Assembly (NCBI GenBank): GCA_965247095.1
Contig: OZ251997.1
Coordinates: 407,949 to 471,948 of the forward strand
Length of the DNA: 64,000 bases
Source of the DNA: Candidatus Multivorans sp.
Lineage (GTDB): Bacteria; Acidobacteriota; Thermoanaerobaculia; Multivoradales; Multivoraceae
Direction of reading: 5' to 3'
Program-made: the position numbers and the translations under genes
In this document: positions 1 to 64,000 of the stretch, in pieces
Layout: each line of letters opens with the position of its first letter
Numbering within the stretch: position 1 is the first letter of the stretch
The notes under the pieces: generated by a model
What the model saw: the letters and a program-made list of their open reading frames with translations, nothing else
Databases searched by the model: none
Told to the model about the DNA's origin: nothing

Positions 1-148
1 AGAACAGCAGGATGTTCGAGAGCGCGATCCCGAACGTGGTCACGAGCTGGCCCAGGAAGAGCCAGAAGCCCGCGTTTCCCCTCGCTTCCCGGCAGGGCCG
101 GAGCACGGCGCGCTCAATCGCCGCCATCGGGCCCTGGGTCCGCTGCAT
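1..148 (-). CDS. Partial CDS (5' end only; continues beyond window start); hydrophobic N-terminus, unknown membrane protein
   Basis: Minus-strand translation from ATG ~148 gives MQRTQGPMAAIERAVLRPCREARGNAGFWLFLGQLVTTFGIALSNILLF... with no stop before coordinate 1; not in ORF track because partial. Confidence 0.25.
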   Translation of the reverse strand, partial: MQRTQGPMAAIERAVLRPCREARGNAGFWLFLGQLVTTFGIALSNILLF

Positions 149-153
149 GGCGG

Positions 154-2715
154 TCAGTCTATGCGCGTCCGGCTCCGCACACTGGTCACCACGAGGCCCG
201 GACGCAGTACCTCGACCCGGATGTCCCTGAGCCCGTCCGGGCCGGCCGCCGCGCCCGCCGGGGGCTCGAAGGCGATCAGGTAATGCGAGCGAAGGGCGCG
301 CGCAATCTCGCGGTAGACGCGGTCCAGGTCGTCCACGGATTCAGCGGCGTGGTACTGGCCTCCAGTGCGGTCGGCGAGCGTTCGGAGCGCATCGACCGTC
401 GCCGCGTCGCTTACTCGCAGCGCGATCGGGTAGGTCGCAACGCCGGCCAGCTCGACCTGGGCCAGCACGCGCTTGAAGTCGAGGTTGCTGTCGGTGTCGG
501 CGCCGTCGCTCAAGACGACGAGAGCGCGCCGGTCCGGCCGTCCCGCGAAGGAGGACACGGCGTAAGCGATGCCGTCGTAGAGCCGGGTCGCGCCCCAGGC
601 CCGCAGGCCCTCGGCGGCGTAGCGAAGCTGCCGGGTGTCGCCGACAAAGGGCGTCAGCCGCTCGAGATCATGGTTGAAGACGAGGAGGCTGGCGGCGTCG
701 CGCTCGGTCAGAACCCGTTCGAAGAAACGCTGCGCGCTCGTGGCCGCAACCCGTACGCTGCGTCCCAGGGAGCTGGAGACGTCCATCAGCAGGGCAACGT
801 TCATCGGCCGGTCCGCGAGGTTGCGGAAGTCATGGACCGGCACCTCGATGCCCTGGTGGAGAACCCGGAAGTCCCCCGGTCCGAGGTCCGTCGCCGGGCC
901 GGTCTGCCGGCCGCCGACCGAGACGAGGAGATCGACCAGGCGCACATCGATCTGCTCAGGCGCCCCGGCGCCCAGGAATGCGAGATCCTCGACCTGCTCG
1001 CCGGAGCGGAGCGTGGCCACGGCGCGAACGAAGCTGAGGGGTAGCCGCAGCCCGGCCGGAACCCGGCAACGGAAGGGCGGCGCGGTCATCCGTTCGAGCA
1101 GGTCCGCGCCCAGGAAGCAGTCGACGCGATCGAGTTCGTGTCCGGACGGCAGGTCGACACGGACCGCGAGGTCGAGCGCCTGCTCCAGACGGGCCGCGTC
1201 AGGACTTTCCAGGGCGATCGCGAACGGGCGCTCTTCCCGTTCGATGTCGAGGCCGTGCCGGGCCACGAGCCGCCCCTCGCGGTCGAGTCCACGGACTTCG
1301 ATCCGGTGACGCTGCTCCGGCAGATCGACGGCGTGAACGAAGGGCGGTTCGCCGACCCTGGCTACCGTCTGGCCGTCGCGCAGGAAGACGACCTCGGCGA
1401 TGCCGGGGCTGGCTGTGGCGCGGGCGGTGAACGTGGCGCCCAGCACCCGGCCGTCCGGCGCCAGCAGTTCGACGCTCGGCAATTGGGTCAGGACGATCGT
1501 TTCCCGCCGGGTCAGCAGGTGGAGATCCGGCACGTCCAGCGGCGTTGGAAGCGCCGGCACGTCGACCGTGTTGCTGCTGCGGAGCAGCCCGCGCCCGAGG
1601 TTGTCCTCGGCGCGGAGTTCAAAGCGGTACGCGCCGGCCGGCAGGCGCCGGTAGAAGTCGAGTGCGATGTCCGGTGCGCGGTCGCCGGCGTCCGTCGCGT
1701 CGACCGGAATGCCGCCGCTGATGTGATGGGTGACGACGAAGGCGTCGGCAAGCTGGTTGCCGAGGAAGACATCGCCCGTGATCGTCACCCGGTCGAGGAT
1801 CTGGCCGGCGCCGAGTTCGGCGAGATGCTCGTGAGGAAGCCGCAGCCGGCCACGCATCGCGGTGCGGCGGTTCTCGCTGCCGAGGGCCTCGAACTCCAGT
1901 GAGACGCCCCGCAGGGCCATGGCGGCAGGATCGAGGACGGCCTCCACGCGCAGGAAGTCGTCGACCCAGCTCGAGGTCCGGTCTTCGGCCCCGGCCGGTT
2001 CACCTGCCCAACCCAGCCGCTCGATAAACCGCCGCCAGCCTGTCGCGCGTTCAAGCCGCCGCTGCAGCCGGGCGCGTTCGTTCGCGGTCAGGCAGCGGCG
2101 GCGCTCCGCCTGCCCCAGTACGCGGAGCGCGTCGACTGGCGGCGGAGGGGTGGCGTCGTCACCCGCACCGTCCGAGGCTTTGGGGGCGAAGGTGAGGTCC
2201 GCGCCGGACTCCTGCGACCACAGGGCCATCGACCGGGGGTCGAAGTTGACCTGCTGCACGAAGGCCAGTAACAGATCGCCATCGCGTGCCGCCGGGAGCC
2301 GGCCGAGTTGGTGCTCGAGCCGCCAGCGGTCGTAGGTCCAGATCTCGATCCGGCGCAGGGCCGATTCGCACGGTTCGACCATCTGCCGGTCAGCCGGCTT
2401 GCCGGCCAGCAGCACGGCGCGCTCCATTGCCGGCGACCGCTCGCGGAGCTGGTCGCGGGCCCTCCGGTTCTCCTGCCAGCGTTCGAGCAGGCGCGGCGGA
2501 CGTGCCGCCCAGAAGGCGCGCAGGAAGCGCTCGCGCGCGCCCGGGCCTTCGAGCTGTTCGAAGGCCCGGCGCTCGCGGTCGTCAAGGAGCGGCTCAACCT
2601 CGGCGAGCCACTGTGTGTAGAAGTCGGGCAGGCGCGCCTGCGGCCGGCGGCTGCCCTGAGCTTCAACGGATTCCGCGGAAGCCGCGGTCAGCGCCGCCGC
2701 GGCGAGCAGCAGCAA
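154..2715 (-). CDS. Secreted von Willebrand factor A (VWA) domain-containing protein, 853 aa
   Basis: TTG start, N-terminal hydrophobic signal-like segment MLLLAAAALTAASAESVEAQ; C-terminal VWA/MIDAS-like motifs (RPMNVALLMDVSSSL..., VLSDGADTDSN); long intact ORF. Confidence 0.7.
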   Translation of the reverse strand: MLLLAAAALTAASAESVEAQGSRRPQARLPDFYTQWLAEVEPLLDDRERRAFEQLEGPGARERFLRAFWAARPPRLLERWQENRRARDQLRERSPAMERAVLLAGKPADRQMVEPCESALRRIEIWTYDRWRLEHQLGRLPAARDGDLLLAFVQQVNFDPRSMALWSQESGADLTFAPKASDGAGDDATPPPPVDALRVLGQAERRRCLTANERARLQRRLERATGWRRFIERLGWAGEPAGAEDRTSSWVDDFLRVEAVLDPAAMALRGVSLEFEALGSENRRTAMRGRLRLPHEHLAELGAGQILDRVTITGDVFLGNQLADAFVVTHHISGGIPVDATDAGDRAPDIALDFYRRLPAGAYRFELRAEDNLGRGLLRSSNTVDVPALPTPLDVPDLHLLTRRETIVLTQLPSVELLAPDGRVLGATFTARATASPGIAEVVFLRDGQTVARVGEPPFVHAVDLPEQRHRIEVRGLDREGRLVARHGLDIEREERPFAIALESPDAARLEQALDLAVRVDLPSGHELDRVDCFLGADLLERMTAPPFRCRVPAGLRLPLSFVRAVATLRSGEQVEDLAFLGAGAPEQIDVRLVDLLVSVGGRQTGPATDLGPGDFRVLHQGIEVPVHDFRNLADRPMNVALLMDVSSSLGRSVRVAATSAQRFFERVLTERDAASLLVFNHDLERLTPFVGDTRQLRYAAEGLRAWGATRLYDGIAYAVSSFAGRPDRRALVVLSDGADTDSNLDFKRVLAQVELAGVATYPIALRVSDAATVDALRTLADRTGGQYHAAESVDDLDRVYREIARALRSHYLIAFEPPAGAAAGPDGLRDIRVEVLRPGLVVTSVRSRTRID

Positions 2716-2772
2716 GGCGGCTGCGCGAGGGCAGCCGCACCGATTGAGCCGCTGATCCGAGCGGATCGACCC

Positions 2773-3585
2773 CTACTCCGGCAGCAGCGCCTTGATGGAG
2801 TCCGAGGGCTCGAACACGCTCTCGTCCACATCGTCGTAGGTCACGGACTCGATGGTCTGGGTCATCTCCATACCCATGAAACTGATGGCCACCCTGCTCG
2901 GGGCCATCAGACCGCCGAACTCCTTGTAGTCGCTCGAGCTGATCGTGACATCGACAGTGCCCATCTCACTCGTCTGTGTGGTCTCGATACCGATCAGGAG
3001 GCCGGTGTCCTTGGCGAAGTAGTGCGAGGATTCGTTGCCGTCGGTGTCGACGAGGTCGAGCTGGTAGGCCGCCTGGCCGTTCCACTCTGTTTCCCCGGCA
3101 GCCTGCTGCCCGGGGTAGATCTCGTCGTACTCCAACTCGGCGTAGAAGCGGGCGTTGCGCGCGGCGTCCTTCAGCATCCGGCCATCCAGGAGGCGTGTGC
3201 CCTGCATTGGATCCTCGGCCCAGCCGATCTCGCCGTTGTAGACCTGAAGGGTTTCGCCAAAGCCAGCCATGTTGGTCGACTCGAAGTACTTGTCGGGCGC
3301 CATTGTGTAGATCGTCGTGTCACCGGAGACACCCATTGCGGGCAGGTCGAACGCGGCCTTGATGGTTGCGGAGCTGTGCGCCCGTATGGCCTCCTCGCCA
3401 CCCATCGCTTCAACGAAGCGGGCGACGATCTTCTCTTCCTCCGTCAGCTCTCGAGGTGGTGGGATCTCTTCCGCTACCTCTTGGGGTGGTGGAAGATCTG
3501 CGTTGCGGGCAGAGCAGGCGCCGAGAATCAGACCGCAGCAGGCAAGTGCGAGCACGGTGCGGCGGCGAAGGGGATGGAAAGACAT
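2773..3585 (-). CDS. Hypothetical lipoprotein, 270 aa
   Basis: ATG preceded by GAAGGAGA RBS 8 nt upstream; signal peptide plus lipobox LILGAC-S; no recognisable catalytic motif. Confidence 0.6.
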   Translation of the reverse strand: MSFHPLRRRTVLALACCGLILGACSARNADLPPPQEVAEEIPPPRELTEEEKIVARFVEAMGGEEAIRAHSSATIKAAFDLPAMGVSGDTTIYTMAPDKYFESTNMAGFGETLQVYNGEIGWAEDPMQGTRLLDGRMLKDAARNARFYAELEYDEIYPGQQAAGETEWNGQAAYQLDLVDTDGNESSHYFAKDTGLLIGIETTQTSEMGTVDVTISSSDYKEFGGLMAPSRVAISFMGMEMTQTIESVTYDDVDESVFEPSDSIKALLPE

Positions 3586-3663
3586 GGGCGGGTCTCCTTC
3601 GGAGAGTGTGTTGGTTGTCGTACCTGACTACGTAGAAGCGGCGGCGCGGTTGCGGTGCGTTTC

Positions 3664-4875
3664 CTAGCTTGCCCATTTCCTGGCTGCCGCCAGGGCCTCT
3701 TCCGACGGCGGCAGAGTGGGCTTGAGGCGCGCGGTCACGTTGAACGGTTCCGTGTCGATTTCGTCCAGGCCTTGTTCGCCGGCGAGGACTGCCTGCTTCC
3801 ATTCCTGCTGCGCATCTTCGCGCTCCTGGAACTCGGGCATCACTTCGCGCGCGAACAGCTCCAGGCTGCTCATGATGTCCTCGTGGGTGTTCTTGCCGGC
3901 TTGGTTGAGCAGGATAACCTGATCCACGTGGGCCCGCTCGAGCTCCAGCAGGCGCTCGCGGATTGTGGCCGGTGAGCCGATCAGTTCGCTGCCGGAGCGT
4001 CTGCGGCCTTCGGGCGTCTGCTTCCACTCCTGGTAGCGCTCCCAGAAGTTGTTCGACCTGGGCTCGAACGGGCCTTCCTTGTTGTAGAGCTGGAGGGCGA
4101 ACTGGAAGAACGTCCAGCCGTCGGCCTTCTGTTGCGCTTCCTCGTCGGTGGGCGCGCACATGAAGCCGCCAACCACGGCGAGGTTCGGGTTCGTCTGGTA
4201 GTCGCAGAGCTTCTGCTGATCGCCGACGAAGGTGTTGTAGTACGCGTTGACCCAGGCGCGGGCGGAGTCGAGGTCGACGAACTTGAAGCACAGCGCGCCC
4301 ATGCCGCGGTGGGCGGCGTAACGGATCGTTTCGAGCTGCGAGCAGGCGACCCAGAGCGGCGGGTGGGGCCGCTGCAGCGGCTTTGGAATCACGTTGCGCA
4401 GCGGGAAGTCGAAGTAGTGGCCGTGGTACTCCCAGCCCTCGTTCCAGAACATCGGCAGGCAGGCCTGGACCGCCTCCTCCCACACGATCCGCTTGTCGCG
4501 GAAACTGCGGCCGAAGGGGTGGAGTTCGGTGACGCTCGAGCCCTCGCCGAGCCCGAGTTCGACGCGGCCGTTCGACACCAGATCGAGGGTCGAGACGCGT
4601 TCCGCCACCCGCGCCGGGTGGTTCGTCGTCAACTGGACGATGCCGTGGCCGAGGCGGATGTTCTTGGTGCGCTGCGACGCCGCGGCCAGGAAGACCTCGG
4701 GCGCCGAACTGTGCGAGTACTCCTCCAGGAAGTGGTGCTCCACCTCCCAGGCGTAGTCGTAACCGAGCCGGTCCGCGAGTTCGATCTGCTCCAGCGAGTT
4801 ATGGAGCAGCCGGTGCTCCGAGTCCGCCTTCCACGGTTTCGGTAGCTGGTGCTCGTAGAAGATGCCGAATTTCAT
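3664..4875 (-). CDS. LLM-class (luciferase-like) flavin-dependent oxidoreductase/monooxygenase
   Basis: MKFGIFYEHQLPKPW...LGYDYAWEVEHHF...RLGHGIVQLTTNHP...LDLVSNGRVELGLGEGSS pattern typical of bacterial luciferase-like family; start moved to internal ATG (MKFGIF) at 4875. Confidence 0.75.
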   Translation of the reverse strand: MKFGIFYEHQLPKPWKADSEHRLLHNSLEQIELADRLGYDYAWEVEHHFLEEYSHSSAPEVFLAAASQRTKNIRLGHGIVQLTTNHPARVAERVSTLDLVSNGRVELGLGEGSSVTELHPFGRSFRDKRIVWEEAVQACLPMFWNEGWEYHGHYFDFPLRNVIPKPLQRPHPPLWVACSQLETIRYAAHRGMGALCFKFVDLDSARAWVNAYYNTFVGDQQKLCDYQTNPNLAVVGGFMCAPTDEEAQQKADGWTFFQFALQLYNKEGPFEPRSNNFWERYQEWKQTPEGRRRSGSELIGSPATIRERLLELERAHVDQVILLNQAGKNTHEDIMSSLELFAREVMPEFQEREDAQQEWKQAVLAGEQGLDEIDTEPFNVTARLKPTLPPSEEALAAARKWAS

Positions 4876-4933
4876 GGCAGCCGACAGTAACACTGCCGCG
4901 CTTGCAGCGGACTGTTAGGGTCGCGCGTCGGAG

Positions 4934-5221
4934 GTGATGGCCATGGCGATGACTACAGACGAAGTGCGGGCGGCTTGCGGTGAGTTGAACGGTTGGGAGG
5001 CGGACCTGGACGTGCCTTCGATCGCACGGGACTACCAGTTTCCGACTTTTCCCGCGGCGGTGCGTTTCGTGGACTTCGTTGCCGAGCTGGCCGAAGCGGC
5101 GGACCACCATCCGGACATCGACATCCGCTACAACCGGGTCCGGCTCACCTTGAGCACCCACTCCGCGGGCGGCGTGACCGAGAAGGACTTCGCCCTCGCC
5201 CGCGCGATCGACCAGAGCTGA
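4934..5221 (+). CDS. 4a-hydroxytetrahydrobiopterin (pterin-4-alpha-carbinolamine) dehydratase
   Basis: 95 aa; conserved ...GWE...F.TF..A..F...V...AE...HHPDI...YNRV.L.LSTH..GG.T..D motif; several in-frame candidate starts (GTG 4934, ATG 4937/4943/4949). Confidence 0.75.
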
Positions 5222-5240
5222 TCAGCCCGGCCGGTTACCC

Positions 5241-6092
5241 GTGACGCAACCCCTCGAAGCGGCAGCGCCGACGCGTACGCTGGAGGCGCCGTACTACCTG
5301 CCCGTCGGCAACGAGGTCGAGCTGTTCCTGGCCGCTTACCGGGCACGGCTGCCGGTGCTGCTCAAGGGGCCGACTGGTTGCGGCAAGACCCGGTTCCTGG
5401 AACACATGACGCACCGCGTCTACCGCGGCGGTGAAGCCGGGACACGAGCCCGTATCGAACAGCCCTTAGTGACGGTCGCCTGCCACGAGGACCTCACCGC
5501 CACGGACCTGGTGGGCCGGTACCTGCTGGAGGGCGACGACACGGTCTGGATGGACGGCCCGCTGACGCGGGCGGTGCGCGACGGGTCGATCTGCTATCTG
5601 GACGAGATCGTCGAGGCGCGCAAGGACACGACGGTGCTGATCCACGCGCTGACGGACCACCGGCGCATCCTGCCGATCGAGAAGCGGGGCGAGATCCTGC
5701 CCGCGCACCCCGATTTTCTGCTCGTTTTGTCGTACAACCCGGGCTACCAGAGCGTCGCCAAGGACCTGAAGCCCAGCACGCGCCAGCGCTTCGTGGCGCT
5801 CGAGTTCGACTACCCGCCGCCGGAGATCGAAGCCGAGATCATCGCGCACGAGGCGGACGTCGACGTGACGCTGGCCCGCGACCTGGCCGAACTCGGCAAG
5901 CGCATTCGCAACCTGCATCACCGCGGCTTCGACGAAGGGGTCAGCACCCGGCTGCTGATCTACACGGCTCAGTTGATCGTGGGCGGCATCAGTGTGCGCG
6001 AGGCGTGCGTTGCCGCGATCTGCCGGGCGATCACCGACGACGACGAAGTCCAGCGCGCGGTGACTGAGGTCGCGTCGACTCTCCTGTCTTGA
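5241..6092 (+). CDS. CbbQ/NorQ/NirQ-family AAA+ (MoxR-like) ATPase
   Basis: GTG start; Walker [12 protein letters not shown]; overall CbbQ/NorQ-like sequence ([16 protein letters not shown]...); directly followed (TTGA overlap) by a VWA partner as in norQD/cbbQO. Confidence 0.8.
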
Positions 6093-8299
6093 CCGCCGTA
6101 GAACTCGACGACATCGGACGCATCCTCGAGATCTACGTCGAGGCGATGCTGGCGCGTCCGGCCGAGGTCCGTCCGCTCGCCGATCTGTCGACCGGCGACC
6201 GGTCGCGCGGCGGCCACGTCGACCTCGAAGGCGCCGCCGCCGCGGGCCGCCCGACGACCGACGGCGCGGCCTTCTACCTGCCGGAGCGGATCGCGCGCTT
6301 TCCCGACCGCTACGGGAACTTCATGGTCTACCGGATGGCGGTGTTGCACCAGTTGGGCGGTGTCTTGTTCGGCACCTACCGCCGCGGCCCCGTCCGGTTC
6401 GCCGACTTCTTCGCCGGGTTCGAGGAGCCAGGCCTGGCCCGGGCGCTGTTTGCGCGACTCGAAGGGGCGCGGATCGACGCCGCCCTGGCGCGTACGTTCC
6501 GGGGCGTCCGCCGCGACCTGCTGCGGCTGATCGACGACGCCCTGGAGTCGTCGCCGGCGCCTCCGTCGAGGCCTCGGCGGCGACATCGGCGCCGCGAAGC
6601 GGCTCTGTTCGAGCTGGCCGGCTCGCTGCTGGAGGCCCAGCGCGCGCTACTGACGGTGCCCGCATCCGGCGCCGGACTACGCCACGGAGGCGACCTCCCG
6701 GTCGAAGCCGCGTCCCTGCTCCAACCCGGCGCCACCGTCGAGGACACCCGAGGGGCGGTGCGCGCTCTCTATCCGGCGCTCGCTGCCCTGCGTTCAAGCG
6801 GCATCCTGGCCGACCCCGGCGTGCCGGCCGACGATGCCCGCGCGGAAGATCGTCGCCAGGAGCCCGACGCGGACCCCGTCCCGCAGTCCCTCGAAGTACC
6901 GGCGCCGGCCCACCACGGCGACCCGGCGCCGGAGCGGGTCGAGCTGCGAGGCGAGTGGGCCGAACTTGCCGCCGAGGTCGAACTGCGGGACGACGTGGCG
7001 CCGGGCCCGGTGGCCTCGGGCATGCTGGACCAGTTGCAGGTCGACGAGCTCGGCGTGCTCAGCCTCCAGGACGGTGACCTCTCGGGTACGGCCGGACTGC
7101 CGCTCACCGACCTGGACGTCACCGGGGCGATCGAGGCCGAGGCCGGCGACACGGACGGCGAGCCGATCGAACTCGACCCCGAAGAGCTTGCCGCCCGCCT
7201 GGAAGAACTATCGAAGCGGCTCGAACGCGAGCTCGAGGCGGCGGGCTTGAACCGCGACCGCGAGCAGGTCCACTACTACGACGAATGGGACCACGAACTC
7301 GCCGGTTACCGTCGCCGCTGGTGCCACCTCAGGGAGAAGACAATCGAACCGCCATCCACCGACGGCGGCGGCGACACCGCGGTCTCGGGTCACCGATTCG
7401 TCGACGAGACGAGACACCACCATGCCGACCTGCTGCGGCGCGTGCGACGCCAGTTCGAGTTGCTCAAGCCGGAGGAGTTCCGGCGCGTGCGGCGGCTGAT
7501 CGAAGGCGAGGAACTCGACCTCGACCGGGTGGTGGAGACCCACGTCGACCGCCGCGCCGGCCGTCCGCCGGACGGCGCCGTCTACATGAGCCGCCGCCGC
7601 CAGCACCGCGACGTGGCGGCGGCGTTCCTGCTCGACATGAGCGCTTCGACCGACGCCGAGGCGCCGACCTGTGAGCCGGAACCCGTTCCCGGCAAGACCC
7701 CGGCGCCCGAGTACGTGGGCGTCTTCGACGACTTCGACTGGCCCGACAATCCGCAGCCCCTGCCGCCCGGCCGCCGGGTGATCGACATCGAGAAGGAGTC
7801 CCTGGTGCTGATGGCCGATGCGCTCGAGACCCTGGGCGACGACTACGCGATCTACGGCTTCTCCGGGTTCGGCCGCAAGGAGGTCGACTTTTTCGTCGCC
7901 AAGGAGTTCGACGATGACCTCAACCGCGAGACCGAGGACCGGATCGCGGCGATGGAACCGAAGCGCAGCACCCGGATGGGGCCGGCGATCCGCCACGCCG
8001 CAGTGAAGCTCGCCGAGCGCGAGGCGAGGGTCAAGGTGCTGCTGATCCTCTCCGACGGCTATCCCCAGGACTTCGACTACGGCAGCGACCGCGCCTCCCG
8101 TGTCTACGGCATCCGCGACACGATGGTGGCCCTGCGCGAAACGGAGCGTCAGGGCGTTTCGACCTTCTGCATCACCGTCGACCCCGCCGGCCACGACTAC
8201 CTGCGCGAGATGTGCCCCGAGCGCCGTTACCTGGTGATCGACGAAATCGCGGCCCTGCCGAGTCAGTTGCCGAAGGTGTACCGGGGCTTGACGGCGTAG
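6089..8299 (+). CDS. CbbO/NorD-like VWA-domain protein, partner of the AAA+ ATPase
   Basis: 736 aa; C-terminal VWA motifs ([32 protein letters not shown]); TTG start overlapping upstream stop by 4 bp. Confidence 0.7.
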
Positions 8300-8308
8300 C
8301 GGCTGCGC

Positions 8309-9673
8309 CTACCGTTCGGCCGGTATTGGCGCCAGAACACCCAACGGCGGCGCACCGTCCGGGCTCTCGAAGTCGACATCGAGCAGCAGGGCGATGAGAT
8401 CGGCGATGTCGGTGAGACCCATGCGGTGGACCGTGCGGCCCGCTTCGAAGCCGGCGCCCCAGCCAACGAAGCCGGTGAGGATCTCGGGGAAGTCGGTGGG
8501 GAAGAAGCCGTGGGTGCCGCCGTCGGTGGGCCTTACGGGGTCGCCTGAGGCGTCGGAACCGAAGCGGACGCCGAGCGTGCCGGTGAGAGCGAAGGGGGCG
8601 TTCGGGGCGGCGCCGATGGCATCGAGTTCATCGCGTTCGACGACGCGGAACAGGCGGTGGATGGAAGCGGGCAGAGCGGCGAGGATGTCGCGCACGGCGG
8701 CGGTCGCCGCATCGTCGGCCCGGTCGTTCAGGTGCAGAAACGCGGCGCCGCTCGTGGCGTGGAAGGTCGCGCGCCATGTGCCGCGGTCGGGCTCAATGCC
8801 GTGGAGGCCGGCTTCGGCGAGCCACACGTTGGGCATGATCTGGGTGTGGAGATCGACGAAGCCGTGGTCGCCGGTGATCACGAAAGCGGTGCGGTCGAGA
8901 ATCCCTGCGCGCTCGGCGGCGTCGCGGATCGCTCCGATCGCCCGGTCGGCCCCGGCGACAGCGCGCCGGGCGACGTCGGACTCCCGCCCCTGTTCGTGCT
9001 GGAAGCGGTCGGTGGAGATGAGGTGGAGGGCCATCAGGGCCGGCCGGTAAGTCTCCAGGACGTACGCGGCGATGGCGCCCGTCGTGTCGTCGCGGGTGAT
9101 GTAGTTGGCGGAGTAGTTGCGCACGTTGAGGCGTCCCGTGGCCTCCCGCTCCAATTCCTGCCACAGACCCGGCGTGCTGCCCTCGCGCATCGGCAGCAGG
9201 CGGTCGACGTTGGGGTCGAGGGAGTAGACCTCGGGGACGAGGAGGTCGATCGGTGCGCCGACGGTTACCGGCCAGGAGATCGCCGCGGTCTCCCTGCCGG
9301 CGGCTCGGACCGCGTCCCAGAGCGTGGGAACCTGGATTGCCGATTCGTGCCAGTACCAGTGGCCGGTCTGGCCGGCGGGTTCAAAGGGTCGGTTGTAGTA
9401 GACGCCGTGGCGGGCGGGTAGTGCGCCGGTCACGATCGTCGTGTGCGAGGGATAGGTGACGGAGGGAAACACCCCGTGCACCCCCTCGGCGTGGGCGCCG
9501 TCGCGCGCCATCTGTTGCACGTTGGGGGCCGGCCAGGATGAACCTGGAACGTAGAAGTCGGGGCGGAAGCCGTCGACGGAGACGAGCACGACGTGGTCCG
9601 CCCGCGGCTGGGCGGCGAGGGGAACGGCGACCAGGAACAGGGCGCCGAGAATGGCTGGAGCGGTGCGCTTCAC
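8309..9673 (-). CDS. Alkaline phosphatase superfamily protein (type I phosphodiesterase/nucleotide pyrophosphatase-like), secreted
   Basis: Signal peptide MKRTAPAILGALFLVAVPLAAQ; VLVSVDGFRPDF...SVTYPSHTTIVTG... metal-ligand motifs typical of NPP/AlkP family; GTG start. Confidence 0.7.
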   Translation of the reverse strand: MKRTAPAILGALFLVAVPLAAQPRADHVVLVSVDGFRPDFYVPGSSWPAPNVQQMARDGAHAEGVHGVFPSVTYPSHTTIVTGALPARHGVYYNRPFEPAGQTGHWYWHESAIQVPTLWDAVRAAGRETAAISWPVTVGAPIDLLVPEVYSLDPNVDRLLPMREGSTPGLWQELEREATGRLNVRNYSANYITRDDTTGAIAAYVLETYRPALMALHLISTDRFQHEQGRESDVARRAVAGADRAIGAIRDAAERAGILDRTAFVITGDHGFVDLHTQIMPNVWLAEAGLHGIEPDRGTWRATFHATSGAAFLHLNDRADDAATAAVRDILAALPASIHRLFRVVERDELDAIGAAPNAPFALTGTLGVRFGSDASGDPVRPTDGGTHGFFPTDFPEILTGFVGWGAGFEAGRTVHRMGLTDIADLIALLLDVDFESPDGAPPLGVLAPIPAER

Positions 9674-9679
9674 CGCGTG

Positions 9680-10507
9680 CTAGACCGCCGCCGCCAACTG
9701 GCGGTCGTAGACGCTCTGCCGCATCTCTTCCAGCTTGTCGAGGTAGAGCTGCCGGTAGCTTTCGTACTCGAGGCCGAAGGGCGCGTTGCCCGGCTCGAAG
9801 CCGGCGAAGGTCTGGTTCGGGCCGTCTTCCGCGAACGGACGCATGGCCTCGACCTGCTCCTCGAACGGGTCGATGAGGCGCGGGTGCGCGGCGAGCAGCC
9901 GTTGCAACAGGTAGACGCCGAAGGCGATGTGACGGGCTTCGTCGCGCTGGATCAACCGGATCCCGCGCTCGAGCGCCGGGAAACGGCCGCTGCGCTCGAA
10001 GATCGAGTAGAACAAGGGGTAGCCGGCTTCGGCGCCCACGCCCTCGACGTAGAAGTGGTAAAGCATGATCGCGTTCAGCATGGCCTCGGGGCTGTCATCC
10101 GTAAACAGCGCGCGCATCGCCTGGGGCAGCCGGGTCGAGAACATGTCGCCGTGCAGATCGGGGTAGGGGATATCGACGCCGAAGCGCCCAGGAAGCGCCT
10201 CGATCAGCCAGGTCTCGAAGAACTGGACGTGGCGCGCCTCCTCGTACATCTGGGCCGTGACGAACATCTCCTCCTCGAGCCGGCCCTGCTGGCGGAGGCG
10301 GAACTGGAGCGGCGCGAGTTCGTGGGTCACGCCGCGCTCACCGACCCGGAAGCCCGAAACGAGCCGCAGGAGCAGGTTGTGTTCGTCGCCCGTGAGCGCC
10401 AGCCAGTCCGACTGCTCCTGCGAGTAGTCGATGTCGCCGGGATTCCAGGAACGTTCGTGCGAAGCGGTGAAGAGCCGCATCGGAAGCGAGTTGTTGTCGA
10501 ATGGCAT
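9680..10507 (-). CDS. R2-like ligand-binding oxidase / ribonucleotide-reductase-small-subunit-like ferritin-fold diiron protein
   Basis: 275 aa; two E...E..H diiron motifs (MYEEARHVQFF and RDEARHIAFGVYL) with spacing typical of R2lox/RNR-R2-like proteins. Confidence 0.6.
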   Translation of the reverse strand: MPFDNNSLPMRLFTASHERSWNPGDIDYSQEQSDWLALTGDEHNLLLRLVSGFRVGERGVTHELAPLQFRLRQQGRLEEEMFVTAQMYEEARHVQFFETWLIEALPGRFGVDIPYPDLHGDMFSTRLPQAMRALFTDDSPEAMLNAIMLYHFYVEGVGAEAGYPLFYSIFERSGRFPALERGIRLIQRDEARHIAFGVYLLQRLLAAHPRLIDPFEEQVEAMRPFAEDGPNQTFAGFEPGNAPFGLEYESYRQLYLDKLEEMRQSVYDRQLAAAV

Positions 10508-10546
10508 CAGGTAGACCTCCTGGTCACAGATTCTATTGGAGAGGGC

Positions 10547-11785
10547 TCAGGCCGGATGAACGCGAAAGGTCCTGATCAACATGAGCATGGCGACCGCCAT
10601 CAGCATGGATCCGGCGAGAAGCGGCGCCCCTGGCAGTTCGAAGGGCGCGGCGTCCGAGGTGAAGTAGCTGAACAGACCCGCGGTGAACACCAGCGGCGCG
10701 ACGATGGCGGACAGACTCATCAGGGAGGTCAGAGCGCCCTGGACCTTGCCCTGGTCGTACGGCGCCACGGTGCCGGCGATGAGGCCCTGCACCGCCGGCC
10801 CGGCGATGCCGCCGAGCGAGCCGATCACGATCACCGTGATGAGGATCCAACCGCGAGAGGCGAGGCCGTAGCCGGCGAAAGCCAGCGTGCCGATCCCGAA
10901 GCCGATCAGTACGGCTTTGCGTTCGCCGAGCCAAGCCACGGCGTGCCGCACCAGGAGTCCCTGGACCAGGGCCGCCGAGACGCCGACCGCAGTCAGTGCG
11001 AGACCGTTCTGGAACTCGTTCCAGCCGTAGCGGTAGCCCGTGTAGAGCACCCAGCAGGTTTCGAGACCCCGCTGCGCCAGCGCCAGGAGCACGAAAGCGG
11101 CTGCCAGACTGGCGACCAGGGGATAGGCGCGCAGGTTGGAGAGACTGGATACCGGGTTCGCGTTGCGGAGCGAGAAGGCGCTCCGGTTCTCCGGCGCCAG
11201 CGACTCGGGAAGCACGAAGAAACCGTAGATCGAGTTGATGAGGCAGAGGCCGGCGGCGACGAAGAAGGGCAATCGCAGATCGACGGTGCCGAGGAGGCCG
11301 CCAAGGCTTGGGCCCAGCATGAAGCCGATTCCGAAGGCGACGTTGATCAGACCGTAGTTCCGGGCCCGGGTCTCGGGAGTCGAGATGTCGGCGATGTAGG
11401 CGTTCGCGGTCGTGATGCTGGCGCCCATCATGCCGGCGACAAGTCGACCGACGAACAGCCAGGCGACCGAAGGGGCGAAGCCCATGATGAGATAGTCGAC
11501 GCCGAGACCGAACATCGACAGCAGCAACACGCGACGGCGTCCGAAACGGTCGGAGAGGGCGCCGAGAATCGGGGCGAAGACGAACTGCGCTACCGCGTAG
11601 CAGGAAGCGATGACGCCCAGCATCCGGGCGGCGGACGACGTGTCGCCCCCCATGAACTGCTCGATCAGTTCGGGCAGGATCGGGATGATGATGCCGACCC
11701 CGAGCATGTCGAGCAGGATCACCGCGAGGATGAAGGACACCCCGGCCTTGCGGCGTGGCTGTACTTGGGAATCGGAGGTCGTCAT
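10547..11785 (-). CDS. MFS transporter (TetA/TCR-like drug:H+ antiporter family)
   Basis: 412 aa, 12 predicted TM segments; motif A-like GALSDRFGRRRVLLLS after TM2; the overlapping 475-aa Arg-rich ORF in another frame is rejected. Confidence 0.75.
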   Translation of the reverse strand: MTTSDSQVQPRRKAGVSFILAVILLDMLGVGIIIPILPELIEQFMGGDTSSAARMLGVIASCYAVAQFVFAPILGALSDRFGRRRVLLLSMFGLGVDYLIMGFAPSVAWLFVGRLVAGMMGASITTANAYIADISTPETRARNYGLINVAFGIGFMLGPSLGGLLGTVDLRLPFFVAAGLCLINSIYGFFVLPESLAPENRSAFSLRNANPVSSLSNLRAYPLVASLAAAFVLLALAQRGLETCWVLYTGYRYGWNEFQNGLALTAVGVSAALVQGLLVRHAVAWLGERKAVLIGFGIGTLAFAGYGLASRGWILITVIVIGSLGGIAGPAVQGLIAGTVAPYDQGKVQGALTSLMSLSAIVAPLVFTAGLFSYFTSDAAPFELPGAPLLAGSMLMAVAMLMLIRTFRVHPA

Positions 11786-11842
11786 CGCTCGAATCGGCTC
11801 GTCGGTTCTGGGGCGCGGTGGCTAAGGCGCTAGAGTTGCGGC

Positions 11843-12334
11843 GTGAATACCACGTCTGAAACGAGACGGTGGGCTCGAGAGCCGCTCCCGGCCCGCGCCG
11901 CGGCACGGTCCCGGTTGGTCGCCCTCGGCGCGCTCGCACTGACCGGGGTGTTCCTTGCATGCGCCGAGTCGGTGCCCCAACCGAACGAGAAAGGTCTGCG
12001 GGCTTCGTTCATTGCCCAGATCGAGGCCGACGAACACGTGAAGGACCTCAAGGTCTACGGCGACGAGATCCACTTCGCCCGCCGCGACGGCTCGGGTGAG
12101 CACGTCGAGTGGCGGGTGCGCATCGACTCGCTGGAGGTGTATGCCGGCGAGGCCGAAGGGGCCCAGGCGAAGGGTCAGGTCGTATCGGGCTGGAGCGTCG
12201 CCGGACGCCCGGTGTCGGTCGAGGTCGGGCCGGAGGGCCTGGTCACCGACATGCCGATCTGGGTGCTCGACGCCGGCCTGGCGCCCGAGTGCTGGGCGCT
12301 CTGGGACGAGGACGCGAAAGCCTGGGGCTGGTGA
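11843..12334 (+). CDS. Hypothetical lipoprotein, 163 aa
   Basis: GTG start; signal peptide with lipobox-like LACAES; no known domain recognised. Confidence 0.45.
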   Translation: MNTTSETRRWAREPLPARAAARSRLVALGALALTGVFLACAESVPQPNEKGLRASFIAQIEADEHVKDLKVYGDEIHFARRDGSGEHVEWRVRIDSLEVYAGEAEGAQAKGQVVSGWSVAGRPVSVEVGPEGLVTDMPIWVLDAGLAPECWALWDEDAKAWGW

Positions 12335-12408
12335 ACCGGTCGAAGCGCAGCCTGCGCGGCAGCTATGATCACGGCAGGCAGTTGAACACGGTGGTTGGAG
12401 GGCAGGCA

Positions 12409-13497
12409 ATGAGAAGGCATGAACGCTTGAACGTCGGTTGGACCGTGGCCATGGTCGTTGCACTCCTGGTTGTCGCCTTTGCCGGCGGCGCGGGCGCCGT
12501 GGGCAACAACGCCAACAATGCCACTGACGCCGACTGGACCATGCCTCGCACCGGCGCCGGTCATCCCGATCTCCAGGGCGTGTGGGCGAACAACAACGCG
12601 ACGCCGCTGCAACGTCCCGCCGCGTGGGCCGGCAAGGAACGCCTGACGGACGAGGAACTGCACCAGTTGATGGCTGCAGCGTCCGAGGCGACCAACCCCG
12701 GCGCGGACGCCCTGTTCGGCGACCAACTCGTGCTCGCCGCGATCGCGCGCACCGAGGCCACCTCTTACGACCCGACGACCGGCAACTACAACCAGTTCTG
12801 GATCGCGGACCGGGACTGGACGAACCGTACGTCCCTGGTCATCGATCCGCCGGACGGCCTGATCCCGCCCTTCACCGAACCGGCGAAGAAGCGTCTCTGC
12901 CAGCGGGTCAAGCACCTGATGGAGCACCCCGCCGACTCGTGGCTGGACCGGCCGATTCCCGAGCGGTGCATCAGCTACGGCGCTCCGTTCATCTTCCCGG
13001 GCTACAACGGCTACCACCAGGTCTTCCAGAGCGAGGACCACGTCGTGATTCACCAGGAGATGATCCACGACGCGCGGGTGATCCCGCTCGACGGCCGGGC
13101 GCAACTGGACGAGGACGTGCGGCTGTGGAACGGGTACTCCCGCGGTCACTGGGAGGGCGACACCTTGGTCGTCGAGACCACGAACTATTCGGAAAAGAAC
13201 GACTTCATGGGTTCTTCCGAGCAGTTGAAGATCACGGAGCGCTTCACCCTCACTGGCCCCGATACACTGGAGTGGGCGATCACGGTGAACGACCCGGGCA
13301 CCTGGACCAAGCCCTGGACGGCCTCGATCCCGCTCAAGCGCACCGAGGACGCGATCTTCGAGTACGCCTGCCACGAGGGCAACTACGCGATGGGAGGGAT
13401 GCTCTCCGGCGCCCGCACCGAGGAGGCGTCAGACAAGCCGAAGCAGCTCGATCCCGGCGCCGCGTTCCGGTATCCGGGTCTGACCTGCGACTTCTGA
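12409..13497 (+). CDS. Hypothetical secreted protein (362 aa) with N-terminal signal/TM segment
   Basis: Start moved to ATG 12409 (GGAG RBS 9 nt upstream; MRRHERLNVGWTVAMVVALLVVAFAGGAGA); upstream part of the 462-aa ORF is Arg/Gly-rich junk; coherent non-repetitive composition thereafter. Confidence 0.55.
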   Translation: MRRHERLNVGWTVAMVVALLVVAFAGGAGAVGNNANNATDADWTMPRTGAGHPDLQGVWANNNATPLQRPAAWAGKERLTDEELHQLMAAASEATNPGADALFGDQLVLAAIARTEATSYDPTTGNYNQFWIADRDWTNRTSLVIDPPDGLIPPFTEPAKKRLCQRVKHLMEHPADSWLDRPIPERCISYGAPFIFPGYNGYHQVFQSEDHVVIHQEMIHDARVIPLDGRAQLDEDVRLWNGYSRGHWEGDTLVVETTNYSEKNDFMGSSEQLKITERFTLTGPDTLEWAITVNDPGTWTKPWTASIPLKRTEDAIFEYACHEGNYAMGGMLSGARTEEASDKPKQLDPGAAFRYPGLTCDF

Positions 13498-13560
13498 TCG
13501 GTTCGGCGTTTCGCTGAGCGCGTTGCGCCGCCTTTTGCGGACGCGGGCGAGCGTCCTGCG

Positions 13561-13950
13561 TCAGCGGATGGTGCGGACTTCGATACCCGGCAGTTCCAGT
13601 TCGAGCCAGGCGCGGTCGCCGGTGAGAGCTGGTATTCCTAACAACGAAGCGGTGGCAAGGCAGGCGCGGTCGCCGAGGCCAAGACCTGCGGATGCAGTTG
13701 CGGGCCGGAGCGCGCCGCTTGAAAGGGCGACTTCTGAATCGAAAGGTAGTGTCTCCATTCTGAATTCGCCCAGCGTCTTCGCGACTTCTCTGGCCTCCCA
13801 TCCACGGTGATGGAGATGGGCGGCGACTTCAGCGAGGTTCACAGTGGAGATTGCCGCGCCGTCGCGCAAGGCGGCCCGGACGACCTCGGCGCCAGGCTCG
13901 CGCCAGAGCAGGGCCAACAGTGCCGAGGCATCGAGGAGGGCCCGAGCCAC
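13561..13950 (-). CDS. vapC: Type II toxin VapC (PIN domain ribonuclease)
   Basis: ALLDASALLALLWREPGAEVV... PIN-domain pattern, C-terminal acidic residues; probable GTG start ~13950 immediately after antitoxin TGA (start uncertain, ORF extends to 14037). Confidence 0.55.
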   Translation of the reverse strand: MARALLDASALLALLWREPGAEVVRAALRDGAAISTVNLAEVAAHLHHRGWEAREVAKTLGEFRMETLPFDSEVALSSGALRPATASAGLGLGDRACLATASLLGIPALTGDRAWLELELPGIEVRTIR

Positions 13951-13951
13951 C

Positions 13952-14293
13952 TCAGTCTCGTGCCGCCTCCCGGCGTCGCTCGGCGATGAAGGCGTCGACT
14001 TCGCTCCCCGATGAACTTGTGCCGTGCTTCCGGGCAAGGGCCTGGGCGCGGGCGACTGCCGCGTCCACCGCCGTTTCCACGGTTGTTATCCGGATCGTGT
14101 CGCCTTCGAGATCGAGGATGACCTTCTGTCGAGGCTGAAAACCCAATGCCGCGCGAAAATGGGCTGGTACTACGAGCCGGCCTGCGGAGTCGATGATGGT
14201 GGAAGTCTGTGCGGGAGCGGGTGTGGGATCATCTGCCATAGCGCAGGAGTCTACCATTGTGGCGCAGAATGGGAGGGTGCTCGGCTGTACCAC
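13952..14293 (-). CDS. vapB: Type II antitoxin VapB (AbrB/SpoVT/MazE-like swapped-hairpin domain)
   Basis: IIDSAGRLVVPAHFRAALGFQPRQKVILDLEGDTIRI matches SpoVT/AbrB fold antitoxins; sits immediately upstream of PIN toxin; true start may be internal (MADDPT...). Confidence 0.6.
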   Translation of the reverse strand: MVQPSTLPFCATMVDSCAMADDPTPAPAQTSTIIDSAGRLVVPAHFRAALGFQPRQKVILDLEGDTIRITTVETAVDAAVARAQALARKHGTSSSGSEVDAFIAERRREAARD

Positions 14294-14413
14294 GGGAGTG
14301 AGAGTAGTGGCCAGTCGCTGGGGCCAACGGTCAGCACGGCGGAGGGACGGACAAAGGTGATCACGCCGTCGCTCCGCCGTGCGTTGCCCGTATCGGCGGG
14401 TCGGTCGGCCCGG

Positions 14414-14710
14414 CTACACGCAGATCGTCATGCTCCGGAAGGTCAGGTGCATCCCGACGGCGGTCAAGAAGGGGGAGCCAAGAGCCTGGCCGACGGCCGT
14501 AAGGAGCGCTCCGGCGACCGAGTCGGTCCTGCAACTGTGGCTCCGCGCTCCTCCAGCCACTCTCGTCAGGTCGGTGACCGTGAGCTGGTCGAGGCCATCG
14601 TGGCCGATGGTCGAGGTGCCGCCCGCCATCACGGCGTCAGGCGGTGTGGCGAAGGAAGCGCCGACGCTCAATACAAGGGCGATCGATGCAGTGGCTAGGA
14701 ATCTCGTCAT
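14414..14710 (-). CDS. Small secreted protein (98 aa), paralog of 16896-17198; two Cys, C-terminal ...CV
   Basis: ATG at 14710 with conserved GAAAGGA RBS; signal peptide MTRFLATASIALVLSVGASFATPP; aligns with the other small protein (LSVG[GA][AS]FA.PP...G.D.L[DE]QL...PFL.A...CV); embedded in the 441-aa Arg-rich ORF which is rejected. Confidence 0.55.
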   Translation of the reverse strand: MTRFLATASIALVLSVGASFATPPDAVMAGGTSTIGHDGLDQLTVTDLTRVAGGARSHSCRTDSVAGALLTAVGQALGSPFLTAVGMHLTFRSMTICV

Positions 14711-14913
14711 GTCCAGTGGTCCTTTCGGTTGTAGAGGGTTGGGGGTAGCCAGGTGGTGGAGGCCGCTGTCCGCGGCTCTCGAGCCACCTATGGACCAAGA
14801 CGGAATCGGCGCGGCTCCGTTCGTCTCGGTCACTTCGGTCCGAGCCGGCAGGGTCGTGTCCTTGCCTTGCTGTGAGCATGAGCCGCCCGACCGGAGGAGC
14901 CCGGGAAGCGGGC

Positions 14914-15603
14914 TCAGCCGCTGAGCATCTGCTCGCGGCGCTCCGCACGGGCGAAGGTCAGGGCGACGATGGCGGCGATGATGAGGGCAATGCCTATACG
15001 GTTCTGGACGGCCATGGTGAGCAACTGCTCGGCGTCGCCCCCTTTCACGGCGAGCGGGTTCCACAATGGCGAGATGCGCGGCTCGACCGAGAGGTATGCC
15101 ATTCGAAGGTTCGGGGCGAGTAGTGCCATGGTTGCCATTGCGCCGGTGACCTCGCTTCGGAAGAGGGTGGCGAAACCCATCGCTGCTACCAGGTAGAAAG
15201 CGGCTCCCTGCGCCGTGCCGTAGATGGTCTGAACAACTGGAAAGGAAGTGAAGAAAGCAAAGGTAAGCACCGCCGTCGGCGTCAGACTTGCAAACAGGAT
15301 CAGCCCTGCGGCAGCGAGTTTTCCGGTCCATACGCGACGGGTGCCGCCGGGTACGGTGTAGGCGATCTCCAGGGTGCGCTCGTCGAGTTCGCCGGCGATG
15401 ATCCGGCCGCCCAGGAAGACGGCGAGAACCGCGACCGGCGCACCAATCAGGGTGTTCTGTGCGTCGGCGGGCTCGAAGTTGGGCCGAAGCCCGGAGATGA
15501 GCAGTATCGCCTGAATTCCCAACCACGGCAGGGGCAGCAGCGGCAGCAGCCAGTAACGCGGGCCCCCGATCAGCACGGCGGAGAGACGGAGAACGGTGAT
15601 CAT
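14914..15603 (-). CDS. ABC-2 family transporter permease, paralog 3 of 3
   Basis: 229 aa, ~6 TM; ~60-70% identical to 15762-16451 and 17458-18150; ATG overlaps upstream relic stop (ATGA). Confidence 0.7.
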   Translation of the reverse strand: MITVLRLSAVLIGGPRYWLLPLLPLPWLGIQAILLISGLRPNFEPADAQNTLIGAPVAVLAVFLGGRIIAGELDERTLEIAYTVPGGTRRVWTGKLAAAGLILFASLTPTAVLTFAFFTSFPVVQTIYGTAQGAAFYLVAAMGFATLFRSEVTGAMATMALLAPNLRMAYLSVEPRISPLWNPLAVKGGDAEQLLTMAVQNRIGIALIIAAIVALTFARAERREQMLSG

Positions 15604-15700
15604 GCCGGAGCTCGGTCACCGGTCGCCTGGGCCGGCCAGAGGTAGCCGTCCCCGACCCGTCCGAGGCCATGGCTCTCGATGACCGGTGTAGTGCCCGCCA
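15601..15700 (-). pseudogene. Relic 3' end of an ABC ATPase gene (duplication scar)
   Basis: Minus-strand translation ...TPVIESHGLGRVGDGYLWPAQATGDRAPA* matches C-terminus of the RND-ABC fusion protein (...PVEPTLEDGYLWLAQAARGRAPT*) and keeps the same ATGA stop/start junction with the following permease. Confidence 0.6.
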
Positions 15701-15761
15701 CGACCGAGTTGGGCGGTACAGCGACAGAGGGGCAGACACTCAAGACAAGTGGCGACTCCTG

Positions 15762-16451
15762 CTAGCGGCTGAGCATCTTCTCGCGACGCTCCGCGCGAGC
15801 GAAGGTCAGGGCGACGATGGCGGCGATGGTGAGCGCGATGCCGATGCGGTTCTGGATGGTCATGGCGAGCAACTGCTCGGCGTCGGCTCCTTTCACGGCG
15901 AGCGGGTTCCAGAACGGCGAGATGCGCAGGTGCCCGCCGAAGCCGGTCACAGAGCCGTTCAAGCCGAATAGCGCAATCGTGACCAAGGCACCGCTCACCT
16001 CGCTGCGGAACAGCGTGGAGAAACCCATCGCCGCGGCTAGGTAGAAGCTGGCTCCTTGGCCAGCACCGTGGAGGGTCTGGACGACCGGAAACGCGGTGAA
16101 GAAGGCGAACGCCAGAACAGTCATCGGGATCAGGCTGCCAAGCAGGATCAGGCCTGCGGCGGTTAGTTTCCCCCACCAGACCCGATGGGCGCCGCCCGGG
16201 ACGGTGTAGGCGACTTCAAGGGTGCGCTCGTCGAGTTCGCCGGTGATGATCCGGCCGCCGAGAAACACAGCGAGGATCGCTACTGGCGCACCGATCAAGG
16301 TGTTCTGTGCAGCGGCGGGTTCGAAGCCGGGACGGCCGGTGAACAGCAACAGCACCGCCTGAAGGCCTAGCCAAGTCAGTGGCAGCAGAGGTAGCAGCCA
16401 GTATCTTGGCCCTCCGATCAGCACGGCGGAAAGACGGACAACGGTTCTCAT
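15762..16451 (-). CDS. ABC-2 family transporter permease, paralog 2 of 3
   Basis: 229 aa multi-TM, paralogous to neighbours; ATG start overlapping relic stop. Confidence 0.7.
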   Translation of the reverse strand: MRTVVRLSAVLIGGPRYWLLPLLPLTWLGLQAVLLLFTGRPGFEPAAAQNTLIGAPVAILAVFLGGRIITGELDERTLEVAYTVPGGAHRVWWGKLTAAGLILLGSLIPMTVLAFAFFTAFPVVQTLHGAGQGASFYLAAAMGFSTLFRSEVSGALVTIALFGLNGSVTGFGGHLRISPFWNPLAVKGADAEQLLAMTIQNRIGIALTIAAIVALTFARAERREKMLSR

Positions 16452-16500
16452 TGCAGCTCTCCCCCGCGGGTTGCTTGGCCCGACCGGAGGTAGGTGTCTC
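16449..16500 (-). pseudogene. Second relic ABC-ATPase 3' end (duplication scar)
   Basis: C-terminus of the 116-aa ORF 16448..16798 reads ...PPRDTYLRSGQATRGGELQ*, resembling ...EDGYLWLAQAARGRAPT*; same ATGA junction with permease start. Confidence 0.45.
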
Positions 16501-16895
16501 TAGGCGGCGCGACGCCTCCTTCGCCTTGCATGTAGAGGGTGGTGGGCGGAGGGACTGGGGTGCAGGTACTCCGGTTCAGCATGTCCCGTCGCGACGAGCG
16601 GCCATCCTGCCGACGATCCAGAGAGCTGGCAGCGAGAAGAGGGATGCGATGGCGACGAACAGGACCGGAGAACCGCCGACGAGGGCCAACAGCCGACCGC
16701 TCAACCAGCTTCGCCCGAAGGCGCTGCCCGGGGCAGGTCGCAGCGGCCGGTAGGGGCGGCTTTGTAGGTCCATGAACGTCGCCATCGAGTCCTTCCAAAC
16801 AGGAGCGTGATGCGCTATCCGCCCGCCTCTTTCCGGGGCCGAAGCCGGCACCCGCAATCAGAGAGTCTCATCGAGCGAGACGGCGCCGTTGTTGG

Positions 16896-17198
16896 CTAGA
16901 CACACACAGCGTCCGCGAGGAACGGACCGGCCAACCCGGCAGCGTGCATGAGCCCCCTGCCCGTGTAGATCCCTACGAAGACAAAGGCCTCGCCCGTCGT
17001 CTCAAAAGCAGCAGTGCAAGCTCCGGACCACCAAGCTGCTCCCATCACGCCGACCATCTCGGCATCCGCGAGTTGTTCGAGCCCGGGATTGTCGACGCCC
17101 GGATAGTCGCCCGCCACGGCCGTGACAGGCGGTTCTGCGAAGGCGCCGCCGACACTCAGTACAAACGCTGCCACTGCGATAGATAGAACTTTCTTCAT
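16896..17198 (-). CDS. Small secreted protein (~100 aa), paralog of 14414-14710; two Cys, C-terminal ...CV
   Basis: ATG 17198 (MKKVLSIAVAAFVLSVGGAFAEPP) with GAAAGGA RBS; upstream in-frame ATG at 17222 also possible; signal peptide; paralogous alignment with the other small protein. Confidence 0.55.
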   Translation of the reverse strand: MKKVLSIAVAAFVLSVGGAFAEPPVTAVAGDYPGVDNPGLEQLADAEMVGVMGAAWWSGACTAAFETTGEAFVFVGIYTGRGLMHAAGLAGPFLADAVCV

Positions 17199-17457
17199 GA
17201 TTCTTGTTCCTTTCCGTTTCATGGGTTCTTGTTGCCGTCGACCCCTTCGGAGAGGCCGACGACGCTGGTAGACGGGAAGGTCCTGCGGAAGCCGAGGAGG
17301 CTTCGCAGGTCCACCGCCGCGCAGCGCCTTACGGCGTGCAGGGACTGTGGACCGCCTATAGACCTATGACGGAATTCGGAGCGGCTTTTTCTGGCGAGGA
17401 CCCTGAGAGGGGGCTGGGTGGCAGTGGCTGCGTGTCAGGTCGAGGGCGGAACCCGGC

Positions 17458-18150
17458 TCAGCCGCCGAGCATCTTCTCGCGGCGTTCGGCGCGGGCGAAT
17501 GTCAGGGCGACGATGGCGGCGATCGCGAGGGCGATGCCGATCCGGTTCTGGACGCTCATCGCGAGCATCTGGTCGGCGTCGGCTCGGTCCACCGAGAGGG
17601 GGTTCCAGAACGGCGAGATGCGGAGGGGGTTTTCGCCGAAGCCGGTGATCAGGCCGTTGAGGCCAAGGAGGCCGGTCGTGGTCAGGGCGCCGGCCACCTC
17701 GCTGCGGAACAGGGTGGCGAGCCCCATGGCTGCAACCAGGTAGAAGGTGACGCCCTGGGCCGCGCCGTAGAGACTCTGGAAGACGGGGAAGGAGGTGAAG
17801 AAGGCGAACGTGACGGACGCCATCAAGGCCAGACTGGCGAGTAGCAACAGGCCGGCTGCGGCGAGCTTGCCGAGCCAGACGCGGTGAGCGCCGCCGGGTA
17901 CGGTGTAGGCGATCTCAAGAGAGCGCTGGTCGAGTTCGCCGGTGATGATCCGCCCGCCCAGGAACACGGCGAGAACGGCCACCGGCATTCCGATCAGTGT
18001 GTTCTGGGCGGCGTCACGTTCGAAGCCCGTCGCGGCGCCGGCCAACAGCAGGATCGCCTGCACGGCTAGCCACAGTAGCGGCAGCAGGGGCAGCAACCAG
18101 TAGCGCCGCCCTGCCAGCAGCACCGCGGACAGACGCAGCACGGCGATCAC
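17458..18150 (-). CDS. ABC-2 family transporter permease, paralog 1 of 3 (cognate of the fused ATPase upstream)
   Basis: 230 aa multi-TM; GTG start overlapping the stop of the RND-ABC fusion ORF (GTGA). Confidence 0.7.
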   Translation of the reverse strand: MIAVLRLSAVLLAGRRYWLLPLLPLLWLAVQAILLLAGAATGFERDAAQNTLIGMPVAVLAVFLGGRIITGELDQRSLEIAYTVPGGAHRVWLGKLAAAGLLLLASLALMASVTFAFFTSFPVFQSLYGAAQGVTFYLVAAMGLATLFRSEVAGALTTTGLLGLNGLITGFGENPLRISPFWNPLSVDRADADQMLAMSVQNRIGIALAIAAIVALTFARAERREKMLGG

Positions 18151-21100
18151 GTCGGGGCTCTGCCGCGCGCCGCCTGCGCCAGCCAGAGGTAGCCGTCCTC
18201 GAGCGTGGGTTCGACTGGTTCGGCCCGCCGATCGGGGCGGTCGGCAGCCAGCACGCGCAGGCGGCTGCTGCCGTCGGGTTCCGGTTGGCGATCGGCGAGC
18301 ACGGACGCCTCGGGAAGCTCCGGCTCCTCATCTCCGGGCGCCGTCCATGACCAGACACGGCCTTCGGCCTCTCGGGACAGCGCCGCCGGCTCGCCGTCGA
18401 ACACCATGCGGCCGCCGGTGAGCACCAGTACGCGCTCGCAGGCCACCGCCACGTCCTCGACGACGTGGGTCGAGAAGAGGACGATGCGGTCCTTGGCCAG
18501 GCGCGAGAGCAGGTTGCGGAAGCGGACGCGCTCGCGTGGGTCGAGGCCGACGGTCGGCTCGTCGACGACGATGATCGGCGGCAGGCGCAACAGCGTGCGG
18601 GCCACCGCGACCCGCTGCCGCATGCCGCCGGAGTAGCCGCCGATCGGTTCGTCCGCTCGCTCGTCGAGTCCGACTTCGCGCAGCAGGGAGCCGATGCGCT
18701 CCGCTCGCTCCGACGCCTCGATCTGGTAGAGCGCGGCGTAGTACTCGAGGTACTGCCGGGCCGTCAGGCGCGCCGGCAGGCCGGCGTCCTGCGGCAGGTA
18801 GCCGACGTAGCGGGCCAGCCGTTTCCGTATCCTGAGCAGGGGCACGCCGCCCAGCGTGATCCGGCCGCGGGTCGAATCCAGAATGCCGGTCACCTGGCGG
18901 AGCAGGGTCGTCTTGCCCGCGCCGTTCGGACCCAGCACGCCGACCATGCCCCGCTCGACATCGAAGCTCACCGCGGCCAGCGCCTTCACCGTGTCGATCG
19001 GCAGATCGAGACCGAAGATCCGGGTTGCTGCCGCCCGCCAGAGGCGGATCAACATGCCGCGCCAGCCACGGGTGCGCCGGCGGCGGGTTGACCGCTGCTC
19101 CCGGCGCACCGTCTCGAGACGGGCCGTGCGACGTCCGAGTTGGATCAGAAGGATGATCGTGGAGAGGATGGCCACGACGATGAACCCGCCCACCGCGGGC
19201 TCGGTGGCGAGAGCCGGACCGACCAGGCCCGCGAGAAGCGCCCAGGGCAGCAGGGCGGACAGAACGCCCTCGATGCCGCCCGGCTCGACTCGACCAAGCG
19301 CGTCGGCGCGGCCGCGGGCACGCCGGACCTCGGTCAGCAGCCGGGAAGCGATCAGCAGTGCGGCAATCCAGGCGCCCAGTTGGATCAGGTCGGCACGGAA
19401 CCTCATGGCCAGGGCGACCGCGCCGGCGAGCAACAGGAGCAAGGGCAGGATGCGGTCCCGCGCGTCGGCGGGGTGGAAGGCCTGACCGCCGCGGTCGACG
19501 ACCTGCTTGGCGAAGTCGGTCGATGCCCGCAGCGCCCGGCGCACCGGCCCCGGCCGGCCGTAGGTCTTGCGCAGGTGACGGACCACCAGCCGGGGCGGTC
19601 CGGCGTCGGCCTCCGGTTCCGGTGTCGGCGGTTTTGGCACCAGCCACACGGTGAGCCCGAGCAGGGCGCCGGCGATGAGCACGGTCGTCGTGACCTGCCA
19701 GAACATGGACTCGATCACGCCGAGAACGAACAACGGGGCGGTGGCCGCGATCACCGCGCCGAGCCAGGTCAGAACCACCCAGGGTCCGACGCGGCTGAAG
19801 ACATCGTCCAGGCGCCGCAGAAAGACGTAGCCGACCGGGATGACGAGCAGCGTGAGCACGGTCGAGGTCAGAAGACCGCCGATCACCAGGGTCGCGAAGG
19901 GCGGCCAGAGCTCGTTCTCGCGTCCCGTGGCGATGGCCAGCGGTGCGAGCGCCGCGATCGTCGTCGCGCTGGTCATCAACACCGGACGCGCGCGCTCGCG
20001 AACCGCGGCCAGGGCGGCGGCGCCCGCACTCCAGCCGGCGCCGAGTACCCGTTGCTGCATCCGGTCGACGAGCAGAACCGCCGGGTTCACCGCCAGCCCG
20101 AGGAGGACGAGCGCCCCGAGCAGCGCCATCGGATCGAGCCCGATGCCGGAGAACATCAGCGCCCACAGCGAGCCGAGCAGGGCGAGCGGCAGCGCGAGCA
20201 GAACAAGGATCGGCAGGGTCATCGACTCGAACGCCACCGCCAGAACCAGGAACACGAGCATCACGACCGGCGCCAGGACGCGCCGGAACCAGCTCGTGTT
20301 CTCGTCCGAGCGGTCGAGCTCGATTGTCGTTCCGGGCGGACGGTGGATGCTGGCAAGCGCCTCGTCCAGGTTGCGGTCGAATTCCAGCCGCGCCGGTCCG
20401 CCGCTTGGTACGTCGGACGAGACGCTGTAGATGACCTCCCGCTCGCGGCGGCCGTTGTGGTGTGTGATCACCGGGGAAGCCGGCGCGCGGCGCACCTGCG
20501 CCAAGGCGGCTACTGGCAGGACGCCAGCGCTCGTGGAGACGCGGAGCCGGGACAGGCCGCTCAGCGACGCCTCGCGCTCGAAACTGCTGCCGTCCACGAC
20601 CCGGGCGTCACTGGGTCGGTTCTCCGCGCGCTGGACGACGATCGGAAGCTCACGGCCGTTCGGAAGCGGGAAGCCGCTGTTGATGCTCGTACCCTCACGG
20701 CCGGCGAGACTCAGCATCGGCAGCACATCGTCGAGCAGGACGCCGAAGGTGTCGAAGGCGCGACGGTTCGGGCTGACGTGGATCTCGTCGGGGCCGGGCC
20801 GTGAGGCTAGAAAGGCGCCGCTGATCCCCTCGATCTCCTTGAGCCGCTCGGCGACCTCCGTGGCCAGACCGGTCAACTGGTCGTTGTCGTTTCCGGACAG
20901 GATGACCCGTTTCGGCCCTGCCCCGAGCAACTCCTGGGCGCCGCCGCCACCGCCGGGACCGCCGCCCCGACCGCCCGGGCCTTCGCCTTCGCCGGGTCGC
21001 AGAATCTCGGTACCGGCGCGCCGGTTCGCGGCCCGGCGTACGAGCTGACGGATCCGCGCCGCGGTCAGTTCCTCGGGGCGGTCCTCGAGTGCCTCGAGGT

Positions 21101-22964
21101 GGACCGTCAACGAGCCCCCCTCCTCGCGGATCATGCTTTCGACGCGGTCCACGCCGTCGACTTCATGGACCGCCTCCAGAGGCTGGAAGGCGCGCACCGC
21201 GGAATCGAGCGAACTCCGGCTCTCGTCGAGGCGCACGGAGAACTGGACCTGGTCCGCGATCTCTGCTTCTGGCGACACTGTGTTTCCGAGCACAAAGGGC
21301 AGGGCCACGAGCGCGGTGACGACGACGGCGAGAGCCACCGACGTGATCCAGCTCGCAGGCCGCCTCAGTGCCGAGGCGAGAACTCCTGCAAACAGGATGC
21401 GGATCGGGTCGGGCGGCGCCTGTCCGGCGAAGCGTTCGCGGCGCTGTCGCAATCGGGCCAGCCGGCGGATCGCCGCGGGCGCGGCGAGATGGCGGGCCAG
21501 CAGCGGTACGAGACCGATCGCCACCAACAGGGAACCGAACAGCGGCAGCAGGATCGAGAGGGCGGCGATCGCGATCAGGTTGCGGATCATCGACGATCCC
21601 AGGTCGACGAGCAGCGGCGGCACGAAGACGACCGCGGTGGTCACGGACGCGGCGATGATCGCGCGGGCGGTGCGGCGGATGCCTCCCGCCGCGGCGTCGT
21701 CGGGACTTCGGCCCCGCTCGAGGCGGCGTTGGACGGACTCGAAGACCACGACGCTGTTGTCGACCAGCAGTCCGACGCCGACCGCAAGGCCGAAGAGGCT
21801 GATCAGGTTCAGGGTCTGGCCGGCCAGGTAGAGGAAGGACAGCGCCGCGGCCAGGCTGACCGGCACCGCGATCGCTACCACCGCCACGGCCCGCCATTGG
21901 CGCAGGAAGAGGAACAGGACCGCAAGGGCGATCAGGAAGCCTGAGAGACCGAGGTTTCTCAGACGGCCGATCTGGGTCTCGACGAGTTCCGCGGCGTCGA
22001 GGCTGATGAGCAGATGAATGCCGAGGGGCTCGAGATCTGCGTTGACCTCCTCGATCCGGCGGCGCAGGTCGCGGCCGAGGCGAACCAGGTTCGCGCCCTC
22101 TTCCTGGAAGAGCAAGACCCCAACCGAGGGGTCGCCGTTGACCCGGAACAGCATTTGTCGGCGGCCGGGGCCGACTTCGATCTCGGCGACGTGGCGCACC
22201 AGAGCCGGCCGGTCCGGCACGATCCGAACCTCGCCCATGGACACCGGGCCGACGGGACGGCCGTCCAGCATCACCGCCGTTCGCCCGGCTTCGTCTTCCA
22301 GGCTGCCGAGGTAGCGCAAGCGGCCGGCCGCGGCGCGCACCGCCGCCGTCACCTGCTCCGTGGTGACGCCGAGCGCTGCACAGCGGTTCGGGTCGACCCA
22401 GACGGTCAACTGCCGCGACGCACCGCCGCCGACGATCGCCTGACTGACGCCCGGCACCGCGGCCAGCCGCGGCGTGACGAGTTCCACGACCAGGTCGTGC
22501 AGGGCGTTCTGGTCGGCGGCGCCGGTGACCTGCAGGACCATGGCGAAGCTGGAAATGGCACTGCTGTCCTGGGCCTGGACGTCCAGGAAAGCGTTCCGCG
22601 GCTGGGTGCGGGCGAGGTCCGCGGCGATCCGGCGCACCTCCAGCTCGCGGACCTTCAGGTCGACGCCGCGTTCGAAGAGGATCGTGAAGCTGCCGCCGGC
22701 GCCGCTGACCTCGCCCCAGGTCTCGGCGACCCGCGGCAGGGTCCGTACCCGGGCCTCGAGCGGCATCAGGATCTCCCGCTCGATCGTCTCCGGTTCGCTG
22801 CCCGGGCGGAAGAAGTTGACGTAGAGCTGGTCGCCGGTCAGGGCCGGGAAGAGTTCGACCGGCAGTCGTCGCCAGGCGAACAGCCCCAGGATCACAAACC
22901 CCAGGAAGAACATCGCCACGGCGACGGGGCGGCGAATGGCAAGGGTGTCGAGACCGGCTCTCAC
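18147..22964 (-). CDS. Fusion protein: RND (AcrB/HAE-type) efflux pump, ~4 extra TM helices, C-terminal ABC transporter ATP-binding domain (1605 aa)
   Basis: N-terminus MRAGLDTLAIRRPVAVAMFFLGFVILGLFAWRRLPVELFPAL and internal TM blocks (GLAVGVGLLVDNSVVVFESV, LVFLVLAVAFESMTLPILVLLALPLA) are RND hallmarks; C-terminal ~300 aa has Walker A GPNGAGKTTL, Q-loop, signature LSGGMRQRVAVARTL, Walker B IIVVDEPTVGLD, H-loop STHVVED; single uninterrupted frame; GTG start. Confidence 0.75.
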   Translation of the reverse strand: MRAGLDTLAIRRPVAVAMFFLGFVILGLFAWRRLPVELFPALTGDQLYVNFFRPGSEPETIEREILMPLEARVRTLPRVAETWGEVSGAGGSFTILFERGVDLKVRELEVRRIAADLARTQPRNAFLDVQAQDSSAISSFAMVLQVTGAADQNALHDLVVELVTPRLAAVPGVSQAIVGGGASRQLTVWVDPNRCAALGVTTEQVTAAVRAAAGRLRYLGSLEDEAGRTAVMLDGRPVGPVSMGEVRIVPDRPALVRHVAEIEVGPGRRQMLFRVNGDPSVGVLLFQEEGANLVRLGRDLRRRIEEVNADLEPLGIHLLISLDAAELVETQIGRLRNLGLSGFLIALAVLFLFLRQWRAVAVVAIAVPVSLAAALSFLYLAGQTLNLISLFGLAVGVGLLVDNSVVVFESVQRRLERGRSPDDAAAGGIRRTARAIIAASVTTAVVFVPPLLVDLGSSMIRNLIAIAALSILLPLFGSLLVAIGLVPLLARHLAAPAAIRRLARLRQRRERFAGQAPPDPIRILFAGVLASALRRPASWITSVALAVVVTALVALPFVLGNTVSPEAEIADQVQFSVRLDESRSSLDSAVRAFQPLEAVHEVDGVDRVESMIREEGGSLTVHLEALEDRPEELTAARIRQLVRRAANRRAGTEILRPGEGEGPGGRGGGPGGGGGAQELLGAGPKRVILSGNDNDQLTGLATEVAERLKEIEGISGAFLASRPGPDEIHVSPNRRAFDTFGVLLDDVLPMLSLAGREGTSINSGFPLPNGRELPIVVQRAENRPSDARVVDGSSFEREASLSGLSRLRVSTSAGVLPVAALAQVRRAPASPVITHHNGRREREVIYSVSSDVPSGGPARLEFDRNLDEALASIHRPPGTTIELDRSDENTSWFRRVLAPVVMLVFLVLAVAFESMTLPILVLLALPLALLGSLWALMFSGIGLDPMALLGALVLLGLAVNPAVLLVDRMQQRVLGAGWSAGAAALAAVRERARPVLMTSATTIAALAPLAIATGRENELWPPFATLVIGGLLTSTVLTLLVIPVGYVFLRRLDDVFSRVGPWVVLTWLGAVIAATAPLFVLGVIESMFWQVTTTVLIAGALLGLTVWLVPKPPTPEPEADAGPPRLVVRHLRKTYGRPGPVRRALRASTDFAKQVVDRGGQAFHPADARDRILPLLLLLAGAVALAMRFRADLIQLGAWIAALLIASRLLTEVRRARGRADALGRVEPGGIEGVLSALLPWALLAGLVGPALATEPAVGGFIVVAILSTIILLIQLGRRTARLETVRREQRSTRRRRTRGWRGMLIRLWRAAATRIFGLDLPIDTVKALAAVSFDVERGMVGVLGPNGAGKTTLLRQVTGILDSTRGRITLGGVPLLRIRKRLARYVGYLPQDAGLPARLTARQYLEYYAALYQIEASERAERIGSLLREVGLDERADEPIGGYSGGMRQRVAVARTLLRLPPIIVVDEPTVGLDPRERVRFRNLLSRLAKDRIVLFSTHVVEDVAVACERVLVLTGGRMVFDGEPAALSREAEGRVWSWTAPGDEEPELPEASVLADRQPEPDGSSRLRVLAADRPDRRAEPVEPTLEDGYLWLAQAARGRAPT

Positions 22965-22977
22965 GTCGCTTTCCGGT

Positions 22978-25900
22978 TCAGGCGCCGGACGGGTCGCGGC
23001 GGCGCCGGGTCAGTCGCATCGAGTCGAGTATCAGGTAGAGGCAGGGCAGCACGAGGAGCGAGCCGACGGTGGAGGTGAGGATGCCGCCGATGATCGTGTA
23101 CGCCATCGGGCTTCGCAGTTCCGCGGCTTCGCCGGCGCCTATGGCAAGCGGCGCCAGGACCAGGACAGTGGTCAGGGTCGTCATCAGGATCGGCCGCAGG
23201 CGGATCGCGGCGGCCCGGGCCAGTGCGGTGCGCCGCTCCATGCCGGCGGCGAGCAGCCGGCGGGCGGTGGCAATCAGGAGGACCGCGTCGTTCACCGCCA
23301 CGCCCGCGAGCACGATGAGGCCGAGCAGCGCCATGACACCGACCGGCCGTCCGAGGAAGCCGAGGGTGCAGGCGACGCCGACCAGGGCCAGGGGGATCGA
23401 GAACAACACCGTGAGCGGTTGGAGCAGGGACTCGAACGTTCCGGCGAGGACCATCAGCACGAGAACGAGCGCCAGCAGCCCCGCCCAGCGCAGTTCGCCG
23501 ACGGCGCGCTCGCGTTCCTCTTCCTCGCCGGCGAGACGGACGATCAGACCGGAGGGCAGGTCGGTTGCTGCGATCGTCTCGCCGGCTGCCGCGATCGCGC
23601 GCGGGTAGTCGCTGTCGTCGGCGACCCGGGCGGTCACCTGGGCGACGCGGCGCTGGTCGCGGCGGAAGACCTCGCGGGCGCCCTCGGCGGGGACGAAGCG
23701 GGCGACTTGGCCGAGGGCGAGGTCCGCGCCGTCGTTGCTCGTGAAGCGCAGTTTGGCGAGTTCCTCGGGCCGCGGCTGGGGCAGAGAGAGGACGACGTGG
23801 CGCTCCTCGTCTCCAGTCGAGAGCAGGGTGACCCTGCGGCCGTCGAGTGCGGCCTGGAGCACCCGGGCGATCGTTTCCAGGCCGACGCCGAGGCCGTCGG
23901 CCATCGCGCGGTCGAGTTCGATCCGCAGTTCCGGCGGTCCGCCCTCGAACGAGGAGCGGACGTTCCAGAGTTCGGATCGCACAGCCATCGCGTCGCGCAA
24001 CCTGGTGGCCGCCAGGCGCAGGTCGGGCAGCGACTGGCCCGCGATCTCGACCACGATCGGCGGTCCCGCGGAGCCGAGCGCGCGCGATAGCGCCGACGCC
24101 CCGACCTCCCACTCGATCTCGGTATCCGGCAGGTCTTGGAAGTTGGGCTGCAGGGCGGTCACGATCTGGCCGCCGGTCGGCCCTTCGGCGGACAGCCGGA
24201 CGAGCAGGCGGGCCGTGTTCTCCTCAGTCAGCTCCGTGGTCACGAGCCGATCGTCCTCGGGCAGGCGGCCGACCTCGGCCTGGATCGCCTGCAGGTGCTC
24301 GCCGGCAGCCTGCCTGACCGCCTCTTCCAGCGTCGCCACGGCGCCGGCGGTGGCCTCGACGCGCTGGCCGGGCGGGCCGACCATGCGCACCGAGAACTGC
24401 CGCGGGTCGGCAGGCGGCAGCAGTTCGCTGCCCAGTCCGAGCAGAACGTAGACGGCGCCGGCGGCGGCGAGCACCGCCACTCCGACGACCAGCCAGCGAA
24501 GCTGAAGCAGGCCGAGAACCAGGCGCTCGACGGCGCCGAAGGCCCAGCCCAGCGGACGCGCTTCGTCTTCGTCAGCGTCCACCGGCATGCTGATGGATGC
24601 CGCCGCCGATGCGTCGGCCGTGGGCTCGGGCGCGGCGGTTTGCGGTTTGGCGCGCGGCAGGAGCCAGCGCGACAGGGCCGGAATCAGCATGATCGCGACC
24701 GCCAGGGAGGCGCCGAGGGAGGCGGTGACGGTGAAGGCGATGCCTTCGATCAGGCGCGCCGCCAGACCCTGGACGAAGAGGACGGGCAGGAAGACAACGC
24801 ACGTAGTGAGCGTCGAGGCGGCAATCGCGCCCGCGACCTCGCCCGTGCCCCTGGCGGCCGTGTCGGCTGCCGAGGCGCCGGGGCGGTGGCGGCGGTGGAT
24901 GCTCTCCACGACGACGATCGCGTTGTCGACCAGCATGCCGGCGCCGAGCGCCAGCCCGGCCAGGGTGATGATGTTCAGAGAGTGCCCCCACAGCCGCATC
25001 GCGAACAGCGCGACGAACAGGGACACCGGCACCGCTGAAGCGACGACCAAGGTCGGACCGAGGGAGCGCAGGAACAGCGCCAGCACGACGACCGCCAGGG
25101 CGATGCCGATCAGCGCCGCGTTCGTCAGGTCGTCCATCGCGTCCTCGATCAGCGCGGCGTCGTCGTTGACCATCGAGACGAGGACCCGGGGCAGGTCGCG
25201 CTCGAGGTCGTCGAGCGCCGCGCGCACGGTGCGCGAGACCTCCACGGTGTTGGCGCCCGCCTCCTTGAACACCTGCAGGCCGACGCCCTCCTGGCCGTTC
25301 ACCCGCACCAGGTGGTCGATCTCGGCGTGTGCGAGTTCGACCGTGGCGACGTCGGAGACCCGGATCGGCTGACGGACCTGCCGGCCTCCCTCCGCCTGCT
25401 GGGTGCGGTAGCGCACGACGACCCGCTCGACATCGCGGGAGTTCCGGAACCGGGAGATGCCTCGAACGAGATAGACCTGACCGCCGTCCTCCAGGGTGCC
25501 GGCGTCGATGTCGACGTTCTCGGCCACGAGGCGTTGCTCCAGTTGGTCCAAGGTGACGCCGAACGCCTGCAGGCGGTAGCGGTCGACGCGTACGCGGACC
25601 TCCAGTTCCCGCCCTCCGAGGACCCGCACCTCGGCAACGTCGGCGAGCTGCTCCATGGCCGGCGCCACCTGACGGCGCGCCAGGCGGCGGAGCTCGGCGA
25701 GATCAGGTCCTTCCGGCTCGGCGGCCAGCCCAAGGGTGATCACCGGCGACTGCCTCGGATCGAGTTGGCGGACCAGGACCTCGTCGACTTCGGGGTCGGC
25801 CGCGACCGGATTGACCGCCTTCTGCACGTCGATCAGCGCCAGGTCCATGTCGGCGTCCCAGTCGAAGCGGACGGTGGCGATCAGGCGGCCGGTGCGGGCG

Positions 25901-26172
25901 ACCTGGTGCACCTCGCGGAGGCCGCGCACCGTGAACAGGCGCTGCTCGACCTGCTCGCCGTAGAGCCGCTCCATCTCGGTCGGCGGCCGGTCGCCGGAAC
26001 GCACGGCGACGACGATGGTCGGCGAACGCAGGTCGGGCAGGAGGTCGATCGGCAGTTCACGCCACGACATCCAGCCCACCAAGGCGAATGCCAGGGCGGT
26101 GACGGTGACCGCTACGGGCCGGCGCGCAGCCAGGCGGGCGGGGCCGAAGGTCTCACCGGATGTTCGAGTCAT
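22978..26172 (-). CDS. RND efflux transporter permease subunit (AcrB/HAE family), 1064 aa
   Basis: MTRTSGETFGPARLAARRPVAVTVTALAFALVGWMSWRELPIDLLPDL..., 12-TM RND organisation with two large periplasmic loops; 13 bp upstream of the fusion gene. Confidence 0.8.
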   Translation of the reverse strand: MTRTSGETFGPARLAARRPVAVTVTALAFALVGWMSWRELPIDLLPDLRSPTIVVAVRSGDRPPTEMERLYGEQVEQRLFTVRGLREVHQVARTGRLIATVRFDWDADMDLALIDVQKAVNPVAADPEVDEVLVRQLDPRQSPVITLGLAAEPEGPDLAELRRLARRQVAPAMEQLADVAEVRVLGGRELEVRVRVDRYRLQAFGVTLDQLEQRLVAENVDIDAGTLEDGGQVYLVRGISRFRNSRDVERVVVRYRTQQAEGGRQVRQPIRVSDVATVELAHAEIDHLVRVNGQEGVGLQVFKEAGANTVEVSRTVRAALDDLERDLPRVLVSMVNDDAALIEDAMDDLTNAALIGIALAVVVLALFLRSLGPTLVVASAVPVSLFVALFAMRLWGHSLNIITLAGLALGAGMLVDNAIVVVESIHRRHRPGASAADTAARGTGEVAGAIAASTLTTCVVFLPVLFVQGLAARLIEGIAFTVTASLGASLAVAIMLIPALSRWLLPRAKPQTAAPEPTADASAAASISMPVDADEDEARPLGWAFGAVERLVLGLLQLRWLVVGVAVLAAAGAVYVLLGLGSELLPPADPRQFSVRMVGPPGQRVEATAGAVATLEEAVRQAAGEHLQAIQAEVGRLPEDDRLVTTELTEENTARLLVRLSAEGPTGGQIVTALQPNFQDLPDTEIEWEVGASALSRALGSAGPPIVVEIAGQSLPDLRLAATRLRDAMAVRSELWNVRSSFEGGPPELRIELDRAMADGLGVGLETIARVLQAALDGRRVTLLSTGDEERHVVLSLPQPRPEELAKLRFTSNDGADLALGQVARFVPAEGAREVFRRDQRRVAQVTARVADDSDYPRAIAAAGETIAATDLPSGLIVRLAGEEEERERAVGELRWAGLLALVLVLMVLAGTFESLLQPLTVLFSIPLALVGVACTLGFLGRPVGVMALLGLIVLAGVAVNDAVLLIATARRLLAAGMERRTALARAAAIRLRPILMTTLTTVLVLAPLAIGAGEAAELRSPMAYTIIGGILTSTVGSLLVLPCLYLILDSMRLTRRRRDPSGA

Positions 26173-26211
26173 CGTGCCGGGCTCCGGTGGTCAGAGCTGC
26201 CGAATCGGTTC

Positions 26212-27312
26212 TTATTGGGAAACCCGGACGCGGGTGCCGTCGGTCAGGGTTTCGAGGCCGCGAACGACGACCCGCTCGCCGAGCTCCAGCCCCTGGCGAA
26301 TCTCGGTGATCTCGTCGTCGCCGAGACCGAGAACGACTTCGCGCCGCACCGCGCGCTGGCCGTCGAGGACGAAGACGACGCGCCGGCCGCCGCGCTCGGT
26401 AACCGCCTCGCGCGGAATGACGGGGACGTCGTTGCGCTGCTCGACGACCAGGGTCACTTCGACGAACATGCCCGGCCGCAGCAGGCCGCCGGGATTGCGC
26501 ACCGCCACCTCGGCGCGGAAGGTGTGGGTGACCGGGTCGACCTCGGGGGACAGGCGGACGACCCCGCCTTCGAACGTCTGGCCCTCCCAGGCGAAGTGCC
26601 TGAGCCGGCCCCGCTGCCCGGGGTGGACCCGCGCCAGTTCGGGGCCCACGAGGTCGATGTCGGCGATCAGGGAGGCGACCGGAGCGATCCGGGCCACCTG
26701 GAAGCCCCGGGAAACGAGCTGGCCGTCGGCGATCGGCATGCCGTTCGGGTCGCGGGCGAGTTCCATCAGCACGCCGCCGATCGGGGTCAGCATCTTCGCG
26801 CGGTCCTCGGTAAGCAGGCTCTGCTCCCAGGTCGCCTTCGCGTCTTCGAGCGCGATCTCGGCGCGGCGCAGCTCTTCGGCACTGATCAGTTCCTGCTCGA
26901 ACAGCTTGGCGCGGGCGTCGCGTTCGGCCTCGGCGCCCAGGTAGGCTTGGTGGGTCGCCTCGACCCGGGCCGCGAGCCGTGCGTCCTCGCCGGTGACCTC
27001 CGCGATCATCTGCTCGGGGACGACGCGGTCGCCTTCGGCCAGCCGGTCGCCGGAACCGTTGCGGCCGATCAGCAGTCTCCCCGGCGTCTCGACCTGCAGG
27101 ACGATGCTCTCGGCCGCTCGCAGAGTGCCGGTGGCGACGATCAGATCCTCGACGTTGCCGGTTTCGACCTCGGCCGCGGTGACCGGCACCAGGAAGTCGA
27201 CGGGGTCCGTGCTGCCGCCGCCTTCGCAGGCGACGATCACGGCGCAGGCGGCTATCGCGAGGCCCGCATGCCGGAGGCCGGCGATCGGGCGGGAGGGCTG
27301 CCGCGGGCTCAT
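26212..27312 (-). CDS. Efflux RND adaptor subunit (membrane fusion protein, HlyD/AcrA family), probable lipoprotein
   Basis: Start moved to ATG 27312 (MSPRQPSRPIAGLRHAGLAIAACAVIVAC), overlapping upstream stop as ATGA; coiled-coil segment (AEELRRAEIALEDAKATWEQSLL) plus beta-barrel/MP region typical of MFPs; upstream 173 aa of the ORF are Arg-rich junk. Confidence 0.75.
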   Translation of the reverse strand: MSPRQPSRPIAGLRHAGLAIAACAVIVACEGGGSTDPVDFLVPVTAAEVETGNVEDLIVATGTLRAAESIVLQVETPGRLLIGRNGSGDRLAEGDRVVPEQMIAEVTGEDARLAARVEATHQAYLGAEAERDARAKLFEQELISAEELRRAEIALEDAKATWEQSLLTEDRAKMLTPIGGVLMELARDPNGMPIADGQLVSRGFQVARIAPVASLIADIDLVGPELARVHPGQRGRLRHFAWEGQTFEGGVVRLSPEVDPVTHTFRAEVAVRNPGGLLRPGMFVEVTLVVEQRNDVPVIPREAVTERGGRRVVFVLDGQRAVRREVVLGLGDDEITEIRQGLELGERVVVRGLETLTDGTRVRVSQ

Positions 27313-30300
27313 AGCCCCGCGCCCCCGGTCTCGGCGCGGCCGGCGGCGGCGCTGTTGTCGAGCCGCACGAAGCGCACCGCGTCCGCGGCGACCGCTTTGC
27401 CGGAGGTCTCGTCGCTCAGGACCAGTTCGGTCGGGCCGCCGGCCAGATCGAAGTCGCCCAGCACCGCCCATCCCGCGCCCGCGGCCGCGGCGTCGAAGTC
27501 GATCGGCCGGGAGACGCCGCCGTTCTGCAACTCCAGGTCGTAGGTGCCGAGAGCCAGCCCCAGGTTCACCGAGACCCGTACGCCGCCGTCGTCGTCCCCT
27601 CCTCTTCGTGGTGCGTCTCCACCTCCGTCGCCGACCCGCACTTCCCGACGCACGGCCGTGGCGCCGGCTGGCAGGGGCGAGAGCGACGGCACGTGCAGTT
27701 CGACCCGCCAGCGGCCGTCTGCCGGCAACTCCGTCCGGTAGATCGCGCGGCTGTTCCCTTCGCCCGCGGGCGCCAGGGCGGTCGTGCGGCGGTAGCGGCC
27801 CCAACTGGTGGGCTGTGCGTAGCGCGACCATTCGGTCGGCGGTCCGCCGAAGCTCTGGTAGACGAGCAGACCCTGATCCGTCTGGTTCGACGGCGCGAAG
27901 AAGCCAGCGAGACCGCCCTGCAGCCGGAAGCCGCCGGCATCCGCTTCATCCGTCTCGATCGAGAAGCCGGGGTCCAGGTCGTCGACGACGATCATGTCGG
28001 TCGTTGACTCGAGGAAGGCGGGCAGCCAGTCGGCCGGCCGCGTGCCGCGCAGTGGTTCGGCATCGACGATCGTCTCGTTGTTGACGCTCGGCAGATCGAT
28101 CGGGAACTCCCGGCGGTTCAGCGACAGGTAAGGTGAAGCCAGCATCCTGCCCGGCACCCTGGAAGTGACCAGACCGAATTCGACGGAGCTGTTTCCCGGG
28201 ATCAGGGTCGGCTCGCTGGACTCCCAGCGCACGCCGCTCGGTGCGCGGACGGCGTAGCGGAGCCGGAACAGGCCCGGAGCCTCCTCGCCGTTGTGGACGA
28301 AGAGACGGGTCTGGTACTGCGGCAGGCCCTGGTCGTCGTCCGCCAGCCGCACGAGTTCGGCGGGGGATACGACGAAGCCCGGCAGGTCGGTCTGGTGGAG
28401 GAAGTCGCCGACCAGGCCGGCGAGGTCCAGGCCGGCTTCCTGAGCGGCCCGTTCGAGGTCGGCGGCGGTGAAGGTCGATCCCCGGTGGTCGCGCATGAGG
28501 TTCGCGAGCATCGCGGCGGTCCGTTCCCGGCCGGCGCCGTCCAGAATTGCGCCGGCAAGGGCCGAAGTCTTCAGATAGAGCGCGTTCAACGCTTTCTTCG
28601 GCTCCTCTTCGACGTCCATTTCCGTCAGCGAGGCGCCGAGAACGGCGTCCCATACCTCGGGGCGGTCGGTGAGGCTCTGTACGATGGTGCTGGAGACCGA
28701 GGAGGCGCCTCCGCCGAGCTGGCTGAAGATGGCGCCCTGCAACACGCTGGCGATCGTCCAGCCGAACTCGCGGTCGAACAGGTGGGCCGAGAAGTACGAT
28801 TCGCCGCCGTTCACCAGCCGGTTCACCAGGTTGTTGCACAGTTCCTCGAGCGCCAGCGCCTCCGGACCGCGGGCGCCGGTCTGGTACATGAACAGATTGC
28901 GGACACCGCCGACCTCCACGTTGCCGCCCGAGAAGTCGTTGCGGAAGAACTGCTGCAGCCCGGAGGCCTTTGCCCGGGGCAGACCGCCCTCCTGCTCCTC
29001 GAACCGCTCCGGGTTGCGGAACAGGAACTCGAAGCGAGCGGTCGGCAGGCTGCTCTCGCTGAGCAGCAGCATGCCCGGCGGCGCGCGCTCGGTGTCCATC
29101 CGCCAGCCGCCGCCGTAGGAGCGCAGGGTCCAGGGAACTTCAACCAGGGTGAGCTGACGGTAGGGGTAGGGCAGGCCCAGCTCGCGCGCGCTGGTGAAGC
29201 GCTCGGCGGCGACTGCCTCGATCTCTTCCCGGGCGTCGGCGAAGAGCTCCACGTTTCTCAGATGGCGGGGGTGGAGGAGCAGTTCGATCTCGACGCCCTC
29301 GACCTCCGTCGTCCGGCGATCGAACCGACCGGCGACCAGGGCCGCTTCGGGCACGACTGCCACGGGTGCGAACCGTTGCCGTTCGCCGGCCGGCTCGGCT
29401 CTGCCTGGCCCGGCGACCGTCCAGCCCGAGGGGGCGCCGACCTCCAGGTCGAGTTCGAAGAAGTCTCTGGGACGCCTTCGCGGATCGGTGAGGCCGACCG
29501 ACGTGCCGGGGCGCGGCATCCAGGCCAGCGCGGCGGGCAGCGCGACGTAGCGGCGCTCCGCAAAGCCGTTCAGGGCGCCGAGAAGGATGATCTGGGCGTC
29601 CTGGAACTTGATCCGGTTGAAGTCGATCGCGGAATCCAGGTACGCGAAGCGAAGGTCGGGCCGTCCGTGGGCGCGCAGGCGAAGGTCGACGGCCTCGCCC
29701 GCGGCCGGCGAGCGCCCGAGGTCGACCTCGAGCAGGCCGTCGCGGTGGTTGAATCCGAGCGTCGCGCCGGCGGTATCCTCAATGGCGTCGACCTGGAGGC
29801 CGGGGTTCAGGCTGAAGAGAGCCTGCGAACCGCCGGCGGCGAGGAACCGGACGTTGACATCGAGGGTCAGGCGGCCGCGCGGTGCGATGTCGACGGCGCC
29901 GTGGATCTGTTCCAGGTCAAGGACCGGTTCGCTCTGGCGTGCCGTGTGGGCGATGCGCCAGTCGTCGATTTCGTCGACCCGGTTGCCGGCCGTGACCGCG
30001 GCGGCTGCGATCGTTCCGATGGCCGCCGCCAGGAGGCCGGCGCCGGCGGTGGCCCACAGGCGTCGCCGGGTGTCGTCGAGCCGGGGATGGACGGCGACGG
30101 CGACCGCAAGCATCCCAACGGCCAGCGCCGCGACCGTGGCCCGGTTCATCAAGTTGAAGGCGGTCCAGATCTGGGGCGCGACCTCGGAAGGATTGGTGCC
30201 GAAGCCGCCGTTGATCGCCAGCATCGGCAGGACGTAGGTCGGCACGCGGAAGGAGAGAAGCATCGGCCCGATGGCCAGCCCGAGGCCCAGGAGCGCGGCG

Positions 30301-30860
30301 ACCAGGCGGTTGCCGCTCAGGAGTGACGCCACATGGACGAAGGCGATGGTCAGAGCCAGCGCCGGCAGCGCCTCGGTCAGCAGGTAGGCCCAGACGGAAC
30401 TCCAGATCGCCGGTTCGCCCACGTACCAGCCGAGCGCCACGCCGAGATGGCCGATGCCCTGGATGATCATCATGCCGATGAAGGCGACGCCCCAGATCAT
30501 GATCAGGGCGCCGAGGAAGCGGCCGAGGACGAGTTCGGCGTTCGAATAGGGCCGGCTGTCCAGGACCTCGATGACGCGGTCGCGCCGGTCCCGTGCGCGC
30601 AGATCGAAGGCCAGGAACACGACGCCGATCGCGAGAACCATCGTCTGCGTCGAAGCCATCTGAGCGAGCAGGAACTTCGGGCTCATCGCGCCGACCGTCG
30701 CCGAGAACGACGAAAAGAGGCCGTGGATAACCCAGTAGTAGCCGTACGACACCAAGCCGACGAGGAGTGCGAGGCCCGAGAACAGCCAGAAGCGGAACAG
30801 CCGGCGGAGGGTGCGCATCTCGGCGCGGGCCAGCGACCAGACGGCGGCGAGTGAGATCAC
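27309..30860 (-). CDS. ABC-2 type permease fused to a large (~900 aa) C-terminal extracytoplasmic domain of unknown function (1183 aa)
   Basis: N-terminal ~280 aa with 6 TM (MISLAAVWSLARAEMRTLRRLFRFWLFSGLALLVGLVS...), then long soluble domain without recognisable catalytic motif; GTG start overlapping ATPase stop (GTGA). Confidence 0.65.
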   Translation of the reverse strand: MISLAAVWSLARAEMRTLRRLFRFWLFSGLALLVGLVSYGYYWVIHGLFSSFSATVGAMSPKFLLAQMASTQTMVLAIGVVFLAFDLRARDRRDRVIEVLDSRPYSNAELVLGRFLGALIMIWGVAFIGMMIIQGIGHLGVALGWYVGEPAIWSSVWAYLLTEALPALALTIAFVHVASLLSGNRLVAALLGLGLAIGPMLLSFRVPTYVLPMLAINGGFGTNPSEVAPQIWTAFNLMNRATVAALAVGMLAVAVAVHPRLDDTRRRLWATAGAGLLAAAIGTIAAAAVTAGNRVDEIDDWRIAHTARQSEPVLDLEQIHGAVDIAPRGRLTLDVNVRFLAAGGSQALFSLNPGLQVDAIEDTAGATLGFNHRDGLLEVDLGRSPAAGEAVDLRLRAHGRPDLRFAYLDSAIDFNRIKFQDAQIILLGALNGFAERRYVALPAALAWMPRPGTSVGLTDPRRRPRDFFELDLEVGAPSGWTVAGPGRAEPAGERQRFAPVAVVPEAALVAGRFDRRTTEVEGVEIELLLHPRHLRNVELFADAREEIEAVAAERFTSARELGLPYPYRQLTLVEVPWTLRSYGGGWRMDTERAPPGMLLLSESSLPTARFEFLFRNPERFEEQEGGLPRAKASGLQQFFRNDFSGGNVEVGGVRNLFMYQTGARGPEALALEELCNNLVNRLVNGGESYFSAHLFDREFGWTIASVLQGAIFSQLGGGASSVSSTIVQSLTDRPEVWDAVLGASLTEMDVEEEPKKALNALYLKTSALAGAILDGAGRERTAAMLANLMRDHRGSTFTAADLERAAQEAGLDLAGLVGDFLHQTDLPGFVVSPAELVRLADDDQGLPQYQTRLFVHNGEEAPGLFRLRYAVRAPSGVRWESSEPTLIPGNSSVEFGLVTSRVPGRMLASPYLSLNRREFPIDLPSVNNETIVDAEPLRGTRPADWLPAFLESTTDMIVVDDLDPGFSIETDEADAGGFRLQGGLAGFFAPSNQTDQGLLVYQSFGGPPTEWSRYAQPTSWGRYRRTTALAPAGEGNSRAIYRTELPADGRWRVELHVPSLSPLPAGATAVRREVRVGDGGGDAPRRGGDDDGGVRVSVNLGLALGTYDLELQNGGVSRPIDFDAAAAGAGWAVLGDFDLAGGPTELVLSDETSGKAVAADAVRFVRLDNSAAAGRAETGGAGL

Positions 30861-31858
30861 TGTCGGGCCTCCTCTCCGGAGGTCGTGTCGCCTGCGTCCG
30901 CGTCCGCCGATCCTTCGCCGCCATCGGACCGAGCGTTGTGGGCGGCTTTGTTCCCGCCGAAGTGCTCATCGGTCACCAGGGCTTCGGCACGACCGCGCGC
31001 GACCATGAAGGCGAGGTATCCCTCCTCGAGGGTCGGCGACGAGGCGATCCGCGCTCGTGCCGGTACGCCGCCGGGCGCCGCGACGGCGCGGTAGGTCGTT
31101 TCGTTCATGCTGACGGTGCGCGAGACGATCTCGAAGCCGCCTTCGGGCTGCGGCGCGGATGTCGGCAGGGTCAGCTCGAACACCTGGCCCTGGGCGCGCT
31201 CAAGCAGTTGGGTGGGGGAGCCGCGAAAGACGATCTTGCCCGCGTCGAGCAGGGCGAGGTCGTTGCAGCCGGTGCCCAGGTCGGCGACGATGTGGGTCGA
31301 GAGGATGATCGTCCGCTCGCGGCCGAGGCTCGCCATCAGTTGGCGGAAGCGGAGCCGCTCCTCCGGGTCCAGACCGACCGTGGGTTCGTCGACCACCAGC
31401 AGGCGGGGTTGGTGGATCAGCGCCTGGGCGATGCCGAGGCGGCGGGTCATGCCGCCTGAGAGCTTCTTCACCTTGCGGTGCGCGACCTCGCCCAGGCCGA
31501 CGCTGTCGAGGACGGAATCGACGCGGGCCCGGCGGGCGCCGCGGTCGTCCAGGCCGGAGAGCTCGGCCAGGGTGTCGAGGACCTCCTCCACGCGGTGCAG
31601 ACGCCAGGCGCCGAATTCCTGCGGCAGATAGCCGAGATGTGCGCGGACGCCGCGCCGCTGCGAGACCACGTCGTGGCCGAAGACGGTTGCCGTCCCGCCG
31701 CTGGGCTTGAGCAGCGTGCAGACGATCCGCATCAGGGTGCTCTTGCCGGCGCCGTTGGGGCCCAGCAGGCCGAAGAGACCCGCGCCGATCTCCAGATCGA
31801 CGCCGTCGAGAGCTACTGTGCCGCCGCGATAGACGTGGCGGAGGCCGCGCGCGGCCAC
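30857..31858 (-). CDS. ABC transporter ATP-binding protein
   Basis: Walker A GPNGAGKSTL, signature LSGGMTRRLGIAQAL, Walker B LLVVDEPTVGLD, H-loop STHIVAD; acidic C-terminal tail; first gene of the minus-strand transporter locus. Confidence 0.85.
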   Translation of the reverse strand: MAARGLRHVYRGGTVALDGVDLEIGAGLFGLLGPNGAGKSTLMRIVCTLLKPSGGTATVFGHDVVSQRRGVRAHLGYLPQEFGAWRLHRVEEVLDTLAELSGLDDRGARRARVDSVLDSVGLGEVAHRKVKKLSGGMTRRLGIAQALIHQPRLLVVDEPTVGLDPEERLRFRQLMASLGRERTIILSTHIVADLGTGCNDLALLDAGKIVFRGSPTQLLERAQGQVFELTLPTSAPQPEGGFEIVSRTVSMNETTYRAVAAPGGVPARARIASSPTLEEGYLAFMVARGRAEALVTDEHFGGNKAAHNARSDGGEGSADADAGDTTSGEEARQ

Positions 31859-31989
31859 TGTCGTAGTCAGAGTGTTTCCTCCCGAAGGTCTATACGGAAG
31901 CGGGCAGCGCTTGGTTTACACCGCGTGTCCCTTCCAGGATCCGGTGACCGTGGGCTGAAACCCCGCGGGGCCGTCCGCGTACTCGTATA

Positions 31990-32005
31990 GTATGCCGGCG
32001 CATAC
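31990..32005. promoter_or_regulatory. Perfect 16-bp palindrome GTATGCCGGCGCATAC in divergent promoter region (candidate operator)
   Basis: Located in the 222-bp intergenic region between the ABC ATPase gene (minus) and the cytochrome c gene (plus). Confidence 0.3.
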
Positions 32006-32080
32006 CGGATACCCTTTTTCTGCCAACATCTCTGGACACCCCCGAGTTTCTCGACATTCCAAAAGGGAGGCCTCCACACA

Positions 32081-33562
32081 ATGATCCGTTCCCAGTTCTC
32101 GCTCGCGAGTCGTGCGCTCGCAGTCGGCGCCGTCTGTTCCCTGGCGCTCTCCGGCCTCGCCGCTGCCGCGGCGGTCGACCCTGAGCCGGTCACCTTCCAC
32201 CGTGACGTGGCGCCCCTGCTGCAGCAGGAATGCCAGGTTTGCCATCGGCCCAACGGCGCCAACCTCGGCGGCATGGTGGCGCCGATGGCGCTGACCACCT
32301 ACGAGGAGACCCGGCCCTGGGCGCGCTCGATCGCCCGCCAGGTCGCGACGCGCGCGATGCCGCCCTGGGATGCGGCGCCGGCCCACAACGGCGTGTTCGC
32401 CAACGAGCGCACGCTGACCCAGGAAGAGATCGACCTCATCGTGCGCTGGGCCGAGTCCGGCGCGCCGGCCGGCGATCCTGCGGACGCCCCGACGCCGATC
32501 GAATGGCCAAGTGCCGACGGCTGGCTGATCGGCGAGCCGGATCTCGTCCTGCAGTTCGACGAGCCCTTCTGGGTCGAGGACGACGTGGACGACCTCTACA
32601 TCTACCGGAAGACGACAGTGACCGAAGAGATGATCCCCGAGGATCGCTTCGTCAAGGCGATCGAGTTCCGGCCCGACAGTTCGGCGGTTCACCACATCAT
32701 CGTCCCCGGCCTGGGCGGCATCGCTCCCGGCAACGACCCGGTGATCCACGCGGACGGCATGGCGGACGTGCTCAAGGCCGGCCGCGACCTGACCTGGCAG
32801 ATGCACTACCACAAGGAGCCGGGCGAGGGCACCGGCTCCTGGGACCAGTCCTCGGTGGCGCTCAAGTTCTACGACAGCGAAGACGAGGTCAAGTACGAGG
32901 TCTTCAACGCCGGCATGGGCAAGTTCGACTTCGCCGTGCCGCCGGGCGACTCGGACTACACGATCCAGACGGAGTGGACCTTCCCGACGGACTCGGAGAT
33001 CGTCAGCTACCTGCCGCACATGCACCTGCGCGGCAAGGCGGCCAAGTACGAGGCCTACTACCCGGACGGCAGTCACGAAGTGCTGCTCGACGTGCCGAAC
33101 TACGACTTCAACTGGCAGACCACCTACCTGTACGAGGAGCGCAAGAAGGTGCCGGCGGGCACGCGAGTGGTCCTGACCACGGTGTTCGACAACTCGGCCG
33201 ACAACCCCGCCAACCCGAATCCGAACGAGACGGTGCGTTGGGGCGAGCCGACCACCGACGAGATGAGCTTCGGCTTCATGGCCTACATCAACGAAGAGAA
33301 CCAGGGCCGCGGCGCGTTCCAGGGTGAGGGCGAGGGCATCGACGTCACCGCGATCGTCGCCTTCTCGGACGAGAGCCGCGACGGCCTGATGCAGCTCGAA
33401 GAGGCGCCGGACATGGTCAAGCCCTACTTCGAGATGATGGACCAGAACAAGGACGGCGCCGTCGACATGGAGGAGGCGCGGGCAGCCAACGGCGTCCTCG
33501 AGCAGATGGCGGAGGGCAGGTCTGAGGCAGCGGCCTCTGCCGGAGCGGGCGGCGGGCAATAG
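32081..33562 (+). CDS. Secreted c-type cytochrome / copper type II ascorbate-dependent monooxygenase-like / EF-hand multidomain protein (493 aa)
   Basis: AAAGGGAGG RBS 7 nt upstream of ATG; signal peptide; CxxCH heme motif (ECQVCHRP); His-rich motifs HHIIVPG, MHYH, HMHLRG resembling Cu2 monooxygenase CuH/CuM sites; C-terminal canonical EF-hand loop DQNKDGAVDMEE. Confidence 0.65.
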   Translation: MIRSQFSLASRALAVGAVCSLALSGLAAAAAVDPEPVTFHRDVAPLLQQECQVCHRPNGANLGGMVAPMALTTYEETRPWARSIARQVATRAMPPWDAAPAHNGVFANERTLTQEEIDLIVRWAESGAPAGDPADAPTPIEWPSADGWLIGEPDLVLQFDEPFWVEDDVDDLYIYRKTTVTEEMIPEDRFVKAIEFRPDSSAVHHIIVPGLGGIAPGNDPVIHADGMADVLKAGRDLTWQMHYHKEPGEGTGSWDQSSVALKFYDSEDEVKYEVFNAGMGKFDFAVPPGDSDYTIQTEWTFPTDSEIVSYLPHMHLRGKAAKYEAYYPDGSHEVLLDVPNYDFNWQTTYLYEERKKVPAGTRVVLTTVFDNSADNPANPNPNETVRWGEPTTDEMSFGFMAYINEENQGRGAFQGEGEGIDVTAIVAFSDESRDGLMQLEEAPDMVKPYFEMMDQNKDGAVDMEEARAANGVLEQMAEGRSEAAASAGAGGGQ

Positions 33563-33585
33563 CCCTTAGGCAGTCCGTTCAGTTC

Positions 33586-33620
33586 GAACCGCCGGCGCGC
33601 CGCGAGGCCGCCGGCGGTTC
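33586..33620. terminator. Bidirectional hairpin terminator between convergent genes
   Basis: Perfect 12-bp stem GAACCGCCGGCG / CGCCGGCGGTTC with 11-nt loop, 24 nt after cytochrome gene stop and 13 nt after racemase stop. Confidence 0.5.
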
Positions 33621-33632
33621 TGCGTGTTGGGG

Positions 33633-34628
33633 TCATAGGTTGTAAGCGTGCCGAATCGCCGCCGCCGCCAGCAGACGCGCCGGATCAAACAACGGCCGTC
33701 CCGCCGCCTCCGCTCCGCCCAGGGCCAGCGGAATCTCCGTACAACCCGCCACCAGCACATCGACGCCGGCGTCCCCGACCAGCCTCCCGGCCGCCTCCTC
33801 CAGCAGCACCCGTGCCCGCGGCGACCCGCCGTCCGTCTTGATCCCGCCGCCTCGATGCCGTCCATTGACCCAGGGCCCGTAGATCGCCTCCATGACCGCG
33901 CGGAGCTGCAGCGCTTCGCCGTCCTCCAGGTCGAGCGGGCTCACCGCCCGAAGGCCACGGGCCTCCAGCGGATCGTGGTAGAGCCGCGAGCGCAGCGTGC
34001 CGGACGTGGCGAGCAGGCCCACCCGCCCGCCAGGCGCGATGCGCTCCGCCTCGTCGGCCGTGACCTCGACCAGGCTGAGGATCGGCAGCGGGCTCTCCTC
34101 GCGCAGTGGCGCCATCCGTGCGCCCGATGACGGGCGCACGGACTGGTTCGCGGGTGACGCGGGACCGCGCCACCCGGGTGTCATCCATGCGCCCGATGAC
34201 GGGCCCATGGACTGGTTCGCGGCTGGCGCGGTCCCGCGCCACCCGGGTGTCATCCATGCGCCCGATGACGGGCCCATGGACTGGTTCGCGGCTGGCGCGG
34301 TCCCGCGCCACCCGGGTTCCAGGAACAGGTGCGCTGTATTGCAGGCGACCACGGCGAAGTCCGCTCCGGCCCGTCGCACCCGTTCCAGGCTCCGAAGCAG
34401 CACCGGGCTCGGGTCCTCCGCGTGGCCCAGGAAGGCTTCGGTCCGGTCGGGGGTCTGCGGAATGCTGGACAGCACCCATTCCGGGAAGTCCTGATCCGCC
34501 GTGGCGCCAGTCAACTCACGCGCCGCCTCCAGCAGCTTCCGCTCGAAGTCGAGATGGGCGAAGGGTCCGAGGCCCCCGACGATCCCTATCAGACGCTGCT
34601 GCCGCATGCGTTGAGTGGTCCTCGGCAT
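33633..34628 (-). CDS. Asp/Glu/hydantoin racemase-family protein carrying an in-frame 3x tandem repeat insertion
   Basis: LIGIVGGLGPFAH... and ...VDVLVAGCTEIPL racemase motifs with the two catalytic Cys regions; central 71-aa insert PGWRGTAPAANQSMGPSSGAWMT x3. Confidence 0.65.
   Translation of the reverse strand: MPRTTQRMRQQRLIGIVGGLGPFAHLDFERKLLEAARELTGATADQDFPEWVLSSIPQTPDRTEAFLGHAEDPSPVLLRSLERVRRAGADFAVVACNTAHLFLEPGWRGTAPAANQSMGPSSGAWMTPGWRGTAPAANQSMGPSSGAWMTPGWRGPASPANQSVRPSSGARMAPLREESPLPILSLVEVTADEAERIAPGGRVGLLATSGTLRSRLYHDPLEARGLRAVSPLDLEDGEALQLRAVMEAIYGPWVNGRHRGGGIKTDGGSPRARVLLEEAAGRLVGDAGVDVLVAGCTEIPLALGGAEAAGRPLFDPARLLAAAAIRHAYNL
34114..34328. repeat. Three tandem 69-bp copies of a palindromic repeat element (family A), in-frame within racemase gene
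   Basis: Units start at 34114, 34183, 34252 (CATCC[AG]TGCGCCCGATGACGGGC..TGGACTGGTTCGCGG.TGGCGCGG[GA/TC]CCGCGCCACCCGGGT); central hairpin TGGCGCGG..CCGCGCCA with loop flipped between copies. Confidence 0.8.
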
Positions 34629-34692
34629 ACGCGGATCATCCTAGCTTCCGTGGTGCTTCACCTGCCGATGGGGGCAGTGTCGCTGGCGAGTC

Positions 34693-35145
34693 GTGGATGC
34701 GCTGATGAACGAAATTGACTCGCACGCGAGCAATGATGCCGAAACCGAGCAAGTGCTCTTGAGGATGGCTGAATTCACGCACTTGCAGCGTTTGTTCCGT
34801 GCAGTTCTCGACGGACAAGTGGTGCTCACCGGTATGGACCTGGGTGGGCTGACCAAACTGGCGAGCGAAACCGCAGGAACCGTGAATCGAGCGGAGACGC
34901 TGGACTGGTTGCCGCTTTTTCGGTTGGAGGCTTCGATGGTCGCGCTTGAATCGCTTGTAGAAACGCCAGCCGAGTTGCTGGAACTCGGAAGTCAGATAGC
35001 AGAGAAAAGGTTATCGCTCGGATTGGACAAACAAGAGGCGCTCTACCGGACGCTGGAAGACTCGGGCTGCCCGGCGCCACGTACATCACGAAGCTTTATT
35101 GATGAAGTGCTCGAGGGAGAAGATGAAGACATCGTACGAGCTTGA
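34693..35145 (+). CDS. Hypothetical protein (150 aa) in a locally lower-GC segment
   Basis: Intact ORF with ATG; composition distinct from flanking DNA; no recognised domain. Confidence 0.35.
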   Translation: MDALMNEIDSHASNDAETEQVLLRMAEFTHLQRLFRAVLDGQVVLTGMDLGGLTKLASETAGTVNRAETLDWLPLFRLEASMVALESLVETPAELLELGSQIAEKRLSLGLDKQEALYRTLEDSGCPAPRTSRSFIDEVLEGEDEDIVRA

Positions 35146-35251
35146 TTTGTGGGAAACCTAGGTGCGAATGGCTTGGGCCGCAGCCTGGAGATGGTCCTGA
35201 CGGCCGGGTGAGTGCGGGGAGTGCTCAGACGGACCGGAGTTGAAGCGATCG

Positions 35252-35638
35252 TCAGGGCGCTGTGACCTTGGGGGACGCGCCCCTGGCCTTGCGAATGAAG
35301 CTGCGGTCGAATGTGAGCATGGTCTGGCAGTGGGCGGCAGCGCCAAGATGCAGCGCGTCTGCGAAGTCCATGCCCTTCTCTGCTCGATCGAGCGCCTCCC
35401 TGAGCAGGGACGGGCTCTCTACGGTGACCCCCGGCAGGCCCGAGAAGGCCTTCAGGGCCGCCGCGACATCCTCGCCGGAAAGCCCGTACACGCTGCGTAG
35501 GACCCACTCGCACTCGAGGAGAACGGTCGTGCTCACGAAGACACCCCCCGTGTCGATCACGCCCCTTGCCTTGCCGGCTTGTCCCGGATCGTCGCCGGTC
35601 AGGTATCGGACGACGACGTTGGTGTCAATCGCCTGCAT
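35252..35638 (-). CDS. vapC: Type II toxin VapC (PIN domain)
   Basis: MQAIDTNVVVRYL...DFADALHL...TFDRSF PIN signature with conserved acidic residues; ATG 35638 (alternative GTG 35665) overlapping antitoxin 3' end. Confidence 0.7.
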   Translation of the reverse strand: MQAIDTNVVVRYLTGDDPGQAGKARGVIDTGGVFVSTTVLLECEWVLRSVYGLSGEDVAAALKAFSGLPGVTVESPSLLREALDRAEKGMDFADALHLGAAAHCQTMLTFDRSFIRKARGASPKVTAP

Positions 35639-35900
35639 GCCGTCGCCTGGCTTCGGCCAGTACACCGGCCCGCATCTCTTGAAGGGACTTCGGCGGGCTG
35701 TCGTAGGCCAGGCTGCCGAACACGTCTTCCGGCCGGGTTTCGGAAAACACGGGCGCCGGCTTGAGCAAGACGCCCTCGGAGGTGTTCTCCACGACGAGGC
35801 GTGTTCCGGCTACCCAGCGCAGCGCCCGACGGATGGCCTTCGGCAGGATGACCTGCCCCTTCGTCGACACGGTGGTGGTAAGCGGTTCAGGCGTCGGCAT
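35625..35900 (-). CDS. vapB: Type II antitoxin VapB (AbrB/SpoVT-like)
   Basis: MPTPEPLTTTVSTKGQVILPKAIRRAL... SpoVT/AbrB motif; start at internal ATG 35900; overlaps vapC start by 14 bp. Confidence 0.65.
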   Translation of the reverse strand: MPTPEPLTTTVSTKGQVILPKAIRRALRWVAGTRLVVENTSEGVLLKPAPVFSETRPEDVFGSLAYDSPPKSLQEMRAGVLAEARRRHAGD

Positions 35901-36104
35901 TGATGGATTCCTCCTTCGCACCCGGTAAGGCGAAAGTAAGATACACCGTTCGGCGCCGTGAGCCAAGCGCAAACAGAGAATCAAGGGAACGCGGCACGGT
36001 CGAGGCGATTCAGGTCGGCGCCCGAGGCGTCAACCTGGCGATCACGGGCAGCCGCTACGGCCCGGGCGGAACCAGGATCCACAGCATCGACGCCGTCTAC
36101 CTGA

Positions 36105-36323
36105 TCACGGAGGTGGAGGGCCGCTGGGGCATCCGCGCGGGTTCCGGCATGTCGCCTCGGCCCTGAGCTGAACGGAGTTCCTCAGAACGCGATCCGCCGG
36201 ATTCGGTCCACGGTCGCCAAGAACGATGCTTGGCACGACCAGGCGCCGCGCCGAACGCAGGGGCGCTTCGGCTGCCGCGAGCCCCTCCGCCCAGGCCGAC
36301 AGCGCATTCGTGTCGAGAATCAC
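36105..36323 (-). pseudogene. Truncated/degenerate VapC-like PIN toxin remnant (72 aa)
   Basis: GTG 36323 overlaps antitoxin TGA (GTGA); begins VILDTNALSAW...RRLVVPSIVLGD like a PIN N-terminus but terminates after 72 aa without remaining catalytic residues. Confidence 0.4.
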
Positions 36324-36613
36324 GGGATGTCGTCGGGCTCGAGCTTCTCGAACTCGTCCTCGATCGTCTCGAGGACGGCACGGTGTTCGTCGCCGAGGTC
36401 GGCAAGTTCCCCGAATCCCGCCATCCAGGGCGGCGCCAGAGGAGCGGGCGCGGCGCGGTGCGAATCGGTATGACCCCGTGCGCTCGCCGCGTGTCGACTG
36501 AGCTGCTGTTCGACGGCGTCGGTGAAGAATCGTTTCAGCGTCATGCCGCGGACCGCGGCGAAAGCCTTCGCGCGTCGGAAGGTGGTGTCGGGAAGCTCTA
36601 TCGTCGTCTTCAT
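36320..36613 (-). CDS. Type II antitoxin (97 aa; ribbon-helix-helix/VapB-like)
   Basis: MKTTIELPDTTFRRAKAFAAVRGMTLKRFF... typical antitoxin N-terminus; start at internal ATG 36613 of the 224-aa ORF; followed by PIN-like remnant. Confidence 0.55.
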   Translation of the reverse strand: MKTTIELPDTTFRRAKAFAAVRGMTLKRFFTDAVEQQLSRHAASARGHTDSHRAAPAPLAPPWMAGFGELADLGDEHRAVLETIEDEFEKLEPDDIP

Positions 36614-36682
36614 TGACCCATATTGCCATATTTCCGGTGGCTGTCGCTCTCGATGAAGAGGAGCCAGCGCTCGCTGTAGAGT

Positions 36683-37072
36683 GTGGACATGGACAGCGCT
36701 GCATCCTCGACGAGTCCCGGTTTCGTCGTCCGCCGCGCCGAGGACGCTCCGGCAAACCAAGTCGAACTCGGCACCGCGACGACCACTCAGGTGCTCCTCG
36801 GCGCCGACGACGGCACGCCGCACTTTGCGATGCGGCGGTTCCGCATGGAGGACGGCGGGGGGATGCCGCTGCACACGAACCAGGTCGAGCACGAGCAGTA
36901 CGTGCTCCGGGGCCGGGCGAGGGTCGTGCTGGGGGAGGAGACGGTCGAGGTCGGCGCCGACGACGTACTGCTGATCCCGGCAGGCCTGCCGCACTCCTAC
37001 GAAGTGATCGAGGCGCCGTTCGAGTTCCTCTGCCTGGTGCCGAACCGGCCGGACCGGATCGATCTGGTCTAG
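36683..37072 (+). CDS. Cupin domain protein
   Basis: 129 aa; cupin motifs G..MPLHTNQVEHEQYVLRG and ...GADDVLLIPAGLPHS. Confidence 0.6.
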   Translation: MDMDSAASSTSPGFVVRRAEDAPANQVELGTATTTQVLLGADDGTPHFAMRRFRMEDGGGMPLHTNQVEHEQYVLRGRARVVLGEETVEVGADDVLLIPAGLPHSYEVIEAPFEFLCLVPNRPDRIDLV

Positions 37073-37101
37073 AGGCGCAGGTGACCGTCCGCGGCTTCGG
37101 G

Positions 37102-38487
37102 ATGCGGGCGTTCGCCGCGATTCTGCTGGCGTTCGCGGTTCCGCTTGCGGCCGCGGCCGCTGCCGACGGCGAGACCCTGTCGCCGGACCTCCGGACCCGC
37201 ACGGACGGCATCGACTGGCCGGGCTTCCTCGGACCGAACCGCGACTCGAAGTCGCCCGAGACGGGAATCCGCACCGACTGGGAGGCCGATCCGCCGCCGC
37301 TGCTCTGGCACCTCGAACTCGGGGATGGCTACGCGGCGCCCTCGGTAGCCCGGGGGCGGCTGTTCTACTTCACCCGCGTCCGCGACCGGGTGCGGCTCGT
37401 CGCGGTGCGGGCCGACAACGGCGAGGAGCTCTGGCGCTCGGAGTACCGGACGGACTACGAGGACTACTACGGCTACGACGGCGGGCCGCGTACGGCGCCC
37501 CTCGCCTCTGGCCCACGGGTCTATGCGGTGGGCGCCGACGGCTTCCTCCGCTGCCACCGGGTCGTCGACGGCGCCGTGCTGTGGGAGCGTGATGTGCACG
37601 CCGAGTACGGCGTCCAGCAGAACTTCTTCGGCGTCGCCAGCTCGCCCTGGATCGAGGACGATCTGCTGATCGTGACGGTCGGCGGAAGTCCGCCGGGTTC
37701 GCCCGGCGTTCACAGCGGTCGCTTGAAGCCCAACGGCACCGCCCTGGTCGCGTTCGACAAGCGGACGGGCGAGGAGCGCTACCGCCTCGGTAACGATCTG
37801 GCCAGCTACGCGAGCCCGGTGGTCAGGGACATCGACGGCAAGCGGCGCGGCTTCCACTTCGCTCGCTCCGGCCTGATCGTCTTCGACCCGAAGGACGGCC
37901 GGGAACTCAACGCCTTCGGTTGGCGGGCGCGCCGGCTGACCAGCGTGAACGCCGCGAACCCGCTGGTCGTCGGCGCCCGGGTGCTGCTCACGGAGTCGTA
38001 CGAGAAGGGGGCGGTCCTGCTCACGTACAACGAGGGTCCGGAAGGCGACGCCAGCGGCTTGCTACCGGTGTGGCAGGACGGCCCGCGCAACCAGGCGATC
38101 GCGGCGCACTGGAACACACCGGTCCACCACGAGGGGGTGGTCTACGTCTCGAGCGGCGAGAAGTCGCCGAGCGCGGAACTGCGAGCCGTGGATCTGTTGA
38201 CCGGCGACGTTCACTGGAGCCAGCCGCGCCTCGCGCGCACCCAGTTGCTCCACGTCGACGGCCATCTCGTGGTGCAGAGCGAGGTCGGCGATCTGCTGCT
38301 CGTCCGCGCGACCGCGGAGAGCTACCAGCAGGTCGCGCACCTGCGCCTTCAGGCGGAGATCGACGATCGGACCGTCGATCTGCTGCGCTATCCGGCCTGG
38401 GCGGCGCCGGTGCTGGCTCACGGTGTGCTCTACGTGCGCGGCTCGGACCGTCTGGCCGCCCTCGAACTCATCCCGCCGCCGGAGTAG
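37102..38487 (+). CDS. Secreted PQQ-like beta-propeller repeat protein (BamB-like fold)
   Basis: Signal peptide MRAFAAILLAFAVPLAAAAAA (alternative GTG 37081); repeated ...G.LY.....G.L.A.D..TG...W propeller blades. Confidence 0.6.
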   Translation: MRAFAAILLAFAVPLAAAAAADGETLSPDLRTRTDGIDWPGFLGPNRDSKSPETGIRTDWEADPPPLLWHLELGDGYAAPSVARGRLFYFTRVRDRVRLVAVRADNGEELWRSEYRTDYEDYYGYDGGPRTAPLASGPRVYAVGADGFLRCHRVVDGAVLWERDVHAEYGVQQNFFGVASSPWIEDDLLIVTVGGSPPGSPGVHSGRLKPNGTALVAFDKRTGEERYRLGNDLASYASPVVRDIDGKRRGFHFARSGLIVFDPKDGRELNAFGWRARRLTSVNAANPLVVGARVLLTESYEKGAVLLTYNEGPEGDASGLLPVWQDGPRNQAIAAHWNTPVHHEGVVYVSSGEKSPSAELRAVDLLTGDVHWSQPRLARTQLLHVDGHLVVQSEVGDLLLVRATAESYQQVAHLRLQAEIDDRTVDLLRYPAWAAPVLAHGVLYVRGSDRLAALELIPPPE

Positions 38488-38491
38488 AGCC

Positions 38492-41400
38492 ATGGCCCGC
38501 GGCTCGATCCTCGTTTCCTGTTCGGCGGCCCGACGGCTGGCGGCGGCCGCCGGGTGGCTGCGCAAACGCCGGCACGGCGAGGAGGAGACGCTGCTGCTTG
38601 CGGCCTCGCGCGGCGCCGCCGACGACCTGGTCCGGGGCATGTCGGAGACAGGCCGGGGGATGCTGGGCGTTCATCGCGCGTCGCTCGACCAGTGGGCGTT
38701 GCAGACCGCGGCGCTTGAGTTGGCCGCCCGTGGACTGCGGCCGGTCACGCCGCTCGGAACCGAGGCGATGGCGGCGCGGGTCGCCCGCCTTGCCGCGGCG
38801 CAAGGAGAACTGGAGCGTTTGGAGCCGGTTGCCGACCTTCCCGGTTTCGCCCGCTCCCTGGCGGGGACGATCGGTGAGCTGCGCGCGGCAGGCGTTTCGC
38901 CCGGCGACCTGCTGAAGGACCACGGAACGCGCGACCTGGGCCGGCTGGTTCACCGATTCGACGAGGAGATGACCCGTTTCGGGTTGGCGGATCCGGCGAC
39001 CGTGCTTCGCTCCGCCGTCGTGGCAGTGGACCGGGAGCAGGTCGCTGTTCCCAAGGGATCGCTGTGGCTCGATCTGCCGCTTCGAAGCGCTAGCCAGGTC
39101 GCACTCTTGCGGGCGCTCGCCGCGCGCAGCCGGGACGTGCTCGCGACCGTGGCCGCGGGCGACCACGAGACGCTGGAGTGGCTGGGGTCGCTGCTCGGCG
39201 ACGGGGCGGTGATCGATCTCGACCGGGAGGAAGCGGTCGACGCCGGGACTGCGGGCGGTCGTCGGCTGGCTCGGGTCCAGCGCTTCGTCTTTGAGACCGG
39301 AGCGGATGCGTCTTCGCCGCTTGACGGTACGCCAGGTGCGGGCGAGACGCCCGCGTTCCATCCGCGCGCCCGCGGACGGGCGCGCGGAGTGGTTCCCGGG
39401 TGGCGCGGGACCGCGCCACCCGGGTTCCCAGGCAGTGGAGCAGACGTGCCGGCCGGCTCTTCGGTCGACCTGTTCTCGGCGGCCGGCGAGGGCCAGGAGT
39501 GCGTCGAAATCGCCCGGCGCATCCAGCGCGCCGCCGCCGGGGGGCTTGCCTTCGATCGCATGGCGATCTTGCTTCGCCAGCCGGCCGCCTACCTGCCCCT
39601 GGTGGAGGACGCGCTCGGCCGCGCCGGCATCCCCGCCTACGTCACCCGGGGCACGTTGCGCCCCAATCCGGCCGGCCGCGCCTTCCTTGCCCTGCTGGCC
39701 TGCGCGGGGGAGAGACTCTCGGCAAGCCGCTTCGCCGAGTACCTGTCCCTCGGTCAGACCCCCGAACCGGCGAAGGGCGGCAGACCGCCAAAGCGCGAGG
39801 TGCCCTGGGTCGAGCCGGCGGGCGATCAACTCGTCATCAAGTCGCCGGAGCTCTCTCGAGCGCGGGCGTCTCGCCCGCATTCTGCGACCGACGGCGCCGC
39901 GGCCACCGACGCTCGCGAAACCCAGGAAGAGGCAGCGCCCGCCGGCGCGCTGCGCGTCCCCTCCCAGTGGGAGCGCTTGCTGGTCGACGCCGCCGTGGTC
40001 GGCGGCGCCGAACGCTGGCAGAAGCGGCTCGCGGGCCTTGGCGCGGAGTTCCGGCTGCAACTGCGCGAGGCCGGGGACGAGGACGAAGGCCGCAGGGCTT
40101 ACCTGGAGCGGCAGATCCGGCGCCTGGAGACGCTCCAGACGTTCGCGCTGCCCCTGATCGAGTTTCTCGACGCCCTGCCCGAGCACGCGGACTGGGGCTG
40201 GTGGCTCGAGCGTCTGCAGGAGCTGGCGACGATGGCGCTGCGCCGGCCGGAGACCGTGCTCGAGGTGCTTGCCGAGCTCCGACCGCTGGCGCAGGTCGAC
40301 GAGGTGGGCTTGGCCGAGGTGGAGCGGATTCTGGGCGAGCGCCTGCGCTTCAGCCGCAGCCGGCCGCCGAAGCGGCGGTTCGGCCGGGTCTTTGTCGGTG
40401 GCGTCGAGGAGGCGGCGGGACGGAGCTTCGAGGTCGTGTTCGTGCCGGGTCTGGCCGAGGGCGTGTTTCCGCGGCGGGCGAAGGAGGATCCGCTGCTGCT
40501 CGACGAACGTCGCCGGACGCTGCGAGAGGCGGGCTACCGGTTGACCGAGGATCTGGGGCGCACCCGGCGGGAGCAACTGCTGCTTCGCCTCGCCATCGGC
40601 GCCGCGAGTCGCTGGCTGGTCGTGTCGTATCCCCGGGTCGACCTGGTGCAGGGGCGCGCCCGGGTGCCGTCGCTGTACGCGCTCGATGTGCTGCGGGGCG
40701 CCGAGGGGCGCCTGCCGGACCTCGACGCGCTCGGCCGGCGTGCCGCGGCCGCCGGCGCCGCGGTGGTCGGCTGGCCGGCGCCGGCCGAACCCGAGGACGC
40801 GGTCGACGAGGCCGAGTTCGATCTCGCCCTGCTGCGGCCGCTCCTGGTCCCGGGCGCCCCGGTCGCGGAGCGCAGAGGACGGGCGCGCTTCCTCCTCGAG
40901 TCGAACCCGCACCTCAAGCGTGCCCTGGAGGCGCGCGGCCGGCGCTGGCGGCGACCCTGGTTCCCGGTCGACGGCCTCGTGGACGCGAGCGCCGAAGCCA
41001 GGGAAACGCTGGCCGCCCAGCGCATCGGCGCGCGCTCCTACTCGCCGACCGCGCTCCAGAACTTCGCCGCCTGCCCCTACCGCTTCTTCCTCCAGGCGGT
41101 GCTCTACCTCAGGCCCCGCGAGGAGCTGGTCCAGCTCGAGCAGATGGACCCGATGACCCGGGGCAGCATCTTCCACGAGATCCAGTTCCGCCTGTTCGGC
41201 GCCTTGGAGGCGGCGGACCTGCTGCCGGTGGCGCCGAGTTGCCTGGCGAGGGTCTTCGAACTGCTCGACGAGGTGCTCGCGCGGAGCGAACGCGACTACC
41301 GGGAGGAACTCGCGCCGCCGATCGAGCGCGTCTGGAGGGCGGAGTTCGAGGGCCTGCGGGCCGACCTGCGCGGCTGGTTGCGGCAGGTGGCGGACGAGGG

Positions 41401-41953
41401 CGGCCAGTGGAAGCCCATTCACGCCGAACTCTCCTTCGGTCTCAGGCGGTCCGGGGACCGGGATCCGCGCAGCAAGCGGGCGCCGGCGGAGGTGCTCGAC
41501 GGGGCGCTGCTGCGCGGCTCGATCGACCTCGTCGAGGAGGACGCGGGCGGTCGGCTGCGGGTGACCGACCACAAGACCGGTCGCGCCGTTCACGCCGGCG
41601 GGGGCCTGGTGATCGGCGGCGGCAAGGTGCTGCAGCCGGTGCTCTACAGCCTGGCCGCGGAGCACGTGCTCGAGCGGGACGTGGTCTCGGGGCGGCTCTT
41701 CTACTGCACCCAGCGGGGTGGCTACAGCACGGTCGCCGTGCCGCTCGACGAGCGGAGCCGCGGCGCCGCCCGCCGGCTGCTGGACGCGGTGGACGGGGCG
41801 CTGGAGGACGGTTTCCTGCCCGCGGCGCCGGCGAAGGACGAGTGCCGGTACTGCGACTACCGGCGGGTGTGCGGCCCCTACGAAGAGTTGCGGGTCCAGC
41901 GCAAGGACGCGACGCGGCTCCACGATCTGCAGGCGATTCGGAGCGAGCGGTGA
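38492..41953 (+). CDS. addB: AddB-like helicase-nuclease complex subunit B (PD-(D/E)XK nuclease with Fe-S cysteine cluster)
   Basis: C-terminal RecB-type nuclease motif IDLVEEDAGGRLRVTDHKTG and Cys cluster (FAACPYRF ... ECRYCDYRRVC); ATG 38492 after upstream stop; GTGA overlap with downstream UvrD-type subunit; contains in-frame repeat copy at 39359-39432. Confidence 0.7.
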   Translation: MARGSILVSCSAARRLAAAAGWLRKRRHGEEETLLLAASRGAADDLVRGMSETGRGMLGVHRASLDQWALQTAALELAARGLRPVTPLGTEAMAARVARLAAAQGELERLEPVADLPGFARSLAGTIGELRAAGVSPGDLLKDHGTRDLGRLVHRFDEEMTRFGLADPATVLRSAVVAVDREQVAVPKGSLWLDLPLRSASQVALLRALAARSRDVLATVAAGDHETLEWLGSLLGDGAVIDLDREEAVDAGTAGGRRLARVQRFVFETGADASSPLDGTPGAGETPAFHPRARGRARGVVPGWRGTAPPGFPGSGADVPAGSSVDLFSAAGEGQECVEIARRIQRAAAGGLAFDRMAILLRQPAAYLPLVEDALGRAGIPAYVTRGTLRPNPAGRAFLALLACAGERLSASRFAEYLSLGQTPEPAKGGRPPKREVPWVEPAGDQLVIKSPELSRARASRPHSATDGAAATDARETQEEAAPAGALRVPSQWERLLVDAAVVGGAERWQKRLAGLGAEFRLQLREAGDEDEGRRAYLERQIRRLETLQTFALPLIEFLDALPEHADWGWWLERLQELATMALRRPETVLEVLAELRPLAQVDEVGLAEVERILGERLRFSRSRPPKRRFGRVFVGGVEEAAGRSFEVVFVPGLAEGVFPRRAKEDPLLLDERRRTLREAGYRLTEDLGRTRREQLLLRLAIGAASRWLVVSYPRVDLVQGRARVPSLYALDVLRGAEGRLPDLDALGRRAAAAGAAVVGWPAPAEPEDAVDEAEFDLALLRPLLVPGAPVAERRGRARFLLESNPHLKRALEARGRRWRRPWFPVDGLVDASAEARETLAAQRIGARSYSPTALQNFAACPYRFFLQAVLYLRPREELVQLEQMDPMTRGSIFHEIQFRLFGALEAADLLPVAPSCLARVFELLDEVLARSERDYREELAPPIERVWRAEFEGLRADLRGWLRQVADEGGQWKPIHAELSFGLRRSGDRDPRSKRAPAEVLDGALLRGSIDLVEEDAGGRLRVTDHKTGRAVHAGGGLVIGGGKVLQPVLYSLAAEHVLERDVVSGRLFYCTQRGGYSTVAVPLDERSRGAARRLLDAVDGALEDGFLPAAPAKDECRYCDYRRVCGPYEELRVQRKDATRLHDLQAIRSER
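39359..39432. repeat. Family A palindromic repeat copy, in-frame inside addB
   Basis: CATCCGCGCGCCCGCGGACGGGCGCGCGGAGTGGTTCCCGGGTGGCGCGGGACCGCGCCACCCGGGTTCCCAGG; encodes ...HPRARGRARGVVPGWRGTAPPGFPG. Confidence 0.75.
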
Positions 41954-44900
41954 CCCCGATGGACAGGCACGCAGGCGCCCCGCCGCCGGCCGACGAAGCC
42001 GCCCGCCGGCGCATCCGCGAGGCGCTGGACGAGAGCCAGTTGGTGGAGGCGGCCGCCGGTACCGGCAAGACGACGGTGCTGGTGGAGCGTCTGGTGGCGA
42101 TCCTGGAGGCGGGCCGCGGCTCGGTCGACGGGCTGGCGGCGGTGACCTTCACCCGCAAGGCGGCCGGCGAACTCAAGCTCCGCCTGCGCCAGGCGCTCGA
42201 CGCCCGGCTGATCGAGTTGCGCGGCAGCGGCGCGGCCGGCAAGCGGACGGCGAACCTCGAAACCGCGATTTCCCGCCTGGAGCAGGCGGCCATCGGCACG
42301 ATTCACTCCCTCTGCGCCGACATCCTGCGCGAGCGTCCGGTCGAGGCCGGGGTCGATCCGGGGTTCGGAGAGCTGGCGGAAGACGAGGCGCCGCGCCTGT
42401 TCGCCCGCACCTTCGGACGCTGGATCGAAGAGCAGCTCGAGGCGATGCCGCAGGGCCTGAGGCGGGAACTGGCCCGCCTGACGGTGGGGCCGTGGTCGCC
42501 GCACCAGTCGGCGCTCGACCGGCTGCGCGAAGCGGCGTGGAGACTGGTCGACTGGCGCGACTTCGCGGCGCCCTGGCGGCGCCCCGAGTTCGATCGGGAG
42601 ACGGAGTTGGAGGAACTCTCGGCCGTGGTCGAGCGGCTCGGGGAACTGGTCCTCCACGGCCGGCCGGGCGACCTGCTGCGCCGGGGCCTTACGCCCGTCG
42701 TCGAGCTGTCGAACTGGATTGTCCGTACCCGGCAACTGGGTGGGGCGGGTCCCGGGCCGAATGGCGGGGATCGGGCCGACGGCCAGGAGGCGTTCCAGGA
42801 CCAGTTGGAAGCAAGGCTCGTCAAGCTGCTGCGAGACCTGAGTGGGTTCAGGAGTCCGCGCAAGGGCCGCGGCGGCTTTGCGGAGGGCGTCGCCCGGGAG
42901 CAGGTCTTCGAGCTCTGGCGCCGGCTCCTGGAGCGTCTGCGCCGTTTCGAGCAAACCGCGAATGCCGACCTTGCCGCGCTGCTGAAGGACGAACTATCCG
43001 TCGCCGTCGAACGCTACGAGCACGCCAAGCGACTGCTGGGGAAGCTCGACTTCCACGACCTGCTGATCAAGGCCCGCGACCTGCTTCGCCGCGACCGGGA
43101 GGTGCGGCGCCACCTGCAGGCGCGCTACCGGCACCTGTTCATCGACGAGTTCCAGGACACGGATCCGCTGCAGGCCGAGATCCTGCTGCTGCTCGCCGCC
43201 GACGACCCGGACCAGGACGACTGGACGCAGGTCACTCCGGCTGCCGGCAAGCTGTTCCTTGTCGGCGATCCGAAACAGTCGATCTACCGTTTCCGCCGGG
43301 CCGATGTCGTGCTCTACCAGGAGGTCAAGGAGAGGCTCGCGGAGCGCGGCGTCGAGGTCCTGCACCTTGTGACCAGTTTCCGGTCCGTGGCGCCGATCCA
43401 GCGGCTGGTCAACGCGGCCTTCGCGCCGCACATGACCGGCGACCGGACCGCCGGCAGCGCCGACTACATCCCGCTGGGCGAGCACCGGCAGGCGATCCCC
43501 GGCCAACCCCAGGTCGTCGTGCTGCCGCCGCCCAAGCCCTACGGTTACCGCAACGTCACCCAGCGGGACATCGAGGCGTGCCAGCCGTATGCGACGGTCG
43601 AGTTCGTGCGCTGGTTGATCCAGGACAGCGGTTGGAAGGTCGAGGTCCCCGATCCGGACAATCCGGGTCGCTTCATGCGGACGCCGGTGCAGCCGCGCCA
43701 CATCTGCCTGCTCTTCCGGCGCTTCCTGAGCTGGAACCAGGACACGGCCCGGGACTACGTCCGCGGCCTGGAGGCGCTGGGCATTCCGCACCTGCTGATC
43801 GGCGCCCGCTCCTTCCACGAGCGGGAGGAGGTGGAGGCGTTGCGATCGGCTTTGACGGCGGTCGAGTGGCCCGACGATCGACTCTCCGTCTACGCGACGC
43901 TCCGGGGATCCCTGTTCGCCTTCGACGACGATCTGCTCCTGCGCTTCAAGACGCGCTACGGGAACTGGCACCCCCTGTTCTCGCCGCGCAAGGCGCGGGA
44001 GTGCGGCGAGCCGCCGGAGGAGTTCGCCTCCCTCGTCGATGTCCTCGACTTCCTCGGCACGCTCCACCGGCGGCGGAACTACCGGCCGATCGTGCAGACG
44101 GTGCAGGAGATTCTGGCCAAGCCGCGCGCCCAGGCGGCGATGGCGCTGCGGCCGGCAGGCAACCAGGTGCTGGGCAACGCCCAGCGCGTGTGCGATCTGG
44201 CCCGCCGCTACGAGGTTGCCGGCGGCCGTTCGTTCCGTGGCTTCGTCGAGCAGTTGGACGAGGAGGCGGAACGGATCGGAGGCGCCCAGGCCCCGGTAGT
44301 CGAGGAGGACGCCGAGGGAGTCCGCGTGATGACGGTTCACACCGCGAAGGGACTGGAGTTCCCGGTCGTCATCCTCGCGGACATGACGGCGAAGCTCTCG
44401 CGCGGCGCCGAGCGAACCGTACGCAGTGGGGACGAGCTCTGTGCGATGAAGCTGCTTGGACTCTCGCCTCAGGAACTGCTCGACGCCTCGGAGGTCGAGG
44501 ACAAGAGGGAGGAAGCGGAAGGCATCCGGGTCGCGTACGTGGCCGCCACGCGGGCCCGGGATCTGCTCGTGGCGCCCGCGGTCGGCGACGTGAAGCGGCC
44601 GGGCTGGATCGAATGCCTCAACGACACCGTGTACCCGGGATCGGACGGTTGGCGCGGCTCGGCGCCCGCCGAGGGCTGCCCCGAGTTCGGCGACAGGTCG
44701 GTCGCCGCGCGCCCGTCGGACTACGACCGCATGCCGGAGCGGTCCGTGAGACCCGGCCGGTACCGGTTCCCGCAGGCGGCTGGAACGGACGGCGCGGCCG
44801 ACGACGCTCCGGACTACGACGTGGTCTGGTGGGATGCGGACCTTCTGAACCAGGAGCCTCCGGCCACCTACGGCCTGCTGGGCGAGGATCTCCTGGTCGA

Positions 44901-45597
44901 GGGCGGTGGCGCCGCCGCCGATGCGAGTCGCGAGCGGTTCGAACGGTGGCGTCGCCGGAACCAGGAACTGCTCGCGTCCGGCGGGCGTCCCTCGGTGCGG
45001 CCTGAAGCGGTCACCGGGCTCGACTTCGAGCCCCCCGGGCCAGTGGCCGAGGTCTTGGTCGAGGAACTGGAGCGTCGCCGAGACCGCCCGGGCGGCGTCC
45101 GGTTCGGCAGTTTGGTGCACACCGTGCTGCGGGACGCCCCTCTTGCCGGCGAGCCGGACCGGATCCTTGAGTTGGCCCGGCTGCACGGTTCCCTGCTGGC
45201 GGCTGATGCGGCGGAGATCGAGGCCGCGGTCGCGGCGGTGTCGGCCGCCCTTGCGAGCCCGGCCGCGCGCGCCGCGCGGGACTCGCCGCGGGTGCTGCGC
45301 GAGACCCCGTTCGTGTTGCCTCTACCGGCCCCGGAAGGTGGCAGCGAAGACGGTGAGGATGGCCGCGGAATCGTCGAGGGGACGGTCGACCTCGCCTACG
45401 TCGACGAGGACGGCCGCTGGATCGTCGTCGACTGGAAGACGGATCTGGGCGATCTCGACGCACCGGCCGGCGGCGGCGACCCCGGCGCCGAGGACGTCCC
45501 GCGGGGCGAGGCGTACCGCCGCCAGGTGCGCTGGTACTGCTACGCGTTGGAGCAACTGACGGGCGCGCCCGCTTCGGGGCGGCTGGTGTTGCTGTAG
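41950..45597 (+). CDS. addA: AddA-like ATP-dependent helicase/nuclease subunit A (UvrD/PcrA helicase + C-terminal RecB nuclease)
   Basis: Walker A EAAAGTGKTTVLVERL, UvrD motifs (VTFTRKAAGEL, LFIDEFQDTDPLQ, FLVGDPKQSIYRFRRAD, VMTVHTAKGLEFPVVIL), C-terminal nuclease motif VDLAYVDEDGRWIVVDWKTD; GTG 41950 overlapping addB stop (alternative ATG 41959). Confidence 0.8.
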   Translation: MTPMDRHAGAPPPADEAARRRIREALDESQLVEAAAGTGKTTVLVERLVAILEAGRGSVDGLAAVTFTRKAAGELKLRLRQALDARLIELRGSGAAGKRTANLETAISRLEQAAIGTIHSLCADILRERPVEAGVDPGFGELAEDEAPRLFARTFGRWIEEQLEAMPQGLRRELARLTVGPWSPHQSALDRLREAAWRLVDWRDFAAPWRRPEFDRETELEELSAVVERLGELVLHGRPGDLLRRGLTPVVELSNWIVRTRQLGGAGPGPNGGDRADGQEAFQDQLEARLVKLLRDLSGFRSPRKGRGGFAEGVAREQVFELWRRLLERLRRFEQTANADLAALLKDELSVAVERYEHAKRLLGKLDFHDLLIKARDLLRRDREVRRHLQARYRHLFIDEFQDTDPLQAEILLLLAADDPDQDDWTQVTPAAGKLFLVGDPKQSIYRFRRADVVLYQEVKERLAERGVEVLHLVTSFRSVAPIQRLVNAAFAPHMTGDRTAGSADYIPLGEHRQAIPGQPQVVVLPPPKPYGYRNVTQRDIEACQPYATVEFVRWLIQDSGWKVEVPDPDNPGRFMRTPVQPRHICLLFRRFLSWNQDTARDYVRGLEALGIPHLLIGARSFHEREEVEALRSALTAVEWPDDRLSVYATLRGSLFAFDDDLLLRFKTRYGNWHPLFSPRKARECGEPPEEFASLVDVLDFLGTLHRRRNYRPIVQTVQEILAKPRAQAAMALRPAGNQVLGNAQRVCDLARRYEVAGGRSFRGFVEQLDEEAERIGGAQAPVVEEDAEGVRVMTVHTAKGLEFPVVILADMTAKLSRGAERTVRSGDELCAMKLLGLSPQELLDASEVEDKREEAEGIRVAYVAATRARDLLVAPAVGDVKRPGWIECLNDTVYPGSDGWRGSAPAEGCPEFGDRSVAARPSDYDRMPERSVRPGRYRFPQAAGTDGAADDAPDYDVVWWDADLLNQEPPATYGLLGEDLLVEGGGAAADASRERFERWRRRNQELLASGGRPSVRPEAVTGLDFEPPGPVAEVLVEELERRRDRPGGVRFGSLVHTVLRDAPLAGEPDRILELARLHGSLLAADAAEIEAAVAAVSAALASPAARAARDSPRVLRETPFVLPLPAPEGGSEDGEDGRGIVEGTVDLAYVDEDGRWIVVDWKTDLGDLDAPAGGGDPGAEDVPRGEAYRRQVRWYCYALEQLTGAPASGRLVLL

Positions 45598-45626
45598 TTC
45601 GCTCGAATCCCCCCGCGCGGAGACGC

Positions 45627-46454
45627 CTACAGCCAGCCGGCCGGCGCCGGCTCTGGCAAGGCCGGTGAGTTGCCGAGTAGCCACTCATAGGCCGGCTGGG
45701 CCTCAATGTCCTGCGGTATCTCGGAAGGGAGGGCTGATCGCCCCAGAGTCAGCACCAGCTTGCGCGCGTTGGGAAAGCGGCTCTCAGCGGCGACCAGCGC
45801 CCGGATCTCCCGGTTCGCGGCGCCGGCGTCGGACGCATCGGCGCACACCTGGATCAGTTCCGTCTCGCCGCTGGGCGACCGGGCCAGGAAGTCGACCTCG
45901 TAGCCCTCCGGCGTGCGCACATAGGTCACTTCGCACCCCCGGCGCTCCAGCTCGATGAGGACCGTCGCGATCTCTCGGGAGAGGAGACCGGCTGAGGATC
46001 CTGAGATGTACAAGTCGGCGTGTCGGGAGTCCAGCAGGCGCCTCACGAGGCGCTCCCAGCCGGGCACGACCTGAATCTCGTCGAGGAACCAAGCTTCGGG
46101 CGCGGCCTCCACGCCGTCCAGGTAGCGGCTCGGGTACTCGTCGATCAAGACTCCGAGGGACAGGGCGTCCAGTCCCGCGAACCGCTCTTCTTCGAGCCTG
46201 AGGAACGGTAGCTGCCAGGGTGCTGCGCCCCGCGCAATGCTCTCGGCTCTCAACTGGTGCAGGAACGTGGTCTTGCCCGCGCGCCGCATGCCGATGACGG
46301 ACGTGACCTTGCCCGGCAGCCCGATGCGGCCAAAGACTCGACGCCTCGTAAAGGGCGGACCGGCGTCTTCCAACCCTTCGGCAAGCTGCGCGTCGAATGC
46401 GCGTCGGAGGCGCTCGAGGTCCGGGGTCATGGCGCTAGGATTTCTCCTCGCCAA
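45627..46454 (-). CDS. AAA-family ATPase (AAA_14/DUF4143-type)
   Basis: Walker A GMRRAGKTT, Walker B-like WFLDEIQ, C-terminal DUF4143-like region. Confidence 0.6.
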   Translation of the reverse strand: MARRNPSAMTPDLERLRRAFDAQLAEGLEDAGPPFTRRRVFGRIGLPGKVTSVIGMRRAGKTTFLHQLRAESIARGAAPWQLPFLRLEEERFAGLDALSLGVLIDEYPSRYLDGVEAAPEAWFLDEIQVVPGWERLVRRLLDSRHADLYISGSSAGLLSREIATVLIELERRGCEVTYVRTPEGYEVDFLARSPSGETELIQVCADASDAGAANREIRALVAAESRFPNARKLVLTLGRSALPSEIPQDIEAQPAYEWLLGNSPALPEPAPAGWL

Positions 46455-46469
46455 GGGGAGAAATCGACC

Positions 46470-47207
46470 TCACACCTTTGCTCTGAGCGGAACGCGTGGA
46501 CGCCATTTGACCGTCCCCTTGCCGTTCACGAAGACCTCGCCCAAGGAGCACTTCTCCCTGACATATATGGCGAATCCCTCCTCTGCGATCGTCCCCACAA
46601 CCTCGCGGTCCACGACGAGGTCGAATACCTCCCGCCTTCGGAGTGTCGCCCCCTCGCGGGGAAGAATGAGCCGAAAGCCGGGAGGAGCATCGCTCGGTAC
46701 TTGACCGACGTTGGATAGCTCCTTCGCAGCGCGCTCCCACGCGTCTCGGGCCGATGTCGGGTCGGGCGCCAAGCCGGATCCGCGTGCGGCATCCTCGGCT
46801 TGAGTCGCCGAAGCGGCGGTTCCTGCCGGCTTCCGCTTGTCTACTGGAACAGCGCGCCCAAGGTCAGAGCTGGCTGCGTCATTGGCGGTGGGGAGAGTGG
46901 ACTTGGCGTCAGGGTCGCTATTGCCTGCGCCGCCGGGTTTGTCCGGTTCGCTGTCAAGTTTGTAGACGACCTGCCCTTCGGGAACGCCGGCTCTCATCTC
47001 GTCCTCCAACCGGTTCACGAGCGCCGGAGGCCACCCGTAGTAGCGGGCCGCTTCGCGCAGATTCACGAATCGGACAGCGGTGCGCTCGGCCTGCGCCAGC
47101 GTAACCGCGTCCAGCCGGCCTCGACGGATCGCCGCCCTGACCGCCGGCACCGTCACACCGGCCAGTCGCGCGGTGAGCTTGATTGAGAGAAGAACGATAC
47201 CGGCCAC
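46470..47207 (-). CDS. Hypothetical protein with N-terminal HTH-like segment and low-complexity Ala/Pro/Asp-rich linker
   Basis: 245-aa intact ORF; no catalytic motif recognised. Confidence 0.4.
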   Translation of the reverse strand: MAGIVLLSIKLTARLAGVTVPAVRAAIRRGRLDAVTLAQAERTAVRFVNLREAARYYGWPPALVNRLEDEMRAGVPEGQVVYKLDSEPDKPGGAGNSDPDAKSTLPTANDAASSDLGRAVPVDKRKPAGTAASATQAEDAARGSGLAPDPTSARDAWERAAKELSNVGQVPSDAPPGFRLILPREGATLRRREVFDLVVDREVVGTIAEEGFAIYVREKCSLGEVFVNGKGTVKWRPRVPLRAKV

Positions 47208-47264
47208 TGTTCTTGTTGTCCTCCGTCAACGTGTGACGAGAGGTTACTATATGTCGCATCGTAA

Positions 47265-48395
47265 CTACAGCACCTCGCCGATGTAGCGCTCCCTCGCCAG
47301 ACGCCAGAAGACGACCAGGAAGGCGGTCAACGGAATCGCCAGGATCATGCCGGCAATGCCGTTGAGGGCCGAGCCCCAGAAGAAGACGGCGACGATGATC
47401 GCCATCGGGTGCAAGCCCGTGCGATCGCCCATGATCCGCGGCGTCAGCACGTAGGCCTCTATGAGCTGGACGAGCACGAAGACGACCAGCACCCAGATCA
47501 CCAGACCGATCCCGCCGCCCTGCTGCCAGTACGCGATCGGCAGCGCCACTGCCAGACCGACGATGCTGCCGAGGTAGGGGATGATGTTGAGGAAGCCCAG
47601 CATGAGTCCGAGGACCAGGCCGTAGCGCAGACCGGCGATGGAGAAGCCGACGGCGAACAGCGCGCCCTGGAGGAAGGCGATGACGAGCTGGCCGCGGAAG
47701 AACGCGACGAGGATGTCGATGAACTCCTGGATGAGATAGATCACGTCCTCACGGGTCCTCGGCTTGAGGAAGGGGAAGAGGTGGTCCAACTTGCGGAAGC
47801 GGTCCGGCTCGACCATGAGGAAGAAGCAGAGGTAGACCGGCAGCACGGCCCAGGCGAAGAGGGAGGCGAGGCCGGCGGCGATGCTCTGGAGTACCTCCAC
47901 TGCCGTATCGCCGACGATGCCGAAGCTCGAGAGCAGGTTCGAGTCTCCACCCTCGAACGCCTCCCGCACCTGGATTGCGACCGGGTTCGTTTCCAGGAAC
48001 TCGGTCACGACAGGCGAGATCTCGGCCGTCCAGTCGACGATGCGGTCCCACGCGCCGGGGAGCGCATCGAGGAGTTCGTCGATCTGTGACGCCGCCATGG
48101 CGCCGAAGAACCAGGCGAAGCCGACGACGGGTACGAGCAGGGACAGCAGCACAGCGGCCACAGCGAGGATCTTCGGGAACCGCAGCCGTTCGTTGAGCAA
48201 CTCATAGTACGGCCGGAGCACGAACGCCAGCACGGCCGCGACCGCCAGCGGCAGAAAGACGCTCGAGAAGGCGGCGAAGAAGGTGCCGATGGCCCAGAAC
48301 AGCGCCACCACCGCGGCCAGGATGACGGCGGCCGCGGCGATCGTCGCCGCGGCAGCGACGGTGGCGCGCTGGCGTTCCGAGAGTTCGATCTGCAC
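47265..48395 (-). CDS. AI-2E family transporter (UPF0118/PerM-like)
   Basis: 8 TM organisation and conserved C-terminal block ...LNIIPYLGSIVG...VLTPRIMG...HP....V typical of AI-2E family; start trimmed to GTG 48395 (upstream part of 562-aa ORF is non-membrane junk). Confidence 0.65.
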   Translation of the reverse strand: MQIELSERQRATVAAAATIAAAAVILAAVVALFWAIGTFFAAFSSVFLPLAVAAVLAFVLRPYYELLNERLRFPKILAVAAVLLSLLVPVVGFAWFFGAMAASQIDELLDALPGAWDRIVDWTAEISPVVTEFLETNPVAIQVREAFEGGDSNLLSSFGIVGDTAVEVLQSIAAGLASLFAWAVLPVYLCFFLMVEPDRFRKLDHLFPFLKPRTREDVIYLIQEFIDILVAFFRGQLVIAFLQGALFAVGFSIAGLRYGLVLGLMLGFLNIIPYLGSIVGLAVALPIAYWQQGGGIGLVIWVLVVFVLVQLIEAYVLTPRIMGDRTGLHPMAIIVAVFFWGSALNGIAGMILAIPLTAFLVVFWRLARERYIGEVL

Positions 48396-48482
48396 GGGTG
48401 TTCGTCCTCGGCGGGACGCTACCACCTGGCCACCGGCAGCTTGAGCGAACGCCGCGCGCGGCCGCTCCGTATACTCCTTCGC

Positions 48483-49079
48483 ATGACCGTGACGCTGCTC
48501 GACCGGCCGCCGCGGACGCTGACGCGCAGTTTGGGGCCGTACCGCCGCTGCGACTACATGGCCCTCCCCGATGAACCCCGCTGCGAGTTGATCCGCGGGA
48601 GGTTCTACCTGAGTCCCAGCCCTATTGTTCTCCATCAGTTGATCGTCGGGCACCTGTTCCGCCTGTTCTTGGATGTGGCCGATCGCACCGGAGGAACCGC
48701 GATCGTGGCGCCGATGGATGTCCACCTGGCGGATCACTCGGTGGTCCAGCCCGACGTGATCTACGTCTCCCCGGAGCGCGGCGAGATCGTTCAGGATTGG
48801 ATGGAAGGCGCGCCGGACCTCCTGGTCGAGGTGCTGTCGCCATCGACCGCGTCGCGGGACCGGGTCCACAAGCTCGACCTCTACGCGACGGCCGGCGTGC
48901 GGGAGTACTGGATCGTCGATCCGCGGCAGCGCCGGATCACGTTCCTTGTTCACGACGGCGAGGGCTTCGCCGAGGGGGTGCCGGAAGGCGCTGGCTACGA
49001 GTCGCGCGTCGTGCCGGAGATCAGGCTGAACATGGACGAACTCTGGGCGGCGGTCGACCGGAAGTTCGCGAACGCCTGA
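48483..49079 (+). CDS. Uma2 (DUF820) family restriction-endonuclease-like protein
   Basis: PD-(D/E)XK-like signature PDVIYVSPE...PDLLVEVLSPST...D...K..LY...GVREYWIVDP. Confidence 0.65.
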   Translation: MTVTLLDRPPRTLTRSLGPYRRCDYMALPDEPRCELIRGRFYLSPSPIVLHQLIVGHLFRLFLDVADRTGGTAIVAPMDVHLADHSVVQPDVIYVSPERGEIVQDWMEGAPDLLVEVLSPSTASRDRVHKLDLYATAGVREYWIVDPRQRRITFLVHDGEGFAEGVPEGAGYESRVVPEIRLNMDELWAAVDRKFANA

Positions 49080-49094
49080 GGGCCGCGCCGTAGA

Positions 49095-49145
49095 GCGGCC
49101 TGCTGTTCAGGTTCCTGGGAACGCGGGCATCCTGCCCGCATCCGG
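49095..49145. repeat. Hairpin repeat element (family B: GGGAACGCGGGCATC[CT]TGCCCGCATC) upstream of hisS
   Basis: TTCCTGGGAACGCGGGCATCCTGCCCGCATCCGGG; same element occurs twice at 56497-56592. Confidence 0.6.
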
Positions 49146-49226
49146 GCCGAGGCCCGGCTCGGCTCGCGCTCGAAGCTCCGTTCAGAGCGCCCCCGCATTG
49201 CGGCTGGATGGATACGATCGGCCCCC

Positions 49227-50501
49227 ATGGCTGCGAAACACCGATTCCAAAGCGTCAAGGGGATGCGCGACCTCTTGCTGGACGAGGCCGCGGCCTTCGC
49301 GGCCGTAGAGGACACGGCGCGCCGGGTGTTCTCGCTCTATGGCTACCGCGAGGTGCGCACACCGGTGGTGGAAGAGACAGAGCTGTTCGTGCGCGGAGTC
49401 GGCGAAGGCAGCGAGATCGTCGGCAAGCAGATGTACACCTTCGACGACAAGAAGGGGCGCAGCCTGACGCTCCGGCCCGAGAGCACGGCGGCGGTGGCGC
49501 GGGCCTATCTGCAGCACGGCATGGCGTCCTGGCCCCAGCCCGTCAAGGTCTTCTACATGGGGCCGCACTTCCGCTACGAGCGGCCGCAGGCGGGCCGCTA
49601 CAGGCAGTTCCACCAGATCGGCGCTGAACTGATCGGCGATCCGGGGCCCTACGGCGACGCGGAACTCCTGGTCATGCTGCTGCGCTTTCTGGAGGAACTC
49701 GGCTTTGAGGACCTGGAGGTGGGCCTCAACTCCGTGGGCGATCCGGACTGCCGCCGGCGCTACTCCGGGCTGCTGCGCGAGTACCTCGAACCGCATCGGG
49801 ACGAGTTGGGCGCCGACAGCCGTCGCCGCCTCGAGACGAATCCGCTCCGCATCCTCGATACGAAGGCGCCGGTGGAGCGGAAACTGCTCGAGAGGGCGCC
49901 GCGCCTGCTCGATGTGCTCGGGGACGGGGCCCGCCGGCACTTCGAGGTAGTGCGCGAACAGCTCGAACGGTTCGGCGTCGCCTACCGGGTCGACGATCGG
50001 CTGGTGCGCGGCCTCGACTACTACACGCGGACCGTGTTCGAGATCACCTCGGCGGCACTGGGCGCGCAGAACGCGATCCTGGGCGGCGGCCGCTACGATG
50101 GCCTGATCGGCGAGCTCGGCGGTCCGAGCGTGCCCGGGATCGGCTTCGCGATCGGCGAGGACCGGCTGGTCGATGTGCTGCCGGCGGCGTCGCCGGCGCG
50201 GGCCGCCGGCGCGCCGCCGGTGAGTGTCCTCATCGTCGGCGAGGCCCACCTGCGGCAGGGTCTGGAGCTCACCGAGGAGTTGCGCGCGGCCGGTGTGCCG
50301 GCGATCTGCGACCTGGCCGCCGGCACGCTGAAGGCCGGTCTGCGCAAGGCGAACCGCCGCGGATGCCGATGGGTCGTGCTGTTCGGGGAGGACGAAGAGG
50401 CCGCCGGGACGGTGGTGCTGAAGAACTTCGAGAGCGGCATCCAGGAGACGATCCCGCGCGAGGGTTTCGCGGCCGCGATAGCGGCGAGGATTTCGCCCTG
50501 A
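49227..50501 (+). CDS. hisS: Histidine--tRNA ligase
   Basis: MAAKHRFQSVKGMRDLL..., class II motifs (FRYERPQAGRYRQFHQIG, GGGRYDGL). Confidence 0.9.
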   Translation: MAAKHRFQSVKGMRDLLLDEAAAFAAVEDTARRVFSLYGYREVRTPVVEETELFVRGVGEGSEIVGKQMYTFDDKKGRSLTLRPESTAAVARAYLQHGMASWPQPVKVFYMGPHFRYERPQAGRYRQFHQIGAELIGDPGPYGDAELLVMLLRFLEELGFEDLEVGLNSVGDPDCRRRYSGLLREYLEPHRDELGADSRRRLETNPLRILDTKAPVERKLLERAPRLLDVLGDGARRHFEVVREQLERFGVAYRVDDRLVRGLDYYTRTVFEITSAALGAQNAILGGGRYDGLIGELGGPSVPGIGFAIGEDRLVDVLPAASPARAAGAPPVSVLIVGEAHLRQGLELTEELRAAGVPAICDLAAGTLKAGLRKANRRGCRWVVLFGEDEEAAGTVVLKNFESGIQETIPREGFAAAIAARISP

Positions 50502-50557
50502 GTTGTGCGAGGATCGGCGGTTCGGGCCAAAGGTGGCCCGCCGCGAAGGACAAGCAC

Positions 50558-52310
<1,753 letters not shown>

Positions 52311-52324
<14 letters not shown>

Positions 52325-53507
52325 GGTTGCCTTGGCCGACCACGCCGCGGACGGCCCGCACCGTCTGACTCTCGCCCATCCCCGGGGCGTGAGCGAGATC
52401 CTCGTCGGCCCGGGTCTGCTCGCCGCGGGCGCCGAGGGCGCGCTCGGCGGCGTGTTGGACTGGTGCCGGGGCCGGGTCGTGTTCCTGGTCACGAGCGAGG
52501 CGCCTGCTCGTCACTGCGGCGCGGCGGCGCGGCGGTTGCTTGAGACCGCGGGCGCTGCGCGGATTGAGACGATCGAGGTTCCCGACGGCGAGGCGGCCAA
52601 GACAGTCGAGTGCGCAGCGTCCGTCTGGCGGGAGATGCTCGAGCGCGGCGGCAAGCGGGACAGTCGCCTGGTGACCCTCGGCGGCGGCGCGGTGGGCGAT
52701 CTCGGGGGCTTCGCCGCCGGTTGCTTCCTGCGCGGCATCGACTACATCCAGATCCCGACCACGCTGCTGGCCCAGGTCGACGCCTCGGTCGGCGGCAAGA
52801 CCGGGGTCGACCTGCCCGGCGGCAAGAACACGGTCGGCGCCTTCCACCATCCCCGCTTCGTGCTCGCCGACATCGACTGCCTGCGCACGCTGCCGGTCGG
52901 CGAGCTGCGGTCCGGGTTGTTCGAGGTGGTCAAGATGGCGGCGCTGCTCGATCTCCGTCTGTTGACGGTGGTGGAGGAGTCGCTGGAGCGGCTGCTCGCC
53001 GCCTGTGCCGAGTCGCTGACGCCGGTCGTCGCCGCCTCGATCCGGGCCAAGCTGGGCGTCGTCGAAGCGGATCTCGAAGAAGGGGACCGCCGGCGGCTGC
53101 TCAACTTCGGCCACACCCTGGGGCACGCGATCGAATCGGAGTTCGGCTACCAGGGCCTGCGTCACGGCGACGCGGTGGCTCACGGCATGAGGTTCGCCCT
53201 GCGTTTGGCGCTTCGGCGTGGGCTGGATCCGGAGTTCGCGGCGCGCCTGGAGCGGATGATCGACCGGCTGGCGCCGCCCGGACTCGGCGCCGTGGAGCGG
53301 CAGGGTGGCGTGCGCCTGGACGTGGACCGGCTCATCCAGGCCATGGGCCGGGACAAGAAGGCGCGCGAGAGCGGTCTGGTCTGGATCCTGCCGGCCGCGC
53401 CGGGCCGGGGCGAGATCGTTGCCGATCTCGATCCGGCGCTGGTGCGGAGTGAACTCCGGGCGTTTCTCGACGACTCCCGTGCCTCGTCGTCCGGGGACGC
53501 GCAGTGA
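52311..53507 (+). CDS. aroB: 3-dehydroquinate synthase
   Basis: LVTLGGGAVGDLGGFAAGCFLRGIDYIQIPTTLLAQVDASVGGKTGV..., metal-binding His motifs; TTG 52311 (alternative TTG 52332). Confidence 0.85.
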
Positions 53508-54499
53508 GCGTGGAAACCGGCGGTAGCGGCGCGGCTACGCCGGCGGTCGAGGGCGAAGCGCGCGAATCGCTGGAATCCGGAAGGGGCGGCCTGTGGAACC
53601 GGCTGCGGCGGGGCCTCGGCCGTACCCGGAAGGGACTGGTGGGCCGGATCAGCACCGCGCTTGGAGGCGCCGCGCGGATCGATGAGGACGTGCTGGAGCG
53701 GATCGAGGAGACCCTGATCGAGTCGGACCTCGGCGTCGAGACCTCGCTCGAGCTCGTCGAACGGCTGCGTCAGGCGGGAGATTCGGGGCCGATCGCCGCC
53801 GGCGACGAGTTCGCCCTACGGCAACTGCTGGTCGACGAAGTGGCGGTGCTGCTGCTCGACGCACCGCCTGCCGCGTTGCCGGCGACCCCGCGCATCACGC
53901 TGATGGTGGGCGTCAACGGTTCGGGCAAGACGACCTCCGCCGCCAAGCTGGCGCAGGCGTCCCTGGCCCGGGGCGAGAAGGTCCTGTTCGCGGCCGGCGA
54001 CACCTTTCGTGCCGCGGCCGCGGAGCAGCTCGAGGTCTGGGGCGAGCGGCTGGGGATCGAGGTCGTCCGTCGCCCGTCGGGCGGCGACCCGGCGGCGCTC
54101 GTCTTTGACGCCGTTCAGGCGGCCGGGGCGCGCGGCGTCGATCATCTGATCGTCGACACGGCGGGCCGCCTCCACACCCGCGGTCAACTGATGGACGAGC
54201 TGTCGAAGGTCCACCGGGTCACCCGGCGCGCGGCCGGCGACGCCTGGAACCTCTTCACCCTCCTGGTGGTCGATGCCGGCAACGGCCACAACGCGCTGGT
54301 GCAGGCGCGCGAGTTCGGGGCGACGGTCCCGATCGACGCCGTGTTCCTGGCCAAGCTCGACGGCACGGCAAAGGGCGGCATGGCGGTGGCGATCGCCCGC
54401 GATCTGCGCCTGCCGGTCGCCTACCTGGGTGTGGGCGAGGGGGTGGAGGACATCGTCGACTACAAGCCGCGGTCCTTTGCGGCCGCCCTGTTCGGGTGA
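53504..54499 (+). CDS. ftsY: Signal recognition particle receptor FtsY
   Basis: SRP GTPase motifs GVNGSGKTT, DTFRAAA, DTAGR, AKLDGTAKGG; GTG overlapping aroB stop. Confidence 0.9.
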   Translation: MSVETGGSGAATPAVEGEARESLESGRGGLWNRLRRGLGRTRKGLVGRISTALGGAARIDEDVLERIEETLIESDLGVETSLELVERLRQAGDSGPIAAGDEFALRQLLVDEVAVLLLDAPPAALPATPRITLMVGVNGSGKTTSAAKLAQASLARGEKVLFAAGDTFRAAAAEQLEVWGERLGIEVVRRPSGGDPAALVFDAVQAAGARGVDHLIVDTAGRLHTRGQLMDELSKVHRVTRRAAGDAWNLFTLLVVDAGNGHNALVQAREFGATVPIDAVFLAKLDGTAKGGMAVAIARDLRLPVAYLGVGEGVEDIVDYKPRSFAAALFG

Positions 54500-55683
54500 G
54501 CGCCGTGGGCGCTGAGACCGCCGGACGTTTCGACGACGCCGATCGGCGGGCGATGGGGCGGGCCCTGGCGCTGGCGCGGCGGGGCCGCCTGACCACGGCG
54601 CCGAACCCCATGGTGGGCGCGGTGGTCACGAAGAGCGGCGAGATCGTCGGCGCCGGCTGGCACCGTCGGGCCGGCGGCGAGCACGCGGAGGCGATGGCGC
54701 TCGACGCCGCCGGTGGCCGCGCCCGTGGCGGCACGATCTACGTCACGCTCGAGCCGTGCACCCATCACGGCCGGACCCCGCCCTGCGCGGGACGGATCCT
54801 GGAATCGGGGGTTGAGCGCGTGGTCTTCGCCCACCGCGATCCGAACCCCGAGGTGATCGGCGGCGGTGGCGAACGGCTGCGGGCCGCGGGCCTCCGGGTC
54901 GAGAGCGGGCTCCTGGCCGAGCAGGCGGTCGAGATGAATGTGCCCTTCCTGACCCGCGTCCTTCACGAGCGGCCCGCCGTGACCCTGAAGTGGGCGATGA
55001 GCCTGGACGGCCGCATCGCGACGGCGACCGGCGACAGCCAGTGGATCTCGTCGCCGCGCGGCCGCCGTTGGGCGCTCGAACTGCGCGAGGAGCACCAGGC
55101 GATCGTGGTCGGCAGCGGCACCGCGCTGGCCGACGATCCGCGTCTCGACCGGCGACTGGGCCGGGCCGAGGGACCGATCGTGCGGGTGGTGCTCGATCGG
55201 CGGTTGCGGCTATCCCCGGGGGCGCGGATGTTCGAGGTCGAGGGGCCGGTTGTCGTCTACACGGCGGCGCCGGAGGGCGGCGCGAACGAGGGCGCGGACG
55301 AGGGCGCGGTGGAATGGGCCCGGCGGCGAGACCGTCTACGTGATGCGGGCGCCGATGTCGTCGTGATCGAGGCCGTGGCGCCGCCCGCGGTGCTGGCGGA
55401 CCTGGCCGGGCGCGGCGTGTCGAACGTGCTCGTCGAGGGCGGTGCCGGGGTGCTGGAGGCGTTTGCGTCCTCGGGTGTCTGGGATCGGGCCGCGGTGTGC
55501 TGCGCGCCCCTCCTGATCGGCGGCGCGGCGGCCCTGGGCCCGATCGGCGGCGCCGGCGCGGAGAAGTTGGCTGACGCCTGGCGCCTCGATCGGCTGCGGG
55601 TTCTAAGGCGTGGCGCGGACGTGATTCTTGTAGGGTACCGGCAGGGATGTATACCGGAATTGTCACGGAGTGTGGCCGGGTAG
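54496..55683 (+). CDS. ribD: Bifunctional diaminohydroxyphosphoribosylaminopyrimidine deaminase / 5-amino-6-(5-phosphoribosylamino)uracil reductase
   Basis: CMP/dCMP deaminase zinc motif HAEAMAL...LEPCTHHGRTPPCA, then reductase domain; GTG overlapping ftsY stop (alternative ATG 54553). Confidence 0.85.
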   Translation: MSAVGAETAGRFDDADRRAMGRALALARRGRLTTAPNPMVGAVVTKSGEIVGAGWHRRAGGEHAEAMALDAAGGRARGGTIYVTLEPCTHHGRTPPCAGRILESGVERVVFAHRDPNPEVIGGGGERLRAAGLRVESGLLAEQAVEMNVPFLTRVLHERPAVTLKWAMSLDGRIATATGDSQWISSPRGRRWALELREEHQAIVVGSGTALADDPRLDRRLGRAEGPIVRVVLDRRLRLSPGARMFEVEGPVVVYTAAPEGGANEGADEGAVEWARRRDRLRDAGADVVVIEAVAPPAVLADLAGRGVSNVLVEGGAGVLEAFASSGVWDRAAVCCAPLLIGGAAALGPIGGAGAEKLADAWRLDRLRVLRRGADVILVGYRQGCIPELSRSVAG

Positions 55684-56396
55684 TCGAGGCCCCCAAAGCC
55701 CCCAAAGCCCCGACGCGCCACGGTGCCATCCGACCGCCCGAAGACGGGCGCTCGGACTGGGTCGCGTGTGGCGCGAGCACGCGCCCCACGGGTTCCCGCA
55801 TGGTGATCGGGCACTCGGCGGAGCTTGCGTCGCGGCTGGAGCCGGGCGCCAGCCTCTCGGTCGCCGGGGTCTGCCTGACCGTGGTGGAGCAGGGCGGCGC
55901 GAACGGAGTGTCGGGTAACGGCGCAGAGGGCGCCATCCCGGCCTGGTCCGCCTTCGATCTGTCTCCCGAAACGCTCAGCCGCACGACTCTTGGCGCTCTG
56001 GTTGACGGCGATGAGGTGAACCTGGAGCCGCCGCTTTCTGCCGGCGACCCCCTTGGCGGCCACTGGGTCCAGGGCCACGTCGACACGACGACCCGGGTGG
56101 CGAAAGTCGAGGAACTCGGAGACAACCGGGTCATCACGTTCGAAGTCCCCGCCGAGCTCGAGAACGGCCTCGTCCTCAAGGGCAGCGTGACGATCGACGG
56201 CGTCAGCCTGACGATCGCGGCGCTGGACGAAGAAACCTTCGACGTCGCCCTGATTCCGCACACGCTCGAGGTCACCACCCTCTCGGAGCTGAAGCCCGGC
56301 GACCCGGTCAACGTCGAGGGCGACGTCCTCGCCCGGTACGTCCAGAAGTCCGTCGAGGCGGCCGTCGCCGCCGCCCTCGAGTCGGCCCGGCGTTGA
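55647..56396 (+). CDS. ribE: Riboflavin synthase alpha subunit with N-terminal repeat-derived insertion
   Basis: MYTGIV...VAGVCLTV...GDEVNLE...GGHWVQGHVD...DGVSLTIA...IPHTLEVTTL two-lumazine-binding-repeat architecture; ~25-35 extra residues (APKAPKAPTRHGAIRPPEDGRSDWVACGASTRPTGS) versus canonical RibE. Confidence 0.8.
   Translation: MYTGIVTECGRVVEAPKAPKAPTRHGAIRPPEDGRSDWVACGASTRPTGSRMVIGHSAELASRLEPGASLSVAGVCLTVVEQGGANGVSGNGAEGAIPAWSAFDLSPETLSRTTLGALVDGDEVNLEPPLSAGDPLGGHWVQGHVDTTTRVAKVEELGDNRVITFEVPAELENGLVLKGSVTIDGVSLTIAALDEETFDVALIPHTLEVTTLSELKPGDPVNVEGDVLARYVQKSVEAAVAAALESARR
55737..55812. repeat. Family A palindromic repeat copy, in-frame inside ribE 5' region
   Basis: CATCCGACCGCCCGAAGACGGGCGCTCGGACTGGGTCGCGTGTGGCGCGAGCACGCGCCCCACGGGTTCCCGCATGG; preceded by tandem CCCCCAAAG x2. 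Confidence 0.7.
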
Positions 56397-56426
56397 GAGG
56401 GCATCGCGGGGCCCTTGAGGCCCGCC

Positions 56427-56592
56427 CCTGGGAGCCCGGGTGGCGCCCCGCGCCACCCGTGAACCACTCCGTGCGCCCGTCTTCGGGCGCGCGGATGGCA
56501 CGCGGGCATCTTGCCGGCATCTGCGTGAGGGCCGTCCGCGACATGAGCCGTCCGTCCTGGGAACGCGGGCATCTTGCCCGCATCTGGGTCAG
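56427..56592. repeat. Composite intergenic repeat: inverted family A copy followed by two family B hairpin copies
   Basis: CCTGGGAGCCCGGGTGGCGCCCCGCGCCACCCGTGAACCACTCCGTGCGCCCGTCTTCGGGCGCGCGGATGG (56427-56498), then ACGCGGGCATCTTGCCGGCATCTG and GGGAACGCGGGCATCTTGCCCGCATCTGG. Confidence 0.7.
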
Positions 56593-56604
56593 GATCGTCG
56601 CCCC

Positions 56605-57612
56605 GTGACTCCACTCAACCTCCGCGAACACGTCGCCGAACCGGCGAACCTCTGGATCCGTCACAGCTTCCCCCGTTGGCCCGCGGCCGGCAGCGGCAAG
56701 CTCTGGTGCGACTTCGCCACCGGCGGCCTGCCGCCATCGACCGTCGGGCCCTTGCCGGCCGCCGCCGAGGCCGCCGAAGGGGTGCACTCGGTGACCGATG
56801 TTGTGTACGTTCCCCCGCTACCGGCGGATCACGAGCACCTCCGTGCGCGCATCGTCGAGGCCGCGGCTGGCGCCGGAGTGCCGCTCCTGATTCAAGTGGT
56901 GGCGAACATCCCGGTCGGCGGGTCGAGCCTCGGCGAGCTGGCCGCGCCAAGACTTGCCGACCTGCCCCCCAACGCCGTCGTCGCAGTCGACCTCCTCGAC
57001 GCCCTGGTCCGCCACGCTGCCGCGCTGCGAAGCGAGTTCAGGGAGCGTCGGCAGCCTGGCCTCCCGTTCGAACCGCGTCCGCTGGCCGGCGCGACCGTCG
57101 TCTGGCCGCTCGTTGCCGACTGGACCGACCAGCCGGGCCTCCTGGCGCCGGCGATGGCCCGACTCGCTGCCGCCGGCGCCCGCCGCGTCGTACCGCGCGC
57201 GATGCAGCTCGGCGCCCGCGAGCGGCGCCTGCTCGCCGAACGCCTGCAATCCACCTGGCCCGAAGCCCTCGACGCCCTGTTTCACGGCGGCGATATACCA
57301 CCCGACGTCGCGGCGTTCCAACGCGCCGCCGAAGCCGCGGGTCTCCAGCCCCGCCTGCCCCGGCCCCTGCCCGTGCCGCCCCTGCCGCCCAGGCTCCGCC
57401 GCACGCGCGAACTCGCCGGCCACCTGATCGAACTCGGCGACGCCGCCGGCGCCGAGCGTCCCGTGTACTACCGTGCCGCCCGCTTCCTCGACCGCGGCGA
57501 AGTCGACATCGACGCCGCCGCCCGCGAAGGCAACCTGAGCGTCTTGCCCTGGCTGGAGGAACTGGCCAGGGTGGCCGTGGAGGAGTGGCTGGCTACGAAC
57601 CGCGGAAGCTAG
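56605..57612 (+). CDS. Hypothetical protein (335 aa)
   Basis: GTG start just after the repeat block (upstream 55 codons of the ORF are repeat-derived); Ala/Leu/Pro-rich but non-repetitive; no motif recognised. Confidence 0.4.
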   Translation: MTPLNLREHVAEPANLWIRHSFPRWPAAGSGKLWCDFATGGLPPSTVGPLPAAAEAAEGVHSVTDVVYVPPLPADHEHLRARIVEAAAGAGVPLLIQVVANIPVGGSSLGELAAPRLADLPPNAVVAVDLLDALVRHAAALRSEFRERRQPGLPFEPRPLAGATVVWPLVADWTDQPGLLAPAMARLAAAGARRVVPRAMQLGARERRLLAERLQSTWPEALDALFHGGDIPPDVAAFQRAAEAAGLQPRLPRPLPVPPLPPRLRRTRELAGHLIELGDAAGAERPVYYRAARFLDRGEVDIDAAAREGNLSVLPWLEELARVAVEEWLATNRGS

Positions 57613-57619
57613 GAAGTCC

Positions 57620-58303
57620 ATGCACCTGATCGTCTTCGACGTCGACGGGACGCTGGTCGAGTCGGACGAGTTCGATGGGGTCTTGTACGCCCAGGCGGTT
57701 CGGGACGTGCTCGACGTCGCGGTTGATGAGGACTGGTCCAGCTACCGGCACGTCACGGACAGCGGCATTCTGGACGAGATCCTCGATCGGCACGCCCTTG
57801 AGATGGACCGCTCCGTTGCCCATGCCTCAGTCAGGAAGGCCTTTGTCGCCCTGGTCCGCGACTATCTCAGCGATCGTAGTGGTCGACTACCGGAGGTCCC
57901 CGGCGCCAGAACCTTCGTGAACCGACTCATCGCGCACCCCGAAGTCACCGTAGCCGTTGCGACGGGCGGCTGGCGTGAGACCGCGGCGATGAAACTGCAA
58001 GCGATCGGCCTCGATCCCGAGGCGCTGCATCTGTCCTCCGCTTCGGATGCCATCCGCCGGATCGAGATCATGCAGATTGCGGAGCGACGAGCGATGGCCG
58101 GCAAACCAGCCGACCGGAAGTTCTACTTCGGAAACCAGCCGTGGGACAGGGCAGCGAGTCGGAAGTTGGGTTGGGAGTTCATCGGGATCGGCGAACAGGT
58201 TGAGCATGTTCCTCGGTTTGAGGACTTTCTCGACCATGAGTCCATACTTGAGGTATTGGAGTTACCGCCGGCTTCGGCGCCGGCCCACGATGGGGGGACG
58301 TAG
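57620..58303 (+). CDS. HAD-superfamily hydrolase (subfamily IA-like)
   Basis: Motif I MHLIVFDVDGTLV, later conserved K and DD motifs. Confidence 0.7.
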   Translation: MHLIVFDVDGTLVESDEFDGVLYAQAVRDVLDVAVDEDWSSYRHVTDSGILDEILDRHALEMDRSVAHASVRKAFVALVRDYLSDRSGRLPEVPGARTFVNRLIAHPEVTVAVATGGWRETAAMKLQAIGLDPEALHLSSASDAIRRIEIMQIAERRAMAGKPADRKFYFGNQPWDRAASRKLGWEFIGIGEQVEHVPRFEDFLDHESILEVLELPPASAPAHDGGT

Positions 58304-59813
58304 GGGCCTGGGAAGTTGGTCCCCCTTCCGGTGAGATGGCGCCACTTGGCCAGGGCGCCTGCGTCACTGGTTTGGCGTGCGGACGCCTCAGGCGGCTTGC
58401 GGCTGGCGTTGGTCTCGCCTGATGACGCCCAGTCGCTCGCGAGCCACCACGGCCTCCAGGTGCGGCGGCGGTCGCCACAGGGACTCCATGACATAGCGCA
58501 GGTCCATCGGCCTGCCGTCCCAGGTGGGCATGGACTCCTTGCCGGTGACAGAACGCCTGCGTCCTCCAGGTGCCGGACGAGCTCCTGGGCGGCGTAGGGG
58601 CCATGGACGGCGGCGCCGGGCAGTGCTCAAGCGGCCTGCCGCGACTGTCGAAGAACTGGGCGGCGCCCTCGTCGTTCATTCGCACGCTGCAGCCGCCTTC
58701 GTGGAGCAGGCGGTGGTGCCGCCGGCATAGGAGCACGAGGTTCGAGAGCTTCGTCTCGCCTCCGTCGGCCCAATGATGGACGTGATGGGCGTCGCAGTGC
58801 TGTGAAGTGCAGCCAGGGAAGCGGCAACTGCGGTCGCGGAACTCCAGGGCGCGCCGGATGGGGGGCGGAATGGTGCGGGTTTTGCGGCCAACGCTCAGGA
58901 TCTCGCCATTTCGGTGGGTCATGCGCACCCTGCCGGCTTCGCAGGCGATCCGCCGGACTGTTTCCGCGGAAACAGGGACGCTGGAGGTGCCGAGCCAGGC
59001 GCTATGCGAGCAGGCGCCGTTCACCGGCGTTTCCGCGGAAACGCGACCGCCACCTGCTTCCGCGGAAGCGCTTCCCGTCTGCGGCGCCGACGGCGTTTCC
59101 GCGGAAACGTGCGGCCCGTGGTCGGCGGACGTCGGTTCGGGTGCCTTGAGCTCTTCCTCGTTCACATGGACGACCACCTGATAACGGTCGCCGCTCTGTC
59201 CCGGCTCCAGCCCGCCTGCGAGCGCGCTCTCGGCCACCAGTGTCAGCGCATCGGCGCGCTGTTTGCCGACAGGCGGGCGGTCGTCGCGGCTCCTGTCGTA
59301 CAGCTTCTCCCTCGCAGCCTTGAGAGCCTTCATCAGGACCTCGCCGGCCTCAGGCGCCAGCCGGCCCCGGATCACGAACGTGCCGTTCTCGTCGACGTGC
59401 GTCGTCAGGTGACTGGAGGCGTCGCGCAGGTCGTCGTCGTGGGTCTCAATCGTGCGGTCGATCCTCCGCCATGATCGGACGACTCGCTCGATGTGCGCCG
59501 CGGTGCCGGCCTTTCTGAGCTCCACGAGCGACTTCTCGGTGTCGGGCCGGGCGACGCGGGTCAGCGCCCTGACCTTGGACTACGAGAGTTCGCCTCGCCT
59601 CATCGCCTCGCTCAGGAGGGGCAGTTCGCTCAGGGCGCGAGCAACGCGGACCCGCTCGCGCGAGGCGCTGGGCGCCAGTCCGATGCGCCATGTGAGCCAG
59701 TGGGCGCAGGTCAGGAAGCCTTTACTCCAGCCCTCCTGCTCATCGAATCTGCGGATCAATACGAGGAGTTCGTAGGTCGCGGCGTCGATGCGCGTTGCGA
59801 GCGTGGCGATCTC
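58179..59813 (-). pseudogene. DUF222/HNH endonuclease family gene disrupted by in-frame TAG (59580-59582) and 5'-truncated by IS3 insertion
   Basis: N-terminal DUF222 segment (YELLVLIRRFDEQEGWSKGFLTCAHWLTWRIGL...RRGELS*) and C-terminal HNH segment (...FPGCTSQHCDAHHVHHWADGGETKLSNLVLLCRRHHRLLHEG) lie in the same frame, separated by a single TAG where Tyr (GELSY) is expected; the most 5' codons (LIFQTQ) are IS3 inverted-repeat sequence. Confidence 0.6.
58961..59107. repeat. Four copies of a perfect 12-bp palindrome TTTCCGCGGAAA (one CTTCCGCGGAAG variant) inside the HNH gene
   Basis: Sites at 58961, 59030, 59057, 59096; translate to repeated VSAET/SAEA peptide motif. Confidence 0.7.
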
Positions 59814-59854
59814 TGGAGTTGCCCCGTTTTCGTGGACGGTTTGTGTTTGGAAAA

Positions 59855-60157
59855 TCAAGCAGCTTCGCGGTAGCTCTTCTCGAAGTTGACGGGTGATCGC
59901 TGTCCGATCGCGGAGTGACGACGATGGGTGTTGTACCAGCCCTCGATGTACCGGAAGAGCTCCGCCTTCGCTTCGGCATGATTCCGAAACCTGGTCCGGT
60001 CGAGCAGTTCGCACTCGAGGCTGGCAAAGAAGCTCTCCGCCATGGCGTTGTCGTAGCAGTCTCCGACGGAGCCCATCGAGAGCGCGATGCCGGCGTCGCG
60101 GCAGCGCTTCCCGAAGGTCAGGGAAGTGTACTGCTTGGGTTCAAGGGATCGTCGCAA
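59855..60157 (-). pseudogene. IS3-family transposase OrfB, C-terminal fragment (separated from N-part by IS30 insertion)
   Basis: ...QYTSLTFGKRCRDAGIALSMGSVGDCYDNAMAESFFASLECE... integrase-core C-terminus; TTG pseudo-start created by the insertion. Confidence 0.7.
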
Positions 60158-61899
60158 CGCTTGGACGTCCAGGTCCGGTTCCGGTCCTCCTACGGGCGGA
60201 GTCTATTGGTTAGCCGTCGCCGGGGCTGTGGGAGGTGTGGGAAACGCGGAGGTCCTCCGGAGCGTTTTCCAAGCGGCTGCGGAAATCGCCTCAGCGATTT
60301 CCGAGGGGCCTGTGGGAGAGCTGTGTGAAGCGGGCGGGGGCCCGGGGGCTTTGCACAGCTCTTCCACCAGACCCGGCAGACGCGACACCTTCCACAGCCC
60401 TCCGGGACCGGCCGGGCGCATGGATCGAAGGCGTGCTCCCTGGCGGTCAGATTCGATTGGAATCCCCGGTCGTTCTCAGCCGCCTACGTGTGTACGAGCT
60501 CCTCAAAGACTTCGGCAGGCGTTCTCCAGCCGAGTGTCTTGCGGGGTCGGCTGTTGAGGGCGAGCGCGACCGCGGAGAGGTCGTCGCTGGAGTATCTGAC
60601 CAGGTCAGTGCCCTTCGGGAAGTACTGGCGTAGCAGCCCATTGGTGTTCTCGTTGGTGCCCCTCTGCCAGGGGCTTTGCGGATCGCAGAAGTAGATCGCG
60701 ATTCCGGTGTCGACGCGGAGTTGAGCGTGTTGAGCCATCTCGGCGCCCTGGTCCCAGGTCAAGGATCGCCGGAGGTGCTCGGGCAGCGTCGTGATCGACG
60801 CCGCGATCGCGTCACGGACGGCTTCTGCGCCGTGCCCGGCGAGCGCCGGCCCGTTCTTCACCCTCGATTCGTTGCCGTGGCCTTCCATACGGGGCAGGTG
60901 CAGCAGCATTGTGAAGCGCGTAGTCCGTTCGACGAGGGTGCCGATCGCTGAGCTCTCGAGCCCGACGATCAGGTCACCTTCCCAGTGGCCCGGTACGGCC
61001 CGGTCGCCGGCTTCGGCGGGGCGTTCGCTGATCATGATTCCCGGGGTCACAAACTTCTTGCCTGACCTCCGAGTACGCGCACGCGGCACACGTAGCGCTC
61101 GCCCGGTTCGCAGGCACGCGACGAGCTCGCGCTTGAGGGCTCCTCGACCTTGGATGTAGAGCGCTTGGTAGATCGCCTCGTGAGAGATCCGCATCGACTC
61201 ATCATGAGGAAAATCGATGCGAAGCCGATTCGAGATCTGCTCCGGGCTCCACGACTTCGCCCAACGCCGATCCTGGCGGCGACCGTGCCGACGGCCAATC
61301 CAACGCACAGCCGGACCGGGTACCGGCTCCCCGTCAGGCCTTGCGATCAAGCCGGCGAGGCGGTCCTGCACGTACTCACGCAAGGCGTCGTTCGCGGCAA
61401 GCTTGGAGACCTTCGGCCGGCTGGCGCGCCGCTCCGCGTGCCACTGGGCAGTCGTCGCTCGATAGGCGACGCCACCACTTCGAGTCGACGCGTTGCGGCG
61501 CAGCTCCCGCGAAATCGTCGACGGTGAACGGCCCATGCGTCGGGCGATTTCACGTACCCCAATGTGCTGAGCGTGAAGGATGGCGATCTCTTCCCGCTCG
61601 GCCAACGACAGATAACGCCCCGACACTGGAGCCAACGAAATAGGCGGCATTCCGCCAGCTTCCCTGAACCATCTCGATCCGACTGCCTGCGACACTCCAG
61701 CTTCCCGTGCAGCATCCTCGGTGGACGCCCCACGAACGATCGCCTCCCAGAAGCGGACCCGATCCTCGCGATGCGCTGTCGAGGGACGGCCCGGCGACCA
61801 CATCTGCCCACGCATCTCACGAATCGCACGCCTACGCTTACCAACTCCCATCACGAAACACCTCCATCACGAGATGTTGCGACGACCAGTTGAATCCAC
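60134..61899 (-). mobile_element. IS30-family insertion sequence with 3-bp CTG target-site duplication
   Basis: Inverted repeats CTTGGGTTCAAGGGATCGTCGCAACGC (60134-) and GCGTTGCGACGACCAGTTGAATCCACC-type (-61899) share TTCAA...GTCGTCGCAAC; CTG at 60131-60133 and 61900-61902; insertion point lies exactly between the codons HHSDQGSQ|YTSLTF of IS3 orfB. Confidence 0.7.
60484..61854 (-). CDS. IS30-family transposase (DDE)
   Basis: N-terminal HTH regions, catalytic core with HWEGDLI ... DQGAEM ... YFCDPQSPWQRGTNENTNGLLRQYFPKGTDL. Confidence 0.85.
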   Translation of the reverse strand: MMGVGKRRRAIREMRGQMWSPGRPSTAHREDRVRFWEAIVRGASTEDAAREAGVSQAVGSRWFREAGGMPPISLAPVSGRYLSLAEREEIAILHAQHIGVREIARRMGRSPSTISRELRRNASTRSGGVAYRATTAQWHAERRASRPKVSKLAANDALREYVQDRLAGLIARPDGEPVPGPAVRWIGRRHGRRQDRRWAKSWSPEQISNRLRIDFPHDESMRISHEAIYQALYIQGRGALKRELVACLRTGRALRVPRARTRRSGKKFVTPGIMISERPAEAGDRAVPGHWEGDLIVGLESSAIGTLVERTTRFTMLLHLPRMEGHGNESRVKNGPALAGHGAEAVRDAIAASITTLPEHLRRSLTWDQGAEMAQHAQLRVDTGIAIYFCDPQSPWQRGTNENTNGLLRQYFPKGTDLVRYSSDDLSAVALALNSRPRKTLGWRTPAEVFEELVHT

Positions 61900-62473
61900 C
61901 CTGGCTGCCTTGATCCGAGTGGTGGATCACGTCCTCGGGTCTCCGCTGGGCGATCGCCATCTTCAGCGCGCCGACCACGAGGTCGGTTGCCAGAGACGAA
62001 TCCATGGCCCAGCCGACGATGCGCCGACTGAACGCGTCAAGGACGATCGCCAGGTACAGGAAACCGGCAAGGGTCGGCACGTAGGTGATGTCCGCGAGCC
62101 ACAACCGGTCGGGGCCTTCGGCTGTGAACTCCCTCTCGACGAGGTCCGGCGCCGGGCGAGCTGACGGGGCGCGGCGCGTCGCCTTCGGCCGCTTGCGGCG
62201 GCTGATGCCCGCCAGACCGGACTCTCGCATGAGTCTGGCGACCCGCTTGCGGCTCACTGGGAACCCCTCGTCAGCCAACTCGGCCTGAATCCTCGGCGCA
62301 CCGTAGGTCCCGCGGCTGCGTTCGTGGATCGCCCGCACGCGCTCCGCCAGAGCGCTGTCCGACTTCTCCCTGGCCGACCGCTCTCGCTTCAACCAGGCGT
62401 AGTACCCGCTCGTGGAGACCCCGAGCACTCGGGCCATCGTCGTGATCCGGAACTCGGCCTGGTGCGCTCTCAT
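61838..62473 (-). pseudogene. IS3-family transposase OrfB, N-terminal part (HTH_21 + start of integrase core), truncated by IS30
   Basis: ...RLWLADITYVPTLAGFLYLAIVLDAFSRRIVGWAM...VIHHSDQGSQ then runs into IS30 end sequence (GGFNWSSQHLVMEVFRDGSW*). Confidence 0.75.
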
Positions 62474-62814
62474 GAACCTGAAGACCGCTTCGGGCCCGTC
62501 TCCCGAGCGAACCAGGCCGTTGCTTTTGCCAGGATCTCCCGCTCCTCGCGCAACCGGCGTACCTCCCGGCGCAGACGGCGCAACTCCTGGCGCTCCGCCG
62601 TCGTAGTGCCGTCCTGGCGGCGACCTTCGTCGCGGTCCGCCTGGGCCACCCAGTTACGCATCGACTGTGCTGAAGGCTCGAACTCGCGGGCCAGTTGGTC
62701 CGGGCTCCGCCCGGACCGGACCAGATCCACCATCTGCTGCCGGTACTCTGCCGGGTACCGACTCCTCTTTCTCGACATCGTGGATACCTCCTCCGACAAG
62801 GATGTAGTGTCCAC
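62470..62814 (-). CDS. IS3-family transposase OrfA (HTH, leucine-zipper region)
   Basis: MSRKRSRYPAEYRQQMVDLVRSGRSPDQLAREFEPSAQSMRNWV...ELRRLRREVRRLREEREILAKA; likely true start at internal MSRK; overlaps orfB consistent with -1 frameshift expression. Confidence 0.8.
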   Translation of the reverse strand: MDTTSLSEEVSTMSRKRSRYPAEYRQQMVDLVRSGRSPDQLAREFEPSAQSMRNWVAQADRDEGRRQDGTTTAERQELRRLRREVRRLREEREILAKATAWFARETGPKRSSGS

Positions 62815-62850
62815 GAAACCGGGGCAAGCTCATACCTCCTCTTCCAAAAA

Positions 62851-62880
62851 TGAGGTGTCCACAAAAAGGGGTCAAGCTCA
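62851..62880. repeat. Extra degenerate copy of the IS3 terminal inverted repeat just outside the element
   Basis: TGAGGTGTCCACAAAAAGGGGTCAAGCTCA, 18 bp beyond the inner IR copy GATGTAGTGTCCACGAAACCGGGGCAAGCTCA. Confidence 0.5.
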
Positions 62881-63086
62881 GAGCCTCCAACGCGGCAAAC
62901 AGGAACCACATAGAGGCTCCGCGAACAGCACTCGCAGCAGGGGAGGGGAGGCGAACGCGAGAGGCGCTCGACCCGCCTGAATCGTCCGACTCGCGTGCCC
63001 TGATAGCATTCGCCAGTACGCGAGGGCCGAGTAACCGCCAGATCGGTCGGTACTTGGTTCAACGAAACGCGAGATGAGGAAAGCGA

Positions 63087-63380
63087 ATGACCAAAACCGG
63101 TACGGTGGCTCCGCCCTGGAAACAGCATTCCGACAAGCGAGGGGCTGACTTCCGCATTATACGTCCGGGTGAAGGCGAAGGTCCCAAGGTCAACGATCAT
63201 GCGTTCTTGGAGTCGCTAGAGGACCGCTGGCCGCTGCCGTCGCCTTTGCGATGGGCTGTAAGTATGGGCAGTCAGTTGGCGATAATCGAGTGGGAGAGAC
63301 AAGATAGAAGGCGCTGGCGTGTGGTCGAGTACAAGTTCATTCTGCAGAGCCTAGAAAGTGACACAAGATCCGTCATATAG
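63087..63380 (+). CDS. Hypothetical protein (97 aa) in lower-GC DNA
   Basis: Intact ORF in region with clearly reduced GC (AT-rich stretches 63360-63480); no motif recognised. Confidence 0.3.
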   Translation: MTKTGTVAPPWKQHSDKRGADFRIIRPGEGEGPKVNDHAFLESLEDRWPLPSPLRWAVSMGSQLAIIEWERQDRRRWRVVEYKFILQSLESDTRSVI

Positions 63381-63770
63381 TTTTGGTTTCTTAGTAGGAT
63401 ATGCGACACGAGTCAGTTTTTTCCGTGTGAACACGAATGGATTCGATCTCCAAACGACGACTTGGAGTCTAAGAGGATTGTCACGCTCAAGTGTGCCAAG
63501 TGCATGACCAAGGACTTTGTGCGACTGGACGTCGCGGCGGAGGTATTGCCAGAAGTCGATCTTCCGCGCCACGCTGGGGCGGATCGTCCGCATCGCGACC
63601 CGCTGACCTGCCAAGCGGCTGGTCGGCGAGCCGCAACAGCGTGTCCAACGAGGCCGCGCAGAGTGAGGGTCAGTGCCACGGCGAGAGTCCAGCACCTAGA
63701 AGTCAGCCATGGCAGCTAGCTAACTCGGGTAATGCTCGCCCCCTCATTCGTGCCAAACCGGAGGAAACCG

Positions 63771-64000
63771 ATGGCCACAGTTGACGACCTTCAAAGCGAT
63801 GTCCAAGTAGTTCTGAATTCCATTCGACCATATATTGAGAGCATTAGCAGTCTGCGGTGGGGCCCGTCAGACGGGGCACTTACCATAGTGTTTCGATCTA
63901 TGCTCCGTAGGCAATACGAGGCACTTGGCGTCACTTCTCATCTGATCGCCAACTGGCAAGGATTCCCCGTACCCCAACTTCTGCGTCCCGCGTGCGAGGA
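63771..64000 (+). CDS. Partial CDS (5' end; continues beyond window end), unknown function
   Basis: ATG 63771 then MATVDDLQSDVQVVLNSIRPYIESISSLRWGPSDGALTIVFRSMLRRQYEALGVTSHLIANWQGFPVPQLLRPACE... with no stop before window end; lower-GC codon usage. Confidence 0.3.
   Translation, partial: MATVDDLQSDVQVVLNSIRPYIESISSLRWGPSDGALTIVFRSMLRRQYEALGVTSHLIANWQGFPVPQLLRPACE

Follow-up and report, generated by a model that had tools for sequence, protein, structure and literature searches.

RND pumps are textbook proton-driven exporters and ABC exporters are textbook ATP-driven ones, and tripartite systems are sorted by their inner-membrane component, RND or ABC. A gene on the minus strand (18147..22964) of the 64-kb stretch of DNA analysed here, hereafter the window, raises the question of whether a single polypeptide can carry both kinds of component, and what an ATPase domain would do on an RND pump. 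The encoded protein of 1605 aa (172.6 kDa) comprises an RND module, six further transmembrane (TM) helices and an ABC nucleotide-binding domain (NBD).

A fusion of an RND pump with an ABC ATPase domain

The reading frame starts with GTG and has no internal stop, in agreement with the first-pass annotation, which had described one uninterrupted 1605-aa ORF. Both halves of the ~173-kDa polypeptide were recognized with high significance by the domain scan that had been proposed as a check, with Pfam ACR_tran at E 5e-139 and ABC_tran at E 9e-27. A homologue search, also proposed as a check, found the same fusion in more than 110 full-length database proteins, each a single ORF with PF00873 and PF00005 and with identities of 53-97%. 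The fusion is also kept at 163 genomic loci in species-representative genomes of the Acidobacteriota, Desulfobacterota and Gammaproteobacteria. The carriers known to date all belong to uncultured lineages represented by metagenome-assembled genomes, which is why the system has been overlooked experimentally, and no description of an RND-ABC fusion was found in the searchable literature. Annotation pipelines put labels on both halves of the protein.

Long spurious ORFs are common at ~70% GC, and the gene could be an assembly or annotation artefact in which two neighbouring genes were merged by a missed stop or frameshift. We consider this extremely improbable. The unbroken ORF recurs across independent assemblies, among them closed long-read chromosomes and low-GC genomes (GC 0.44-0.46). 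The latter have clean fusion ORFs of 1580-1587 aa with a 4-bp overlap with the preceding RND gene, and at such a base composition a spurious ORF of ~1580 aa is implausible. Values of dN/dS were 0-0.41 in all six segments, in a single frame and across the junction, indicating purifying selection that runs through the linker, and the junction region was modelled confidently by AF2 (pLDDT 84.6). The fusion gene is genuine and under selection. The first-pass annotation had named a stop or frameshift between the halves, or failure to detect one of the domains, as grounds for abandoning the fusion; what we found was a conserved single ORF, selection in one frame and both domains.

The RND module (19815..22964, minus strand; aa 1-1050) has 12 TM helices and two large periplasmic loops, at TM1-2 and TM7-8, and hydropathy concurs. 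Pfam ACR_tran aligns end to end (aa 8-1049 with profile positions 4-1020 of 1021), placing the module in the RND superfamily (AcrB/HAE-1-like) and bearing out the earlier description of a complete AcrB-like pump with this topology. A phmmer comparison with solved RND pumps gave E 1e-68, the solved relatives being 23-31% identical. Solved pumps have a DN inter-protomer hairpin, and the sequence aligned with it is kept without deletion, which is weakly suggestive of a trimer.

The NBD core and a C-terminal beta-rich domain (18150..19001, minus strand; aa 1322-1605) form the other end of the protein, with the ABC_tran match at aa 1331-1471. The full set of ABC ATPase motifs, D-loop included, is present. 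Walker A reads GPNGAGKT (aa 1345-1352) and the signature YSGGMRQR (aa 1444-1451), the Q-loop residue is Q1392, Walker B and its catalytic glutamate are D1468/E1469, and the H-loop has H1500; all of these named residues and motifs are invariant in 86 homologues. The canonical motifs had been noted before, with the signature misread as LSGGMRQR. The top NCBIfam matches of the NBD are GldA, DrrA and NodI, the ABC-2 class, and ATPases of this class partner ABC-2 permeases.

Added membrane helices, a split ATPase domain and an altered proton relay

Where the first-pass annotation had about four additional TM helices, AF2 helices and hydropathy give six, in a 2 + 4 layout. A predicted hairpin, TM13-TM14 (19641..19784, minus strand; aa 1061-1108), follows RND TM12. 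It has conserved GPW and WQ motifs, and AF2 places its helices at residues 22-41 and 48-69 of the model (pLDDT 83-93), in agreement with the hydropathy peaks; it is predicted to bring the chain back to the cytoplasm. There the first beta-strand and A-loop of the NBD are encoded as a detached piece (19548..19595, minus strand; aa 1124-1139, PRLVVRHLRKTYGRPG), with the strand at aa 1126-1135 and an invariant A-loop aromatic, Y1135. In the usual ABC ATPase the N-terminal A-loop strand is contiguous with the domain, whereas here it is present ~190 residues upstream of the remaining NBD, with four TM helices between. The model predicts that the detached strand complements the NBD fold.

The intervening sequence is an insertion of ~180 aa in the beta1-beta2 hairpin of the NBD (19014..19547, minus strand; aa 1140-1317). 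It consists, in order, of an amphipathic helix, TM15-18 and a cytoplasmic helix, for which AF2 gives helices at residues 101-118, 126-149, 153-177, 191-215, 219-250 and 262-278 of the model. None of the solved structures searched had an NBD with a membrane segment inserted in this hairpin, and relative to these the split NBD is a new fold variant. The loop between TM16 and TM17 (19266..19331, minus strand; aa 1212-1233, EVRRARGRADALGRVEPGGIEG) has the highly conserved motif RRARGxxDxxGxVxPGGxEG, in which three arginines, four glycines and the glutamate are invariant both in 19 diverse sequences and in 86 sequences. Since the number of helices is even, the loop is predicted to be cytoplasmic, and we infer that it may serve in coupling to the NBD.

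A search of 1.84 billion representatives with a profile of the linker returned only 61 clusters. In every full-length match (1528-1601 aa), the linker lies at residues ~1030-1330 behind an RND-length N-terminal region, and no stand-alone 6TM-NBD was found among these representatives. Nor did profile comparison reveal homology between the linker and the ABC-2 permease. These results bear on the proposal that the fusion is only a tether or a regulator, with a functionally independent ABC-2 exporter and RND pump that it co-localises or holds at a fixed stoichiometry, or with the NBD as an ATP-sensing switch on the pump and not a transport engine. Fusions between operon neighbours are frequent, each module looks complete by itself, and the same operon has a second complete pair of ABC ATPase and permease. 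A plain tether, however, needs neither a split NBD nor six conserved TM helices, which are superfluous because the C-terminus of an RND protein is already cytoplasmic. The architecture is moreover maintained across phyla, at 37-45% linker identity, and the unfused form never appeared in the profile search. We regard the tether or regulator proposal as quite unlikely.

The proton-relay set of RND proteins consists of one or more acidic residues in TM4, an Arg in TM11 and, in TM10, a charged residue that is Lys in AcrB and Asp or Glu in other members. In alignments of the fused RND to solved pumps, D402-N403 stands opposite the Asp-Asp of TM4 and N960, followed by P961, opposite the Lys of TM10; R993 is in TM11. 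This combination ("DN/NP/R") is found in all 73 complete fused copies, none of which has a carboxylate or any other charged residue at the TM10 site, and divergent fusions have NP or NN there. The plain RND pump encoded next to the fusion (described below) has "DN" in TM4, "ND" in TM10 and the TM11 Arg at 63 of 63 loci, always keeping an aspartate in TM10, where the fused RND no longer has one. D402 and R993 are invariant in the fused RND, so that its relay, as judged from these residues, appears to be retained in part; the invariance of the TM4 Asp argues against simple decay.

Instead of mainly serving the ABC-2 permease, the fused NBD might drive or gate its own RND protomer, whose proton relay would be crippled, acting through the 4-TM insertion and a TM13-14 hairpin packed on the RND membrane domain. 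The difference between fused and plain RNDs in TM10 would fit, as would the family-specific, strongly conserved linker with its invariant loop and lack of ABC-2 permease homology, and two orphan fusion copies (L029 and L030) that occur without an adjacent permease or any other operon neighbour. However, the invariant D402 and R993 imply that proton coupling may persist, and an ABC-2 permease gene follows the NBD at 68 of 72 loci, mostly with stop/start overlap, which is the standard NBD-permease gene pair. We know of no RND that is ATP-driven. NBDs also work as dimers, and a single protomer cannot furnish one. On balance this explanation is unlikely. We are similarly doubtful of its most specific form, in which the membrane-threaded NBD, by binding and hydrolysing ATP, would make up for the lost TM10 carboxylate within a mixed trimer whose other protomers are proton-driven.

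The conserved operon and a possible dual-engine exporter

The conserved gene order is free ABC ATPase, giant ABC-2 permease, adaptor, plain RND, fusion and 230-aa ABC-2 permease. The complete six-gene set with overlapping stops and starts was found in the window and at L082/L083. The giant permease, adaptor and plain RND genes have the same order and strand upstream of the fusion at 57 of 65 loci, with adaptor and plain RND both upstream at 61 of 65. At L072 the pair of fusion and permease remains, with neither plain RND nor adaptor in the vicinity.

The free ABC ATPase (30857..31858, minus strand; 333 aa; Pfam ABC_tran E 1.5e-29) is of the NCBIfam DrrA/GldA class, with canonical Walker A, Q-loop, LSGGM signature, Walker B DE and H-loop. 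It is 38% identical to the fused NBD over 279 aa (E 2e-53), including the C-terminal PTLE(D/E)GYL domain, and is by this comparison a paralogue of it. Its gene overlaps the next by GTGA and has the same position at L082/L083. The giant ABC-2-like permease (27309..30860, minus strand; 1183 aa) has weak ABC2_membrane_2 (aa 8-197) and GldF matches and a C-terminal Golvesin_C domain (E 3.9e-9). Its TM segments are confined to aa 21-289 and ~900 aa are predicted to be extracytoplasmic; a structure search found no solved relative.

The periplasmic adaptor, or membrane fusion protein (26212..27312, minus strand; 366 aa from the ATG at 27312), matches NCBIfam RND_mfp (E 5e-46) and Pfam HlyD_D23 and HlyD_3, and its start overlaps the permease stop (ATGA, 27312-27309). 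The plain RND pump (22978..26172, minus strand; 1064 aa; full-length ACR_tran, E 1e-198) has a single aspartate in each of TM4 and TM10, is ~33% identical to the fused RND, and ends 13 nt ahead of the fusion start codon. The first-pass annotation was correct in placing an RND pump and an adaptor before the fusion. Downstream, the 230-aa permease (17458..18150, minus strand) matches the fold of NosY, ABCG and Wzm, that of type V (ABC-2) exporters. A ~6-TM permease of this fold adjacent to an NBD of the DrrA/NodI/GldA class is the ABC-2 arrangement at the gene level.

A tripartite system has adaptor and outer-membrane factor genes. The operon provides the adaptor, and an OEP-family outer-membrane factor is encoded directly downstream at nine other, Desulfobacterota-type loci (E 1e-50, 1e-43). 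No such gene lies within the 64 kb of the window, where it would therefore be encoded elsewhere, like tolC in E. coli.

The fusion had also been described as coupled through a GTGA overlap to three permease genes. This applies to the first, 230-aa permease (18150-18147); the other two are not overlapped. These, paralogue 2 (15762..16451, minus strand; 229 aa; weak ABC2_membrane_2 match) and paralogue 3 (14914..15603, minus strand; 229 aa; ABC2_membrane_2 E 1.4e-5), are 73% and 71% identical to the first. The three are interleaved with two genes for putative small secreted peptides, peptide 1 (16896..17198, minus strand; 100 aa) and peptide 2 (14414..14710, minus strand; 98 aa), of the same architecture. 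Peptide 1 has a signal-like N-terminus, a leader-like GL(E/D)QLxDxD(M/L)xxVxG(G/A/E) motif, a variable Gly/Ala-rich core and two Cys; it has no Pfam or NCBIfam match, and its homologues are restricted to the Multivorans/Thermoanaerobaculia clade. All four genes are lineage-specific, the extra permease copies being confined to loci L001-L037; of the three permeases, the first alone is conserved beyond the clade.

In the lineage of the window the machine might export, or guard against, small Cys-containing, bacteriocin-like peptides, with each extra permease docking on the fused NBD as a module for specificity or immunity. The leader-like motif and variable hydrophobic core of peptides encoded among permease paralogues would suit such a role, as would copy numbers that differ among close relatives and a match of the NBD to lantibiotic-protection ABC ATPases (TIGR03740, 105 bits). 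However, the peptides bear an apparently ordinary Sec signal, and the neighbourhood has no peptidase-containing exporter or modification enzyme. The operon also occurs without peptides and extra permeases in the Vicinamibacterales, Desulfobacterota and Gammaproteobacteria, so these genes cannot account for the conserved core. We regard a peptide export or immunity locus as very unlikely.

The best explanation as a whole, to which we give an even chance, is that the operon products form one envelope-spanning exporter with ATP and proton-motive engines. The "hybrid export machine" suggested at the outset fits the conserved operon and is supported to this extent. The substrate, amphiphilic or associated with the envelope, would leave the cytoplasm or inner leaflet by way of an ATP-using ABC-2 module made up of the fused NBD and the 230-aa permease and probably also the free ATPase and giant permease. 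It would then be handed on by the RND module through the adaptor and outer-membrane duct, with proton translocation mainly by the plain RND. RND pumps capture, in the periplasm, substrates supplied by inner-membrane pumps, and the ABC-2 exporter YbhGFSR combines an adaptor with two permeases that differ from each other. In the present operon all components apart from the adaptor come in twos: two NBDs, two ABC-2 permeases and two RNDs. By analogy with the MdtB2C heterotrimer, a mixed RND trimer may be the simplest answer to the mismatch between an RND that forms trimers and an NBD that forms dimers. It would hold one or two fused protomers, the NBD pairing with the free ATPase or a second fused NBD, and the covalent link would thereby set the stoichiometry and proximity of both engines.

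The invariant catalytic motifs, the NBD class, the permease fold, the pair retained at L072, the paralogous NBDs with their common C-terminal domain and the asymmetric RND pair all appear to support the dual-engine exporter. Against it, the extra TM helices and invariant loop could have the NBD act on the RND itself, and both NBDs are fully canonical, so the motifs do not require a heterodimer. The orphan fusions, the window without an outer-membrane factor gene and the invariant D402 in TM4 also count against it.

A cross-phylum RND-NBD fusion, within an operon that has each inner-membrane part in duplicate, implies physical integration of primary and secondary active transport. It may provide a natural test case for substrate handover from the cytoplasm or inner leaflet to RND pumps that capture in the periplasm, and for the matching of a trimeric RND with a dimeric ATPase. 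If the NBD did drive its own RND, a single tripartite pump would run on both cellular energy currencies.

Comparison with known exporters

LanFEG-type lantibiotic immunity systems resemble the window's lineage in having an ABC-2 NBD (with the TIGR03740 match) and permeases beside small peptide genes. They differ in that the peptides and extra permeases here are lineage-specific additions to a core operon found elsewhere without peptide genes, and in that the window locus has no lanthipeptide modification genes. MacAB-TolC shares an ATP-hydrolysing inner-membrane part, an adaptor and an outer-membrane duct. MacB, however, is a type VII dimer with an N-terminal NBD, 4 TM helices and one periplasmic domain, whereas the fusion has a complete RND and a C-terminal NBD of the ABC-2 class. 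The MacB periplasmic domain is similar to RND porter subdomains (PMC5595328).

The NBD is of the same DrrA/NodI/GldA/NosF class as those of YbhGFSR and NosDFY, and the YbhGFSR operon likewise encodes two kinds of NBD, a pair of dissimilar permeases and an adaptor. In contrast to both, one NBD here is covalently joined to an RND and has its beta1-beta2 hairpin interrupted by four inserted TM helices, and one permease has an extracytoplasmic region of ~900 aa that includes a Golvesin_C domain. AcrAB-TolC and MexAB-OprM (HAE-1) share the full-length 12-TM RND with two periplasmic loops and an end-to-end ACR_tran match, the TM4 Asp and TM11 Arg, the adaptor gene in the operon and, at some fusion loci, the outer-membrane factor. 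Unlike these, the fusion has ~555 more C-terminal residues (six TM helices and the ABC NBD), D-N instead of D-D in TM4, Asn followed by Pro at the TM10 Lys position, and a second, plain RND partner gene.

In MdtABC and MuxABC, two different RND subunits make up a heterotrimer that works with a single adaptor. Both RNDs of the operon have MdtB and MdtC among their NCBIfam matches; orthology was rejected (219-358 bits against cut-offs of 1584-1774), the layout of two RNDs and one adaptor being what is common. In contrast to MdtABC and MuxABC, one subunit here bears an NBD, and the hetero-oligomer is one that the genes suggest. As in those systems, one adaptor gene is followed by two tandem RND genes, and the RND pair differs in its proton-relay residues, suggesting a division of labour.

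The fusion gene and its distribution

The gene at 18147-22964 (-) has a GTG start and runs stop-free for 1605 codons, for a product of about 173 kDa. With a G+C content of about 70% around it, the length of this open reading frame carries little weight by itself, but its content is nonetheless specific. Pfam ACR_tran covers amino acids 8-1049 of the product (profile positions 4-1020 of 1021, E 5e-139) and ABC_tran covers amino acids 1331-1471 (E 9e-27). The domain scan proposed in the first-pass annotation thus returned both families on one protein, and the single uninterrupted reading frame joining an RND pump to an ABC nucleotide-binding domain (NBD) is borne out. NCBIfam models place the N-terminal part among RND permeases and the C-terminal part among the ABC-2-class ATPases GldA, DrrA, and NodI. 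The NBD has the Walker A motif GPNGAGKT (amino acids 1345-1352), the Q-loop Q1392, the signature YSGGMRQR (1444-1451), the Walker B D1468 with the catalytic E1469, and the H-loop H1500, all invariant in a family alignment of 86 sequences. Every motif named earlier is therefore there, although the signature had been read as LSGGMRQR.

Homologs of the same fusion, which the annotation had suggested seeking, are numerous. A protein search found more than 110 full-length examples (1570-1690 aa, 53-97% identity), all of which have the two Pfam domains; several are encoded on closed chromosomes of 4-7 Mb. More divergent full-length fusions of 1528-1590 aa were also found. With one genome taken for each of 185,579 species, a scan by a pattern drawn solely from the inter-domain linker confirmed 163 loci carrying the fusion. 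The nearest locus (97%) is from Candidatus Multivorans (Acidobacteriota, Thermoanaerobaculia), evidently the window's own genus. Other carriers belong to the Holophagales, the Vicinamibacterales, Polarisedimenticola, and, with linker identities of 37-45%, the Desulfobacterales/Desulfatiglandales and Gammaproteobacteria. Fidelibacterota and "Bacteroides sp. SM23_62" are the labels of further metagenome-assembled genomes (MAGs) with the fusion. The second label is possibly unreliable, because identity between that operon and those of Desulfobacteraceae-labelled MAGs reaches 86% at the outer-membrane factor.

The 80 loci fetched for comparison are all from MAGs. In two of them, with a GC of 0.44-0.46, the fusion is a clean open reading frame of 1580-1587 aa and shares 4 bp with the RND gene before it. 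Compared codon by codon with five close relatives, the window's fusion gene has dN/dS values of 0-0.41 in every one of six segments, linker parts included, all in a single frame. Cross-genome conservation, the low-GC homologs, and dN/dS together rule out an assembly or annotation artefact. By these sequence criteria the RND-NBD joint is covalent and under selection, and the NBD is, judged by its motifs, catalytically complete; that it serves purely as a tether or in regulation is in our view distinctly improbable.

Orphan second copies of the fusion (1613-1635 aa, about 73% linker identity) occur at L029 (OZ242353, in the same genome as L023) and L030, with no adjacent permease, adaptor, or unfused RND gene. 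In a 57%-identical relative, genes for IS110-family or DDE transposases lie directly downstream of the operon (L082, 15665-18249; L083, 15621-16889). These hint that the operon is mobile, which might partly account for its patchy spread across phyla.

A split nucleotide-binding domain and an altered proton relay

The first-pass annotation had counted about four extra transmembrane (TM) helices between the two modules. An AlphaFold2 model of amino acids 1040-1605, built from 86 sequences (mean pLDDT 84.6, pTM 0.74), has six, arranged as two plus four. Beyond RND TM12 comes a pair of TM helices, followed by a beta-strand of 10 residues, an amphipathic helix, the other four TM helices, and a cytoplasmic helix that precedes the rest of the NBD. 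The detached strand (amino acids 1126-1135, RLVVRHLRKTY) appears to be the NBD's own first strand with its A-loop, as three lines of evidence indicate. V1128, R1129, L1131, K1133, Y1135, and G1139 are invariant in the 86-sequence alignment. The free ATPase of the same operon, an unsplit 333-aa paralog, reads RGLRHVYRGG-TVALDGV at this site, where the fusion has RHLRKTYGRPG and, after some 185 further aa, VKALAAV. When the strand was spliced to the NBD core, profile alignments with GldA, LptB, PhnC, ECF, and PQQ-ABC models reached model positions 2-4 and gained about 3 bits, an extension that a shuffled strand did not reproduce. The fused NBD is thus not contiguous, being interrupted in its beta1-beta2 hairpin by the amphipathic helix and four-TM bundle (19014-19595 (-), amino acids 1124-1317). 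Since both helix counts are even, all pieces of the NBD stay on the cytoplasmic side. Few stretches of the fusion are as conserved as the loop joining inserted helices two and three (amino acids 1212-1233, EVRRARGRADALGRVEPGGIEG), a candidate coupling element with a predicted location in the cytoplasm.

A linker profile searched against 1.84 billion representatives matched only 61 clusters. In the full-length matches the linker always lies at about residues 1030-1330 of a protein of about 1550-1600 aa, and the remaining matches are fragments at contig ends. All full-length matches in this set are RND fusions, with no stand-alone 6TM-NBD protein among them, and by these profile searches the linker is specific to the family. 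Derivation of the six helices from a diverged ABC-2 permease is unsupported (profile-profile probability of 0.4% for the linker against the permease family). Fold searches with the C-terminal model matched NBDs alone, the membrane part giving nothing informative, and none of the solved structures searched has an NBD with a membrane insertion at the beta1-beta2 hairpin. No other ABC ATPase interrupted by membrane helices at this site is known to us.

Alignment to solved pumps places D402-N403 of the fused RND opposite the TM4 Asp-Asp and N960-P961 opposite the TM10 Lys-Asn. The TM4/TM10/TM11 residues are DN/NP/R in all 73 complete fused copies, whereas the plain, unfused RND encoded just upstream has DN/ND/R in 63 of 63; the divergent fusions have NP or NN at TM10. 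In the window's plain RND the two relay aspartates are D416 and D962. Compared with this partner, then, the fused RND has lost a carboxylate in TM10, while its TM4 Asp is invariant. The second periplasmic loop of the fusion also contains a glycine-rich, low-complexity stretch, GEGEGPGGRGGGPGGGGG (amino acids 658-675, approximately 20937-20990 (-)), whose poly-Gly character is kept family-wide (consensus GGGGGGGGGGxGG) and which the plain RND lacks. It seems to lie just before the strand that follows the switch/G-loop of AcrB-type pumps and may be an expanded switch loop.

Organization of the operon

Six genes make up the operon, in the order free ABC ATPase (31858-30857 (-)), 1183-aa permease (30860-27309 (-)), periplasmic adaptor (27312-26212 (-)), plain RND (26172-22978 (-)), RND-NBD fusion (22964-18147 (-)), and 230-aa membrane protein (18150-17458 (-)). 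At the first two junctions the genes overlap, as GTGA and ATGA; gaps of 39 nt and 13 nt follow, and the fifth junction is again GTGA, the overlap noted in the first-pass annotation. Promoter and terminator scans found no excess over chance. A tblastn comparison of the window's proteins with the 80 loci found order and strand kept across phyla, with RND and adaptor genes upstream of the fusion in 61 of 65 loci and the large permease as well in 57. Gene calls in a 57%-identical relative gave all six genes with overlapping stops and starts, flanked by a divergent gene and transposases. In 68 of 72 loci the 230-aa permease gene lies no more than 600 nt downstream of the NBD. This near-universal neighbor speaks against a coupling of ATP hydrolysis to the RND itself, in which the NBD would act on its own pump through the conserved linker; the degenerate relay and six helices that would otherwise be needless favor such a coupling, which we consider unlikely.

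The permease next to the fusion is of type V, with RTLEIAY (amino acids 76-82) as its putative coupling helix. The permease profile gave only spurious matches to light-harvesting proteins among PDB sequences, so that a fold comparison was required. The giant permease (27309-30860 (-)) has an N-terminal multi-TM region, which BLAST did not support as a paralog of the 230-aa permease, and an extracytoplasmic part of about 900 aa that is kept along with the operon. The only Pfam match in the latter is a C-terminal Golvesin_C domain, with no solved-structure relative; this part may hold a clue to the substrate. At the low-GC loci L059 (186-2717) and L074 (135-2726) the homologous open reading frame is 843-863 aa long, is predicted to lack TM segments, and starts after a stop close to the locus edge, and the membrane part may there be a separate upstream gene. 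The free ATPase and the fused NBD share 38% identity, C-terminal domain included; both are canonical, and no motif asymmetry of the kind that would favor an obligate heterodimer was found between them.

An OEP-family outer-membrane factor directly follows the operon in nine Desulfobacterota-type loci, and tblastn found none within the 64-kb window. The 547-aa open reading frame upstream of the operon (31916-33559) was rejected for this role: it contains no OEP domain and does not resemble the factor of L059, a low-GC Desulfatiglandales locus.

Of the three downstream permeases described earlier, the first overlaps the fusion as claimed; copies 2 and 3 and the two genes for peptides of about 100 aa that lie between these paralogs (16896-17198 (-) and 14414-14710 (-)) are extra genes present only in the Multivorans/Thermoanaerobaculia clade. 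Homologs of the peptides occur at L001-L007, L017-L019, L028, L031, L034, and L037, and copy number differs among close relatives. The peptides have a signal-like N-terminus (MKKVL..AFA|EPP), a conserved motif resembling a double-glycine leader, GL(E/D)QLxDxD(M/L)xxVxG(G/A/E), and a variable, Gly/Ala-rich hydrophobic core of about 45 aa, with one Cys soon after the motif and another in the penultimate position. They resemble bacteriocin-type precursors whose partners would be cognate permease or immunity modules. A role of the system in peptide export or immunity would apply to the window's lineage only and is compatible with the other readings; we give it a small chance. Right after the last peptide gene are a VapC-like PIN-domain toxin gene (E 3e-15) and an upstream MazE/AbrB-type antitoxin gene (13561-14037 (-) and 13952-14293 (-)).

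A proposed mechanism and known exporters

Besides the fusion and the type V permease, the operon encodes a free ATPase and the large permease that goes with it, a single adaptor, and a second RND with a fuller relay; some lineages add an outer-membrane factor. We infer that these products build one envelope-spanning exporter with an ATP engine and a proton engine. The mechanism we prefer, with about an even chance of being correct, is that substrate would be extracted or flipped in an ATP-driven step and then passed to the proton-driven RND for expulsion. Apart from the adaptor, the parts come in pairs. A mixed RND trimer with one or two fused protomers, as in MdtB2C, would resolve the mismatch between trimer and dimer, the fused NBD finding its dimer partner in either the free ATPase or another fused NBD.

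The literature searched, including a 2021 Chemical Reviews survey of tripartite systems, contained no description of an RND-NBD fusion, a split NBD, or the paired operon, an absence that is no proof, as most subscription journals and TCDB were outside its coverage. Annotation pipelines already name both halves, as in the JGI label "AcrB / ABC-type multidrug transport system ATPase subunit", and the fusion sequences are thus public yet uninterpreted. If ATP coupling to the RND cycle were demonstrated, it would constitute a new category. The modules themselves are all of known families (RND, ABC NBD, ABC-2 permease, adaptor, and outer-membrane factor), and in the features compared they fit those families save for the absent TM10 relay residue and the non-contiguous NBD. 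In having two different ABC-2 permeases plus an adaptor, the fusion operon resembles YbhGFSR.

Follow-up and report, generated by a model that had tools for sequence, protein, structure and literature searches.

The stretch of DNA analysed here (64 kb; hereafter, the window) carries an Asp/Glu racemase family gene on the minus strand (33633-34607, in ORF 33633-34628), within which lies, in antisense orientation, a tandem array of a short hairpin repeat. The host ORF matches Pfam Asp_Glu_race in two stretches. As described in the original prediction, the array consists of three head-to-tail copies measuring exactly 3 x 69 bp (34111-34317) without indels; Tandem Repeats Finder reports it at 34113-34317 (period 69, 3.0 copies, 94% matches, no indels, score 361). 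The repeat unit, 5'-KCCATCC...CCCGGGT-3', is 68-69 nt long across the family and is formed by two GC-rich hairpins, H2 and H3. Unit 1 (34111-34179, plus strand; GCCATCC...CCCGGGT, 69 nt) abuts the left flank and has a consensus-like H2 and a GA loop in H3. Units 2 (34180-34248) and 3 (34249-34317), both of 69 nt and on the plus strand, are 100% identical to each other and 90% identical to unit 1 (7/69 positions differ), and they carry a rare TC loop; unit 3 is followed by the target half-site TCCAGG. The array adds 69 amino acids to the protein (3 x 23), read in antisense as PGWRG..ANQS..PSSGA.M, and not 71 as previously proposed.

We searched the window with a core pattern of 25 specified bases, taking the expectation from 100 shuffles. 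Six matches were found against 0.00 expected, which confirms the repeat: the three units of the array and single copies at 39360 (plus), 55728 (plus), and 56464 (minus). The first single copy (39357-39425, plus, 69 nt) lies within a variable linker of a gene for an AddB-like PD-(D/E)XK nuclease (38492-41953, plus) and is read in the sense +0 frame as HPRARGRARGVVPGWRGTAPPG. Its hairpins are the best kept among the window copies (-42.3 kcal/mol, z -8.2). It directly follows another in-frame hairpin module, H1 (39335-39356, plus; GGTGCGGGCGAGACGCCCGCGT), whose tail T^TCCCAGG is the entry site of the core. The second (55725-55793, plus, 69 nt) has degenerate hairpins and is read in the sense +1 frame as GAIRPPEDGRSDWVACGASTRPT in the riboflavin synthase gene ribE (55647-56396, plus; two Lum_binding domains), where it is located between residues 24 and 48, in the N-terminal barrel. 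In-frame copies had been predicted in both genes, although the one in ribE was placed at 55737-55812, about 12-19 nt too far right.

The third single copy is inverted and intergenic (56434-56499, minus, 66 nt, with a short H3 loop) and sits within the tail of an H1 hairpin that follows ribE (56500-56521, plus). Among the intergenic sequences first grouped with the element as inverted or related copies, this one is the same element, but those at 49118-49142, 56497-56521, and 56560-56584 match the pattern of H1, which is a separate hairpin module (GGAACGCGGGCATCnTGCCCGCATC). Two of these are solo H1 hairpins with an empty landing site (49118-49142, plus, upstream of hisS; 56560-56584, plus), and the latter is absent, together with a 63-bp spacer, from the close relative L012.

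The consensus of the element is laid out as 5'-(G/T)CCATCCGTGCGCCCG-nnGA-CGGGCGCACGGACTGG-TTCG-CGGGTGGCGCG-loop-CGCGCCACCCGGGT-3'. H2 has 15 bp with one bulge and H3 has 11 bp, and the two are mutually unrelated. As single-stranded DNA, the consensus folds into the two hairpins at -38.5 kcal/mol (z = -8.4), and unit 1 of the array folds at -31.6 kcal/mol (z -5.9). Across copies, 95.6% of 3,448 pair cells are paired, versus only 22-44% when the control stems are slid. Both sides have changed in 12/26 pairs, accounting for 81 cells versus 10.6 in shuffles (0/500 shuffles match), and these compensatory changes support the view that both hairpins are upheld. Mean column identity is 86% across genera. 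The palindromes are internal and not terminal: comparison of the first 14 nt with the reverse complement of the last 14 nt gave 6/14 matches, the chance level at this base composition, and hence no terminal inverted repeats. Our searches of Rfam, at gathering and E-value thresholds, returned no family above threshold, the weak miRNA/sRNA matches being hairpin noise, and the tRNA scan found no tRNA.

The GA/TC difference between the H3 loops of unit 1 and units 2-3, first read as a flip of the loop, is real but is not a property of the family. In 134 distinct copies, the H3 loop is hypervariable in sequence and length with a single polarity; loops such as GAT, GGT, and GGAT are frequent and their reverse complements are absent, so a flip-flop loop is ruled out family-wide.

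Beyond the window, a pattern scan over 185,579 species genomes located the element at no fewer than 106 loci in about 22 genomes. The matches listed all came from Acidobacteriota MAGs, for the most part Thermoanaerobaculia / 'Ca. Multivorans'; the hosts are soil and sediment Acidobacteriota of a free-living, 69% GC lineage. For the census described below, we used 145 copies in about 0.9 Mb of sampled DNA. Viral contigs held no copies of the element and gave no evidence for a phage vector. At the peptide level, the 69-aa array peptide gave 9 weak, low-identity matches among 1.84 billion representatives, a search that is uninformative because cluster representatives lack the insert. Likewise, a concatenate of the six-frame consensus peptides retrieved one protein at E <=0.01 among 520 candidates, which is uninformative because a match of 23 aa is too short to become significant against 5.8 billion sequences.

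In racemase, AddB, and RibE, the 23 aa per unit are missing from orthologues. More than 100 racemases without the insert are 255 aa long and continuous over the site (HLFL|ERLRE), two orthologues have one unit (278 aa and 281 aa), and the window form has three. The empty site reads ...CACCTGTTCC|TGGAGCG in L110, and L107 and L108 are filled with 69 extra nt. These two alleles come from independent assemblies of other samples (the Danish metagenomes ERZ25072076 and ERZ21829562, respectively). Their single copies have the rare TC loop of units 2-3 and differ from each other at 2/69 nt, in a surrounding gene with a dS of ~0.45-0.48. A further allele, L109, is sister to the filled ones (dS 0.09-0.10) and lacks the element. 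Its junction, TGGC-GCCA-GGAAC, retains the lineage-specific flank and the first bases of the element, from which we infer that L109 lost the element again via a near-precise deletion. The loss is not an exact reversal and used a CCA microhomology, so that ordinary slippage could account for it. The sequence P0006 has the look of a chimera joined at the insertion point, with 100% identity up to there and about 80% beyond.

In close orthologues of AddB and RibE, exactly 69 bp, or 23 aa, are missing. For addB, L107 has H1 alone where the window has H1 plus the 69 nt. RibE orthologues at 87-92% identity are 223 aa long and 23 aa shorter, and the empty site in L111 reads CACGGT^TCCCGC. The ribE site is filled in two lineages at 77% identity and empty in intermediates at 87-92%, and ribE with its insert is shared at 97% identity with OZ250177.1, the closest genome by BLAST. 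In L111 the H1 hairpin after ribE is empty, and in the window it contains the core. Other in-frame insertions were found in related genomes, in genes for an Lhr helicase, an AmiC-type amidase, an ABC ATPase, and a GltD-like oxidoreductase. Overall, presence or absence of the element is polymorphic between genomes at dS <=0.1.

We give almost no credence to the idea that the similarity is native or artefactual, that is, convergent low-complexity GC-rich coding sequence or an array made by assembly error. The three-unit array is known from one assembly (an identical 331-aa database protein is probably the same record), and the apparent chimera P0006 illustrates that repeats can confuse metagenome assemblies. 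However, the 25-base pattern has zero chance expectation, and the same 69-nt sequence occurs between genes and, in different frames, in unrelated genes. One copy is also present at the same racemase site in the independent assemblies of L107 and L108, and ribE with its insertion is shared with OZ250177.1.

In the racemase, the array is placed between HLFLE and (A/R)(P/L)LREES, eight residues past the catalytic Cys of the ACNTAH motif, and both catalytic Cys motifs are kept. The AlphaFold2 model has a pLDDT >90 for the racemase fold and <50 for residues 108-171; the insert, which interrupts the helix after the catalytic cysteine, is thus predicted to be disordered. Values of dN/dS are 0.15-0.23 in every pair, insert carriers included, and, judged by this ratio of about 0.2, the gene is still under purifying selection. 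We considered whether such inserts might be removed before translation, in the manner of a small intron or by another RNA-level excision, which would leave the proteins unchanged and free the copies from any constraint on frame. The strong structure of the single-stranded element would suit this, and the break in the helix after the catalytic cysteine seems costly if translated. Yet in-gene copies have 3n lengths and stop-free frames, as expected only with ribosome read-through, no Rfam ribozyme or intron family matches the element, and no bacterial splicing system is known to act on hairpin inserts of 69 nt. We therefore regard excision at the RNA level as highly improbable.

The position of the 145 copies was determined with a codon log-odds (codon-usage) gene finder trained on the window. 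In this census, 106 copies (about 73%) fall between genes, 23 on the edge of a gene, and 16 within one, an intergenic excess with p = 6e-88 in DNA that is 85% coding. Between genes, the 68-nt form (length class 63) is the commonest, with 49 copies, and the 69-nt form (class 64) accounts for 28. The unambiguous in-gene copies are nevertheless of the 69-nt form (Fisher p = 0.0017 for 8 vs 1, or 0.0008 for 7 vs 0), and one in-gene copy, in L056, appears to be of the 68-nt form. Since 68 nt is commonest between genes and 69 nt is found in genes, selection filters for frame, which bears out the frame-preserving length selection first suggested from the window. Four of the six frames are open in 95-100% of copies, versus about 73% in shuffles. 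The same antisense frame is used in 5/9 independent in-gene events (binomial p = 0.009) and encodes a Gly/Pro/Ser/Ala-rich peptide, EPGWRGxAPxANQSxRPSSGARM. In-gene copies that persist have a 3n length and stop-free frames, are located in linkers or tolerant sites, and are translated as loops that are predicted to be disordered.

These distributions also bear on a different explanation, in which the element is a structural motif of the REP kind serving the host, whether by terminating transcription, stabilising mRNA, or binding a protein, and in which by-products or even adaptive protein modules account for the copies in genes. Intergenic copies are depleted in divergent regions (11) and enriched in convergent ones (29; chi-square p = 0.046), in tandem-gene regions they are co-oriented with transcription in 51 cases vs 28 (p = 0.013), and they follow shortly after the upstream gene, at a median of 53 nt. 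The compensatory changes in the hairpins and the high column identity across genera would also suit a host function, as would the near identity of the L107 and L108 racemase copies despite the divergence of the gene around them. However, the hairpins lack a terminator signature, with no U-tract after them, and neither the nesting in repeats nor the tandem arrays described below is required by such a role. The presence/absence polymorphism at dS <=0.1 also argues against it. As for adaptive protein modules, conservation is at the nucleotide level and not at the peptide level, and host genes use at least four frame/orientation combinations of the element, which is therefore not a protein module. 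We consider the host-motif explanation unlikely as a whole; a secondary host function of the intergenic copies alongside mobility is possible.

Comparison of filled and empty sites shows that insertion is orientation-specific and takes place at a short motif, (G/C)T^TC(C/T). Only KCC...GGGT inserted at T^TC fits all filled and empty sites, and this placement was chosen for that reason. Alternative insertion points (e.g. behind CCA, with TCCA duplicated) would suit the racemase site and were rejected because they misfit at ribE, at the H1 downstream of ribE, and at the loop of a second hairpin. Four pairs of filled and empty orthologous sites, along with about 60 paralogous sites in hairpins, showed no target-site duplication, and what looks like a TCCA repeat at the racemase is the beginning of the element itself, which resembles the target half-site.

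The preferred targets lie in two other REP-like hairpins, namely ...GCCCGCGT^TCCCAGG in the H1 tail and GCGCCGGCCT^TCTGGCCGGC in the loop of the second. The target motif within genes is used too. About 24 H1 copies have an empty tail, with TCCCAGG next, and 22 continue with GCCATCCG or TCCATCCG; among second-hairpin loops, 10 have no core, 24 have one, and one has three. In the flank profile, T is found at -3 in 106/119 copies and TC follows GGGT in about 97-99/119. This conservation may come partly from amplification of hairpin + core composites rather than from independent insertions.

The ends of the element, (T/G)CC and GGGT, are such that each insertion would recreate target-like junctions on both sides. 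The regenerated junctions would invite an adjacent second insertion, and head-to-tail arrays with a 69-bp period would arise for this reason. At the racemase, the history of the array may have started with an old single insertion common to L107/L108, then a duplication giving the identical units 2 and 3, with unit 1 a further insertion or a conversion at the left junction. Alternatively, arrays could arise purely through replication slippage or unequal recombination of a resident copy, with no re-insertion. The identity of units 2 and 3 is what a recent duplication would produce, these units share their rare TC loop with the single copies of L107/L108, and the L109 loss with its CCA microhomology shows that slippage-type events occur at this locus. 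In contrast, unit 1 differs at 7/69 positions, with a consensus-type H2 and another H3 loop, and occupies precisely the left junction, the place predicted for a new insertion. Tandem arrays are also found at five other, unrelated loci (L003, L005, L024 with three units, L068, and L077), where units abut exactly (GGGT|KnCATCC), and within some of them the units differ markedly, as in L024, where unit 1 is unlike units 2 and 3. Slippage alone is a possible origin of the arrays that we do not favour, and renewed insertion at regenerated junctions is the reading we retain.

How the element moves can be approached from its anatomy. We propose that it transposes via a single-stranded intermediate, which an HUH/Y1 enzyme acting in trans, from the IS200/IS605-TnpA / RAYT group, would cleave and rejoin. 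A single-strand route is suggested because a 69-bp duplex circle is physically implausible, and an HUH/Y1 enzyme because the subterminal hairpins, the absence of inverted repeats and duplication, the fixed short target, and the near-precise loss would all fit. We hold this route to be possible and not far short of an even chance. In about 1 Mb of DNA from relatives, regex scans gave no HUH/Y1 signatures and no class 3 gene, and Pfam analysis of the genes between copies returned ordinary metabolism and no transposase. Putative autonomous copies were examined as well: solo left or right halves turned out to be divergent-H3 subfamilies or truncated copies, and the L003 candidate is a core with a 40-nt internal insertion. 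Stem mismatches (33 G.T vs 57 A.C) have no clear strand bias. The orientation of the element relative to local GC skew is 50:50, a comparison without power, since local skew also failed to track gene orientation. An IS608-type reaction predicts conservation of the left flank only, whereas both flanks of the element's target are conserved.

Like the ends of IS200/IS605 elements and their PATE-type derivatives, the element has subterminal hairpins at each end (PMC6006769). It also resembles IS200/IS605 in the lack of inverted repeats and duplications and in the near-precise loss, and may do so in inserting in a single orientation beside a fixed short site; at 69 nt, no intermediate other than a single-stranded circle is physically plausible. 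It differs in that both sides of the insertion point are conserved and the hairpins start 2-5 nt from the ends, and the guide-tetranucleotide logic of IS200/IS605 is not demonstrated for it. Class 3 TnpA-Y1 genes occur in Acidobacteria, flanked by atypical hairpins, of which the genome of Solibacter usitatus has about 600 copies (PMC6006769). These 'REPtron-like' systems of Planctomycetes/Acidobacteria share with our element the phylum, non-GTAG hairpins, and a high copy number; their hairpins have a CnGA foot, which could not be convincingly mapped onto H2 or H3. On this lead from the literature, class 3 TnpA-Y1 would be the likeliest type of enzyme to mobilise the element.

The element also has much in common with REP/REPIN-RAYT systems: GC-rich imperfect palindromes in high copy number (PMC3733652, PMC3116915, PMC6006769), a preference for intergenic regions of the tandem or convergent type, mostly behind genes, the building of mosaic clusters together with other hairpins, and no terminal inverted repeats or target-site duplications. 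In agreement with this, our census found it to be predominantly extragenic and downstream of genes. REPs have been described inside genes before, recB included (PMC3733652), and occasional in-frame gene copies, recB-type nuclease genes among them, are a further likeness. However, REP/REPIN hairpins have a GTAG or CGTC foot tag that the element lacks: GTAG and CTAC each occur in 1/134 distinct copies, and the sole CGTC is within the antisense of the H2 loop and not at a hairpin foot. A REPIN is an inverted REP doublet, whereas the element combines two unrelated hairpins in a fixed order, and no RAYT gene, as mobilises REP/REPIN, was found in the about 1 Mb scanned.

The Rickettsia palindromic elements (RPE; Ogata et al., 2000) are described in the sources consulted as palindromic repeats found between genes and in frame inside genes (PMC10969869, PMC3733652). 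According to these descriptions, RPE and our element are alike as small palindromes that also occur, with unusual frequency, in frame in unrelated housekeeping genes with the hosts intact, as inserts predicted to form surface-compatible extra peptide segments, and in having no known transposase (PMC10969869, PMC3733652). The palindrome is indeed in frame in intact genes and absent from their orthologues. As the same sources present them, RPE differ in belonging to an AT-rich obligate intracellular alphaproteobacterium and not to a free-living 69% GC Acidobacteriota, in their unit of about 100-150 bp versus 68-69 nt with two different hairpins, and in their in-gene share, nearly half for some families versus about 11%. 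Unlike RPE so described, the element has a defined short target, nests in hairpin repeats, and forms exact tandem arrays. The likeness to RPE is one of behaviour, and sequence kinship is neither shown nor expected. The first description as RPE- or MITE-like is thus retained for RPE-like behaviour. The element is short, non-coding, multi-copy, and polymorphic between genomes, as classical MITEs are, but strictly speaking it does not qualify as a MITE, having no terminal inverted repeats and no target-site duplication.

Taken as a whole, our account of a mobile element with a selection filter is likely to be correct: the element would be a small non-autonomous mobile DNA, a palindromic repeat of the REP/RPE kind, that has spread within the class Thermoanaerobaculia, in 'Ca. 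Multivorans' and relatives. Going further, we raise as a doubtful but specific proposal an uncharacterised single-strand system of Thermoanaerobaculia, HUH-type or other, which would recognise a 4-5-nt GT^TCC site that its non-autonomous partner, the element, regenerates on both sides. The element would thereby home into REP-like hairpins, build exact arrays, excise near-precisely, and repeatedly furnish enzymes (racemase, RibE, AddB, Lhr, and AmiC) with disordered loops of 23 aa as a steady source of protein-length variation. RPE-like colonisation might then be a general outcome of hairpin transposons and not a peculiarity of Rickettsia.

In-frame palindromic repeats in genes are usually taught as a Rickettsia curiosity, and the same in-frame colonisation is now found in an unrelated, free-living, high-GC lineage. 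The evidence is cleaner than usual, with empty, one-copy, and three-copy racemase alleles within a dS of about 0.1, a defined insertion site, and a measurable 3n signature in the 68-nt vs 69-nt forms. The element thus offers a tractable system for target choice by hairpin transposons and for the tolerance of proteins to random 23-aa loops, even beside an active-site helix. In practice, it can be expected to break up Pfam domains, lengthen proteins, and yield chimeric contigs in Thermoanaerobaculia MAGs, and its presence or absence and the length of its arrays are ready-made strain markers.

An array of three 69-nt units was delineated by Tandem Repeats Finder at 34113–34317 (period 69, 3.0 copies, 94% matches, 0 indels), as the original prediction had proposed for this racemase gene. 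In family register, unit 1 lies at 34111–34179, unit 2 at 34180–34248 and unit 3 at 34249–34317; units 2 and 3 have the same sequence, with which unit 1 shares 90% identity. The host is a minus-strand ORF (33633–34628) with Pfam matches to the Asp/Glu racemase family in two separated stretches. A search pattern of 25 specified bases was derived from the conserved left half of the repeat (the core, a 68–69-nt mobile unit with a left hairpin, H2, and a right hairpin, H3). It gave 6 matches in the window against 0.00 expected from shuffles: three in the array, one per unit, and one each at 39360 (+) in an AddB-like PD-(D/E)XK nuclease gene, at 55728 (+) in ribE and at 56464 (−) in the spacer 3′ of ribE. 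The window has a GC content of 69% and contains no tRNA genes and no Rfam families. The view that palindromic repeats were inserted into genes is therefore supported, while the coordinates and the insert length first proposed had to be corrected, as did the identity of three sites (49118, 56497 and 56560) taken for related copies, which carry a different, REP-like hairpin, H1 (GGAACGCGGGCATCnTGCCCGCATC). H1 hairpins lie in the window at 49118–49142, 56500–56521, 56560–56584 and 39335–39356. Elsewhere, three paralogous minus-strand genes of ~230 aa (14914–15603, 15762–16424 and 17458–18150, within 14310–18202) account for repeat families D1–D5 with their 848- and 1699-bp spacing.

Sequence comparison with relatives indicates that the core copies in the racemase, AddB, RibE and downstream-of-ribE sites are insertions: relatives of all three host proteins lack the 69 nt, or 23 aa, per unit. 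More than 100 racemase orthologues of 255 aa read straight through ...ACNTAHLFL-ERLREES... with no gap. Between HLFL and ERLREES, a single 23-aa unit is present in the orthologues P0002 (278 aa) and P0004 (281 aa), and three are present in the window protein. At the DNA level (L001–L112 denote loci from related Acidobacteriota genomes), the empty allele of L110 reads CACCTGTTCC directly followed by TGGAGCG, and L107 and L108 are exactly 69 nt longer there. In addB, the close relative L107 contains an in-frame H1 alone (GGATGCGGGCGAGACGCCCGCGT followed by TGCCAGG), the window has 69 nt more, placed in the H1 tail, and the more distant L110 has neither H1 nor core, the region being a variable linker. 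For RibE, solved structures (207–213 aa) leave an alignment gap around residues 14–61, orthologues at 87–92% identity (223 aa) lack exactly GAIRPPEDGRSDWVACGASTRPT, and the empty site in L111 is CACGGT^TCCCGC. The same site is also filled in a lineage of only 77% identity (P0128, P0129), either because it is a hot spot or because a single old gain was followed by several losses. In the region downstream of ribE, both H1 hairpins of L111 are empty; in the window, one is filled and the other empty. H1 itself is polymorphic, as 63 bp of window 56497–56599 (one H1 and spacer) are missing from the close relative L012. Two other features of ribE were observed: a 9-bp tandem repeat (GCCCCCAAA x2.6, APKAPKAP) at 55689–55711, directly 5′ of the element and shorter in P0123, and a second hypervariable insertion, Gly/Ala-rich (alignment A4 columns 84–155, window ~55895–55940), whose length varies among Thermoanaerobaculia orthologues (proteins of 211, 223 and 243–266 aa) and which has no relation to the hairpin element.

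The racemase locus also records a history. Synonymous distances cluster the window, L107 and L109 (dS 0.09–0.14), with L108 at ~0.45 and L110 at ~0.7. The rare TC loop and the CGGCTGG...CCAGCCG stem variant common to L107 and L108 speak for a single old insertion. The element is missing from L109, where the junction (TGGC-GCCA-GGAAC) retains the flank specific to the lineage together with the first bases of the element and encodes AP in place of ER; we read it as a probable near-precise loss via CCA microhomology. Units 2 and 3 of the window are a recent duplication, for which slippage alone is a live rival as the source. Unit 1 looks like a second arrival or a conversion, because it has the consensus H2, a different loop and the position at the left junction of the array. 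The 262-aa racemase P0006, from a 15.5-kb ENA contig, has no insert and is 100% identical to the window protein before the insertion point and ~80% after it, a pattern that suggests recombination or chimeric assembly with the breakpoint where the element inserts.

The unit is organized as 5′-(G/T)CCATCCGTGCGCCCG-ATGA-CGGGCGCACGGACTGG-TTCG-CGGGTGGCGCG-loop-CGCGCCACCCGGGT-3′. Two hairpins are supported by an alignment of 135 core copies (134 distinct) collected in the window and in related genomes. Standard pairs fill 95.6% of pair cells, and both partners have changed in 12 of 26 pairs (81 cells, compared to 10.6 in shuffles; 0/500 as high); sliding the partners by 1–3 columns lowers pairing to 22–44%. 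As ssDNA, the consensus folds at −38.5 kcal/mol (z = −8.4). Array unit 2 (−24.5) and the ribE copy (−28.5) are weaker, and the addB copy is pristine (−42.3). The H2 hairpin has an nnGA loop. Both the sequence and the length (2–4 nt) of the H3 loop vary freely, hence the 68-, 69- and 70-nt forms. The H3 loop keeps a single polarity, and reverse-complement loops are absent across the family. The GA and TC loops of the array are therefore local variants, and the proposed loop "flip", or flip-flop, is ruled out.

Insertion of KCC...GGGT at (C/T)^TCC is the only 69-nt placement that fits four orthologous pairs without extra substitutions, and paralogous landing sites agree with it. T precedes the element in 106/119 copies, and TC follows GGGT in ~97–99/119. 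The element has no terminal inverted repeats (end match 6/14), and nothing is duplicated at filled compared to empty sites. Since it opens with (T/G)CC and closes with GGGT, each of its junctions is target-like, which, we infer, explains the recurrent exact head-to-tail arrays (L003, L005, L024, L068, L077 and the window).

The main landing pad is H1, a separate hairpin family (GGATGCGGGCAGGATGCCCGCGT^TCCCAGG) with 54 copies in L001–L112; its tail is empty in ~24, continuing with TCCCAGG, and filled in 22, continuing with GCCATCCG or TCCATCCG. A second REP-like hairpin (CTGGGTGCGCCGGCCT^TCTGGCCGGCATCCGG; L014 926, L038 5840, L047 7134, L093 2296, L110 10876 and others) has a loop, CTGGGTGCGCCGGCCT^TCTGGCCGGCATCC, that is empty in 10 cases, filled with one core in 24 and with three in 1 (L024 1951–2190). 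An ABC ATPase gene and the gene that follows it share 4 bp in relatives; in L107 (13480–13720) an H1 copy lies where the two meet, flanked by a ~40-bp duplication of the overlap region, so that both reading frames appear preserved. Around a core copy, ~10 loci (four in OZ250177.1) share a ~300-bp composite repeat, e.g., L014 2750–3050, L026, L033 4190–4480 and L061 1940–2240. Its upstream and downstream segments (GCACCCGCC..GGGGTCAGCTCCCAGG and CCTGGGAGCTGACCCC..GGGCTGG) are complementary to each other and differ between copies in a compensatory manner. The repeat has no match in Rfam and may be a larger structured element or a long-armed MITE. L061 also contains a group II intron D1–D4 match (4646–4787, minus strand; RF02003, 99.5 bits) ~2.5 kb from a core copy, with no apparent link. 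Another repeated context, GCCCGTGGCA.GAGTCGCGCTGCATTCGA...CATGCATCCCGCCCGGCATCGT-core-...CAAGCTCCTCGGTCGCCC, was found in L010, L034, L035 and L057, mostly from one genome (CATOTG01).

A pattern scan over 185,579 species genomes yielded at least 106 core loci in ~22 Acidobacteriota MAGs, with no other phylum among the matches listed. Most were 'Candidatus Multivorans' or other Thermoanaerobaculia, and a few bore the labels Holophagales, Vicinamibacteraceae or 'Acidobacteria bacterium'; among them, OZ250177.1 is the closest, at 97% identity over ribD-ribE with both local copies included. IMG/VR viral contigs contained no core copies. With nhmmer, 145 copies were detected in the 106 loci and the window; leaving out the locus-seeding copies, we roughly estimate one copy per 15–25 kb, on the order of 10^2 per genome.

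Using a codon-usage gene finder trained on the window, we placed 106 of the 145 copies between genes, 23 at gene ends and 16 inside genes, in DNA that is 85% coding (p = 6e-88). The Pfam matches of in-gene hosts (Lhr helicase, with the same insertion in two genomes, Amidase_3, ABC_tran, Pyr_redox_2 and APH) confirm that these are genuine genes. Selection for frame-preserving length, as originally suggested, is borne out: in-gene insertions are of the 69-nt form, whereas the commonest intergenic length is 68 nt (49 copies, against 28 of 69 nt; Fisher p = 0.0008, or 0.0017 if one ambiguous case is taken as contrary). Four of the six frames are open in 95–100% of copies compared to ~73% in shuffles, and the TGA in the H2 loop closes one frame. 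The same antisense frame (EPGWRGxAPxANQSxRPSSGARM) is used in 5/9 independent in-gene events (p = 0.009), and the window's three host genes use three different readings. Given these varied frames and readings, the element is conserved at the nucleotide level and translation is a filter on copies.

On sequence and model predictions, the racemase gene looks alive. Its dN/dS is 0.15–0.23 in all pairs, insert or not, and both catalytic Cys motifs are intact. AlphaFold2 (68 sequences) predicts the fold with confidence (pLDDT of at least 90 for 221 residues), with residues 108–171 unstructured (pLDDT 32–38) and splitting the helix after Cys96 into H100–103 and H175–178. In five predicted genes (L030, L077, L079, L080 and L084) the stop codon is the H2-loop TGA, and in five others (L001, L011, L036, L066 and L102) the element's antisense end (GGATGG) supplies the predicted ATG. 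Gene termini may be remodelled by the element, or these predicted codons may be gene-calling artefacts.

The core combines site- and orientation-specific insertion, free of inverted repeats and duplication, with a hairpin at each end, and its copies nest, form arrays and can be lost near-precisely. We put forward tentatively, and hold to be rather less than probable, a transposition route in which a trans-acting HUH/Y1 enzyme would act on a single-stranded intermediate. Two points speak for this route: a duplex circle of 69 bp is implausible, and the core shares its anatomy with IS200/IS605 ends and REPs (PMC6006769). Class 3 TnpA-Y1, present in Acidobacteria with atypical hairpins in up to ~600 copies (PMC6006769), is a possible lead for the mobilising enzyme; no HUH/Y1 gene was found in ~1 Mb of related DNA, and strand comparisons, which lacked the power to resolve a bias, gave no clear preference.

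The core behaves like the Rickettsia palindromic elements, a likeness of behaviour, and like the in-gene REPs of Di Nocera et al. (PMC3733652). It lacks the TIR and TSD that define a MITE and the GTAG or CGTC tag of a canonical REP. We found no description of repeats in this lineage in the literature searched. The core belongs best in the small mobile palindromic repeat family, as a new member that brings in-frame colonisation to a phylum and a GC range for which the literature searched does not describe it.

Follow-up and report, generated by a model that had tools for sequence, protein, structure and literature searches.

The question raised by this locus is how a riboflavin synthase gene, ribE, came to carry a piece of a repeat close to its 5′ end, and whether the enzyme can live with the peptide that the repeat adds. 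The gene lies in a 64-kb stretch of 'Candidatus Multivorans' DNA (hereafter the window), with the following features.

54496..55683, + strand: ribD (deaminase/reductase), upstream of ribE, from Pfam dCMP_cyt_deam_1 and RibD_C
55647..56396, + strand: ribE (riboflavin synthase) coding sequence, from the ORF list, 249 aa
55689..55711, + strand: 9-nt tandem duplication GCCCCCAAA x2.6, found by TRF, adding PKA to the loop that holds the repeat
55722..55790, + strand: 69-nt repeat unit in frame in ribE, codons 26-48, read as GAIRPPEDGRSDWVACGASTRPT, delimited by an exact 69-column gap against empty orthologues

Our preferred reading, to which we would give a probability of roughly 85%, is that one 69-nt, two-hairpin unit of a dispersed repeat inserted in frame in ribE and is tolerated as a flexible loop. 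A unit of a REP/MITE-like family of 'Candidatus Multivorans' (Thermoanaerobaculia, Acidobacteriota) would have entered the gene between His25 and Gly (CAC/GGT, the slash marking the site). As the inserted length is a multiple of three, no frameshift would have arisen, and tolerance would have been eased by the G+C-rich element being stop-free in five of its six frames. As the insertion falls on the turn of the first β-hairpin in the N-terminal barrel, the 23 added residues would form a flexible surface loop and leave the enzyme presumably active. The copy would be gained or lost as an exact unit and, where it is kept in the Multivorans clade, its nucleotides and hairpins are conserved.

That the host gene encodes riboflavin synthase, as the original prediction held, is indicated by Pfam Lum_binding (PF00677, two stretches, E=8e-41) and by the Foldseek match to E. 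coli RibE (1i8d_A, TM 0.93), with 4e0f and 1kzl also among the fold matches. Indirect support for the prediction that the protein converts 6,7-dimethyl-8-ribityllumazine to riboflavin by dismutation comes from the pN/pS of ribE (0.15-0.30) and from the conserved ribD-ribE operon context. Like canonical RibE/RibC (E. coli 1I8D, Brucella 4E0F, S. pombe 1KZL), it combines two Lum_binding barrels with a C-terminal helix, and it shares with them M(F/Y)TGIV, GxSxxxxGVCLTV, GGHxVQGH and DGVSLT. The general RibE motifs (N-terminal MFTGIV, GxSxxxxGxCLTV, GGHxxxGH and DGxSLT) are likewise present and align with the PDB sequences. In line with the claim that the frame and all downstream motifs are intact, G67, S69, G74-V79 (GVCLTV), G137/G138/H139, H144, G185-T189 (GVSLT) and P204/H205/T206 do not vary in alignments of 25 and of 80 sequences; at position 2, the subclade of the window has Tyr instead of Phe. 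The window protein differs from canonical RibE/RibC by about 28 additional residues in the β1-β2 turn (23 from the repeat and 3 from the 9-nt duplication) and by a second, lineage-specific, G/A-rich loop of 14 residues after VVEQG. A 100% identical protein (P0123) is encoded on a 4.62-Mb MAG contig. The ribD-ribE operon context is conserved across related loci, in all of which the ribD stop lies inside ribE (by 37 nt in the window). Two short RibE calls (P0025, 198 aa; P0048, 190 aa) were considered as candidates for disruptive insertions and rejected, as their DNA encodes an MFTGIV N-terminus and has an empty site; both calls are artefacts of the gene caller, which the overlap with ribD misled.

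The 69-column gap is defined by four empty-site orthologues (L001, L002, L006 and L119), and the copy that fills it in the window matches the profile of the repeat family with E=6e-16 (nhmmer), its boundaries being ambiguous by a 3-nt GGT found at both junctions. Relative to its nearest insert-free orthologues (P0003-P0006, 223 aa), the window RibE is longer by 26 aa, namely the 23 residues of the unit plus PKA. The estimate of 25-35 extra residues in the original prediction was therefore right in size, though the string that it quoted also takes in native loop residues. The mini-tandem that it had seen beside the repeat proved to be a duplication of its own: the PKA triplet is missing from L005, L117, L118 and the closest alleles of 245-246 aa, and is an independent 9-nt slippage event, unrelated to the 69-nt repeat, in the same permissive loop. 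Since close relatives have an empty site, the insert is no conserved lineage-specific loop, and on this point, too, the prediction stands. In the AF2 model of the window RibE (overall pLDDT 86), residues ~15-49 are coil with pLDDT about 58-61, flanked by strands 8-14 and 50-56 at the turn of the first β-hairpin, which is where the insert had been placed, between the first β-strand and the substrate-binding segment. For RibE, the model supports a surface loop compatible with the fold.

The origin of the insert in a repeat family had also been anticipated, and the 69 nt match three further places in the window:

34097..34320, + strand: three tandem 69-nt units in a racemase gene, from the repeat search
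39343..39428, + strand: one repeat unit in an AddB-like PD-(D/E)XK nuclease/helicase gene (38423-41953), from Pfam PDDEXK_1
56439..56523, - strand: inverted intergenic copy just after the ribE stop, from the repeat search and nhmmer

A 27-nt core pattern of the repeat has four matches in the window against 0.00 expected by chance. The inverted copy, which the repeat search delimits at 56447-56523, is 87% complementary to the intragenic one over 53 nt, and it has orthologues at L019, L005, L118, L001 and L119. In the Asp/Glu racemase gene (33633-34628, - strand), the units are read in frame as PGWRGTAPAANQSMGPSSGAWMT x3 straight after ACNTAHLFLE, breaking Pfam Asp_Glu_race into two stretches; relatives that are at least 95% identical have zero or one unit where the window has three, and one allele retains an 'AP' deletion footprint. 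The AddB-like gene reads its unit in a third reading frame, and the consensus, which lacks a stop in five of six frames, is read in at least four frames across host proteins. Hosts with an in-frame copy confirmed by Pfam are the racemase, the PD-(D/E)XK nuclease, a GltD-like protein, Lhr, PurH and an amidase, with the Lhr copy being orthologous in two species. Beyond the original prediction, the ribE insert is exactly one 69-nt unit, is polymorphic, has in-frame counterparts in two more genes of the window and bears signs of nucleotide-level constraint.

The family occupies at least 106 stretches in genome contigs, nearly all of them from Ca. Multivorans/Thermoanaerobaculia MAGs; its hosts belong to a soil/sediment group of Acidobacteria. 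Among the matches listed there are at least 142 arrays, located mostly at gene ends or between genes and in a minority of cases inside genes. Classed crudely, 64 of the 142 have one coding flank, 29 lie between genes, 24 in non-coding sequence and 7 at a locus edge, with 11 genic and in frame and 7 in the same phase with a stop. In tandem arrays, the period is exactly 69 nt. We also considered whether a length of 69 nt renders the family frame-neutral by nature, and rejected the idea, given that units of ~66, 68 and 69 nt coexist; the unit length is a multiple of three in 39 of the 83 copies of the three main length classes (as measured by regular expression). This heterogeneity implies that in-frame copies are a selected subset rather than the outcome of a built-in property. 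Searches returned no Rfam family anywhere in the 64-kb window, and no relevant literature on Ca. Multivorans or on repeat insertions in riboflavin synthase.

Filled and empty ribE alleles are interleaved among close relatives. The filled allele occurs in at least seven complete MAG chromosomes, and the filled L117 and the empty L006 share 98.9% identity across 1.9 kb and differ by exactly these 69 nt, with a ribE pS of 0.056. Such alignments indicate that near-identical genomes acquire or shed the copy as one exact unit. Import of the insert together with its flanks by homologous recombination was rejected, as filled alleles differ within 10 nt of the insert. A serious contender for the history of the site, at somewhat less than even odds, is a single insertion in an ancestor shared by several Thermoanaerobaculia lineages, after which the unit would have been precisely deleted time and again; the empty state would then be derived and the filled window allele a retained ancestral one. 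An insert or its remnant is found at the identical codon in three RibE lineages (window/P0002, P0007/P0008 and P0040, the last retaining a degenerate 48 nt), the empty L006 falls within a group of filled alleles, and a deletion footprint is seen in the racemase. The ribE copies also have family-rare derived states in common (CCGACC...CTCGG, GGGT and a CCCCAC-like 3′ arm); however, the CCGACC/CTCGG variant of hairpin 1 marks a subfamily that is also present at the non-ribE loci L081, L016 and L012, and the shared states therefore need not imply common descent. In addition, ~7 or more independent precise losses would be needed on the RibE tree, the neighbour-joining trees are not robust, and ribE-only distances are mosaic.

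It is also possible, if on the doubtful side, that the unit inserted recurrently and site-specifically at the ribE site, with precise excision by the same machinery, such as a single-strand Y1 (IS200/RAYT-like) transposase. Re-entry at the same site would then be expected because the target, GCCAC/GGTTCC, mimics the 3′ end or junction of the element, CGCCACCC/GGGTTCC; the empty ribE site indeed resembles the conserved right end of the family. The interleaving of filled and empty states is consistent with such homing, as are the exact 69-nt period of the tandem arrays and the cleanness of the unit, which has a repeat of at most 3 nt and is identical between alleles whose flanks differ no more than 10 nt away. 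Against it, the GTAG/CGTC tag typical of RAYT-associated REPs is absent, the copy in Lhr and the intergenic one behave like orthologues of long standing, and a search of 106 repeat-bearing loci of 8 kb (524 ORFs, ~0.9 Mb) for a recurrent repeat-adjacent ORF family, such as a transposase or RAYT, found none that was convincing, a weak test.

Whatever its route into the gene, the ribE copy has the potential to form two hairpins:

55730..55755, + strand: hairpin 1 of the ribE unit, CCGACCGCCCG-AAGA-CGGGCGCTCGG, 10/11 pairs, from RNAfold
55766..55789, + strand: hairpin 2 of the ribE unit, GTGTGGCGCG-AGCA-CGCGCCCCAC, 9/10 pairs, from RNAfold

Across the family, the stems covary at positions 10-31 and 11-30 (hairpin 1) and at 45-66 and 46-65 (hairpin 2), and the Lhr copy carries a compensatory stem change from T-A to C-G. 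To our surprise, the repeat copy is better conserved than the synonymous sites of ribE itself. Five filled alleles differ at 0-2 positions per 69 nt, though the pS of ribE reaches 0.21; no synonymous change was seen in the insert against ~6.8 expected (with the tree length estimated by hand), and all three changes observed are nonsynonymous and either fall in the loop of hairpin 2 or make a G.U pair. The intergenic copy 3′ of ribE is likewise near-invariant across genomes. This nucleotide conservation with hairpins kept in the Multivorans clade suggests that what is constrained is the structure of the DNA or RNA and not the peptide. The insert that the P0007/P0008 clade carries at this site is degraded and no longer has its hairpins, which means that the nucleic-acid function, if any, is not universal. 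Instead of selection, the low divergence could reflect that the element alone has spread recently from lineage to lineage; allele differences within 10 nt on either side of the insert speak against ordinary homologous recombination, but a site-specific process would be compatible with them. As a cause of the conservation, gene conversion by copies elsewhere in the genome was considered and found unlikely, the ribE variant differing from the same-genome copies among the matches listed. A tentative and rather unlikely proposal is that intragenic hairpins are selected at the DNA/RNA level while precise 69-nt insertion and excision at junction-mimicking targets is carried out by site-specific machinery. 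The hairpins could, for instance, bind a protein, regulate how stable the mRNA is or how it is translated, or pair with the inverted 3′-UTR copy, the two copies bracketing ribE.

Returning to tolerance, the pN/pS of ribE is 0.15-0.30 (around 0.25) in filled alleles, the same as in empty ones, showing the filled gene to be under normal purifying selection. Together with the intact catalytic motifs, this suggests that ribE is functional and the filled enzyme probably still active. The alternatives proposed earlier had been a tolerated or surface-exposed loop and a second ribE elsewhere; with the predicted coil, the matching pN/pS and the occurrence of the filled allele in complete chromosomes, the former is favoured and a second ribE need not be invoked. 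It is very improbable that the insertion inactivated or crippled ribE, leaving it to decay or to be bypassed by a second riboflavin synthase or a start at Met52: the insert does lie in the N-barrel near the MFTGIV strand, which contributes to substrate binding, and Phe2 is replaced by Tyr in the subclade of the window, but besides the pN/pS values the 14 residues ahead of the insert are still conserved, all motifs are intact, at least 20 sequences of independent assemblies maintain the frame, many filled alleles have Val in place of Met52, and the 198-aa calls elsewhere have intact upstream frames. Just as improbable is an adaptive protein-level innovation, with the loop selected as a peptide for an interaction or regulation. 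In its favour, the peptide is near-invariant among filled Multivorans alleles; against it, the peptide changes only by amino acid replacement while its synonymous sites are frozen, is given no structure by AF2, can be missing from near-identical relatives, has been free to decay in the P0007/P0008 clade and stems from an element read in at least four different frames in other proteins.

Among known systems, the closest parallel is offered by the Rickettsia palindromic elements (RPEs), reportedly described by Ogata and co-workers in 2000 (Science 290:347) and 2002 (Genome Res 12:808). As summarised in PMC10969869, RPEs are short palindromic repeats dispersed in Rickettsia genomes and found in frame in unrelated housekeeping genes, to whose proteins they add peptide segments that neither fold nor function precludes. 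The 69-nt family also consists of hairpin repeats in frame in unrelated genes (here ribE, racemase, AddB-like, Lhr, GltD-like, PurH and amidase). However, RPEs reside in obligate intracellular, AT-rich Rickettsia, measure about 100-150 bp and contribute, per family, one conserved peptide in one frame, whereas our family resides in free-living Acidobacteriota of 69% G+C, is shorter and is read in several frames. It further differs in its in-frame tandem arrays (x3 in the racemase), mostly intergenic copies and insertion/deletion polymorphism between near-identical genomes, and we take it to be unrelated in sequence to RPE-1 to RPE-10, from which its length and frames set it apart and with no Rfam match.

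The REP/BIME/REPIN class comprises RAYT-associated repetitive extragenic palindromes of Proteobacteria (PMC3733652, PMC3686654), each palindrome being tagged on one side by the tetranucleotide GTAG or CGTC (PMC3733652). As in that class, our family is made of high-copy, G+C-rich imperfect palindromes of ~25 nt each, mostly just 3′ of genes, in either orientation and in clusters, with compensatory stem variation and orthologous copies conserved between species. Unlike REPs, it has no GTAG/CGTC at the foot of either hairpin upon inspection of the consensus (GACG is confined to the point where loop and stem of hairpin 1 meet), and a noticeable fraction of its copies is intragenic and translated; its two hairpins are mutually unrelated and thus do not form an inverted REP doublet. 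Bacterial MITEs (Correia, ERIC, BOX and others), whose in-frame fusions are reviewed in PMC10969869, are similarly small non-autonomous repeats that can sit inside ORFs and be translated. In contrast to them, the ends of the 69-nt unit (GTGCCATCC... and ...CCCGGGTTCC) are not inverted repeats, there is no clear target-site duplication (at most the GGT at the ribE junctions), the unit is below most MITE sizes, and it comes without a known parental IS.

The 69-nt family is thus a new RPE-like case in a new phylum. To our knowledge, in-frame palindromic repeats in housekeeping genes have so far been seen as peculiar to Rickettsia; in the present case, a much shorter and unrelated element behaves likewise in free-living, high-G+C Acidobacteriota. 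Repeat insertions account for over-long or truncated gene calls in Ca. Multivorans/Thermoanaerobaculia MAGs. The natural filled/empty pairs, such as ribE P0127 versus P0004 and the racemase with 0, 1 or 3 units, are of experimental use, as they make testable how proteins absorb random loops, whether intragenic repeats are selected as nucleic acid, and what mobilises them. If the hairpins are indeed selected at the DNA/RNA level and the unit is moved by site-specific machinery, intragenic repeat copies would be no inert passengers but would serve a function of the host or of the element.

The ORF at 55647-56396 (+) encodes a 249-aa riboflavin synthase with two Lum_binding domains (Pfam E=8e-41); ribD (54496-55683) lies directly 5′ of it with a 37-nt overlap, an arrangement kept in all related loci fetched. 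Homologue search and alignments revealed 23 residues that are missing from the nearest relatives (the 223-aa insert-free orthologues P0003-P0006), and the corresponding DNA-level gap spans 55722-55790, exactly 69 nt, and is flanked by CAC (His25) and GGT. Since GGT stands at both junctions, the ends of the insert can be placed only to within 3 nt. The unit contains hairpins at 55730-55755 and 55766-55789, with a folding energy of -45.7 kcal/mol. TRF additionally detected GCCCCCAAA repeated 2.6 times at 55689-55711, and the PKA triplet is a 9-nt duplication distinct from the 69-nt unit and, outside the genome of the window, present only in a few close alleles. The original prediction, in which a family A copy plus a mini-tandem encodes extra peptide near the RibE N-terminus, is thereby borne out by Pfam, the repeat search, the 27-nt core pattern and TRF. 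At residue 2 (55650-55652), elsewhere a near-invariant Phe (MFTGIV), the window and some members of its subclade have Tyr (MYTGIV). The shorter RibE annotations of several assemblies, 186-198 aa from an internal Val or Met (L114 1426-2097, L115 1426-2073 and similar entries), arise because the gene caller avoids the conserved overlap with ribD; the DNA encodes an intact full N-terminus.

The 27-nt core pattern has four matches in the window against 0.00 expected by chance, and six types of host gene with in-frame copies were verified by Pfam.

Family copies found by repeat search of the window, and further in-frame host genes
34097-34320: three tandem units, 69-nt spacing, in frame in an Asp/Glu racemase gene (33633-34628, minus strand), adding 69 residues
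39343-39428: one unit, in frame in a gene for an AddB-like PD-(D/E)XK helicase-nuclease (38423-41953, plus strand)
55711-55796: copy inside ribE
56447-56523: inverted copy
L014 5913-5979 and L047 1766-1832: orthologous in-frame unit in the Lhr helicase genes of two Ca. Multivorans species
GltD-like oxidoreductase: in-frame host gene (Pfam)
PurH: in-frame host gene (Pfam)
Amidase_3 protein: in-frame host gene (Pfam)

The racemase units directly follow the catalytic ACNTAH motif on its 3′ side. Host genes use at least four of the six element frames, and the family consensus is stop-free in five; the AddB-like copy is read in the sixth, where the consensus has TGA, and a loop variant in this copy, GCGGAC, eliminates the stop. 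According to a crude codon-phase classification, most copies lie at gene ends or between genes, with a minority in frame within genes, and, because unit lengths are mixed (~66, 68 and 69 nt), the in-frame copies are a filtered subset. Searching with a profile of the window copies detected 142 arrays in the window and 113 loci. The conserved core runs from ~3 nt 5′ of CATCC through GGGTTC, the left flank of ~8 nt being weaker, and both stems covary (pair types T-A/A-T/C-G and G-C/T-A/C-G). GTDB species genomes, scanned for exact matches to the pattern, yielded at least 106 stretches; among the matches listed, nearly all are in 'Candidatus Multivorans' or Thermoanaerobaculia MAGs, and a small number belong to Holophagales and Vicinamibacteraceae. 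The window had no match to a known family in Rfam. Separately, 14310-18202 contains three tandem paralogous segments (direct-repeat families D1, D2, D4 and D5; 65-90% identity; spacing 848 and ~1699 nt), which points to a small family of tandem genes.

Structure prediction, one of the checks that accompanied the original prediction, modelled the insert region as low-confidence coil within an otherwise confident fold. Built with an 80-sequence alignment, the AlphaFold2 model has a riboflavin-synthase fold (pLDDT 86, pTM 0.80) matching 1i8d, 4e0f and 1kzl (TM up to 0.93), the coil between strands 8-14 and 50-56 having pLDDT ~58-61 and <50 at residues 39-43. Motif residues are invariant in the alignments, and pN/pS among filled alleles (those with the unit) is 0.15-0.30 (0.04 for the closest pair), equal to that among empty ones. 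At least 20 sequences carry the filled allele, among them at least seven complete chromosomes from different samples. In other relatives the turn at the insert site varies in length (P0047 +4 aa, P0035 +1 aa), which also marks it as permissive. On these combined grounds we take the insert to be a tolerated surface loop, and infer that the insert-bearing RibE is enzymatically active. Another low-confidence loop, G/A-rich, lies directly after VVEQG (55896-55940, residues ~84-98); it is hypervariable, with 0 to ~40 extra residues in P0007, P0008, P0016, P0024, P0026, P0047 and P0073, and in some relatives contains internal duplications.

Five filled Multivorans-clade alleles differ at 0-2 positions within the 69 nt, against ribE synonymous divergence of up to 0.21. 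No synonymous change was found in the insert versus ~6.8 expected (Poisson P about 0.001), an expectation resting on a hand estimate of summed tree length; all three insert changes are nonsynonymous and either fall within the loop of hairpin 2 or produce a G.U pair. The Lhr inserts of L014 and L047 differ at 3 nt, two of which make up a compensatory T-A to C-G change in hairpin 1, and the residues bordering them are far more variable than the insert. The orthologous intergenic copy 3′ of ribE is likewise nearly invariant across genomes, its flanks having diverged. Together, the frozen synonymous sites, the Lhr compensation and the invariant intergenic copy point to the nucleic-acid structure, rather than the peptide, as the target of selection or of some homogenising process. 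The ribE copy (55723-55775) and the inverted 3′ UTR copy (56449-56501) are 87% complementary over 53 nt and 673 nt apart, and could form a long-range duplex bracketing nearly the whole ribE mRNA; among relatives, the two are present or absent independently of each other.

A 4,617,209-bp contig encodes proteins identical to the RibE and racemase of the window, and locus L019 (OZ250177.1) shares 97.4% identity with the window across ribD-ribE. The filled locus L117 and the empty L006 are 98.9% identical over 1.9 kb (ribE pS 0.056) and differ by exactly 69 nt. Because L006 nests among filled alleles in the ribD-ribE tree, precise loss appears the favoured explanation; distances from ribE alone are, however, mosaic, so recombination or re-insertion may instead lie behind the difference. 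Racemase unit number is 0, 1 (P0141) or 3 among proteins at least 95% identical, and the empty allele P0142 carries 'AP' from the element's end where ancestral 'ER' stood, which reads as a deletion footprint.

In a distant clade, P0007 and P0008 have an insert at this very codon of ribE; it has diverged, differing at 17 of 69 nt between these two, and has lost its hairpins (z about 0). P0040 retains a 48-nt remnant. Rare variants common to these ribE copies hint at common descent, and a single ancient insertion followed by many losses may account for them, although their hairpin-1 variant defines a subfamily also seen at other loci. Recurrent targeted insertion into the site may be responsible instead; the empty ribE target, GCCAC|GGTTCC, is similar to the right end of the element itself, CGCCACCC|GGGTTCC. 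Lateral spread of the element may equally account for the pattern.

A second short hairpin family (GGAACGCGGGCATCTTGCCCGCATC...) occurs at 49118-49157, 56497-56536 and 56560-56599, adjoining the family A copy 3′ of ribE; L117 and L006 have a unit of the second family in place of that copy, which suggests modular, BIME-like mosaics. The conserved gene that follows (56600-57612, +; 335-345 aa in relatives) matched no Pfam family; since the long window ORF from 56440 crosses the intergenic repeats, its true start is probably near 56600.

Rickettsia palindromic elements, described in PMC10969869 (citing Ogata 2000 and 2002) as in-frame palindromic repeats within housekeeping genes, represent functionally the same phenomenon, but this family differs from them in length, multi-frame use, host and sequence and is not a member. 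Copy number, location and stem covariation resemble those of REP/BIME, yet the GTAG/CGTC tag of REP elements (PMC3733652) is absent and no RAYT was identified among the repeat-bearing loci. Unlike MITEs, the family has neither terminal inverted repeats nor target-site duplication. A literature search on these organisms found nothing. A twist in this family is the combination of nucleotide-level constraint with precise gain and loss within genes.
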